A stretch of DNA of 42,039 bases from Thermoplasmata archaeon (GCA_046538435.1 JBKHIX010000002.1:1-42039), one strand, 5' to 3'. Shown: positions 1 through 42,039, numbered from the stretch's first letter. Numbers and translations: made by a program. The notes: generated by a model not told the origin, from the sequence alone.

Positions 1-127
1 TCCGGGGCCTCGCATTACTATCTTAAAGATTGCTATTTATAAATTTGTCTGATTTTTCAATATTAACGAGAAATATCTACCTTCAAAAAGAAAATATTAT
101 TACCAACTACTTCACTTTTATTATCGA

Positions 128-952
128 ATGTCTATTTCAGATAATTCCGAAGGTATACAGATTTTGCCATTAACAGAAAGTAATGTAGACGACGTAATAT
201 GCTGCCCCGGGGGTCTGGAAGTTAAAAACAAAGACATGAAAGGAGACCTGTACCAAACACTCCTGTGGCGCAAAAGGATGCTTGACAACGGCTTGAGCGG
301 ATACATTTTCTACAAGGGTGAAACCCCTCACGGTTTCATAGAATACATGCCTGTAGAGTCGTCTCCATTCCCCATAGATGCCCCTAGTTCAGCAGTTTTG
401 ATGTGCTTTCACTGGGCGAGCACCGAAGAAGAACCTCATCTCGAGACTGAAAAAGAGATGATAGAGATGGTGATAGAAGATATCTATGAAAATTTCGACG
501 GATTGGTAGCCTTCGGTTGGGATAACCCAGAACATTTTCCCATTGATATGTTAAAAGAACTCGGTTTTGAAATTGTAGATTCTGAAAAATTAACAAAGTT
601 GATGTGGCTCCCTTTAAAAGATAAAGCATCTAGACCATATATCCTAGATACAGGAGTACAGGCTGAAGATCATTCTGACGAAGGAAAATTGAATATCATT
701 TCAACCTACTCCCATAGATGTCCCTACAGTATTCATAATGGAGTTAAGGTAAAAGAAGCGATAGAAAAAATAGACGATGATCGTATAGGATTCACCCAAC
801 ATACCATAGATAAGCAGGAAGATGCACTAGAATGGGCAGACGATCCGGGAAACTGGGAGTATTTGATGATAAATGGAGAAGAAGTCAATATCTTCGATAA
901 ATCAGCAGATGAGATAAAAGAAATTATAGAAGAGAAACTATCAGAACTCTGA
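128..952 (+). CDS. GNAT-like acetyltransferase with C-terminal YoaP-like domain
   Basis: 274-aa ORF. The N-terminal half looks like an acetyltransferase fold (GYIFYKGETPHGFIEYMP, LMCFHW). The C-terminal part carries a CPY-type motif (YSHRCPYSIHNGVKVKEAIE ... YLMINGEEV) resembling the YoaP-like domain. Assigned by eye only. Confidence 0.5.
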   Translation: MSISDNSEGIQILPLTESNVDDVICCPGGLEVKNKDMKGDLYQTLLWRKRMLDNGLSGYIFYKGETPHGFIEYMPVESSPFPIDAPSSAVLMCFHWASTEEEPHLETEKEMIEMVIEDIYENFDGLVAFGWDNPEHFPIDMLKELGFEIVDSEKLTKLMWLPLKDKASRPYILDTGVQAEDHSDEGKLNIISTYSHRCPYSIHNGVKVKEAIEKIDDDRIGFTQHTIDKQEDALEWADDPGNWEYLMINGEEVNIFDKSADEIKEIIEEKLSEL

Positions 953-953
953 T

Positions 954-1649
954 TCATTCCCTATAAACCATTGGTTCTGTATCACTGACTATCTCCCATC
1001 TACCTGAATATGAATCATATCTGTATTCACCTTTTACTACGACTGGAGTTTTCTTTAAAAAAGTTTCATTGCCTGCAGGACTCCACTCTTCTATATGGCA
1101 GTTTACCTGTTTGTATCCTCCACCTAGTGGACATATCTCCATATCATAACCGCCGTATGACTGGCCATCATTCACGACTTCACCTCTTACTTTTACGTTC
1201 ATACCTTCATACCATTCGGGATTTTCCAACAAAGAGGATATTTCAGTATAACTGTAGCAAGCTTTCTTCTCCAGTTCAATCCCATAGGACTCTTCCACAT
1301 TTAAAGTGTAATCACCTTCATACTCTTTAATGAAACCTCTGACAGAGATCACAGCACCCGGTTTTATCTCTTCTTTATTATCCACTTTCTCAAGTCGATC
1401 TTTTGCTACTTTTACATTAAGGATTTTACTGGACTCATTCTCTTTAAGCTCTATGTACATAGTATCTTCATAACTATAGCTTTCCGCCACTGTACCTGTT
1501 ACCATTACCTTCCTCCCAACAAAATTTTCATCGATTTCAGATATTCTCGAGTGCTTTACTCCTGAACTCGCAGTGAATAAAAACAACGAAGCTGTCCCTA
1601 AAATCGATACTATAACTGCGATGAAAAGCAACTTGTCTTTGGAAATCAT
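954..1649 (-). CDS. Membrane-anchored protein with two OB-fold (tRNA_anti-like) domains
   Basis: 231 aa. N-terminal MISKDK followed by a hydrophobic helix (LLFIAVIVSILGTASLFLFTA). Two repeats of the pattern VxVxGxV...Y...L.D typical of OB-fold modules (VMVTGTVAESYSYEDTMYIELKE; VKVRGEVVNDGQSYGGYDMEI). The start lies 3 nt after the orc1 stop. Confidence 0.5.
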   Translation of the reverse strand: MISKDKLLFIAVIVSILGTASLFLFTASSGVKHSRISEIDENFVGRKVMVTGTVAESYSYEDTMYIELKENESSKILNVKVAKDRLEKVDNKEEIKPGAVISVRGFIKEYEGDYTLNVEESYGIELEKKACYSYTEISSLLENPEWYEGMNVKVRGEVVNDGQSYGGYDMEICPLGGGYKQVNCHIEEWSPAGNETFLKKTPVVVKGEYRYDSYSGRWEIVSDTEPMVYRE

Positions 1650-1652
1650 CTA

Positions 1653-2816
1653 TTATCTACCCAATATCTCCAACAATTTATTTTCCATCCGCTCTGCAGG
1701 AATATCAGCGATAGATACCTTAGTCGTCCTTCCGGTTCCATCAGATACGGTCTTTGTCTCTATCAAACCGGCATTTGACAGTGACTTCAGGTATTTCCAG
1801 AATTGAGTGTGTCCCAGTTTTTTACAGTCGTACTCTTCACAGATTATCTTGTAGAGTTCCTCCACATCACCAGTAGTCGTATAGGATTGTTTCTTCAATT
1901 TCCTAGTTGCTGCTAATAGGATCACTCTTTCCTGTTGATTCAAATCTTTCAACCTGCTCTCTGTAACGTAAGGATCGACCTCAGCTTTAGCTCTTCTAAC
2001 ATCTTCAGACCTTATCTGATCCATTCTATCCATCTCTGCTGTTAAACTCGATTTCTCTAGTAGTTCTATACCAAATCTAGCATCCCCTTTTTTACCTGCA
2101 ATATCTGATAAAAATCTTATCTCCTCTTCCTCTATAGCACCCGGATATAGGGATATCTGTATCCTCTGTGACAATATATCATATAACTCATCCGAATTAT
2201 ATTTGGGAAATCTCACCCTGTTGCTTCTTTTAAAAGAACTCAACGCACTTTCTTCCAGTAGTTCGAAGGCGTTTTTCTGAGATATCAATACCAAAGATAC
2301 ATTACCAACTGAAGACAGTTCTTCTTCATTGAATCTGGTCAGCAGATAAACCAGCTCAGAACCGTCTTTTTGAATAAGGGCATCGACTTCGTCCAACACC
2401 ACTATCAGATGGGTTTTCTGATTCTTCAATTTATTCTTCAATATCTCCATCATCTCTCCGACAGAGAAACCTCTATCTGGAAATCCCTTATCAAAATGAT
2501 GAACTATCTTCCACATGGCAGAACTGTTGTTCTTCCTTCTCCTACAGTTCACAAATACATACTCTATATTCTTACCTTTATCTTTAGCCCAATCCTTAAA
2601 ATCCATACAGAAGCGCTTTGCAGTAGCTGTCTTACCAGTACCTACCTGACCGTGTAAGAAAACATTCTGAGATACGTCTGATTTCACCACTCCTCTAAAC
2701 AATCCGAAAAGATTTTTGATCTGATCATCACGGTTTGGAAGATCTTTAGGTACATAATCGAATGACAGCTTTTTCTGATCCTTTATTATATTTCCAGTAG
2801 TATCTCCAAAATCCAT
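1653..2816 (-). CDS. orc1: Orc1/Cdc6 replication initiator (AAA+ ATPase with winged-helix C-terminus)
   Basis: 387 aa. Walker A GQVGTGKT, Walker B IVVLDEVD, and the typical N-terminal LSFDYVPKDLPNRDDQI. A GGAG motif lies in the 10-nt gap upstream of the ATG. Confidence 0.95.
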   Translation of the reverse strand: MDFGDTTGNIIKDQKKLSFDYVPKDLPNRDDQIKNLFGLFRGVVKSDVSQNVFLHGQVGTGKTATAKRFCMDFKDWAKDKGKNIEYVFVNCRRRKNNSSAMWKIVHHFDKGFPDRGFSVGEMMEILKNKLKNQKTHLIVVLDEVDALIQKDGSELVYLLTRFNEEELSSVGNVSLVLISQKNAFELLEESALSSFKRSNRVRFPKYNSDELYDILSQRIQISLYPGAIEEEEIRFLSDIAGKKGDARFGIELLEKSSLTAEMDRMDQIRSEDVRRAKAEVDPYVTESRLKDLNQQERVILLAATRKLKKQSYTTTGDVEELYKIICEEYDCKKLGHTQFWKYLKSLSNAGLIETKTVSDGTGRTTKVSIADIPAERMENKLLEILGR

Positions 2817-2826
2817 ATTTCTCCGC

Positions 2827-4131
2827 TCATTGTTTTCTTAGGTCAGCCTCACAAAGTTCACAGAATTTTGTACTAGGGTCGTTCAGGTGATTACAGATTG
2901 GGCACTTTATTTTTTCCTTTTTCATCGAATTCTCCTCTTCCTGATCAATAGAGCTCTTACCTTCATCTTCATCCATCTTCTCAATCTCTTCAATAACACT
3001 AACTAAATCTTCCTCTTCCTGCATCTCTTCTGATGTACCTTCAGGAGTGATCACTATATCTTGAGGCTTCCCCTTCTTTTCCTCTTCTTTGTCTTCTGGT
3101 TCTGATATTTCATTGACTACGTCAACCACATTCTTCTCCTCAGTATCCCTTAATGGTTCAGGTATTTCTTCTTCATCCATCTCTTCTTTACCAAAAACTG
3201 GTTTTTCTAGTTGCTCCTCACCCTGACTGGACATTTTAACTTTTACTTCCTCTTCTTTCTTTTTCTCGGATCGGAGTTCCTCTTCAGCCTCTTTTTCTTC
3301 CTGCTCAATTTCCTCTTTAGTTCGGGGTAAAATAGAGTTCTTTATTGTAACATTTTTACCTGTAGAGAGAGAACCAACGTATTCCACACTCCCATTGACT
3401 GTGACTCCATCAGCTAAAACAACCTCACCACCTGATGAAACATCCTGAACAGTCGAATTCTTTTCAATTGTTAGATCTGTTTCACTCTCTATGTCGCCTG
3501 ATTCGATCTCCTCACCTACAGATATCTTTTTACCTTTTATCATTCCCTCGATCTTAACTTGATTTCCTAAAATGACATCTCCAGATTTAGATATTAGATC
3601 ACCCTGGATAACTACATCATCTCCAAAATTAATATCGCTCTCTGCATCGACTGAACCTTTGATATCAACCTCATTTCCTCCTTCTATCTTTCCTCTAGAT
3701 TCTACATCAGCAGTGACAATAGTGCTATGCTTGAATATTATATCGGTATCTGATCTTATGGCCAACTCACTAGAAACACCTGATCGTTTTTTCAATCTTT
3801 CTAACAAATCCTGATTTTCTTTATTCAATTCTTCTATCTCATCTTTTAATTCCTCAATTTCCTCTTCATAATCCTTGATAACTCCATCCTTTTCCTTCAC
3901 CATTTTACTCTCAACATCACCCTCTTCAAGCTTCTCATTCAATTCTTTTATCTTCTCATTTTTCTTTTCTAAGATACTTTTCTTTTTATCAAGAACTTTT
4001 CTATTCTCTTCCTCTAGCTTTTCTATTTCACCCTCTAACTTTGATTTCTCTTCTTTTAACTCTTCAACCTCATCACGATACTTTTTCAATTTCTTCCGAA
4101 TATACTCTTTCTTATCTTCCATAAGTGTCAC
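2827..4131 (-). CDS. Coiled-coil / bactofilin-like beta-helix / acidic linker / C-terminal zinc-ribbon protein
   Basis: 434 aa. Residues 1-115 are E/K-rich heptad-like sequence. Residues ~125-268 are repetitive G/D/V turns (VDIKGSVDAESDINFGDDVVIQGDLISKSGDVILGNQVKIEGMIKGKKISVG...) like the bactofilin (DUF583) domain. Residues ~270-405 are poly-acidic. The C-terminus is CPICNHLNDPSTKFCELCEADL. Confidence 0.6.
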   Translation of the reverse strand: MTLMEDKKEYIRKKLKKYRDEVEELKEEKSKLEGEIEKLEEENRKVLDKKKSILEKKNEKIKELNEKLEEGDVESKMVKEKDGVIKDYEEEIEELKDEIEELNKENQDLLERLKKRSGVSSELAIRSDTDIIFKHSTIVTADVESRGKIEGGNEVDIKGSVDAESDINFGDDVVIQGDLISKSGDVILGNQVKIEGMIKGKKISVGEEIESGDIESETDLTIEKNSTVQDVSSGGEVVLADGVTVNGSVEYVGSLSTGKNVTIKNSILPRTKEEIEQEEKEAEEELRSEKKKEEEVKVKMSSQGEEQLEKPVFGKEEMDEEEIPEPLRDTEEKNVVDVVNEISEPEDKEEEKKGKPQDIVITPEGTSEEMQEEEDLVSVIEEIEKMDEDEGKSSIDQEEENSMKKEKIKCPICNHLNDPSTKFCELCEADLRKQ

Positions 4132-4224
4132 TCTTGAAGGGCTCTTTTTATACTGTATGCTAATTTACATTATTTAAGATTTATCGGTATAAATATTTGT
4201 AAAAAAAGAAGTAAGTCTTAAACT

Positions 4225-4860
4225 CTAAAGGTTATCGATGATTCCTTTCATCCTTTCAACTTCAACTATACAAAACACATCCCCTTTTTTAGAAATTCTT
4301 TTGATGTTTTTGGCTATGACCTCTTCTCTATGGACCTCCAGCTCCTGATACCCCTTCAACTTGTTGATCACTTTATCCCATCTGAGAGCAAACTCTTTAG
4401 GAGTTTCTGCTTTGATCTTTTTCCTCGAAAGCGACTTTTCTCTAAATGCTTGTCTTAACCATTGAGTTCCAGTGACATATTTACAGTAAGCCATTGTATA
4501 ATGTTCTTCATCCATATCTAAAGATTCCAATCTTTTATTCTCATCTTCACAGAATTTTAAAAGAAACACGTATGAAGGAGGGGGCAAACTCACTTCTCCA
4601 AAGGTACTTAATCGCTCAGCGTAAATTTTTTCAACTTTATTTGGCTCAATCTCTATCTCATCATTCTCTTCGATGAACTCTTTTAAACCATTCAATTCTT
4701 CTTTAGATATCGGCAGGGCTGCAACTTCAAAATCTAAAGATTTCATATTATTTTTTACCTTTTCAGCTTCAGTGACAAGTCCTTTGACTATACCCATCAT
4801 GTAAATTTTAGAGCCGTCAATCTCAGCTTCGTACAAGTTAACTATCCCCCTTTCTCTCAT
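4225..4860 (-). CDS. Conserved hypothetical protein, possibly a degenerate TraB/GumN-like fold
   Basis: 211-aa ORF overlapping the upstream gene end by 23 nt. The layout IYMMGIVKGLVTEAEKVKNNMKSLDFEVAALPIS ... LESLDMDEEHY recalls TraB-family proteins but lacks the GTAHVS-type motif. The family call is weak. Confidence 0.3.
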   Translation of the reverse strand: MRERGIVNLYEAEIDGSKIYMMGIVKGLVTEAEKVKNNMKSLDFEVAALPISKEELNGLKEFIEENDEIEIEPNKVEKIYAERLSTFGEVSLPPPSYVFLLKFCEDENKRLESLDMDEEHYTMAYCKYVTGTQWLRQAFREKSLSRKKIKAETPKEFALRWDKVINKLKGYQELEVHREEVIAKNIKRISKKGDVFCIVEVERMKGIIDNL

Positions 4861-5788
4861 TTAGGATTTCTTTCATCTTTTCTCCTGTATCTATCTTGAA
4901 TAACTCTTTTTTCTCAATAACTGGTATCCCTTCAATATTTACTTGCGTATATCTTTTTTTTATAAAGAAGACTGAATCTTTTTCAGTTATCTTAGAAAGG
5001 TTAGAAACTATTTTCGCTTTATTCTTGATGTCTTCGTTCCCTTTGGATCCTATACCACTCAATAATATGGTATCATCATCACTTGTCACAGCTTCAAAAG
5101 GACACTTGCAGGTTGGAATTACCTCATAGCCAAAAGAATTCAATGACTCAAATACAAATCTACTCAATCCTTTGAATTTATTTATAGATTCTATATCCTT
5201 TTCATCTATCTCTGCTTTTTCCAAAGGATTCAGAGGCATTATTAAATCTCCTCCCAGGAACTCCTCGAGTCTTATAGCTACTTCTAAATCAGCCCCCATC
5301 CCATTTTCATACTTCTGTATCGACTTTCTTGAAACACCAGCTATCTCTGCTAATTTTTTCAAAGATATCTGTTTCTTCTTCCTTATTTTTTTAAATAAGT
5401 TAGAATCCAGCTGTACATAAAATCCTCCTGGCGCTGAGAAAACATAGGGTGGTATTCCTTCTATTACCATATCCTTCAGTGTTTCAAGGCTGATCAAAGG
5501 TATGCCTCTGCGTGTATAAACCACTCCTTTTTCCAACTCTCTCCGGCCCCCATTGACCGCTATAAACAGAGGTGAAGCATCCAGAGCACTAGCCAATCTC
5601 TTCAGTTCATTAGCGTTATCAATCCTAGAACTATCTGCATTCAATAGTACCCTTATTACTATCAATTCTTCGTCTTTACGTGCGACTAAATCGAAGCTTA
5701 TACCCCTGTCTCGAAAGGAATCTGTTATATAGAAACCGGACTTCGCAAGGGCTTCTCTAACCTCTTTTATCAACTGAAGCCTATTCAT
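4838..5788 (-). CDS. Archaeal putative HTH-type transcriptional regulator (XRE-type HTH flanked by two nuclease-fold-like domains)
   Basis: 316 aa. Central HTH KKKQISLKKLAEIAGVSRKSIQKYENG. The N-terminus (GFYITDSFRDRGISFDLVARKDEELIVIRV) is typical of the conserved ~320-aa archaeal regulator family. Confidence 0.8.
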   Translation of the reverse strand: MNRLQLIKEVREALAKSGFYITDSFRDRGISFDLVARKDEELIVIRVLLNADSSRIDNANELKRLASALDASPLFIAVNGGRRELEKGVVYTRRGIPLISLETLKDMVIEGIPPYVFSAPGGFYVQLDSNLFKKIRKKKQISLKKLAEIAGVSRKSIQKYENGMGADLEVAIRLEEFLGGDLIMPLNPLEKAEIDEKDIESINKFKGLSRFVFESLNSFGYEVIPTCKCPFEAVTSDDDTILLSGIGSKGNEDIKNKAKIVSNLSKITEKDSVFFIKKRYTQVNIEGIPVIEKKELFKIDTGEKMKEILNERKGDS

Positions 5789-5943
5789 CCATACCTAATT
5801 TAGTTTAATGTTCTATATAAGTATAACGGTAAATATATAAGTTAAAGTTGTTGATCGATTCTAAATTACAATCAAAGGTTTAGTAAAATATATATAGAAC
5901 CTCAATATTGAAAACTTCAACAAATGATTCAAAGGTGTAAATT

Positions 5944-7608
5944 ATGTTTGGAAACCAACCAATATTACTATTAAAAGAAGGAACGGAAAGAGAAAGAGGA
6001 GAAGACGCTCAGAAAAGAAACATCGCTGCTGCAAAGGCAATCGCTGACGCAGTAAGAACCACACTTGGTCCAAAAGGAATGGACAAGATGCTTGTGGACA
6101 GCTTAGGGGATGTTGTTATCACAAATGATGGTGCTACTATACTCAAAGAAATAGATATAGAGCATCCTGCAGCTAAGATGGTTGTTGAGGTTGCAGAGAG
6201 TCAAGATGATGAATGTGGGGATGGAACAACAACTGTTGTTGTTCTTGCGGGAGAGTTCTTGAAAGAAGCAGAGGACCTTATCGAACAAAATATTCATCCA
6301 AGCGTTATCGCTAAAGGATTCAGAGATGCAGCAGCCAAATCACAGGAAATTCTCCAGGAGAGCAAGATAGATATCGATATCAACGATGAAGAAAAGTTAA
6401 ATGAAATTGCAAAGACAGCCATGACTGGAAAGGCTATAGAAGGCAACAAAGATAAATTGGCTGAGATGGTTGTAGAAGCAGTAAGACATGTTGCAGAGGA
6501 AGAAGACGGATCATACATGGTCGATATCGACAACATAAAAGTAGAGAAGAAATCTGGAGCTAGTGTTGAAAGATCTGAGATGGTTAACGGTATCATACTC
6601 GATAAAGAAAGATTGAACGCAAGTATGCCCAAAGAGGTGAAGGACGCCAAGATAGCTCTTCTGAATTCAGCTCTTGAGATAAAAGAAACAGAAGTAGATG
6701 CTGAGATCGAGATAACAAATCCAGAACAGTTACAGCAGTTCATAGATGAAGAGGAAGCAAGCATCAAGAAGATGGTCGATAAAATCAAAGATGTTGGTGC
6801 TAACGTATTGCTGTGTCAGAAAGGAATAGATGACTTAGCTCAACATTATCTAGCAAAGAACGGAATATTGGCTATAAGAAGAGTCAAGAAGTCTGATATG
6901 AAGAAACTTGCAAAAGCAACAGGTGGAAACGTAGTAACAAATCTAAAAGACCTAGAAGAATCTGACTTAGGAAAAACGGGAATGGTACATGAAAAATTAG
7001 TCGGCGACAGCCACATGACCTTCGTAGAAGATGCTGCCAAAGGTAAATCTGTATCATTGTTGTTAAGAGGAGGAACAGAACATGTGGTAGATGAACTAGA
7101 AAGAGCGATTCACGACGCATTGAAAGTCTCTGCAGTTGCAATAGAAGACGGTGCAATACTACCTGGCGGGGGAGCAACAGAGATAGAATTGAGCAACAAG
7201 CTCAAAGATTACGCAGGAACTGTTAAAGGAAGAGAACAGTTGGCCATAGAAGCCTTCGCTGATGCTTTAACGATCATACCAAGAACATTAGCAGAAAACG
7301 CAGGAATGGATGGTATCGACGTCCTTATGGATCTCAACACAGCACATGAAAAAGACGGACTTAGAAATCAAGGTATAGAGATCATCAGTGGTGAAGTATC
7401 TGATATGGTAGACAGCAAAGTTGTCGAACCTTTCAGAGTTAAGAGCCAGGCAATACAGGCAGCTACTGAGGTAGCTAACATGATACTAAGAATCGACGAT
7501 GTCATAGCCTCCAAAGGTGGAGGCGGTGGAGAAGAAGCCGGTGGTCCACCAGGAGGACCTGGCGGAGGAATGCCAGGCGGCATGGGCGGAATGCCCGGTA
7601 TGATGTAA
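5944..7608 (+). CDS. ths: Thermosome subunit (group II chaperonin)
   Basis: 554 aa. Motifs [21 protein letters not shown] and GDGTTT, plus a C-terminal Gly/Met tail [18 protein letters not shown] lies 7 nt upstream of the ATG, and an AT-rich TATA-like block sits at about 5885-5896. Confidence 0.97.
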
Positions 7609-7655
7609 ATTAAGTATCGATCATACTGTTTAAGAAATCCTAAAACCCTTTCTTT

Positions 7656-7919
7656 CTAATTTTCTCTGTACTTAATTTTCTGGTAAAACAATATTCCGAC
7701 AAAAGTAATTCCTATTGAATTTCCCACAAGATACGGAACACTTTCAACATTCAAGATGGTATATATTTGCAGACCTATGAACGAAAAGAATGCTACACTC
7801 AAAAATAAAAATGAAAGATCTCTAACTTTCTTCGTTTTGAAAACCTGGTACGCCTGTATAGCCCATCCAGAATTGAGCATAATTATGGAAAATAAACCTA
7901 AAATTTCGATCATCTTCAT
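7656..7919 (-). CDS. Small 3-TM membrane protein, PQ-loop/SemiSWEET-like
   Basis: 87 aa with three predicted helices. The segment after TM1 (IQAYQVFKTKKVRDLS) resembles the PQ-loop signature, with I in place of P. Its ATG overlaps the tmk stop (ATGA). Confidence 0.4.
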   Translation of the reverse strand: MKMIEILGLFSIIMLNSGWAIQAYQVFKTKKVRDLSFLFLSVAFFSFIGLQIYTILNVESVPYLVGNSIGITFVGILFYQKIKYREN

Positions 7920-8494
7920 TTTTCCATCTCCATTTTAACCAAAGAATAGACTTTATCTTTAACATCTTCTAAAGGTTCCGATGCATCTATAGTCACCCAA
8001 TCATGTCTCTCTGCAAGTGTTTGATAATTTTCTCTCACTTTTTGAAGATAATCGACCTTCTCATATTTACTCTTGACATTTCTGCCCTCTATCCGTTCTA
8101 TCGAAACTTCAGGTTCAACATCGAATAAAACCGTTAGATGAGGTTCATGGATGAATGTTTCCTGGATATACTCTATATAGCTTAGATCTATATCTTCTGC
8201 AGCGGCCTGGTAGGCAGCTGTTGAGCCCCAATATCTGTCGCATAATACATCTTTATCCTCAGACATCCACCTCTTTATCTTTTCAGTATGTTCAACCCTA
8301 TCAGCTAGATATAAAAACAAATCTAGATACGGTGAATGTTCTTGGTTTGCTGCTTTTTGAGCTAATTTACCTGCTTCAGAATCAGAGGGTTCTTTTGTAA
8401 AGATCAGGTCATCAAATGTTTTTTCGAGATATTTTCCCACGCTTGATTTGCCAGAACCATCGATACCTTCGAACACTATGAATTTAGACATCAT
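7916..8494 (-). CDS. tmk: Thymidylate kinase
   Basis: P-loop FIVFEGIDGSGKSS, plus TKEPS, LFLYLADRVEH and CDRYWGSTAAYQ. I chose the internal ATG-ATG at 8494 (MMSKFIVFEG) rather than the track start at 8563, which would overlap the Sm promoter region. Confidence 0.88.
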   Translation of the reverse strand: MMSKFIVFEGIDGSGKSSVGKYLEKTFDDLIFTKEPSDSEAGKLAQKAANQEHSPYLDLFLYLADRVEHTEKIKRWMSEDKDVLCDRYWGSTAAYQAAAEDIDLSYIEYIQETFIHEPHLTVLFDVEPEVSIERIEGRNVKSKYEKVDYLQKVRENYQTLAERHDWVTIDASEPLEDVKDKVYSLVKMEMEK

Positions 8495-8597
8495 ATCTCT
8501 ATTCACGGGTGTAAAAATAGTTTTTCGGTTCAAATTATTCAAAGATTCTATGATAAGAAGCATTAGATTTAAGTATATGAACTTAATAGAATGCTAT

Positions 8598-8819
8598 ATG
8601 ACAGATAATAGGCCCCTTACAGTGCTGAATAAAAGTATCGGTAAGAACGTGATCGTAGAACTTAAATATGGTAAGGAATACAGGGGAACATTGAGCGGCT
8701 ACGACCCTCACTTGAACCTTGTCATGGAAGATGTAAAAGAATACATCAATGGTGAGAAAACCCGTGAGATGAAGAAGGCTCTCGTTCGAGGAGATAATGT
8801 AGTTTACGTTTCACCATAA
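8598..8819 (+). CDS. Sm-like (LSm/SmAP) RNA-binding protein
   Basis: 73 aa starting at MTDNRPLTVLNKSIGKNVIVELKYGKEYRGTLSGYDPHLNLVMEDV ... VRGDNVVYV (Sm1 and Sm2 motifs). The 123-aa track ORF is an upstream extension across the tmk start. Confidence 0.85.
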   Translation: MTDNRPLTVLNKSIGKNVIVELKYGKEYRGTLSGYDPHLNLVMEDVKEYINGEKTREMKKALVRGDNVVYVSP

Positions 8820-8835
8820 AAGGGAGGAATAATTC

Positions 8836-9003
8836 ATGAGTAAAGGTACACCATCCAAGGGTAAAAAAGGTAAATCAAAAACTCACATACCATGCAGACG
8901 CTGTGGAAAGAAAGCTTACAATGTAAGAAAAGGCTACTGTGCAGCTTGTGGTTTCGGTAAATCGTCAAAAAAGAGAGACTATAACTGGGCCAAAGACCAT
9001 TAA
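8836..9003 (+). CDS. rpl37e: Ribosomal protein eL37 (L37e)
   Basis: Not in the ORF track because it is only 55 aa: [55 protein letters not shown]. It has a CxxC...CxxC zinc ribbon, and GGGAGG at 8822-8827 lies 8 nt upstream of the ATG. Sm/eL37 is a classic archaeal gene pair. Confidence 0.9.
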
Positions 9004-9093
9004 ATAGTCTAATTTTCTCAATTTTCTCTCTAAATATAGTCCAAGCTATCAAAAATAATAATACTATCCTTGATATTTATTGATTAGAGAAAA

Positions 9094-9699
9094 ATGAGCA
9101 GGATGTCTTTCTATCTTAAGGAAAGGGTCGAAGAAGTAAAGAAAAGGTATGAGTTAGATAGACAGGTGAGTAAAAAGCTCCCAAAGCGTGAAAAAATAAT
9201 TATATCTTGGATAACTATATTGATATTTTGGATAATAGTCAGTGGTGATTTAACATGGCCCAATCTGATAATTGGTGGTTCAGTCGCTTTTATAATCGCT
9301 TCTTTCATGTATGAAAACCTTACAGATGACCTGAGGTGTGAAGGAACACTCATCAAAAAGATTGTAAATCTTCTATTAGTTCAGGTCCCACAATACGTAT
9401 TCATAATGGCCTTTCAGGTTATAGAAAGTAATGTTAGGGTGGCTAAACATGCAATATTTATGGACATAGATCCTGGGATAATAAAAATAGATACAGACCT
9501 AAAATCAGATACTGGTACAACATTGATGGCTAATTCGATCACTTTAACACCAGGCACACTGACTATTGACCTGGATAAGAAGCTAGACAAAACACATCTT
9601 TATGTTCATTGGATCAATCTCAAAACTCTAAATGCAGAAAAGGCAGGTGATGAAATAAAAGGAGATGTAGAAAGATGGTTGAAGAAAATATTCTGGTAA
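9094..9699 (+). CDS. mrpE: Mrp/Mnh antiporter subunit E (MbhA-like)
   Basis: 201 aa. MANSITLTPGTLTIDLD ... LYVHWI is typical of MnhE. Confidence 0.8.
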   Translation: MSRMSFYLKERVEEVKKRYELDRQVSKKLPKREKIIISWITILIFWIIVSGDLTWPNLIIGGSVAFIIASFMYENLTDDLRCEGTLIKKIVNLLLVQVPQYVFIMAFQVIESNVRVAKHAIFMDIDPGIIKIDTDLKSDTGTTLMANSITLTPGTLTIDLDKKLDKTHLYVHWINLKTLNAEKAGDEIKGDVERWLKKIFW

Positions 9700-9956
9700 G
9701 TCCTCTAGGTTTGACTGTATTGGTCCTTCTATTGACAAGTTTTATTTTGATCTATAGAGTGATTGTTGGACCAACCTTACCTGATAGAGTAGTAGGTTTC
9801 AACACAATAACCACCAAGATGGTTGTGGTAATCGCCGTGTTATCCGTATTACTGAGAGAGTTTTATCTATTAGACCTTGCTATTGTGTTATTGATGGTGA
9901 ACGGAGTAGCTAATCTGATCTTATCTAAACATCTAGAGAAGGAGGGGGCAAGATGA
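9675..9956 (+). CDS. mrpF: Mrp/Mnh antiporter subunit F (MbhB-like)
   Basis: 93 aa, 3 TM. IYRVIVGPTLPDRVVGFNTI matches the MrpF RxxxGPxxxDR motif. Confidence 0.8.
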   Translation: MVEENILVSPLGLTVLVLLLTSFILIYRVIVGPTLPDRVVGFNTITTKMVVVIAVLSVLLREFYLLDLAIVLLMVNGVANLILSKHLEKEGAR

Positions 9957-10270
9957 TAGTAGAATACTTATTGTTATTACTTGGAACATCGATAATGATA
10001 TTCGGTATGATAGGAATACTTAGATTCCCTGATCTATATACAAGACTCCATGCTGCTACGAAATGCGACACAGGTGGGGCGATGAGTATCCTGCTCGCGG
10101 CTGCATTGCTTGTAGACGCTCCTTTAACTATCAAGATTAAATTCTTGATCCTCATGTTCCTGATATTTATGATAAACCCTATGATATCCCACGCTTTGGC
10201 AAGAGGAAGCCATAAAGTAGGGGTCAAACCACAGGTGGAGGTGGATATGTATGCTAGGGATAATCCATGA
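9953..10270 (+). CDS. mrpG: Mrp/Mnh antiporter subunit G (MbhC-like)
   Basis: 105 aa. GILRFPDLYTRLHAATKCDTGG is the MnhG signature. ATGA overlap with mrpF. Confidence 0.85.
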   Translation: MIVEYLLLLLGTSIMIFGMIGILRFPDLYTRLHAATKCDTGGAMSILLAAALLVDAPLTIKIKFLILMFLIFMINPMISHALARGSHKVGVKPQVEVDMYARDNP

Positions 10271-10493
10271 AATAATCCTCATAGCCATGATTATTTTAGC
10301 CCTGATTATTGTGGAGGAGGATGAATTATTAAACGCTGTAGTTGAGCTGGCTTTGCTCAGCACTTTCCTAATAGTAGTGATGTTTCTTCTTCAGGCACCA
10401 GATGTGGCCCTTTCAGCGGCAGTGGTAGGTGCTTTATTGATAGGTGCTTTCATCTACACGATCGAGGGGGTGAAAAAATCAAAAAAAGGATAG
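10251..10493 (+). CDS. MbhD-like / DUF4040 small membrane subunit (equivalent to part of the MrpA C-terminus)
   Basis: 80 aa. LLQAPDVALSAAVVGALL matches the APDVALTEA-type DUF4040 motif. Confidence 0.65.
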   Translation: MLGIIHEIILIAMIILALIIVEEDELLNAVVELALLSTFLIVVMFLLQAPDVALSAAVVGALLIGAFIYTIEGVKKSKKG

Positions 10494-10726
10494 TGGCATT
10501 AATTTTGGTTTTGATACTGGCTTCTATACTACTACCTCTCGATTATTCTAGACAAAGAAGTGACAGCTATGATCATTATGTGAATAACTGGGAGGATATA
10601 GGTATAAGTAACTTAGTGGCGGCTGTACTAGCAGACTGGAGAGCATATGATACTTTAGGTGAAACAGTAGTTTTATTCACAGCAGTTTACGGTGTTTACA
10701 TCATACTTGGGGGTGAAAAAGAATGA
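10493..10726 (+). CDS. MbhE-like small membrane subunit (MnhB-related N-terminal piece)
   Basis: 77 aa. GTG start overlapping the previous stop by 1 nt. NLVAAVLADWRAYDTLGETVVLF matches the MnhB-family xRxxDTLGE motif. Confidence 0.6.
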   Translation: MALILVLILASILLPLDYSRQRSDSYDHYVNNWEDIGISNLVAAVLADWRAYDTLGETVVLFTAVYGVYIILGGEKE

Positions 10727-11145
10727 GGATGTCTTCTATCGTTCGTAACAGCTCAAAATTGGTTTCACCCTTTTTAGTCGCTTACGCTACCTATATGATC
10801 GTGAACGGTCATATAACTCCTGGAGGAGGTTTTCAAGGAGGTGTAATTTTAGCTGTAAGCGTAATTCTGTTGATCACATCTCATGGTTACAAAGCAGTTC
10901 AGGAGACTTTCAGCGTTAGACTGGTAAAATCGCTAGAGAGCCAATCGCTGTTGTTAATAATTATTATGTCTATAATCGGTCTAGCGTTTGGATCGTACTT
11001 CTTTAATTTTTTGAGAGGAGGAGAACCAGGCACGCTTTTCAGCGGTGGAACAGTGGTTATCTTCAATATACTGATAGGTCTTGAAGTTGGAGCAGCGTTC
11101 ACGTTATTATTCTACATGTTATTGAGGTGGACAGAAATTGATTGA
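10723..11145 (+). CDS. mrpB: Mrp/Mnh antiporter subunit B core (MbhF-like)
   Basis: 140 aa. HITPGGGFQGGVILAVS motif. ATGA overlap with the preceding ORF. Confidence 0.8.
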   Translation: MRMSSIVRNSSKLVSPFLVAYATYMIVNGHITPGGGFQGGVILAVSVILLITSHGYKAVQETFSVRLVKSLESQSLLLIIIMSIIGLAFGSYFFNFLRGGEPGTLFSGGTVVIFNILIGLEVGAAFTLLFYMLLRWTEID

Positions 11146-11455
11146 ATCGATAACTGGTGGTTACTTAAATGCACAGTTAGCTGGCATTATCCTTCTCTTG
11201 ATAGGACTGTATGGTTTGATTACTAACCGTAATCTGATAAAACAGGTCATTTCAATCAATGTTTTATCCACTGGTGTGTTCCTTTTCTTTACAAGCTTGG
11301 GACATGTAGCAGGGAAAAGTGCACCTCTTATAATCCACGACAGCATGGTCGATCCTCTTCCAGCCACGTTGATGTTGACCACATTGGTTATTGATGTTGC
11401 TGAGACAGCTTTTGCATTGGTCTTAATACTGAGGATGAAGGGTGAAAAAGAATGA
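11138..11455 (+). CDS. mrpC: Mrp/Mnh antiporter subunit C (NuoK-like, MbhG-like)
   Basis: 105 aa. TTG start preceded by GAGGTGG at 11124-11130. LIGLYGLITNRNLIKQVISINVL is typical of MnhC/NuoK. Confidence 0.8.
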   Translation: MIESITGGYLNAQLAGIILLLIGLYGLITNRNLIKQVISINVLSTGVFLFFTSLGHVAGKSAPLIIHDSMVDPLPATLMLTTLVIDVAETAFALVLILRMKGEKE

Positions 11456-12999
11456 TACCTCTCATCGTAACATTACCTCTGTCATTCGCATTTCTCGGCA
11501 TGCTCTCTACAGCTTTTAAAAAACTCGAAAGATTCATTGAAGTATTTTTCGTGTTAGGAATATTTTCACCATGGCCAATATTCATTCTCAATGTGAATGA
11601 TTATCCAATTGAAACCGTCATAGGTGGATGGTCTAGAATATCAGGGATAGAAGTGGGAATAGACAGCATCAATCATTTCTTGATACTTGCAACCCTGATC
11701 GTATTTTCAATGGTAGGGATATACTGCCTATCTTATTTCAGCAAAAATCCCGAAAAAAATGAACCGATAACAAATAAATCGATGTTTCCTCTCATACTTT
11801 TAGTGTATGGTGGACTACTAGGATGCTTCCTAACTAGAGATCTATTCAACTTTTATATTTATATGGAAATTGCGTCGGTATCATCGGTCATCATGGTATC
11901 ATGTTCAAATGAAGAAGGTTCAAAACAGGCAGCTTACAGGTATTTGATCCTTTTTTTCCTTTCTTCATTCATGTTTATTTTCTCAATTGGTATAATCTAT
12001 ACAAATACGGGAACTTTAAACTTCCATTTAATAAAAGAAAATATGGTGATGACAACAGAGATGAAAGTGGCTATATCGATGGCTTTTGTTTCTTTCATCA
12101 CTAAAGCAGGTATATTTCCAATCTATTTTTGGCTACCTGAAGCCCATTCAAAAGCAGAAACACCTATAAGTGCTATTTTATCCGGCTTAACAGTAAAAGT
12201 TCCTGTTTTTGGAATGGTGCTTTTCATGTTGTATATGGATATTGAATTCCTAACTCTACCACTTTTGATAATTGCTTTTTCATCGATTCTGTTTGGCGTT
12301 GTTTTAGCCATTCTTCAGAAAAATGTTAAGAAAATATTGGCATATTCGACTGTTTCACAAATGGGTTTTATTCTATTAGCTATCGCAACTTTGAACGCCG
12401 CCGCTGCGGTTCATTATGCTTTTGCACATGCGTTGTTTAAATCAGGACTGTTTCTGGGTATAGGAGTGTTGATTTCCAGGCATGGAACAAAAAATCTCGA
12501 CAGACTTTCCTGTAAAAGAGACAGTTTATTGATGTTATCGATTATTATCCTCACATTAGCCATTGGGGGTGTGTCACCACTAATAGGTGCCTTCGGAAAA
12601 AACGAAATTCTCTCAGAACTCTCAGGATTTGGAGTTTACTTATTTTATATAGGTTCCATAGGTACCCTGACCTACTTCATCAATCTAAATTACGGGCTGT
12701 TAAACTTAAAAAGCCTGGGAAAACAATTCCCTAATTTAGAAGGGATGGTAACCTTTATAACAGCAATATTGACAGTTGCTTTTGGTTTGTATTATTACCC
12801 AAAACTGAAATTAATGGATCTGGTTCTTATAGGAATTTCTTTCCTTACATTTGCCGTATTAAAATGGGTTAAAGTATTTGAATGGAAATCGCCAACATAC
12901 TTTTCAAAAGATGTAAAAGGTTTAGGTGGTGAGATAAACTTCTACACGTCAGTCTTCGTTTTAGTGAATATAATATTTCTAGTTTATTTTCTTTATTGA
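11452..12999 (+). CDS. mrpD: Mrp/Mnh antiporter subunit D, copy 1 (NuoN/M-like antiporter subunit, MbhH-like)
   Basis: 515 aa, polytopic. FWLPEAHSKAETPISAILSG and AYSTVSQMGF are typical of the Proton_antipo_M family. ATGA overlap with mrpC. Confidence 0.9.
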   Translation: MIPLIVTLPLSFAFLGMLSTAFKKLERFIEVFFVLGIFSPWPIFILNVNDYPIETVIGGWSRISGIEVGIDSINHFLILATLIVFSMVGIYCLSYFSKNPEKNEPITNKSMFPLILLVYGGLLGCFLTRDLFNFYIYMEIASVSSVIMVSCSNEEGSKQAAYRYLILFFLSSFMFIFSIGIIYTNTGTLNFHLIKENMVMTTEMKVAISMAFVSFITKAGIFPIYFWLPEAHSKAETPISAILSGLTVKVPVFGMVLFMLYMDIEFLTLPLLIIAFSSILFGVVLAILQKNVKKILAYSTVSQMGFILLAIATLNAAAAVHYAFAHALFKSGLFLGIGVLISRHGTKNLDRLSCKRDSLLMLSIIILTLAIGGVSPLIGAFGKNEILSELSGFGVYLFYIGSIGTLTYFINLNYGLLNLKSLGKQFPNLEGMVTFITAILTVAFGLYYYPKLKLMDLVLIGISFLTFAVLKWVKVFEWKSPTYFSKDVKGLGGEINFYTSVFVLVNIIFLVYFLY

Positions 13000-13107
13000 T
13001 AATCTAAGACCTAGATTAATAAAAATTAGTATTAAAGTTATATATCATATTACCACTATCCAAAATTACATGACGGTCGAAATTATTATAATAAAAGGTG
13101 ATAAGAA

Positions 13108-14658
13108 TTGATCCCTTTAATCGTAGTTTTGCCTTTATTCTTTGCCTTTACATGTATGCTTTCTATGGGCATTAGAAAGCTTAAAGGATATACTAAATTT
13201 TTTTTCCTGATGGGGATATTTTCACCATGGCCTATCTTCTTAATTAATGCTAGTGATTATCCTATAGAAACAGTCATAGGTGGATGGTCCAGAATATCAG
13301 GCGTAGAAGTAGGGATAAACAGCATTAACCTTTTCTTGATCCTTGCAGCCCTGATCGTATTTTCCATGGTGGGGGTATACAGTCTTTCATATTTCAGTAA
13401 AAATACTGATAATACTGATTTATTTAAAAACAGATCAATACTACCGCTTATTCTTCTAGCATATGGTGGGATACTCGGATGCTTCATGACTAGAGATCTT
13501 TTCAATTTCTTTATTTATACTGAGATCGCATCTTTATCCTCGATCATAATGGTTGCATGTTCAAGAGAAAAAGGTTCTAAGAAAGCTGCTTACAGATATT
13601 TGATAATGTTTCTCCTATCCACTTTCTTTTTTACTTTCTCCATTGGAATAATTTACCTCAATACTGGAACACTCAATTTTAACTTAATAAAGGAAAATAT
13701 GGTGATGACAACAGAAATGAAAGTGGCGATATCTATAGCCTTTGTTTCTTTTATCACCAAGGCTGGAATTTTTCCTATTTATTTCTGGCTTCCTGAGGCT
13801 TATTCTAAAGCTGATGCTCCGATCAGCGCTATATTAGCAGGTTTGGGTGAAAAAGTACCTATATTTGGGATGATCCTGTTTCTTTTGTATACCGATATCG
13901 AGTTTTTAACTCTTCCTTTGATGGTAGTGGCATTCTCTTCCATATTCTTTGGAATAATAATGGCCATTCTTCAGAAAAATGTTAAAAAGATACTCGCGTA
14001 CTCGACCATATCTCAACTTGGATTTATCTTATTGGCCATCGCAACTTTGAATGCTGCTGCAGCTGTTCATTATGCCTTTGCTCATGCTTTATTCAAGTCG
14101 GGATTATTCCTTGGCACAGGGATTTTGATTACTAGATATGGTACTAAAAATATTGATAGACTATCGTATAAAAACGATAAGATATTGATGCTGTCGATAA
14201 TCATATTGACCCTAGCTATAGGAGGTGTTTCACCATTTATAGGTGCTTTTGGAAAAAGTGGAATCCTATCTGAACTATCTGGTATTGAAGTTTATCTGTT
14301 TTATGCAGGTTCTATTGGTACCCTTACGTACTTTATTAATTTAAACTACAATCTGTTCTCTCTAAAGAATATTGTTAGTCCTCAAAAATATACTGTTGAA
14401 AAGGTTGTTACTTTTATAATATCTTTACTCACAATAGCCTTTGGTTTATATTATTATCCAAACTTGAAAATTATGGATGTTATACTTATCGGTACAGCCT
14501 TATCTATCTTTTACATATTTAAGCAGATAAATTTATTTGAAAGTAAATTACCAGAATATTTTTCTAGAGATTCAAGGGGGTTAGGTGTTGAGATAAACTT
14601 CTACACATCTATATTTCTTCTGATGAACATACTGTTCTTAATCTACAGTCTTTACTGA
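13108..14658 (+). CDS. mrpD: Mrp/Mnh antiporter subunit D, copy 2 (tandem paralogue)
   Basis: 516 aa. TTG start preceded by AGGTGA at 13096-13101. The N-terminus (M)IPLIV is identical to copy 1, which validates the TTG start. Long peptide blocks are shared with copy 1. Confidence 0.9.
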   Translation: MIPLIVVLPLFFAFTCMLSMGIRKLKGYTKFFFLMGIFSPWPIFLINASDYPIETVIGGWSRISGVEVGINSINLFLILAALIVFSMVGVYSLSYFSKNTDNTDLFKNRSILPLILLAYGGILGCFMTRDLFNFFIYTEIASLSSIIMVACSREKGSKKAAYRYLIMFLLSTFFFTFSIGIIYLNTGTLNFNLIKENMVMTTEMKVAISIAFVSFITKAGIFPIYFWLPEAYSKADAPISAILAGLGEKVPIFGMILFLLYTDIEFLTLPLMVVAFSSIFFGIIMAILQKNVKKILAYSTISQLGFILLAIATLNAAAAVHYAFAHALFKSGLFLGTGILITRYGTKNIDRLSYKNDKILMLSIIILTLAIGGVSPFIGAFGKSGILSELSGIEVYLFYAGSIGTLTYFINLNYNLFSLKNIVSPQKYTVEKVVTFIISLLTIAFGLYYYPNLKIMDVILIGTALSIFYIFKQINLFESKLPEYFSRDSRGLGVEINFYTSIFLLMNILFLIYSLY

Positions 14659-15042
14659 TATTTCCAGGACATCATCTCTTCTAGAAATCCTTTCTTTCAG
14701 TTTATCCAAGCTAACATCCATATTACTGCAATCGAGTACTAAAATCAAGATAGCTTCTCCTGAACTTATCTCCTCGCTCTCGTTGAACTGTATGTTGACA
14801 TCGTGTTTAGCGAATACACCACTGATAGCTGAAAGTACTCCCGGTTCGTCCTTAACAACAAGCTCCACTTCTACAAGGTTCTTACCGGGTAATGCTATCT
14901 GTTCAAGTCTAGCTTCTTTCATCTCAGGGCTTATCTCCAGAAGAAAATAAGATCCTTTAACTACTCCTATCTCATAGGATGCCTCTTGAGGAAATTCCAC
15001 GACACCATCTTTATCGATTTTTATGATTTCATAATGCGTCAT
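14638..15042 (-). CDS. Small AbrB/SpoVT-like + ACT domain protein
   Basis: The N-terminus KIDKDGVVEFPQEASYEIGVVKGSYFLLEI looks like a swapped-hairpin barrel. The C-terminus VELVVKDEPGVLSAISGVFAKHDVNIQFNES is ACT-like. I chose the ATG at 15042; the track uses a TTG at 15054. The 3' end overlaps mrpD copy 2 by 21 nt (convergent). Confidence 0.55.
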   Translation of the reverse strand: MTHYEIIKIDKDGVVEFPQEASYEIGVVKGSYFLLEISPEMKEARLEQIALPGKNLVEVELVVKDEPGVLSAISGVFAKHDVNIQFNESEEISSGEAILILVLDCSNMDVSLDKLKERISRRDDVLEISVKTVD

Positions 15043-15174
15043 TGCATATAACAAATGTATTATTGATTTATAAACACATTGGTTTATTTAGTTCATAAAT
15101 AATTATAAAAAACTATGACTTTGATATTAAAACATGAAGTATAAATAAACTATAATTCATGTTTATGCTGATTT

Positions 15175-16848
15175 ATGATTCAAGATATAGAAAGCATTCG
15201 ACTCTTAGTCGATATTACGATAATGTTGTTTGGGGCCCTCGTATTTGGTTATATCGTCTCTAAGCTTAAACAACCAGTTATCCTAGGTTATCTTTTTGCA
15301 GGGATAATCATCGGTCCTTTTGCGCTCGGATTGATAGGAAAAGTAGAAGATGTTCATACATTATCTCAGATCGGTGTAACTCTTCTTTTGTTCGTGGTGG
15401 GTCTTGAATTTTCACCCAAAACCTTGAAGAAAATTTGGAAGATATCGGTGATTGGTGGAATATTAGAGATGACATTCGTTTTCTTTTTGGGTTTTGGAGT
15501 GGGTATGCTTTTTAACTTGGGTATTGTCCAGTCTGTCTTCCTAGGTTCAATACTTTCTATAAGCAGTACCATTGTAGTAATACGTGTTCTACAGAATTTA
15601 GGTGAGGAAAAAGAACTTGCAGGAAGGATTATGATAGGTCTATTGATAGTCCAAGATATAGGAGTTATTGTTTTCGTTACAGTTTTATCAAATGTTTTCA
15701 TAGTGGAAGGAAATAACTTTTTAGATTATATCATACCAATAGCCTATAACCTAGCCTATGTAATATTAATACTTTTGATAGGTAGGTTAGCCCTACCAAA
15801 AATATTGAGTTATGTGGGTAAATTGGAAAATAAAGGTCTATTTTTGGTGACTATATTGGTAATTAGTCTAGGTACAGCTTCTTTTGCATATATGCTAGGG
15901 ATACCGTTGGCTTTGGGTGCATTTCTAGCTGGCCTTGTCCTTGCTGAGAGTGAATATGGATTGGAAATAGTTAATAAAATAAGACCTATAAGAGACATTT
16001 TTGTAATACTATTTTTTGTTTCTATAGGTATGTCACTAAATATTTTCTTGCTTGGTGGCAACATGTTATTGTTGTCAGCGATAGTATTGACAATGGTGAT
16101 AGGTAAGTTCGTTATACTTTCATTATCTTCTAAAGTATTTGGTTATACTACAAAAACAGCGCTTAAAGTTGGATTAGGGATGATACAGATAGGAGAGTTC
16201 TCTTTCATAATGGCAGAATTAGGGTACCTAAACGACCTGATATCCCATGAATTATACTCCTATGTTATTACAACTGCAATGATAACGATAATCATCACCC
16301 CATATTCGATAATGAATAGTGATAAAATATACAAATGGCTTAGACAGTTTGAATATCTCTCAAAGTTTATAAATAAAATATTTCCGGAGGCAAAAGAAAA
16401 AATAGAGTTCGACAAAAAAGAAGATATCGAAGATCATGCAGTTCTTATCGGTTATGGAACCGTAGGACATCTTACTGTCGATACAATTTTACCATACAGA
16501 AAACCATTCGTAGTAATCGATCATGATCCAAAAAAGATGGATATTTTAGATGAGCTAAATTTTCCATATATATATGGGGATGCGACTAGTTCACATATAT
16601 TGGAAAGAGCAAACATCAAAAATGCAAAGTTGGCGGTAGTTACTATCCCTGGTGAAAGAGATGTTAAGACGATCGTAGACATAGTTAGAAACATTAATCC
16701 CGACTGTGAAATAATCGCTAGAGTTCATTCAAAAAATCTAAAAAAAGATATCGAAGATAAAGTTGATCATATCATCTATCCAGAAGTACTTGGAAGCAAA
16801 GCTGTTGCGAAAGTTGTTGAAAATCATATTCAAAAGAACAACAATTAG
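15175..16848 (+). CDS. kefB: Kef-type monovalent cation:proton antiporter (CPA2) with C-terminal TrkA-N/RCK domain
   Basis: 557 aa. About 12 TM, with GYLFAGIIIGPFALG and EFSPK motifs. The C-terminal Rossmann segment is AVLIGYGTVGHL. Confidence 0.88.
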   Translation: MIQDIESIRLLVDITIMLFGALVFGYIVSKLKQPVILGYLFAGIIIGPFALGLIGKVEDVHTLSQIGVTLLLFVVGLEFSPKTLKKIWKISVIGGILEMTFVFFLGFGVGMLFNLGIVQSVFLGSILSISSTIVVIRVLQNLGEEKELAGRIMIGLLIVQDIGVIVFVTVLSNVFIVEGNNFLDYIIPIAYNLAYVILILLIGRLALPKILSYVGKLENKGLFLVTILVISLGTASFAYMLGIPLALGAFLAGLVLAESEYGLEIVNKIRPIRDIFVILFFVSIGMSLNIFLLGGNMLLLSAIVLTMVIGKFVILSLSSKVFGYTTKTALKVGLGMIQIGEFSFIMAELGYLNDLISHELYSYVITTAMITIIITPYSIMNSDKIYKWLRQFEYLSKFINKIFPEAKEKIEFDKKEDIEDHAVLIGYGTVGHLTVDTILPYRKPFVVIDHDPKKMDILDELNFPYIYGDATSSHILERANIKNAKLAVVTIPGERDVKTIVDIVRNINPDCEIIARVHSKNLKKDIEDKVDHIIYPEVLGSKAVAKVVENHIQKNNN

Positions 16849-16920
16849 GTAAAAACATGACTTTTAACCAGAAATCTTTTTAGTATCTCTTATTTCTTAT
16901 TCTCTAAATAGGTGTTTATC

Positions 16921-18075
16921 ATGGATTATATTTACCTCGACGATGCAGCGACTACTAAGGTTGATGATCGTGTAAAAAAAGCTATGGATGAATATTATGA
17001 TAAGAAATATGGGAATCCATCCAGCCTTCATAGGATGGGAAAGGAAGCTAAGAAGGCTATGAAAAACGCTAGAGAAAGAACTGCCAACCTAATGGGTGCT
17101 GATATTGATGAGATAATATTCACCTCGGGAGGAACAGAGGCAGATAATCTAGCTATAAAAGGTGCTGTTGAGAAGTCTGAAGGAAATCATATCATCACCA
17201 CTGAGATAGAACATGCTGCAGTGTACAATACATGTAAGTATCTGGAAGGGAAAGGTTATGATGTAACGTATCTGGGGGTAGATGAGGATGGACTCGTAGA
17301 CGTGGATGAGTTTGAAGAAGCTTTCTGTGATGATACTGTCATTGCAAGCATAATGTACGCAAACAACGAGATTGGAACAGTAGAACCAATAGAAGAACTA
17401 GCAGAGATAGCTGATGAAAATGATGTATTGTTTCATACCGATGCTGTTCAGGCTGTCGGTAAGCTTCCGATCGATGTGAAAGAAGAAAAGATAGACATGC
17501 TATCGTTATCCGCTCATAAATTGCATGGACCTAAAGGTGTTGGCGCTCTTTATTTGTCTGATGATGTAGATATCGAGCCTATCATACATGGAGGTGGCCA
17601 TGAAAACGGTTACAGGTCAGGTACTGAGAACGTCAGCGGTATAGTCGGTTTAGGTAAAGCATGTGAGATCGCTGAAGATGAGATGGATGATTACGTTCCT
17701 AGGATGACCAGATTGAGAGATAAATTGATAGACAATATATTGAATGAAATTGATGAGGCTTATCTAAACGGTCATCGAGAGAAAAGATTACCAAATAACG
17801 CTAATTTTTACTTCAAAGCAGCTGAAGGTGAAGCGATAGTTTTACATCTCGATTCGAAAGGTATCGCTGCATCTACCGGTTCTGCTTGCTCATCTAAATC
17901 CTTGAAGGCTTCTAGGACCTCACTGGCTACAGGACTGGATGAACAGTATGCTCATTGTTCTTTGAGACTTACGCTGAGCAGATATACTGAAGAAGATGAG
18001 ATTGATAAAACAATAGAAGTTGTACCTGAAGTTATAGCAAATCTAAGAGATATGTCACCTTTATGGGATAGGTAG
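16921..18075 (+). CDS. Cysteine desulfurase (NifS/IscS-like, class V aminotransferase)
   Basis: YLDDAATT, a PLP-lysine motif SAHKLHGPKGVGALY, and an active-site loop TGSACSS. I prefer the ATG at 16921 to the GTG at 16912. Confidence 0.92.
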   Translation: MDYIYLDDAATTKVDDRVKKAMDEYYDKKYGNPSSLHRMGKEAKKAMKNARERTANLMGADIDEIIFTSGGTEADNLAIKGAVEKSEGNHIITTEIEHAAVYNTCKYLEGKGYDVTYLGVDEDGLVDVDEFEEAFCDDTVIASIMYANNEIGTVEPIEELAEIADENDVLFHTDAVQAVGKLPIDVKEEKIDMLSLSAHKLHGPKGVGALYLSDDVDIEPIIHGGGHENGYRSGTENVSGIVGLGKACEIAEDEMDDYVPRMTRLRDKLIDNILNEIDEAYLNGHREKRLPNNANFYFKAAEGEAIVLHLDSKGIAASTGSACSSKSLKASRTSLATGLDEQYAHCSLRLTLSRYTEEDEIDKTIEVVPEVIANLRDMSPLWDR

Positions 18076-18082
18076 TTTTGAG

Positions 18083-20020
18083 ATGTTCGAGATAAAACAT
18101 AAGGATGGATTGGCAAGGATATGTGATTTCGAAACACCAGACGGTGTGATAGAAACACCTTCTATAATGCCTGTTATAAACCCAAATATAGAATTGATTT
18201 CTCCTAGAAGATTACAGGAAGAATTCGGAACTCAGATTTTGATAACGAATTCCTACGTAATCTATAAGAATAAAGAACTGAGAGAAAAGGCATTGGAAAA
18301 AGGACTGCATGATATGCTTGATTACTCAGGTCCAATAATGACGGATTCTGGAACATTCCAGGCCTATGTTTACGGGAAGGTGAATATCAAACCCGATGAA
18401 ATAATCAAATTTCAAAAAGACATCGGTTCTGACATATCAACTATACTCGATCTTTTTACCGAACCAGATGACCTACGTAATGTTGTGGAGGATAAAGTTG
18501 ACCAAACCATAGAGAGAGCAAAGGATGCTGTAGAGAAATATGGTGATATGGAAGGTTTTCTTTCTCTACCGATACAAGGTTCAGTATTCACCGATCTTAG
18601 AGAATACAGTGCTAGAAAGATCTCCGAACTCGGAAACCATTTCTATCCTATAGGTGGAGTCGTTCCATTGATGGAGAATTACAGATTCAAAGAATTGGCT
18701 GGTATAATCCTGGCTTCCAAAAAAGGATTAGGGCCTAAAGGACCGGTTCATCTTTTCGGTGCTGGTCATCCCATGGTGTACCCCTGGGCTGTGCTGATGG
18801 GATGTGATCTCTTCGATTCATCTTCATACGCCAAGTACGCCAAACGTGGAGATATGATGTTTTCCACCGGAACTAAAAATTTGGCGAATATCGAGCATTT
18901 CTCATGTCAATGTCCAGTCTGCAGTTCATACACACCTGATGAATTAAAAAATGAAGATGAAGAAGCTAGGAATCGATTGATCGCAGAACATAATCTATGG
19001 ATAAGTTTCAAAGAGATCGAAAAGATAAAACAGGCCATCAAAGAAGGAAATCTTTGGGAGATGGTCGAAAGAAGAGTAAGGGCTCATCCACATCTGCTTG
19101 AATCAATGGAAAGCATATACGATTGGAACCTGTTCTTGGATTATTTCGAACCTAGAAGCAGACAGAAAGCTCTATTTTATACTGGTAGTACCACGATGAA
19201 AAGACCTGCTATCAAAAGGATTCAAAATTACTTGGTCAACGAATACGAACCCCCTCAAGACGGGCCGACCATATTTTTAGAGACGGAAGAATCAAAAAAA
19301 CCGTATCATCGATTTATGGAAGAGGCGATGAATCTATTGGATGGAAAGAAAGTTAACTTACTCGTGTCAACTCCGATTGGTCCTGTACCGCTAGAATTGG
19401 ATGAGATATATCCTATCGCACAATCGGTCTTCCCAGATTATGTTGAAAGTGAGATAGAGTTAGACAAATACTTAGAAAATAAAGATATCTCTGAAATTCT
19501 TTGGTGGAAAGGAGAAGAGACGCTTGAAAAAATACCTGATGAAAAAGGTATGCCCTTCGATGAAATGATGATATATTCCACAGCAGAGTACCAGTTCTGT
19601 AAAGGTGCTGGTGAAGTACTTACAGATGGTGAGTTAAGTTACGTTAAAAACAGAAAGGGGAGAATAAGGAACGTCTTTTTAGACGGAGAACATATACTTT
19701 CTAGAAGACATTATGACGGTTTCTTCACACTGAAAAAAGCTGGAGGAAGACTATTGAAGGAAAATTTTGAACCGCCATTATTGAGGACCCAGGTAACATA
19801 TGATAGTGCAGAATACAACTGTGAAGGTCACAATGTTTTCGCTAAATTCGTGACAGATATGTGGGAAGATCTCAGGGTAGGAGATGAAACTATAGTCGTT
19901 AATAAAAATGATGAATTGGTGGCTACTGCAAGAACTTTTCTTACAAAGAAAGAAATCGATGTATTGGACACCGGACTAGCAGCAAGGATCAGGGAAGGTT
20001 TTAAAGAATATAAAAAATAA
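18083..20020 (+). CDS. tgtA: Archaeosine tRNA-guanine transglycosylase (ArcTGT) with C-terminal PUA region
   Basis: 645 aa. MFEIKHKDGLARICDFETPDGVIETPSIMPV, DSGTFQ, a Zn site CQCPVCSSY ... H, and a C-terminal extension typical of ArcTGT. Confidence 0.92.
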   Translation: MFEIKHKDGLARICDFETPDGVIETPSIMPVINPNIELISPRRLQEEFGTQILITNSYVIYKNKELREKALEKGLHDMLDYSGPIMTDSGTFQAYVYGKVNIKPDEIIKFQKDIGSDISTILDLFTEPDDLRNVVEDKVDQTIERAKDAVEKYGDMEGFLSLPIQGSVFTDLREYSARKISELGNHFYPIGGVVPLMENYRFKELAGIILASKKGLGPKGPVHLFGAGHPMVYPWAVLMGCDLFDSSSYAKYAKRGDMMFSTGTKNLANIEHFSCQCPVCSSYTPDELKNEDEEARNRLIAEHNLWISFKEIEKIKQAIKEGNLWEMVERRVRAHPHLLESMESIYDWNLFLDYFEPRSRQKALFYTGSTTMKRPAIKRIQNYLVNEYEPPQDGPTIFLETEESKKPYHRFMEEAMNLLDGKKVNLLVSTPIGPVPLELDEIYPIAQSVFPDYVESEIELDKYLENKDISEILWWKGEETLEKIPDEKGMPFDEMMIYSTAEYQFCKGAGEVLTDGELSYVKNRKGRIRNVFLDGEHILSRRHYDGFFTLKKAGGRLLKENFEPPLLRTQVTYDSAEYNCEGHNVFAKFVTDMWEDLRVGDETIVVNKNDELVATARTFLTKKEIDVLDTGLAARIREGFKEYKK

Positions 20021-20069
20021 CATCTACATCCATCAATCTAAAATACTACCCTCTATAATGTGATTTCCG

Positions 20070-21830
20070 ATGCGAATAGCGGTAGTTCTAGAGGATAAAT
20101 GCCAGCCCAAAAGATGCAGTTACGAATGCATAAATTACTGTCCTAGAGTGAGGACCGGTGATGAGACCATAACTAAAACAGAGGGCGGTATAAAGATTTC
20201 AGAAGAATTATGTTCTGGCTGTGGTATATGTGTCGATAAGTGTCCATTCGATGCTATAAAGATAATAAATCTACCCGAAGAATTGGACACCGACTTAATA
20301 CATCAATTCGGGGAAAACAGTTTTCGTTTATACCGATTACCGGTTCCTGAAGAAGGGCAAGTAATTGGTCTTCTTGGTGCTAATGGGATAGGTAAAACAA
20401 CAGCTATCAGGATACTTTCAGGTGACATAAAACCTAACCTAGGAAAGTATGAAGAGGATGTATCTTTGGATCACGTTTTAGATAAGTATTCTGGAACTGC
20501 ATTAGGAGACTATTTCTCAAAATTAGATACGCAAAAATATGAAACTTCATTGAAACCACAATATGTGGATAAAATACCCGCTCATTTTTCGGGTAAGGTT
20601 GAGGACCTACTATCGGGCGTAGGCGATGATTACATGAGGTGGGTTGAAACACTTAATATTGAAAACACTCTAGATTCTAGTGTGAAAAATTTGTCTGGTG
20701 GTGAACTTCAAAGAGTTGCTATAGCTGCATCATCTACTAACGAGGCTGATATCTATTTCTACGACGAACCATCATCTTACTTAGATATAAAGCAGAGATT
20801 GAACGTAGCTAAAGCCATAAGAGAAAAAAGTAAGGATAGCCAGGTCATGGTCATCGAGCACGACCTAGCTGTTTTAGATTTCTTGGCAGATAATATCCAT
20901 ATCTTGTATGGTTCTAGAGGTGCTTATGGTGTTGTAACGCATCCCAAGGGTGTGCGAAAAGCGATAAACACTTACTTACACGGGTTCCTGCAGGAAGAAA
21001 ACATCAGATTTAGAAATGCAGATATCGAATTCGAAAAACATGCACCTAAAAAAGAATGGCATTCGAACCCTCTCATCGAATATGATAAACTGGTTAAGGA
21101 GTGGGATTCATTCAAACTGGAAACGGAGAAAGGAGAGATCCCAGAAGGTGAAGTAGTTGGAGTGGTGGGTCCAAATGCTACGGGTAAAACAACTTTCGTC
21201 AAGATGCTAGCCGATGTGATAGAACCAACAGAGGGAAATATCGAGAAGAAGATAAACGTAAGCTACAAACCCCAATACATCAAAGCTGACTATAGGGGCA
21301 GAGTTATGGACCTCTACAACACAGAAATTAGTGAAACGTTTCATTCAAGTTTCTTCGAGTCTGAGGTAATCAAACCTCTCGAGCTAGAAGAACTTTTGGA
21401 ACGTGAAGTGATGAACTTATCTGGCGGAGAACTCCAAAGAGCAGTTATCGCATTGTGTTTAGGAAGGAATGCGGATCTCTACCTTATCGATGAACCGAGT
21501 GCTTACCTTGATGCCTCTAGAAGGATGGACGCAGCTAAAGTCATTCGAAGATTCATGGAAAAAACTGACAAAGCTGGAATGATCGTTGATCACGATGTAT
21601 ATTTCATCGATTACGTATCAGATTTGATAATGAACTTCAACGGTATTCCAGGTGAACACGGTTATGGAAAGGGACCATTTGAGATGCGTGAAGGTATGAA
21701 CAATTTCCTAAAAGAACTTGAGATCACTTTCAGAAGGGATGCTGAAACCAACAGGCCCAGAGTTAATAAATTAAACTCTAGACTGGATAGAAAACAAAAA
21801 TCAGAGGGAGAGTACTACTACTCTAAATAG
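20070..21830 (+). CDS. abcE1: ABCE1 / RNase L inhibitor-type ribosome recycling ATPase
   Basis: 586 aa. N-terminal double 4Fe-4S Cys clusters (CQPKRCSYECINYCP; CSGCGICVDKCP). Two ABC domains (GANGIGKTT, GPNATGKTT, and LSGGELQR twice). Confidence 0.95.
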   Translation: MRIAVVLEDKCQPKRCSYECINYCPRVRTGDETITKTEGGIKISEELCSGCGICVDKCPFDAIKIINLPEELDTDLIHQFGENSFRLYRLPVPEEGQVIGLLGANGIGKTTAIRILSGDIKPNLGKYEEDVSLDHVLDKYSGTALGDYFSKLDTQKYETSLKPQYVDKIPAHFSGKVEDLLSGVGDDYMRWVETLNIENTLDSSVKNLSGGELQRVAIAASSTNEADIYFYDEPSSYLDIKQRLNVAKAIREKSKDSQVMVIEHDLAVLDFLADNIHILYGSRGAYGVVTHPKGVRKAINTYLHGFLQEENIRFRNADIEFEKHAPKKEWHSNPLIEYDKLVKEWDSFKLETEKGEIPEGEVVGVVGPNATGKTTFVKMLADVIEPTEGNIEKKINVSYKPQYIKADYRGRVMDLYNTEISETFHSSFFESEVIKPLELEELLEREVMNLSGGELQRAVIALCLGRNADLYLIDEPSAYLDASRRMDAAKVIRRFMEKTDKAGMIVDHDVYFIDYVSDLIMNFNGIPGEHGYGKGPFEMREGMNNFLKELEITFRRDAETNRPRVNKLNSRLDRKQKSEGEYYYSK

Positions 21831-22827
21831 TCGCCATATTTTCTATAGGTAATTTTTCTTCAATATCTTCTGCCATGAATTTGATACCGCGTTTTCTCTC
21901 TTCCGAAGGGACTAAATTTTCAACCAATATCTGACCATCTGGATATTCTGTCTGTTCGACTTTTATCTTTTTTTGTTTGTGTAAAAATAGGACTGAGACC
22001 ATAGCAGTTACAATATCTCCTATCCTGCTATCATGGATCATGTTAAAGGTTATAACGTTCTGTTCATAACAGCATATCCTGTCCCAAATCATGCCGATAT
22101 CATGGTACAAGTCCTCTTTGTGAGAACGGGTATCATAATTTTCCTCTCGATCCCTCATCTCCTGCTCTCTCTCTTCCTTCTTCTCTTTCCTGATTTTTTC
22201 CATCTTCTCTCTGTATTTAGCTTCCTTCTTCGCTTCTTCAAAAGCATCTACGAGCTGGATCAGTGAAACTGGGTTCTTTTCTTCTCTCCTTATCGCTTTA
22301 TCCAACGGTTGATTATCACTTTCCACCACTTCTTCCTGAAAATCAATATCTTCAGGTTCTTCATACAATTCATAATCATAAACATCCCAATCAGAAAAGA
22401 ATGTATCCTCTATAACTTCTTCTTCCTGTTCCTGACTTTGCTCAGCATCATAAAGGACTTCTTCACACTGCATCTTTAGGATAGACCAGGCCATGTTTAC
22501 AAGCTGACCCGCCACTAAAAAGTTGATATTTTCCTGATCTTTAGCTTCCTCAAGATACATCTTGGTAAATGATATTAAATCTATATCCCATGGATCCATC
22601 TTTTCATCTATTACAAGCTTGAAAACTGAAGCGATAGCACATTCAAAAGGATCGTTAGATATCTGGTAACCATCGTCATCCATATTATTGATCATGGTGA
22701 TATATTCGTCTATTCTCTCTCCTGAGCGTTCTTCATCGATCAAAGATTTATGAAAAATGAGGTGGTTGATAACTTCATCTGTCGATTCACCTACCTCAAC
22801 GATCGGTTTCTCTACTTCACAGACCAT
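21823..22827 (-). CDS. scpA: Segregation and condensation protein A (kleisin ScpA), expanded charged linker
   Basis: 334 aa. The N-terminal KMDPWDIDLISFTKMYL...FLVAGQLVNMAWSILKMQ is typical of ScpA. The ATG directly abuts the smc stop (TAGATG). Confidence 0.8.
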   Translation of the reverse strand: MVCEVEKPIVEVGESTDEVINHLIFHKSLIDEERSGERIDEYITMINNMDDDGYQISNDPFECAIASVFKLVIDEKMDPWDIDLISFTKMYLEEAKDQENINFLVAGQLVNMAWSILKMQCEEVLYDAEQSQEQEEEVIEDTFFSDWDVYDYELYEEPEDIDFQEEVVESDNQPLDKAIRREEKNPVSLIQLVDAFEEAKKEAKYREKMEKIRKEKKEEREQEMRDREENYDTRSHKEDLYHDIGMIWDRICCYEQNVITFNMIHDSRIGDIVTAMVSVLFLHKQKKIKVEQTEYPDGQILVENLVPSEERKRGIKFMAEDIEEKLPIENMATI

Positions 22828-25800
22828 CTACTGCACCTCCGTTGTCAATTTACTGACCTCTGAAAATTCAGGAATATCTTTTTCTTTACTATCTCCTATA
22901 TTCACCTTCATTATCACGTCAGAGATACCGTTTTCATGTATTGTTACACCTATGATATGATCCGATTTCTTCAATGTGACCTTTCTCAAAGAGATTTGGA
23001 TGAACTGAGCAGATTCAGAATTCCTCTTTATCATCCCAGCTACGTTTTCAGCGTTTATACCGTCTAGATTCTGATCTATCTCATCCAGCAAGTAAAACGG
23101 CGATGGGTCATACATCTGTATAGAGAATATGAAGGCCATGCTGACAAGGCTCTTCTCTCCGCCAGATAATGCATCGATCCTGTGCACTTTCTTTCCCGGA
23201 GGTCTAGCTTTAATTATCAATCCACCTTCGAATGGTTTTTCCTCATTTTGGAGTTCAAGGTGTGCTTCACCACCACCTGATAAATTGTTGTACACTTTCT
23301 GGAAGTTTTTATCGATTTCTTTCTTTACCTTCATCAGACCTTCTTTCTTCTTCACATCCATCTCGTCGATCAATTTATTCAGTTCTTCTCTCCTGTTTTC
23401 CAGCTCAGTGTACTCATCTTTGAGCTTCTCCATTCTTTCTTTCTTCTTCTTGTAATCCTCTAGAGCCCGCATATTTACCGGCTGAAGATCTTCCATTCTA
23501 TTCTCACATTTCCTAATCGTGTGTTTCAGTTCTTTCATCTTTGGTAATTCTTCGCCCGAATAGCCCAAATCATCATCTAAATCGTTTTTAAGCTCTTCTA
23601 AACTCTCTCTTTCATTCTTCAACTTTTGTTTAAGACTTAGGATATACTTCTTCTTGGACTCGATCTCAGTCTCGATATTATCTATTTTATGCTTGATATC
23701 CATCCTTTCTTCTTTCTTTTCGTCTAAACTCTGTCTTAAATCCTCCAACTCCTCATCCATCGAGTCCTGCTCTTCCTTAAGATCTTCTAGTTCATCCCTC
23801 TTCTCCTCGATCTTAGATTTGAGTTTTTTGATCTTGGATTCTTTCTGCTTGTTTTCTTCTTTCAATTTTTTCTTCTCTTCTTCAAGATCATCGATATTAT
23901 CGTTTATGATGCCTTTTTCATTCTTCTTTTTTTCCAACTCAGAATCGAGCTTGTTGATCCTTTTGTCGATCTCAACTTCTTTATCCTTTAACTTAGTTAA
24001 TTTTGATGATAATTCTTCTGGACTTATCTTCTTTATCTTTTCAGATATCTCATGTCTCCTATCTTTCAGCTGTTCAATCTCATTCTCTATATATTGTACT
24101 GAATGATTCAACTGTTCTAAAGTATCTTCCAACTCACTCTTCTCATTCTTCTTATCCTCTAGATCTGACTTTTTTTTCTTTATCTTCTTGTTTAACCGTT
24201 CAACTCTAGATTCTAATTCCGATTGTTCCTGGGGACTTCCTTCATTCTGCAGTTCCTGCATTTCGTCCTGTATCTCCTGCATCTCGTTTTCTACTTCATT
24301 CAGCTGGTCAGACACTCGCTCTAGATTATCTCTAGTCATCTGTAATTCTTTACTGACTCTGTCTAATTTACCTCTATCCGGTGCATTGAAACTCATCATG
24401 TTCTTTCTAAGAGTTCCACCTTTCATAGCCCCGCTTTTTTCTATCTGCTCACCTTCTAGAGTCACCATACGGACTCCTCCCATGTACTGTCTTGCAGAGT
24501 CGATATCTTTCATAACTACTGTATCACCGAATACATACCAGAATACATTCTCATATTTCTCATCATAATCTACTAATTCTAGAGCGAAATCCACAGCCTC
24601 TTCTTTCTTCACAACTCTGAGCGCTTTACCTCTCGGTCGTCCAGTTCTCATCTTGTTTAAAGGTAAGAAAGTAGCTCTACCGGATTTATTCTTCTTCAAC
24701 AACTTTATGGCTTCAGAAGCAACACTGTCATCTTCTACAACTATGGACTGCATCCTTCCGCCTGCTGCCACAGACAAGGCTGTCTCATACTGATCATCAA
24801 CATCTGCTAACTCAGCTATAGTTCCGTGAACACCTGATATTCCACCCTTATCACGTGCTTCTAAGACAGTCGTAACAGCCCTAGTGTAACCTTTCTTGAC
24901 GGATTTAGCTGCCTCCTCTTCCGCTTTAAGTTGATTATACTTTCTTGTTAATCTGTCCACTCTATCTTCTAAGTCACTTTTATCTTTCCTCAAACTTTTC
25001 TCTTTTTGCTTTTTAGAATGGAACTTTTCTTTCAACTCTTTGAGCCTTTCATCATGCTGTTCATTATCTTTCTTGATCTCTTTAAGGTCCCATTTTGCTT
25101 CTTTCTTTTCAAATTCCAGACCTTCTAATTCTTCTTCCAATTCAGATATCTCTTCTACTAAACGATCGATATTGTCCTCTTTTCTATCCAATTCTACTTT
25201 CTTTTCGGACAAAGAATCGGTTTTTTTATCTATCTTTTTCTTGACTTTAAGACCTTCTTTTCTAAGATCAGTTATCCTCTCATCAGAATCAGACTGCTTC
25301 TCCTGGATCTCTTCTATCTCTTCACTGACTTCTTCTACTTCTTCCTTTTTTTCAGCCTTTTCTTCCTCTATCTCTCTGATCCTTGATTTTACCTCAGATA
25401 ATTTTTCACGTTTATTCTGAAGTTCATCGATTACTAACTCCCTTCTTTCTTTATTCTTTTCGATAGTATATTCAGCATCTTCTTTTCTATCTTCACTTCT
25501 TCCTATCTCCAATCTTAGATCATTTATCTTACTCTGGAGCTCTTTACTTTTTCCTCCACCCTGTACCTTTAGTTCGTCCTTCAGATCACTTATCTGATCG
25601 AGGAGTTCCTGAACCCTATCTTTCAATTCTTCTTTTTTCTCTTTTTTATTTTCTATCTTTTGCTTGGTCTCTTCTATATCGTCTTGGATAGAAGCGATAT
25701 TGTTTTGAGTGTTATTGATCATCTTCCAGGTCTTCTTTTCCTTAGCCTCAGACACTTTGTCAGACAGTTCCTGGTACTTCAAAGCTTTCTTTCTATCGTC

Positions 25801-26433
25801 TTCTAATTCATCTACTTGAGTCTTTATCTCATCTAGAAGGATACTTATCCTCTCAAGATCGTCATTGACCTGCTCTTTTTTCTCCTCAGCCTCTTCGATC
25901 TCGCTATCGTATTCACTTATTCCGGATATATCATCCAATATCCTCCTCCTCTCAAGATCACTCATCTCAACGATTTTAGATATATCTCCCTGCTGGACTA
26001 AGTTGTAACCATCTGCTGATATACGTGCATGAGATAATAATCTTTGAAATTCTGATAACTTAGATGATCTTCCATTTATATAAAAATAAGAGTTGTATCC
26101 CTGCTGATTATCTGATCGTTTTATTTTTCTAGTAAAAGTTACAGTATCAGAATCTTGTGGTATAGCTCTATCCTCATTTTCAAATATAAGACTTACTTTA
26201 CATCTATCTGCAGGCTTCCCTTCTTTTCCACCATTAAAAATCAAATCTGTCAGACGGCCTGCTCTTATCTCCTTCGAACTTTTAGGACCGAGAACAAAAA
26301 GTATCGCATCACCAATATTTGACTTACCAGATCCATTTGGTCCAGTGATATTGGTATAGCCTTCCTTAAAAGGTATCTCCATATTTTTCCCAAAAGATTT
26401 GAAGTTCTCCATCCTGATCTTCTTTAAATACAA
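22828..26433 (-). CDS. smc: SMC chromosome condensation ATPase
   Basis: 1201 aa. TTG start with AGGAGGA at 26441-26447. FKSF, Walker A GPNGSGKSN, long E/K coiled coils, a hinge around GVHGTIAEL, signature LSGGEKS and Walker B YLLDEID. Confidence 0.97.
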   Translation of the reverse strand: MYLKKIRMENFKSFGKNMEIPFKEGYTNITGPNGSGKSNIGDAILFVLGPKSSKEIRAGRLTDLIFNGGKEGKPADRCKVSLIFENEDRAIPQDSDTVTFTRKIKRSDNQQGYNSYFYINGRSSKLSEFQRLLSHARISADGYNLVQQGDISKIVEMSDLERRRILDDISGISEYDSEIEEAEEKKEQVNDDLERISILLDEIKTQVDELEDDRKKALKYQELSDKVSEAKEKKTWKMINNTQNNIASIQDDIEETKQKIENKKEKKEELKDRVQELLDQISDLKDELKVQGGGKSKELQSKINDLRLEIGRSEDRKEDAEYTIEKNKERRELVIDELQNKREKLSEVKSRIREIEEEKAEKKEEVEEVSEEIEEIQEKQSDSDERITDLRKEGLKVKKKIDKKTDSLSEKKVELDRKEDNIDRLVEEISELEEELEGLEFEKKEAKWDLKEIKKDNEQHDERLKELKEKFHSKKQKEKSLRKDKSDLEDRVDRLTRKYNQLKAEEEAAKSVKKGYTRAVTTVLEARDKGGISGVHGTIAELADVDDQYETALSVAAGGRMQSIVVEDDSVASEAIKLLKKNKSGRATFLPLNKMRTGRPRGKALRVVKKEEAVDFALELVDYDEKYENVFWYVFGDTVVMKDIDSARQYMGGVRMVTLEGEQIEKSGAMKGGTLRKNMMSFNAPDRGKLDRVSKELQMTRDNLERVSDQLNEVENEMQEIQDEMQELQNEGSPQEQSELESRVERLNKKIKKKKSDLEDKKNEKSELEDTLEQLNHSVQYIENEIEQLKDRRHEISEKIKKISPEELSSKLTKLKDKEVEIDKRINKLDSELEKKKNEKGIINDNIDDLEEEKKKLKEENKQKESKIKKLKSKIEEKRDELEDLKEEQDSMDEELEDLRQSLDEKKEERMDIKHKIDNIETEIESKKKYILSLKQKLKNERESLEELKNDLDDDLGYSGEELPKMKELKHTIRKCENRMEDLQPVNMRALEDYKKKKERMEKLKDEYTELENRREELNKLIDEMDVKKKEGLMKVKKEIDKNFQKVYNNLSGGGEAHLELQNEEKPFEGGLIIKARPPGKKVHRIDALSGGEKSLVSMAFIFSIQMYDPSPFYLLDEIDQNLDGINAENVAGMIKRNSESAQFIQISLRKVTLKKSDHIIGVTIHENGISDVIMKVNIGDSKEKDIPEFSEVSKLTTEVQ

Positions 26434-26621
26434 AATATCTTCCTCCTATGAAAAGCCCTGGCTAGGGCACTGTACTGCTTTGTTCCTTTAGAGTGCATAT
26501 TAAAATCCCATCCCATTGGGAAATCTATTGTCCGACGCTAAAGTTATATTCGTCGGACACTATTCATTATCCGAGTAAAAGTATAAAAGCGTTGCGGTAT
26601 TAATCCGCGAAAATATCAAGT

Positions 26622-26786
26622 TTATTGTAAAGTTTGTTTCTGTATTTTCTTGAACAACTCAAGAGCCATCTGTGCCTGCATGTCTCCGTTCTCTACAACG
26701 TTGTCGAAAACAAAAAACATAGTCATAAATTGGTCTGATTCATCTATATCTTCATTTTCAATATTGATATCTATCTTACCAGCCAT
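26622..26786 (-). CDS. Small acidic hypothetical protein (54 aa, not in the ORF track)
   Basis: My own translation gives MAGKIDINIENEDIDESDQFMTMFFVFDNVVENGDMQAQMALELFKKIQKQTLQ. AGGTG lies about 10 nt upstream of the ATG. It starts 37 nt downstream of the DUF655 gene on the same strand. I did not recognise a family. Confidence 0.35.
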   Translation of the reverse strand: MAGKIDINIENEDIDESDQFMTMFFVFDNVVENGDMQAQMALELFKKIQKQTLQ

Positions 26787-26823
26787 TCTATACAACACCT
26801 TTATAGAAATATGTATGAAAGTA

Positions 26824-27375
26824 CTACTCTGCCACCCACACCTTATATTTTATATCCGGTTTCTTCAATTCTTCTAGTATTCTCTCTTTTATTAGTTTCT
26901 TTGGTTTGTGTATCAATGGTACTCTTTCACTTAAATCTTCAAAACTTTCGAATTCACCATTCTTTTTTCTCTCATCTAAAAGAGAGTTCATTTTCTTTTT
27001 CCCTAATCCGGGCAGCAGTTCCAGCATATGATATCTTTTTGTTATAGGCCTAGCATTATTATAGAACTGGAGGAATCGTTCTTCATTACTGTTTATAATA
27101 TCTTCTATTATATATGGAGTCTCACTCTGGGCAGCATGTGTCAATTCATCCCATCTGATCCTTCTTTTCACATGTTTGATTTTCTCTCTCTTGTCCATAT
27201 CCTTTCCGATATATACTTTATCGCCGACGATTATATTTTGATCCTGCTTAGGTATGAGTTCAAATAATTTAAATTCATCTTTCCCCAGAGCAAGAACTAA
27301 ACTTTCATGCTTATAGCCCCTTTCATCAGGTCTTCCTTCCGCAAGGTAATCAATAACGTACGCGTAGTCCTCCAT
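26824..27375 (-). CDS. DUF655-family putative RNA/nucleotide-binding protein (OB + helix-hairpin-helix)
   Basis: 183 aa. MEDYAYVIDYLAEGRP ..., FLQFYNNARPITKRYHMLELLPGLGKKKMNSLLDERKK and FESFEDLSERV are characteristic. It sits in the conserved position downstream of rpoF-rpl21e. Confidence 0.85.
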   Translation of the reverse strand: MEDYAYVIDYLAEGRPDERGYKHESLVLALGKDEFKLFELIPKQDQNIIVGDKVYIGKDMDKREKIKHVKRRIRWDELTHAAQSETPYIIEDIINSNEERFLQFYNNARPITKRYHMLELLPGLGKKKMNSLLDERKKNGEFESFEDLSERVPLIHKPKKLIKERILEELKKPDIKYKVWVAE

Positions 27376-27384
27376 ATTCCTCCC

Positions 27385-27720
27385 TCAAATATATTTTTTC
27401 ATTAAATTTATAATTTCTTCTACTTCATCGTTAGAAGGTGTATATCTATCTTGCTGAAATATAGCCCTTACACCGTTTTTATCTTTGGGCAATATATCCG
27501 CTGTTTTGAAAGCTAATTCTTCACTCATGAAGTCAAATTCTTTCAATAAATCGTTAATCAATTTTTTAGTATCTTCAGGAGATAGTTTTACAAATTTTTC
27601 AGCATGACTCAAAGCTAAGCTCTGTTCATATGATAGTTCTCTATTATCTGCTTCTTCAGATAAAAGCGATTTTACTTCGGATAACGATACGTACCGTGAT
27701 TCCTTTTCTTCTTCTGCCAT
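27385..27720 (-). CDS. rpoF: DNA-directed RNA polymerase subunit Rpo4 (RpoF)
   Basis: About 111 aa. The layout YVSLSEVKSLLSEE...LSYEQSLALSHAEKF...LSPEDTKKLINDL is typical of RpoF. I prefer the ATG at 27720, which has AGGTGA 8 nt upstream, to the GTG at 27732. Confidence 0.8.
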   Translation of the reverse strand: MAEEEKESRYVSLSEVKSLLSEEADNRELSYEQSLALSHAEKFVKLSPEDTKKLINDLLKEFDFMSEELAFKTADILPKDKNGVRAIFQQDRYTPSNDEVEEIINLMKKYI

Positions 27721-27732
27721 AACAATACTCAC

Positions 27733-28023
27733 CTAATCCATTCTCCTGAGATGCTCTGACCTTGCTATTACCTGTTTCTCTTTTCCTCCAACTTTAACAT
27801 TTACAATGTAAGCCTGGCCTCTTTTACATTCTACATGTCCAGTTTTGCCATGGAATCTCCTATGTGGCTGCCCTTTATGGACACTCGGTTCTATCATTAT
27901 CTTAACTTGTTCTCCTTCGTCAAAGTCCTGGAGGGCTCTATTGACCGGTATCTGCCCTCTTTCTCTAGGCTTTTTGCGGAATATCTTTCTCGTTCCTTGC
28001 CTAGTTCCTTTTGATCTTTTCAT
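27733..28023 (-). CDS. rpl21e: Ribosomal protein eL21 (L21e)
   Basis: 96 aa. MKRSKGTRQGTRKIFRKKPRERG ... HRRFHGKTGHV. Confidence 0.95.
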   Translation of the reverse strand: MKRSKGTRQGTRKIFRKKPRERGQIPVNRALQDFDEGEQVKIMIEPSVHKGQPHRRFHGKTGHVECKRGQAYIVNVKVGGKEKQVIARSEHLRRMD

Positions 28024-28034
28024 GTTATCACTTC

Positions 28035-29273
28035 CTAATATTGATAATCTACATCTATGACATCTAATTCTTCAACTACACAATCCAAGCCAAGCTCTGT
28101 AGACAAGCTCGGCTCGGTTCTTCCTACATCACCATGGATGAACTCCTTTACATAAGTGCCAGCTTCACATTTTAATTTGATGGAAGCTGATTTCTCATCC
28201 ATAGATTCTATTTCGATATTTTTAATTTTTCGCTTCCTAACCTTATCAGCTCTTCTATGAGAGACACGATTAGGAGTGCATTGAGATATCTTCGCTCCCC
28301 TCAATTCTTCGACCACCTTTTTAAGTTTTGCCCCTTTTATAGGTCTTTCGAATGATACTTTTACTCTATAAGATTTATCGACTTGAGTTTGCTTTATGTC
28401 TACAACTCTTGACCTCTCTGTGATATGTAAATTGTCAATATTTACCTTTTCACTTTCATTTACTCTAGATTTTAATTCGTCAAGATCGATATCTCTAATC
28501 AATGGATTAGAAATTTCTATCACAAATGGTCTACCACTCCCAATCATCTTTGCATTTATGTCTTCTCTACCCATCCCATGGAGCGTGTAATCTTCTCCAA
28601 AAATCATCTCCATAAGCTCTTCACCAATAATTTTCTCAACACTAGTGGGGTACATCTTACCCTCGAAATCACAGTGTTCGCATCCTTTACCTCTGCATTT
28701 TTTACATATCCATTCAGTTTGAGGTATCTCTCTTGATAACTTCTTATAACGTCCATACACAAATAATGGTGCGATCTCGACTTCTACAGTGTCAAACCTG
28801 GTATCGATTATGGATTTCACATCAGGCTTTTCAAGATCGACATTTTTTCCAGTTTTATCTAAAACTAATTTTCCTATCTCTCGGTTGAGTTCATGTTTTA
28901 TAGATTCACCTGTGGTTAAGTTCAACTCTGTCCACAGCTGTTCCTCGTTCTCATAGATCTCGGGATCGTTTCTAGAACCTACTAAAAAAGTTTCAAATTC
29001 TATATCATCCAATTCTTCGATAATTATTTCAGAAAATTTATCGAGCTCTTCGAAAATGTTTCCACAGACAGAGCATACCTCAGGTTCCTCTGGAATTTTC
29101 ATCCTATCTTCTTCATCACTGTTTTTCATAGCATAGACTATCTTGAGGCTTTTTCCTCTCTCTTCATTCGTCGTACCGTGACCTAGCTGGGCAAACAATC
29201 TACCCAAACAATGATCACACAGATCTTCTTCGATAGCCTGCTCTGCCTTTTCGAGGAGATCTTCCATGGTCAA
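28035..29273 (-). CDS. pus10: tRNA pseudouridine synthase Pus10 (psi54/55)
   Basis: 412 aa. N-terminal Zn motifs CDHCLGRLFA and CSVCGN, then CKKCRGKGCEHC, and a C-terminal catalytic region ending in YVKEFIHGD. Confidence 0.9.
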   Translation of the reverse strand: MTMEDLLEKAEQAIEEDLCDHCLGRLFAQLGHGTTNEERGKSLKIVYAMKNSDEEDRMKIPEEPEVCSVCGNIFEELDKFSEIIIEELDDIEFETFLVGSRNDPEIYENEEQLWTELNLTTGESIKHELNREIGKLVLDKTGKNVDLEKPDVKSIIDTRFDTVEVEIAPLFVYGRYKKLSREIPQTEWICKKCRGKGCEHCDFEGKMYPTSVEKIIGEELMEMIFGEDYTLHGMGREDINAKMIGSGRPFVIEISNPLIRDIDLDELKSRVNESEKVNIDNLHITERSRVVDIKQTQVDKSYRVKVSFERPIKGAKLKKVVEELRGAKISQCTPNRVSHRRADKVRKRKIKNIEIESMDEKSASIKLKCEAGTYVKEFIHGDVGRTEPSLSTELGLDCVVEELDVIDVDYQY

Positions 29274-29297
29274 ACATATGGGTCTTTTATATAGTTA

Positions 29298-29735
29298 TTA
29301 TGCCCCATTTTTTCCTATATCTCTAGCTAGATTGTGCAATCTCTCTTTAGTAACTAAAAGGAAAGTCACTAGTATTGTGATAAAAGCTGCCTCGACTGCA
29401 AAACCTTGATCTATCATGATTCCCAACAAAAATGTGATAAATAATGCGACAGGTGTAGTTATACCGATAGTATGGATTTCATATTTTAAAAAAGCCAATA
29501 TCAATGCGAAACCACCGAATACAAGAACACCCATATCAAGAAAAGTTATACCCACTTCTGCTGATATAAAGGAAAATAATACACCCGATAGAGAAGTTAG
29601 GGGAAAAGTTCGAACTCCGGCTATTACCTTAGGTTTTTTCTTTTTGTGTTCTCTTTCCAGTCCTATAAGTCCTCCCATCCCGACTGCAAGTAAGGTGTTA
29701 ATTACCAACGCAGTTTCTATGAACTCTATAGCCAT
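29298..29735 (-). CDS. MgtC/SapB-family membrane protein
   Basis: 145 aa, 4 TM. GGLIGLEREHKKKKPKVIAGVRTFPL matches the MgtC GLERE...AGxRT motif. Confidence 0.6.
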   Translation of the reverse strand: MAIEFIETALVINTLLAVGMGGLIGLEREHKKKKPKVIAGVRTFPLTSLSGVLFSFISAEVGITFLDMGVLVFGGFALILAFLKYEIHTIGITTPVALFITFLLGIMIDQGFAVEAAFITILVTFLLVTKERLHNLARDIGKNGA

Positions 29736-29755
29736 CGTTATCTCTTATTCTCATT

Positions 29756-29790
29756 ACTACATTATACTACACTACATTATACTACATTAT
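29756..29790. repeat. 3.5 copies of a 10-bp tandem repeat (ACTACATTAT) in a divergent intergenic region
   Basis: Read directly from the sequence: actacattat-actac-actacattat-actacattat. It lies between the mgtC-like start (29735) and the GNAT start (29860). Confidence 0.9.
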
Positions 29791-29859
29791 ATTTCTTATT
29801 GATTATCTCTCTACTTAACCCCCTAAAAGTTAAAAGTAACAAATTCTAATCAGGATTTG

Positions 29860-30582
29860 ATGAGTAAAAAAGATACTGCATATGAATTTTTGTCAAAATA
29901 CAAACTGAGAAATTCTTATTTGATAGCTAGATTAGAAAATGGAGATATATATCTAGACGACCTAGAAGACCCTAAAGGTATTCTAATAAAAAATGGAGAT
30001 TATATCTCGATGAGAGGTAGTGAAGATGTGTTATTAGAGTTATTAAGAGATATTCCCGATGGAAAATATCATTTTCACTCCATAGATCCCAAATCCTTCA
30101 AAATCGCTAGAAAATACGTTGATGAGATCGACGATAATCCAACATGGATGTTATACAGACCGAAAGAATCTTTTAGTTCACCAAAAAATGAAGTTGACGA
30201 ATTAAATATTGATGATGTTCCTATAATAAATGAACACTGGGGAGCCCGGGATAGTGATTCATCAGAATACATAGAAAGAAGGATTAAGGAAGGTCCTGGC
30301 TATTGTGTACGAAAGGATGATGAATTAGTCGGATGGGTACTCACTCATTATACCACAGATTCAGTCATGTGTTTAGGATTTTTACATGTTAAAGAAGTGT
30401 GGAGACGACATGGTTTCGCTAAAGATCTTACAGAAGCAATATGTCAGGATGCAGAAAAGAAAGATTTAACACCGGTAGTAGATATTTTTCAAGATAATGC
30501 TGCTTCTTTATCATTATCAAAATCTTTAGGGTTCAAAAAAATAGGGGAAAACCATTGGTTTGAAGGTACTATCTCAAAGTAG
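29860..30582 (+). CDS. GNAT-family N-acetyltransferase (FR47-like C-terminal domain)
   Basis: About 240 aa. The C-terminus is LGFLHVKEVWRRHGFAKDLTEAICQDAEKKDLTPVVDIFQDNAASLSLSKSLGFKKIGE. I prefer the ATG at 29860, which has AGGA 4 nt upstream, to the TTG at 29857. Confidence 0.6.
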   Translation: MSKKDTAYEFLSKYKLRNSYLIARLENGDIYLDDLEDPKGILIKNGDYISMRGSEDVLLELLRDIPDGKYHFHSIDPKSFKIARKYVDEIDDNPTWMLYRPKESFSSPKNEVDELNIDDVPIINEHWGARDSDSSEYIERRIKEGPGYCVRKDDELVGWVLTHYTTDSVMCLGFLHVKEVWRRHGFAKDLTEAICQDAEKKDLTPVVDIFQDNAASLSLSKSLGFKKIGENHWFEGTISK

Positions 30583-30641
30583 GTCTAGAGAAGTAAAACA
30601 CGGAAAAGAAATATATAACTTCACTATATGAATCAGAATTG

Positions 30642-32390
30642 ATGAGAATCAGGCAGCCTATCGTCAGTGTACTGGGTCACGTTGATCATGGTAAAACAAC
30701 ATTTTTAGACAGAATAAGAGGTACTACAGTCGCAGATAGAGAAGCAGGAGCGATCACTCAACATATAGGTGCTACAGGCGTGCCGGTCGATGTTCTTAAA
30801 AATGCTTGTTCTGATCTAGGATGTAATATAGATTTTGAACTCCCAGGACTACTTTTTATAGATACTCCTGGTCATCATTCATTTATCAATTTGAGGTCAA
30901 GGGGCGGATCATTAGCTGATATTGCTATTTTGATAGTTGATATAACAGAAGGTTTTATGCCTCAATCTCTAGAGTCGTTAGATATTTTAAAGAGAGAGAA
31001 GACCCCTTTTATTATAGGCGCTAACAAACTTGATAAAATACCTGGATGGAGATCAGAGAATAAACCGTTTATCCGTAACATTCATGATCAATCTGATGAT
31101 GCAAAAATTAGGATGACCGATGCTCTGTACGAAATGATCGGAGATCTGTACGATAAAGGATTCTCATCAGACAGATATGATAAAGTCAATAATTTCAGTA
31201 AGAACATAGCGATCGTCCCTATGAGTGCAAAAACAGGTGAAGGGATGGAAGATATGCTTATGACACTCATCGGTGTTGCTCAAAGATTCTTACAAGATGA
31301 GTTGAAAGTAGTTGAAGGACCTGGACAAGGTACTGTTCTCGAAGTAAAAGAAGAACTGGGACTAGGAACCACATTAGACACCATAATCTATCAGGGTGTA
31401 ATAAATAAAGATGATGAAGTGGTAATCGGAACAAAAAACAAACCCTTAAAAACAAAGATTAAAGCTCTTCTTCAACCAAAGGAAATGGACGAAATTAGGG
31501 ATCCAAGAGAGAGATTCGATGAGGTCAAAAGTGTAGGTGCAGCAGCAGGCGTAAAGATAGTAACGCCAGAAGTCGAAGGTGTTCTTGCTGGGGCTCCTTT
31601 GAAAGTGATTGGGGACAAAACTCCTGATGATGTCATTGAAGAGGTAGCTAAAGAGAGTAAAGCCAGTATAGAGACAGAAGACGAAGGCGTATTGATCAAA
31701 GCTGATGCTATCGGGTCTCTAGAAGGTCTAGCATTTGAATTAGATGAGAAAGATATCCCTATAGTGAGAGCTGATGTTGGAGATGTTTCTCAGAAAGATG
31801 TAATCGGTGCAGAGACTGTAAAGGAGCCTTTATACAAAGCGATTCTTGCCTTCAACGTTGATGTGCTTCCAGATGCGAGAGAAGATATCAAAAAATCAGA
31901 TGTTCAAGTTTTTGAAAATGATGTTGTTTATCGGTTAGTGGAAGATTATGAAGAATGGGCTGAAAATAAACAAGCAGAGATAGAAGAGATGAAAAGAGAA
32001 TCGATCACTCACCCAGGTAAGTTCAGAATACTGGAAGATCATACATTTAGGGTTTCAAAACCTGCTATCGTAGGAGTTAGAGTTCTTGCAGGAAGGATAG
32101 AACCTGATCAGCGCATAATCAATAAAGACGGTAAGAGAGTAGGCACTATCAGGAGCATAAGAGAAGGAGATAAATCACTAGATAGAGCTGAGCAGGGTGA
32201 AGAAGTCGCTGTTGCAATATCAGGACCCACTGTAGGAAGACAGATTCATGAGAGTGATGAACTTTACATAGATATCCCTGAAGGAGACGCACGAAGATTA
32301 AAAGATATCGAACTCACCTTTGATGAAGAAAGGATACTGGATGAAGTGAGAGAGATCAAAAAAGAAGAGAAACCTTTCTGGGGATTATAG
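30642..32390 (+). CDS. infB: Translation initiation factor aIF5B (IF2-type GTPase)
   Basis: RQPIVSVLGHVDHGKTT, DTPGH and NKLD. Length is about 582 aa. I prefer the ATG at 30642 to the adjacent TTG at 30639. Confidence 0.95.
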   Translation: MRIRQPIVSVLGHVDHGKTTFLDRIRGTTVADREAGAITQHIGATGVPVDVLKNACSDLGCNIDFELPGLLFIDTPGHHSFINLRSRGGSLADIAILIVDITEGFMPQSLESLDILKREKTPFIIGANKLDKIPGWRSENKPFIRNIHDQSDDAKIRMTDALYEMIGDLYDKGFSSDRYDKVNNFSKNIAIVPMSAKTGEGMEDMLMTLIGVAQRFLQDELKVVEGPGQGTVLEVKEELGLGTTLDTIIYQGVINKDDEVVIGTKNKPLKTKIKALLQPKEMDEIRDPRERFDEVKSVGAAAGVKIVTPEVEGVLAGAPLKVIGDKTPDDVIEEVAKESKASIETEDEGVLIKADAIGSLEGLAFELDEKDIPIVRADVGDVSQKDVIGAETVKEPLYKAILAFNVDVLPDAREDIKKSDVQVFENDVVYRLVEDYEEWAENKQAEIEEMKRESITHPGKFRILEDHTFRVSKPAIVGVRVLAGRIEPDQRIINKDGKRVGTIRSIREGDKSLDRAEQGEEVAVAISGPTVGRQIHESDELYIDIPEGDARRLKDIELTFDEERILDEVREIKKEEKPFWGL

Positions 32391-35300
32391 ATACTTAATT
32401 TCCTTTCTTAATGCCCATATACCATATCCTACAAAAACAATTGATACTGATATCAATAACCAACTCAATACATCGACTGATCTAATCTTATTTTCTTGAA
32501 TTGTGACTTTTTTCTCTACAGAATCCGAGTCACCATCATCATCGGTGACGATCAATCTGACTTCATGGTCACCATCCGAATCGAACTCATGAGTAACATT
32601 CCTACCATATTTTATAGAACCATCTCCAAAATCCCAAGTCCAGTTCACTATCCGACCGTCCGAGTCCGAGCAGTTTGCGTAGAAATAGAGTACACCGCTG
32701 GTTCTGTCGTTTTTATATTCATAAGTGAAGTCCGCTTTTGGCGGTACATTAGCTACTTCGATTGTTTTATTTATAGTAGATACTGAGCCGTCTTCGTCTA
32801 TAACTTTCAATTCAACAGTATAGGTACCATCGTCAGCATATTCGTGTGTTGTGTTTTGCAAACTAGAAGTTGTTCCATCTCCAAAATTCCACGTCCATTC
32901 AGTAATATGGCCATCTGGATCGGAAGATTTATCCTGAAACATTATTACAGTATTGGTAACTATTTCATTTGGAGTATAGGTAAAATCAGCATCGGGATCA
33001 ATATTCTCAATAAAAATTTCTTGGACTGTGATATTTTCTGCCCCATCATCATCCACAACTGTCAAACTCACTCTGTAATCCCCATTATCAGAATATCTAT
33101 GCTCTGGATTTTTTCGATGAGAAAATTGACCATCTCCAAAATCCCATGTCCAATTAACAATGGTTCCATCGATATCTTTGCTCAGATCCCCAAATTGTAT
33201 TTTATTTCTAATCGTAATATTATTCTGAGGTGTATAGTTAAACTTCGCTGTAGGGAATCCATTATTCACACTTATACTCTTCATTTTGTGTGCAGTAAGT
33301 CCATCATCATCTCTAACAGATAATTTAACCAGAAAATTATCATCCGTGATATAACGGTGAGTAGGATTTTCAACATATGATTTGTTACCATCTCCAAAAT
33401 CCCACGTCCAGTTCACTATTCGACCGTCAGAATCAAAACTCTTATCGATAAATTTTACAAAATCACCACTCCTTACTGTAGTCCGGTTAGTTGTAAAATT
33501 CGCTGTAGGAAGTTCGTTGGAAACGTAAATACTTTTACTGATATTTCTTTTCATACCAAAATCATCTGTCACTTCTAATTGTACCTTATATTGTCCATTA
33601 TCGTAATAGCTATGAGTTGTATTTTTCTCATAAGAAGTGTTTCCATCTCCGAAATCCCACGTCCAGTTTACTATCTTTCCATCAGGATCATAGCTTTCAT
33701 CATAAAAATGAACTGTATCCGATGTAGTAAGGTCATTGGGTTCAAAACTGAAATTTGACACCGGTAAAAGGGTTCCATTTAATTTTACATGATCTATAAC
33801 CCATCCAAAATCGTCACTATCTGTATGGTCTGTTCCCATAACAAATCTAAATTTAAACTCATCTTTACAAGAAGATCTGTTGATGATGAATTCATCTGAA
33901 GTCCAGTTTTCTTCACCTGTGAACGCATACTCACCTTCCAACTCATTACCATGACCATATTCTATAACTCCATCATATCCATTCTCCGGTCCAATGGTCT
34001 GCCATCCACCTTGAGTTTTGATTTGAACTATACCTCCGTCCCTATCTTTTTCGAAATCATATTTATGAAAAAGAGATAATCTAGCCACATCCAAACCACT
34101 CAGATTTGTTGCTGGAGAAATCAATACTTCATACCACCCTGTCCCATAACCCCCATCTCCGCAGACCCATGAGTTGTTGGAAGAAATATTTTGCATGTCT
34201 TTTAACTCCCAATTAGCTGTAGCATTCCACCCTATATTTCCCGATTTAAAATCATCTAGAGTACTTGTTCTAAATTTGTAAAGCTCACCACTGTTATTGT
34301 CAATCAGCCTATTACCGACTTTGTCTTCACAAATAATCTCATATGAATAGGCACTGCCTGGTTTAAGATTTTCAATATTAAATGTATGATTGGTTACCAA
34401 GTTTTCTGACTTTATATTTTTATCTAAAAGTCTGTTTTTACCATACTTTAATTCAGCGGTACATCGTTCATCAGTTTCCACTGTTATCCTTGTCCCAAAT
34501 TCAGACTCTATATTTTTATTGATAATATTTGGTGGTGAGCCATCCACGAAGGCAGTCTCTTCTTTGACTTCAGATTCTCCAGAACCAATATCTTCGTCAT
34601 AATATTTCACTATTATATCATCGCCATCACTTACTTGAAGGTCCCCTTTTCCTGCTTCATCGGATAATTTTATCGATCCTGTATAAACTCCTGAATCTAT
34701 TTTATTCAAATGAACTGTTTTTTCATCAGTCTCTGTATCACTAGAAATATTCACAGGAACTGTATCACTTGTTAAATCACGATCTTTCACTGTGATATTA
34801 ACCGTGCCTTCAGTACTGTATATATTTTTTTCAATATTCACAGTTCCGTCTGAAGAGATATTGTCCGCATTATACATCATGAGAGCATAATCTTGATTAG
34901 CAAACCCGTCGTTGTTTGCATCAGCTGGAATATGTTCCCCTGTCACTTTAACTGTATATCTTCCTCTCTGCACTTCCTGTGAAGGGATAAATATGTTTTC
35001 GACAACATTAGTATCATCATATCCATCACCAGCGCGGTCAAAATCTTGAATAGTGTTTTTCCCTGGTTGAGTGTATCCATTTTCAAAGGCATTCCCAAGG
35101 TATGTATCTCCGTTTGGTGCTGTTACCTCCAGATTCAAATCATTTTTAATAGCAGGATCGTCTCCACTCTGAGCTCTCTGAGCTTCTTTATCCGTCCAAC
35201 TTAAGGTCAATTTCAAAGGTTTATCTGGATCGTGATATCCTATATTAAATTCATCTGTCTGACCCGTTTCAAGTAAGGACTCCTGGTCAAAGGTCAAAAC

Positions 35301-37220
35301 TTTGGTTCCAGGATCACATATCGTTGTTAGATTTATCAACCCCCAACCTTCGTACCTATTAGGGATATGATCGATAGAACTATCTCCGTTATGATCCGTT
35401 TGAAGGTCATCTGCTGAATTGATCATCATCGATTTGACCATGGCTGGGCTAGGGCGTGTACCATACTCTTCTTCAAAATATTCTACTATAACAGCAGCAG
35501 AACCCGCTCCAGCAGGTGTTGATTGTGAAGTCCCAGTACTCCATTCGTACCTATGGTCTTCTGAATACAAACCTGCTAAGTTAGTTCCACTATCTTCCGG
35601 TGAACTTGTAGACAATATAGCTTCACCCGGAGCAATTACTGTCGGTTTAACTCTATTGTCAGTTGTCCATCCTTTAGAGCTTTTGTTAAACATTTTATAA
35701 GGATCATCTGGGCCTTTCCCCCCATAACCATAGCTACCTGCATCCGGCATGTAATTTTCAGTCGCACCAACTGTGATTACATTTTTACCGTTACCTGGAC
35801 TGGCTATAGTATTGAAACCATTATTCCCTTCATTTCCAGCAGAAACCACAACTATCATAGGTTGGTTACCTATACTTTGGCTGTCAGAATCTCTCACACC
35901 TTTATCATAATCAGAATCTCTGTAATCGTACTCTCCATTTCCATTTTCTTCTCCCCAGGAATTCGAATGAATGTAAACATCACCTTCTCTTTTCGCATCT
36001 TCAAGAATACTGTATATATCATTCTCTGGGCCTATCCATCCACCATTATCAGAAAATATCTTCTGGGCAAATAAATCTGAATCATACGCTAAACCTTGAG
36101 CAAGATAAAATGGTCCATGACCAGCATAAGTTAAATTGTTACCATGATAAGTATTTCCTGCAGCTATACCAGTTACATGAGTTCCATGACCGTGGCCATC
36201 GCTCCAATCGTTTCCAACATCAGAATAATGAATTCCTCCGGTTACTCTACCTGTAAAGTCATTGACACCTGCATCACCTGGCTCTCCATTGCCTATACCC
36301 GTATCAGCGATCCCTATTGTTACGTTCTTGCCAGTATATCCGATTTGATTCACAAAAGCACCAAAATCACCATTACCTCTGTAAGGGGTCGATGGATTGG
36401 TCGGACCCCAATACCCACCAACGATCTGAGATTGGAGCTCACTTTTCAGTTCGTTGGGCTTATAACTAGTGATAGAATAAACATCGTTCCTCTCTGCTAT
36501 TTTCTGAATATAATCTTTATCTGAAATTTGAGCTCGGATCTCACACCCATTATCATTATTTGATCTTGACAGTATTTTCATCTGGCTGTTCTGCAATCCT
36601 GAAATTTCATCTAAATCTTGTAGAAAATTAATCCTGACTCTTCCAGGTTTGATATCTTCATCCATCTTAAAAATAGAACCATAACGCAGTAGATCATCCA
36701 CAAAAAACAAATCTTTTACTTTTTTCATTTCGTTATAATCCATCCTTACCAGATATGCATAATTTGGAATGTAATTTAGTACATCAACACCATATTCACT
36801 CAATTTACTCCTCCAATCTGGATTCACAGGTCCGATCATATGGACTAGGAATAAACTTTTTCCATTGTTTCCTTTTTTTTCAAAATCTTTCACCACAAAT
36901 TCTCTCAGATCTCGCTTAATATCATACCTCTCCCCATTTATATACAGTGAACCTCTTTCTTCCAACTGGTTGATTTGGAATCCTTTTTCTTCTAATGATT
37001 TTATTTCATCCTGATTCACTTTTACAAGAGTATAGCGGTTATAGGAATCAATTATATCGATATCTAATTTTTTCAATCTTTCTTTATCCGATTCTTCCTG
37101 CGCAACCACCAAAATAACATTTTGTTCATGATCACCCGAGCTTAACACAACTCCAGTTAAAATCGATAAGAGTAAAATCAAAGATATAAATAAACTGAAA
37201 AACTTCTTATTTTTACACAT
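32385..37220 (-). CDS. Giant membrane-anchored subtilisin-like (S8) serine protease with P-domain-like, beta-sandwich and 5 PKD modules
   Basis: 1611 aa.
- N-terminal signal/anchor: KKFFSLFISLILLLSILTGVVLSSG.
- Two propeptide-like alpha/beta repeats.
- S8 triad contexts: TIGIADTGIG (D306), HGHGTHVTGIAAG (H345) and GTSQSTPAGAG (S565).
- Five VNWTWDFGDG PKD cores.
- C-terminal helix: LSWLLISVSIVFVGYGIWAL followed by RKEIKYL. Confidence 0.9.
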   Translation of the reverse strand: MCKNKKFFSLFISLILLLSILTGVVLSSGDHEQNVILVVAQEESDKERLKKLDIDIIDSYNRYTLVKVNQDEIKSLEEKGFQINQLEERGSLYINGERYDIKRDLREFVVKDFEKKGNNGKSLFLVHMIGPVNPDWRSKLSEYGVDVLNYIPNYAYLVRMDYNEMKKVKDLFFVDDLLRYGSIFKMDEDIKPGRVRINFLQDLDEISGLQNSQMKILSRSNNDNGCEIRAQISDKDYIQKIAERNDVYSITSYKPNELKSELQSQIVGGYWGPTNPSTPYRGNGDFGAFVNQIGYTGKNVTIGIADTGIGNGEPGDAGVNDFTGRVTGGIHYSDVGNDWSDGHGHGTHVTGIAAGNTYHGNNLTYAGHGPFYLAQGLAYDSDLFAQKIFSDNGGWIGPENDIYSILEDAKREGDVYIHSNSWGEENGNGEYDYRDSDYDKGVRDSDSQSIGNQPMIVVVSAGNEGNNGFNTIASPGNGKNVITVGATENYMPDAGSYGYGGKGPDDPYKMFNKSSKGWTTDNRVKPTVIAPGEAILSTSSPEDSGTNLAGLYSEDHRYEWSTGTSQSTPAGAGSAAVIVEYFEEEYGTRPSPAMVKSMMINSADDLQTDHNGDSSIDHIPNRYEGWGLINLTTICDPGTKVLTFDQESLLETGQTDEFNIGYHDPDKPLKLTLSWTDKEAQRAQSGDDPAIKNDLNLEVTAPNGDTYLGNAFENGYTQPGKNTIQDFDRAGDGYDDTNVVENIFIPSQEVQRGRYTVKVTGEHIPADANNDGFANQDYALMMYNADNISSDGTVNIEKNIYSTEGTVNITVKDRDLTSDTVPVNISSDTETDEKTVHLNKIDSGVYTGSIKLSDEAGKGDLQVSDGDDIIVKYYDEDIGSGESEVKEETAFVDGSPPNIINKNIESEFGTRITVETDERCTAELKYGKNRLLDKNIKSENLVTNHTFNIENLKPGSAYSYEIICEDKVGNRLIDNNSGELYKFRTSTLDDFKSGNIGWNATANWELKDMQNISSNNSWVCGDGGYGTGWYEVLISPATNLSGLDVARLSLFHKYDFEKDRDGGIVQIKTQGGWQTIGPENGYDGVIEYGHGNELEGEYAFTGEENWTSDEFIINRSSCKDEFKFRFVMGTDHTDSDDFGWVIDHVKLNGTLLPVSNFSFEPNDLTTSDTVHFYDESYDPDGKIVNWTWDFGDGNTSYEKNTTHSYYDNGQYKVQLEVTDDFGMKRNISKSIYVSNELPTANFTTNRTTVRSGDFVKFIDKSFDSDGRIVNWTWDFGDGNKSYVENPTHRYITDDNFLVKLSVRDDDGLTAHKMKSISVNNGFPTAKFNYTPQNNITIRNKIQFGDLSKDIDGTIVNWTWDFGDGQFSHRKNPEHRYSDNGDYRVSLTVVDDDGAENITVQEIFIENIDPDADFTYTPNEIVTNTVIMFQDKSSDPDGHITEWTWNFGDGTTSSLQNTTHEYADDGTYTVELKVIDEDGSVSTINKTIEVANVPPKADFTYEYKNDRTSGVLYFYANCSDSDGRIVNWTWDFGDGSIKYGRNVTHEFDSDGDHEVRLIVTDDDGDSDSVEKKVTIQENKIRSVDVLSWLLISVSIVFVGYGIWALRKEIKYL
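32496..33767 (-). repeat. Array of five PKD-domain coding repeats (period about 255 nt) inside the protease gene
   Basis: Recurrent DNA cores, listed as plus-strand text:
- catctccaaaatcccaagtccagttcac, near 32621
- ccatctccaaaattccacgtccattc, near 32874
- catctccaaaatcccatgtccaattaac, near 33131
- ccatctccaaaatcccacgtccagttcac, near 33388
- ccatctccgaaatcccacgtccagtttac, near 33642. Confidence 0.85.
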
Positions 37221-37265
37221 ATCTTATATCATCTTAATATATCCTCATTCACTACTTATACATTT

Positions 37266-37814
37266 TTATATATTTCTAAGAAGGTCAGCTTTAGATATTA
37301 TACCTACTATGTCTCCTTTATCAGATACTATAACACTTGGATAGTACTTAAGGGCATCTTTAACCAGGTCGATATCTGAAGATATATCTATTATAGGGAA
37401 GCTCTCATCCATGATAGTTTTAACCTTTTGGTTTCGTTTAATATCGTCAAAATTATGGAGTAAACATCTTTCACTTATTGAACCTAAGATGGTTCCATCC
37501 TCTATTATAGGCATCTGAGATATCGCATTATCCCTCATAAGATTTAGAGCCTTTTCTACAGTATCACCTGGCCTTACATAAATTATATTTTTATTGCAAA
37601 TATCAATCAGGTCACCGTCATCGATCTCATCACTCAAAATATCTTCCAGCACATCCAAAATCTTTCGACCTTTTTCATAGGAAGGTATCAAGGTGCCATT
37701 CTCAACTTTAGCTATCAAGGATTGACTAACGTTAGCTCTATCTGCTAGTTCAGCTTGAGTTAATCCTAGTTTGGTCCGGATCTCCTTTACCTTAGTTATA
37801 TCTTTTATCATCAC
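37266..37814 (-). CDS. XRE-type HTH + CBS-pair transcriptional regulator
   Basis: 182 aa. HTH segment IRTKLGLTQAELADRANVSQSLIAKVENG. It is followed by two CBS motifs (IIYVRPGDTVEKALNLMRDNAISQMPIIEDGTILGSIS; ...YPSVIVSDKGDIVGIISKADLL). Confidence 0.85.
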   Translation of the reverse strand: MMIKDITKVKEIRTKLGLTQAELADRANVSQSLIAKVENGTLIPSYEKGRKILDVLEDILSDEIDDGDLIDICNKNIIYVRPGDTVEKALNLMRDNAISQMPIIEDGTILGSISERCLLHNFDDIKRNQKVKTIMDESFPIIDISSDIDLVKDALKYYPSVIVSDKGDIVGIISKADLLRNI

Positions 37815-37950
37815 TTTTGTAGCAATTTCAATTATATTAATTATTCGGATAAGAATAATGTTTGCAACAAATTATTAATAACTTTTATCTTTTTGGTAAT
37901 TTCAACCATATCATTGAATAAGTTTTTTATGATAATAAAGGAGGAATAGG

Positions 37951-39147
37951 ATGTCAAAGAATATATCTGCAGAAATAATATATGAAACGCCGATTGAGGA
38001 ACAAAAGATAGAGATAGTAGAAAGGAAGGGAATAGGTCATCCAGATAGTATCGCCGATGCAATAGCTGAAGAAGTCAGTAAAAATCTTTCAAGGATGTAT
38101 CTGGATGAGTATGATAGGATCTTACATCATAATACAGATGAAACTCAGATAGTGGGCGGACAGGCTGAACCAAGTTTTGGAGGGGGTATACTTCTAGAGC
38201 CTATCTACATACTTCTAGTAGGAAGGGCTGTAACAAGAATTGGAGATAATAGATTACCATATAGATCTACTGCATTAAGAGCTGCTAGGGATTATTTAGA
38301 AGAAACCTGCCCACACCTCGATGCTGATGAAGATGTCATCCTCGATTGTAGAATTGGTAAAGGTTCGATAGATTTGATGGAAGTCTATGACACCAAAAAG
38401 GGATTAGCTAATGATACTTCATTCGGCGTTTCTTTCGCACCCTTGAGTGAAACAGAAAGATTGACCTTGGAAACCGAGAAGTATCTCAATGGTACTCTAA
38501 AATCCGAACTACCGGAAGTCGGACAGGACATCAAGGTGATGGCTACTAGGAATAAGGATTCTATAGATCTGACAATCGCTGCTGCTATGGTTGACAAATT
38601 CGTACCAGATAACGATCACTATATCAGTGTAAAACAGGATCTGAAAGAAAGGATAATAAAAAAGGCAGAGAAGACAACAGATAGAGATGTAAACGTTATG
38701 ATCAATACTGCTGATGATTATGAAAATGATGTTTATTACCTAACAGTAACTGGATTATCGATGGAGAATGGAGACGATGGTTCTGTTGGAAGAGGTAACA
38801 GAATAAATGGGTTGATAACACCTTTCAGACCAATGAGTATGGAAGCATCCGCAGGCAAGAATCCCGTTACCCACGTTGGTAAAATATACAATATAGCTTC
38901 TAATGAGATTGCTCAGAAGATATACGAAGAAGAAAGTGATGGTATTCACGAAGTTTTCGTTAGGTTAGTTTCTCAGATTGGCAAACCTATCAGCGAACCT
39001 CAGGTTGCCAGTATACAGATGGTAGTAGCTGAAGGGGGAAACAAGAATACAAAACTCGATAACGCTGAAGCCATCGCTGAAGATTATCTAGACAATATCC
39101 ATAAAATAAAAGATAGGATATTGAATGATGAGATAACCGTATTCTAG
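37951..39147 (+). CDS. mat: Archaeal-type S-adenosylmethionine synthetase
   Basis: 398 aa. [27 protein letters not shown] and [24 protein letters not shown] at 37939-37944 lies 6 nt upstream of the ATG. Confidence 0.95.
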
Positions 39148-40361
39148 TCTAGAGCTATCGTAGCATATACTTTACAGTCTCTTACCATGTAGTCCAGTAC
39201 AGCATATTCATTAGGTTGATGAGCAAGCTCTTCATTCGAGCACCAAACGACTGCAGGTATGTCTTCTCTTCTGAGTAGTGCTGCAACAGTGCCTCCACCT
39301 ATTCCTACAGGTTCCGGATCAACACCCAAAACATCCTTCACTGCTTTCTTCAGTTTTACAACGACTTCAGAATCTTCAGGTGTTCTTTTTGGAGCTTCTT
39401 TATCTTTTGGCATTTCTAATTCTATCTCTGCACCTGTTTCTTCTTCTAATTCATCTTTCACTTCTTCGAAGATATTTGTAACATCATCTAGGTCAATAGA
39501 AGGAAGTACTCTGCAGTCGAAGTACTGTACTTCTTTCCCTGGAATTGTATTCACGTTGGGAACGTTGGCTAGTCTTTTCGTTGGCTCGAATGTACTAAAT
39601 GGGGGTGAAAATAGATCATCTTCCTGGTCCAGTTCTTCATGTAATCTTTCATCGACTAAATACTGATACTTTGCCATCACTCTATTAGCATTGATTGTGG
39701 AACCTGGCATGGCTGCATGACCCTGTTGTCCATGAACAGCGATCTTAACCCAAAGACCTGATTTTTCAACGATCTCTATTTTTTTACCCTGCTCTTCGCT
39801 GTGGTCTGGAACGATGACGATATCATCTTCATCTATTAATCCCTCGTCTATAATATGTCCAACACCGTACTTACTTCCAGTTTCTTCATCGGATACCATC
39901 ATTATTTTGATATTCAATTCAGGAGTCACTCCTGCTTCTGTGATGGCTTTGACCAGATATATACCAGCTATCAGTTCCTGGCCATTATCTTCTGCTCCCC
40001 TTCCATATATCTTACCATCTTTGAAGACAGGATCGAAAGGATCAGTTTCCCATTCATCAAGATCACCTTCTGGAACTATGTCAATGTGAGCGATTATAAC
40101 TAAATTCTTATCGCTCTTTCCCTCTTTTGTCGCAACGATATTGGGTCTTATTCCAGATGGAACCCTATCATCCTTCGCATCGTATCTTTCTATTTTATCG
40201 AATCCAAAATCTTCTATCATGTCTTCGATAAACTCCGCCTTCTTCAGTTCACCATCTCCGCCATTATCTGGACCTAAGGCTGGTATCTTTAAAATCTCTA
40301 TCAAAGAATCTTTCATCTCTCCTCTAAGCTCATCTATCTTGCTAATAACTTCTTTTTCCAT
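39144..40361 (-). CDS. M20-family metallopeptidase (ArgE/DapE/ACY1-like)
   Basis: 405 aa. IIAHIDIVPEGD, GRGAEDNGQ and VSDEETGS metal-ligand contexts. It overlaps the mat stop by 4 nt (convergent). Confidence 0.85.
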   Translation of the reverse strand: MEKEVISKIDELRGEMKDSLIEILKIPALGPDNGGDGELKKAEFIEDMIEDFGFDKIERYDAKDDRVPSGIRPNIVATKEGKSDKNLVIIAHIDIVPEGDLDEWETDPFDPVFKDGKIYGRGAEDNGQELIAGIYLVKAITEAGVTPELNIKIMMVSDEETGSKYGVGHIIDEGLIDEDDIVIVPDHSEEQGKKIEIVEKSGLWVKIAVHGQQGHAAMPGSTINANRVMAKYQYLVDERLHEELDQEDDLFSPPFSTFEPTKRLANVPNVNTIPGKEVQYFDCRVLPSIDLDDVTNIFEEVKDELEEETGAEIELEMPKDKEAPKRTPEDSEVVVKLKKAVKDVLGVDPEPVGIGGGTVAALLRREDIPAVVWCSNEELAHQPNEYAVLDYMVRDCKVYATIALD

Positions 40362-40398
40362 CTTACCACCAGGGGAATATCAATTCCTACATCTGAAT

Positions 40399-40950
40399 TT
40401 ATGCAGGTAAAGGATGTTCTTCGTAATCCTTCTTGATATCTTCCCCAGTTAAATCGAGATATATTTGAGTTGTGGTTAAAGAAGAATGTCCCAACATCTT
40501 CTGTACGCTTCTTAGGTTCATCCCAGATTTTAAACAATGTACAGCAAAACTATGTCTCAGCATGTGTGGATATACGTTTTTCTTGATATCTGCTTTTTTA
40601 GCGTATTTCTTAACAATCCTTTCTATCTGTCTTGTTGACAGTGGTTTTCCTCTTTCGGATAAAATCAAGGTGCCTTCTTCAGCTCCAGCCATATAGAATT
40701 CGATCATATCAAGTGTATCTGCATCCACAGGTACGACTCTATCCTTATCTCCTTTGCCGCCCCTAACAGTTATCATACCTTCGTCAAAATCGATATCTTG
40801 TATTTTCAAATTGGTCAATTCGGAAACTCTTAAACCGCATCTATAAAGAATACGTAAAATCAACCTATCTCTGGTCTTTTTTCTATCAGGAGCACTCAAT
40901 AATTTACGAACTTCATCTTCTCTTAAATATTTAGGCAGCTTGCGTCCCAT
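40399..40950 (-). CDS. Tyrosine recombinase, catalytic domain only (XerA/XerC-like)
   Basis: 183 aa. Catalytic contexts GLRVSE (Arg), GKGDKDRVVPV (Lys), HMLRHSFAV (His-x-x-Arg), LGHSS (His) and TQIYLD (Tyr). No N-terminal core-binding domain is present, and there is no coding remnant in the 108 nt upstream. Confidence 0.85.
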   Translation of the reverse strand: MGRKLPKYLREDEVRKLLSAPDRKKTRDRLILRILYRCGLRVSELTNLKIQDIDFDEGMITVRGGKGDKDRVVPVDADTLDMIEFYMAGAEEGTLILSERGKPLSTRQIERIVKKYAKKADIKKNVYPHMLRHSFAVHCLKSGMNLRSVQKMLGHSSLTTTQIYLDLTGEDIKKDYEEHPLPA

Positions 40951-41058
40951 AAACCCACCATGTCTGACACTTTGTATGACAAAAATAGTGTTCGCAGATT
41001 ATAAAAAGATTTTGGAAAGGTGTTTAAGATGATTTATTTACTTTTCAATCTTAAAAAT

Positions 41059-41928
41059 TCAGATTTTTTTGTTTTCATATTTCATCTGTTTCAATCTTTC
41101 TTCCTTATTCCAGTTTAGTGCTATGGGTCCAGCCAATAATAGTAAAGTACCGATAACGGATATATTCATCAGATAGATAAACATCTCTAGATTGGTCAAT
41201 ATAGATGTCTTCGTAAAAGCCATGTTCGTGACATTCAAATATACAAATATAAATGCAGCCATTGGACCAGTGGATCTTACTATAAGTCCGGTCCACATCG
41301 TATATTCCACTTTTTTAGAGACCAATTCTTTAATCAAATAAATGTACACCAATGATGTCAAAATACCCATCAGAAGAGACAAAATCGGAGATATATAAAA
41401 TATAGACTTTAAAGAGCCAAAAGCTGCTGATTTACTTTCGTAGTTTTGTATAGGTTCCATCAAAACAGTGGTTATTATTAGAGAAACGAACACCAGAAAG
41501 ACAAGTATGATGAATATTTTACCAGCTACTTCTATGTTTCTTTTCTGTTCTTTCACGAAGTATTCTTTGGATATGTATATGAAATAAATACCCCCAAGAA
41601 TAGAGGCGATAGCTATCAAACCGGGTATCTCTAAAAAACAGCATGTCTGTGAGAATGTCCCACCTTTAGCTTTACTTATTCTCTGCATAGAATTAAGAAA
41701 ACTTACGATGTTATCAAAGATTGTGAAAACTAGACCCATCAAAAGTAGAGAATAACCTCTTTTCAGATCTTTTTTATATTCATTAGTATCACTATCCTCA
41801 GGAGTCTTAAACTCCTTTGCTTTTTCATTTACCTTTTTATCAGGGTCACTACTTTCTTCTTTATTGTTTTCTTGAGCTTCATCAGTACTTGTTTTCTGCT
41901 CAAATTCCTCCAAAGTTATAACCCTCAT
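41059..41928 (-). CDS. Hypothetical polytopic membrane protein with acidic N-terminal tail
   Basis: 289 aa. About 60 acidic/lysine-rich N-terminal residues are followed by about 6 hydrophobic helices. I did not recognise a family. Confidence 0.55.
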   Translation of the reverse strand: MRVITLEEFEQKTSTDEAQENNKEESSDPDKKVNEKAKEFKTPEDSDTNEYKKDLKRGYSLLLMGLVFTIFDNIVSFLNSMQRISKAKGGTFSQTCCFLEIPGLIAIASILGGIYFIYISKEYFVKEQKRNIEVAGKIFIILVFLVFVSLIITTVLMEPIQNYESKSAAFGSLKSIFYISPILSLLMGILTSLVYIYLIKELVSKKVEYTMWTGLIVRSTGPMAAFIFVYLNVTNMAFTKTSILTNLEMFIYLMNISVIGTLLLLAGPIALNWNKEERLKQMKYENKKI

Positions 41929-42039
41929 ATCCTGGATTAATTATTGCTATTAAAAATTTTTGATACTATTAATTACAGGAGAAAGGGGCTTCATCCCGAA
42001 ATGTTTATAATTAGATTCTACTCTAATTATAATTACCTT

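Follow-up and report, generated by a model that had tools for sequence, protein, structure and literature searches.

A bactofilin-like protein and a predicted membrane OB-fold protein encoded beside orc1 in uncultured Thermoplasmata suggest a putative link between replication start and cell architecture

Is the replication initiator of some archaea encoded together with a scaffold that could tie it to the architecture of the cell? The question is raised by the window analysed here, a 42,039-nt stretch from a Thermoplasmata archaeon (GCA_046538435.1 JBKHIX010000002.1:1-42039), in which orc1 lies between the gene for a bactofilin-like protein, hereafter Bac, and that for a protein with a transmembrane (TM) helix and OB folds. 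To our knowledge, how Euryarchaeota position, segregate or spatially regulate their replication origins is largely unknown, and SegAB is mostly limited to Crenarchaeota and some Euryarchaeota. A previous examination of the window from its sequence only (the sequence-only reading) had not recognised this triad as a described arrangement, and we found no publication that describes it.

Gene block and likely transcription unit

The ORF coordinates matched exactly the three co-directional genes, with gaps of 10 and 3 nt and a GGAG before the orc1 ATG, that had been read from the sequence. These genes belong to a block of five, in the order HTH regulator, 211-aa protein, Bac, Orc1 and OB:

4838..5788, minus strand: HTH regulator (PDDEXK_19 and HTH_3, PRK04140 family), first gene of the five-gene block
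4225..4860, minus strand: gene for a conserved 211-aa protein, with a 23-nt overlap with the HTH gene
4168..4185, minus strand: GATAAATCTTAAATAATG, a promoter-like motif (candidate BRE/TATA), in the 93 nt between the 211-aa gene and Bac
2827-4131, minus strand: Bac gene, 434 aa; coiled coil, bactofilin-like predicted beta-helix, acidic linker and zinc ribbon
2821-2824, minus strand: Shine-Dalgarno (SD)-like GGAG in the 10-nt Bac–orc1 gap, 4 nt before the orc1 ATG
1653-2816, minus strand: orc1 (Orc1/Cdc6 replication initiator), 387 aa; TIGR02928 E=5e-83; AAA+, Cdc6_lid, winged helix
954-1649, minus strand: OB gene, 231 aa; N-terminal TM helix, then two OB folds

The identification of Orc1/Cdc6 was upheld by a TIGR02928 score of 279 bits (cutoff 181.3), together with Cdc6_lid (67.4 bits) and Cdc6_C (66.4 bits), the AAA+ module, Cdc6 lid and C-terminal winged helix all being above curated cutoffs. 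The two upstream members of the block had been missed by the sequence-only reading. The product of the first scored 300.3 bits against NCBIfam NF003162 (cutoff 263), and in the majority of related loci the HTH gene precedes the cluster. The 211-aa protein had no match in Pfam or NCBIfam; its orthologs are 50-77% identical, and their genes always have the HTH gene on one side and Bac or orc1 on the other.

On the coding strand, the gap between Bac and orc1 (2817-2826) reads GCGGAGAAAT, and GGAG-type motifs also precede orc1 in loci L007 and L018; the gap between orc1 and the OB gene (1650-1652) is TAG. The GATAAATCTTAAATAATG motif, or near variants of it, occurs upstream of Bac in L002, L007, L010 and L013, and we infer that it is a promoter. 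Within the Bac–orc1–OB set, a conserved promoter-like motif was seen only upstream of Bac, and gaps of just 10-24 nt leave no room for a promoter before orc1. Locus L010 contains a TATA-like TTTTATATAT inside its 62-nt Bac–orc1 gap, and orc1 may have its own promoter there. Because the gaps are tight, SD-like motifs are present and the promoter-like motif precedes the first gene, the most likely arrangement is one transcript that starts at a conserved promoter before Bac and runs through orc1 and the OB gene. Such co-transcription would mean that the scaffold is made whenever the initiator is made.

Domain architecture of Bac and its relation to bactofilins

The four-part composition proposed for the 434-aa protein was recovered here, including the borders of the repeat region, which had been placed at about residues 125-268 and which we place at 124-269 (nt 3325-3762):

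3778..4131, minus strand: N-terminal basic motif YIRKKLKKYR and heptad coiled coil, residues 1-118
3325..3762, minus strand: predicted beta-solenoid, bactofilin-like, residues 124-269; about 8 windings of 16-19 residues
2905..3324, minus strand: acidic linker, residues 270-409; 54 D/E of 140
2851..2904, minus strand: C-terminal zinc ribbon CPIC-x10-CELC, C410...C427 (counted from the GTG at 4131)

The N-terminus carries no amphipathic membrane-targeting peptide and consists of the basic motif, kept in all orthologs, followed by the 118-aa coiled coil. Residues 1-118 contain 39 D/E and 32 K/R, show a hydrophobic a/d heptad occupancy of 6-7/8 in two segments, and match weakly the coiled coils of SMC, DivIC and TolA. 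The linker, which is probably disordered, varies sevenfold in length among orthologs (about 25 to about 170 aa), while the N-terminal motif and the Cys4 ribbon are constant. Six ribbon positions, which count as C407, P408, C410, C421, C424 and A426 from the ATG at 4122, show no variation among 10 orthologs. The ribbon of the window protein gave weak Zn_ribbon_3 and DZR matches, and that of P0014, the closest homolog with the same architecture, scored 26.8 bits against Zn_Ribbon_1 (cutoff 25). The beta-helix is kept and well conserved, with Gly, Ser and Tyr positions that hardly vary, in every lineage except L037, where a 150-aa ortholog comprises the basic motif, coiled coil and zinc ribbon and is without beta-helix and linker.

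The AF2 model of the repeat region (pLDDT 94.7, pTM 0.88) is a three-faced beta-helix with strand triplets every 16-19 residues over residues 124-269. Against Pfam Bactofilin (PF04519, cutoff 27.9), the window protein scored 21.5 bits at full length and 24.9 bits as the domain alone, in a match spanning profile positions 5-97 of 98, and P0014 scored 35.3 bits. Homologs were gathered by exhaustive phmmer with the beta-helix region, because the full-length 434-aa query was dominated by low-complexity words and gave one match. The Bactofilin family was matched by 16/16 close members and by 67 of the 74 wider homologs (best E-value 1.8e-17), among which FapA was matched by 4/74 and LbH_EIF2B by 30/74. 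A word-index search with the A1 profile gave no matches at E<=1e-5. Foldseek comparison of the beta-helix model with the PDB and BFVD gave no significant match, with nothing at E<=1e-3 and neither 6RIA nor 2N3D among the 50 matches listed. On profile evidence, Bac probably belongs to the bactofilin sequence family as a divergent member, and its repeat region is confidently predicted to be a beta-helix of the bactofilin-like kind. The sequence-only reading thus held as regards the beta-helix and the family matches of the homologs, but the window protein itself falls below the Pfam cutoff, and no bactofilin structure appeared among those 50 matches.

A left-handed hexapeptide (LbH) helix of the acyltransferase type, in place of a bactofilin fold, is a very improbable identity for the repeat region. 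It would agree with the LbH_EIF2B matches and with the comparison of the A1 profile with PDB sequences, where the GlmU LbH domain (E=2.6e-4) ranked ahead of bactofilin 6RIA (0.13), although PDB sequence and profile searches do not separate bactofilins from left-handed hexapeptide helices. P0045, a homolog from the bactofilin family whose domain looks more canonical, matches LpxD just as well as TtBac, indicating that the LbH signal is periodicity noise. The windings, moreover, vary from 16 to 19 residues instead of a strict 18, the model superposes very badly on GlmU (TMq 0.12-0.22, rmsd about 12 Å) and better on right-handed helices (tapirin, TMq 0.47), a Foldseek comparison that speaks against LbH and carries no information on bactofilin membership, and there is neither a nucleotidyl- or acyl-transferase domain nor a trimer context.

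With canonical bactofilins (PF04519; C. crescentus BacA, T. thermophilus TtBac), whose windings measure about 17-18 residues, Bac shares a three-faced beta-helical core, here predicted, probably disordered tails and a match to Pfam at the family level. It differs from them in having about 8 windings instead of 6, a 118-aa coiled coil in the place of the N-terminal membrane-targeting peptide (a sequence that is common, but not universal, among bactofilins), a 140-aa acidic linker and zinc ribbon, and a score below the Pfam cutoff. The halofilins HalA and HalB of Haloferax volcanii are likewise divergent archaeal bactofilin relatives recognised mainly by profile or structure; in HalA a helical hairpin connects two head-to-head bactofilin domains, the 5-winding domain of HalB, a membrane protein, is extracellular, and the paper makes no mention of a coiled coil, zinc ribbon or orc1 (PMC11459167).

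Conservation of the orc1 neighbourhood

Conservation of the orc1 neighbourhood had been set beforehand as a point on which the proposed arrangement could fail, and the triad recurs in independent lineages. Related loci, found via Orc1 alignment, belong to one clade of Thermoplasmata that are uncultured and for the most part stem from the sediments of soda lakes. The Bac–Orc1–OB triad is present in all nine lineages outside one subclade, with Orc1 58-91% and Bac 38-49% identical, and the same order is found in metagenome loci L033, L035, L036, L038 and L039-41. In the five lineages measured (the window with L001 and L002, L007-9, L010-12, L013 and L018-20), the Bac–orc1 and orc1–OB gaps are 10-62 nt and -4 to 14 nt, respectively. 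Bac is absent from one subclade (L004, L026-32 and L034), where orc1–OB is unchanged, making this pair more widespread than the triad. Because Bac-positive loci include basal branches of the Orc1 neighbour-joining tree and the Bac-lacking loci form one nested subclade, the phylogeny speaks for a triad that is ancestral and from which Bac disappeared in one main event. The beta-helix, and even the Bac gene, is thus dispensable beside orc1, given this subclade and the L037 ortholog, with only coiled coil and ribbon. The idea of an rRNA operon upstream of orc1 in L003 was rejected, the feature being a giant divergent secreted-protein gene.

The OB gene is a constant partner of orc1, being located downstream of it at every clade locus that has downstream DNA. 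As proposed, its product has one N-terminal TM helix (residues 7-31, nt 1557-1631) and two OB modules (about residues 32-128 and 137-222); the AF2 model (pLDDT 81) shows the hydrophobic helix followed by two five-stranded beta-barrels of OB topology. Foldseek retrieved tandem-OB DNA binders, with Teb1 AB (4.5e-8) followed by HIN-200, P. abyssi RPA and POT1, all with probability 1.00, and by its model the protein is a tandem OB fold. No Pfam match reached its cutoff, the tRNA_anti-codon score being 24.9 bits (cutoff 27), with weak matches to DUF4131 and tRNA_anti-like (PF12869). The 231-aa protein thus shares a TM helix and OB fold with the ComEC N-terminal DUF4131 and with PF12869 proteins, and resembles RPA, Teb1 and HIN-200 in its tandem-OB fold, but unlike these it is small and dedicated, always follows orc1, and lies below every Pfam cutoff. 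The charges flanking the TM helix weakly predict that the OB domains face outward, in agreement with the earlier caveat that they may be extracellular.

In Bac paralogs, a C-terminal HhH DNA-binding module replaces, or accompanies, the ribbon. Inspection of paralog contexts led us to reject the idea that HhH-tailed forms flank orc1 as well. Of about 50 loci from a sister clade, whose Orc1 is 45-49% identical, about 47 have a DUF835 gene after orc1. The DUF835 domain, which we take to be inactive and KaiC-like, also occurs in DUF835–coiled-coil–Bactofilin fusions.

Possible roles of Bac beside the initiator

The position of orc1 between a bactofilin-like scaffold and a membrane OB protein suggests that the start of replication may be physically linked to the architecture of the cell. 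Tentatively, and with a probability somewhat short of even, we infer that Bac functions as a co-transcribed scaffold or adaptor coupled to Orc1 within the conserved five-gene block. Its coiled coil, with the conserved basic N-terminal motif, would dimerise, and the dimers would assemble into a higher-order scaffold, possibly end to end via the beta-helix as bactofilins do. The zinc ribbon, tethered by the flexible acidic spacer, would be an adaptor touching DNA or Orc1; by analogy with the HhH-tailed paralogs it may bind nucleic acid, although the long acidic tail disfavours simple coating of DNA by Bac. In this way the initiation of replication, or the DNA of the origin, would be coupled to a fixed structure in the cell.

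A role for Bac in origin positioning or segregation, as also raised by the sequence-only reading, is speculation. Matches to the ORB consensus were at chance level (5 vs 5.3 expected). ORB-like repeats do not cluster around orc1 in the window, nor was a repeat cluster seen in the relatives' candidate intergenic regions; comparison of the window and of L003 with Rfam gave no matches. A ParA/ParB-type or PadC gene was seen neither in the block nor in the scan of 26 large window ORFs, and an SMC gene (22828-26433) lies 19 kb away; Orc1 is the sole DNA-replication partner. The closest functional analogy is the BacNOP–PadC scaffold of Myxococcus xanthus, which positions ParABS (Lin et al. 2017, cited in PMC12284271); in the account cited there, a bactofilin scaffold is joined to origin-proximal chromosome machinery via an adaptor, but the system is bacterial, PadC is a separate protein, and the partners are ParA/ParB instead of the Orc1 proposed for Bac. 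A fuller version, in which Bac, Orc1 and the TM–tandem-OB protein form an apparatus tying the origin to the cell envelope in archaea without ParABS or SegAB, seems to us distinctly improbable; there, the ribbon of the Bac polymer would grip Orc1 or origin DNA, the OB protein would tether DNA to the membrane if its OB domains are cytoplasmic, and DUF835 would be an alternative module in sister lineages.

Bac could instead be a general cytoskeletal, cell-shape or division element like other bactofilins and the halofilins, a conserved neighbour of orc1 in a growth-related housekeeping block by shared ancestry and co-expression only, which we hold to be unlikely but a serious contender. Throughout the region the genes are syntenic housekeeping ones (thermosome, dTMP kinase, Kae1, malic enzyme), and one subclade lost Bac with orc1–OB unaltered. 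Close paralogs of the same architecture occur in unrelated contexts, e.g. beside an MscS channel, TBP and methyltransferases, and the papers searched tie those archaeal relatives of bactofilin that have been characterised to cell shape only, HalA and HalB both functioning in it (PMC11459167). However, the 10-24-nt gaps and SD-like motifs point to co-translation units, the Bac–orc1 adjacency persists in L039-41, where the HTH and 211-aa genes are absent, and the orc1–DUF835 pairs together with the DUF835–Bac fusions are hard to ascribe to inertia. It is also conceivable, if rather improbable, that Bac is not a polymer, its beta-helix serving as a rigid spacer in a coiled-coil dimer (cf. FapA/DUF342 and the MinC C-terminal domain), with the basic motif, coiled coil and ribbon acting as a regulator or adaptor of Orc1 or another partner. 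Exactly these three elements are retained by the L037 ortholog, Bac lacks an N-terminal membrane-targeting sequence, and its coiled coil abuts the N-terminal face of the beta-helix, which bactofilins use for head-to-head stacking. The FapA beta-solenoid (DUF342, PF03961), which also comes with a coiled coil, gave the Bac domain a comparably weak Pfam score (3.5e-5 vs 2.5e-5 for Bactofilin), but that coiled coil is C-terminal instead of N-terminal, and Bactofilin is the dominant family match among the homologs. The retention of the beta-helix in all lineages but L037 also argues against a mere spacer.

A scaffold-type protein encoded clade-wide in the likely transcription unit of the initiator would make Bac a concrete candidate for a link between origin and cell architecture, and the independent DUF835 fusions and neighbourhoods strengthen the case for a connection of scaffold and initiator. 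If the link were only syntenic, the locus would still reveal a new domain architecture in the bactofilin family and a conserved Orc1-associated membrane OB protein.

Gene block and protein architecture

The window belongs to the chromosome of an uncultured Thermoplasmata archaeon. Thermoplasmata archaeon MAGs are its closest relatives (Orc1 91-93% identical), related contigs derive mostly from soda-lake sediment metagenomes, and outside the gene block the window encodes housekeeping functions (thermosome, dTMP kinase, Mrp antiporter, SMC, aIF2 and SAM synthetase). The sequence-only reading had described three co-directional ORFs, encoding a bactofilin-like zinc-ribbon protein (Bac), Orc1 and a membrane-anchored double OB-fold protein (OB). 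Their coordinates were exact, with all three back-to-back on the minus strand, and both intergenic gaps were as described: 10 nt between Bac and orc1 (coding strand TGA-GCGGAGAAAT-ATG, with GGAG at 2821-2824) and 3 nt between orc1 and OB (TAA-TAG-ATG). That description did not include two further co-directional genes upstream:

954-1649, minus strand, OB gene (231 aa), ORF
1653-2816, minus strand, orc1 (387 aa), ORF
2827-4131, minus strand, Bac gene (434 aa), ORF
4225-4860, co-directional, upstream of Bac, 211-aa protein without family match, 23-nt overlap with the regulator gene
4838-5788, co-directional, upstream of Bac, PDDEXK_19 and HTH_3 regulator (NF003162, 300 bits)

The middle gene of the triad is a clear Orc1/Cdc6, as had been called (TIGR02928, 279 bits against a cutoff of 181.3), with AAA+, Cdc6_lid and winged helix all found. 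Elsewhere in the window, a 274-aa protein (128-952) is convergent on the OB gene, has the same position in related contigs L001 and L002, and had no match in Pfam or NCBIfam. The SMC gene (1201 aa, 22828-26433) is located 19 kb away from the orc1 block and is followed by a 334-aa gene (21823-22827; no Pfam match) that may encode a kleisin. A 1611-aa minus-strand ORF (32385-37220), with five ~255-nt tandem domain repeats at 32590-33689, probably encodes a surface protein, and the genes for two Mrp antiporter subunits (11452-12999 and 13108-14658) are paralogs that share a 300-nt repeat at 74% identity.

The four parts previously read into Bac were all recovered:

residues 1-118, coiled coil, E/K-rich, heptad a/d hydrophobic occupancy 6-7 of 8 in two segments
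residues 124-269, beta-helix, AlphaFold2 model
residues 270-409, acidic linker, D/E 54/140
residues 410-427, terminal CxxC...CxxC zinc ribbon, CPIC-x10-CELC

The coiled coil opens with a conserved basic motif, YIRKKLKKYR, and gave weak matches to SMC, DivIC and TolA coiled coils. Given 16 aligned sequences of the repeat region, AlphaFold2 predicted with high confidence (pLDDT 94.7, pTM 0.88) an unbroken beta-solenoid of ~8 windings, with strand triplets every 16-19 residues. Across ten orc1-adjacent orthologs, all four cysteines (CPxC...CxxCxA), the N-terminal motif, the heptad leucines and many beta-helix Gly/Ser/Tyr positions are invariant or nearly so, and the linker ranges from ~25 to ~170 residues, as is typical of a disordered spacer. 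In locus L037, the gene upstream of orc1 (4497-4949) is a natural deletion variant, its 150-aa product consisting only of basic motif, coiled coil and zinc ribbon, without beta-helix or acidic linker. The ortholog in L009 (778-2094) has its first ~35 residues replaced by a segment that is SRP54/FtsY N-domain-like by eye, probably an assembly chimera and not a real fusion.

The AlphaFold2 model of OB (pLDDT 81) contains an N-terminal helix and two beta-barrels, and its Foldseek matches were tandem-OB DNA binders with probability 1.00 (Teb1 AB, 4.5e-8, then HIN-200, P. abyssi RPA and POT1), in agreement with the proposed transmembrane helix and two OB-fold modules. Against Pfam, nothing reached cutoff (tRNA_anti-codon, 24.9 vs 27), with weak matches to tRNA_anti-like and DUF4131 (ComEC N-terminal). 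It had been cautioned that the OB domains could be extracellular. In seven of eight lineages the N-flank of the transmembrane helix has a net charge of +1 to +2 and the C-flank of 0 to -6, which by the charge-difference rule suggests an N-in/C-out topology with the OB domains outside; because K+R counts by themselves differ little (14 vs 11) and the hydrophobic stretch is long, we favour this location only slightly.

Relationship of Bac to bactofilins

The top Pfam match of Bac is Bactofilin (profile positions 5-97 of 98), at 21.5 bits (domain alone 24.9). An exhaustive phmmer search with the helix region against 1.84 billion representatives gave 84 relatives, and 67 of the 74 scanned matched Pfam Bactofilin (best E 1.8e-17); the nearest of them, P0014, shares the architecture of Bac and scored 35.3 bits, above the cutoff. 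The earlier bactofilin call is thus supported at the family level, whereas Bac itself falls below the gathering score of 27.9. Foldseek comparison of the beta-helix model with PDB and viral structures produced no significant match, and no bactofilin entry was among the 50 matches listed.

Sequence and profile searches also found cross-matches to hexapeptide left-handed beta-helix (LbH) proteins. These look like periodicity noise, since P0045, a homolog from the bactofilin family whose domain looks more canonical, matched LpxD and TtBac equally, the modelled windings of Bac are irregular in length, and superposition on GlmU was very poor (TMq 0.12-0.22); that on the right-handed tapirin helix gave TMq 0.47. 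We consider it highly improbable that the repeat region is an LbH fold. Bac appears instead to be a divergent bactofilin-like member of non-canonical architecture, a call that covers sequence family and modelled beta-solenoid: canonical bactofilins commonly have a membrane-targeting peptide, and they have six windings, whereas Bac has a coiled coil instead and eight windings in the model. In seven homologs an (HhH)2-type DNA-binding module replaces the zinc ribbon or is present with it (P0017), which supports, without proving, that the tail may be a DNA or partner adaptor.

Conservation of the orc1 neighbourhood

Neighbourhood searches anchored on OB, Bac homologs and Orc1 upheld the proposed association, the triad order being kept in multiple lineages.

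Five-gene order (HTH regulator, ~214-aa protein, Bac, Orc1, OB), with Bac-orc1 and orc1-OB gaps
Window: 10 nt, 3 nt
L002 (lineage of the window and L001): 10 nt, 3 nt
L007-9: 24 nt, -4 nt
L010-12: 62 nt, 14 nt
L013: 16 nt, 7 nt
L018-20: 19 nt, 5 nt

Compared with the window proteins, these lineages show identities of 66-91% in Orc1, 38-78% in Bac and 36-69% in OB. Scanning metagenomes with an Orc1 alignment yielded 80 loci. Among those with Orc1 58-70% identical, the triad occurs in L033, L035, L036, L038 and L039-41, and in the last three the HTH and 214-aa genes are absent upstream, indicating that the triad is kept without these neighbours. Ten loci lacking Bac (L026-32, L034, L043 and L101, whose sequence stops within orc1) keep the order HTH, 214 aa, Orc1, OB. 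OB follows orc1 in all these clade loci with downstream sequence, and nothing else in the locus is as conserved as this strict pairing. In a midpoint-rooted neighbour-joining distance tree of Orc1, Bac-positive loci occupy basal and several internal branches and Bac-less loci, L004 included, form one nested subclade, which speaks for a triad that is ancestral and from which Bac was lost mainly once.

The more distant L003 (Orc1 47% identical) keeps orc1-OB with a 4-nt gap, and upstream has a ~1-kb intergenic region with one small zinc-ribbon ORF; beyond it lies a divergent giant secreted-protein gene. None of the Bac paralogs P0015 (HhH tail), P0027 (another zinc ribbon) and P0018 (another tail) adjoins orc1, so the association is specific to one orthologous group. 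In L015 (8173-8862; also L016 and L017), a 229-aa Hexapep/GMPPB_C-like beta-helix protein, encoded 53 nt after an HhH-tailed paralog, is a possible second beta-helix partner.

The rest of the scanned loci (Orc1 45-49% identical), which belong to a more distant Thermoplasmata-like clade and come chiefly from freshwater and wetland sediments, lack both Bac and OB. Directly downstream of orc1, on the same strand, ~47 of ~50 loci with enough sequence (L044-L104) carry a ~190-aa DUF835 gene (PF05763, 108.8 bits against a cutoff of 33.1); in L048, orc1 (4944-6152) precedes DUF835 (6238-6816), with ribosomal L1/L10/L12 genes upstream. This pair seems undescribed. DUF835 is an inactivated KaiC-like domain (Galperin et al., PMC5847659). 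The beta-helix search independently gave DUF835-coiled-coil-Bactofilin fusions, with both domains above cutoff in P0024 and P0042. Thus a protein encoded beside orc1 in one clade is joined in another to the Bac module, a hint of the Rosetta-stone type that proteins of the Bac family and those associated with Orc1 may act together. On contigs L105 (1-963) and L106 (1-1044), isoleucyl-tRNA synthetase has extra C-terminal HHH_5 and DUF835 domains, and a DUF835-coiled-coil-bactofilin gene lies ~4 kb from ftsZ.

Expression, origin signals and possible role

The motif GATAAATCTTAAATAATG (4168-4185), upstream of Bac, is conserved in several lineages, and Bac-orc1 gaps of 10-24 nt contain SD-like GGAG or GAGG and leave no room for a promoter, making co-transcription of Bac, orc1 and OB likely in the window. 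In L010, TTTTATATAT stands at the beginning of the 62-nt gap, and orc1 may therefore have its own promoter in that locus; where Bac is missing, the 82 nt preceding orc1 contain a TATA-like TTTTATATTA. The two intergenic regions on either side of the whole cluster, one being the thermosome/HTH divergent promoter region, contain a 37-nt inverted repeat (43-79 and 5889-5925) that is 70% complementary, has a TTTTCAATATTGA-like core and may be a regulator-binding site; the core recurs at 20648-20672 and 34821-34845.

None of the annotated ORFs of the window was of ParA/ParB type and no ORB cluster adjoins orc1 there, so the locus does not qualify as a ParABS-like positioning system. In relatives, a non-coding stretch of 600-850 nt upstream of kae1/tsaD (L002 9578-10326, L007 5530-6172, L013 10934-11780), a few genes past OB, is a candidate origin region without clear ORB repeats; it would lie just beyond the window's left end.

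Our preferred though tentative reading is that Bac, expressed together with Orc1, would form a coiled-coil dimer bearing both a bactofilin-like stacking module and a tethered zinc-ribbon adaptor. It would serve as a scaffold or adaptor that links a cellular structure with the initiator or with origin DNA, by analogy with the Myxococcus BacNOP-PadC-ParABS system, as cited in PMC12284271. What we observe is confined to architecture, family relationship, conserved adjacency and the fusion link; the assembly, binding partners and role of Bac are inferred. A conserved synteny with no direct Bac-Orc1 link is somewhat less probable than this co-expressed scaffold. Rather unlikely, in our estimate, is an adaptor that does not polymerise and for which the coiled coil and the zinc ribbon are the essential parts, as the 150-aa form in L037 suggests.

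Full-text literature searches found no bactofilin linked in this sense with Orc1 or Thermoplasmata, and the halofilin paper (PMC11459167) does not mention coiled coil, zinc ribbon, replication or Thermoplasma. Since bactofilin domains are widespread in archaea (bioRxiv 10.1101/617639; PMC11459167), the novelty lies in a new architecture and a new conserved genomic association, a variant and not a new class. As a lead, the association of Bac with orc1 is well supported and touches an unanswered question of archaeal cell biology.
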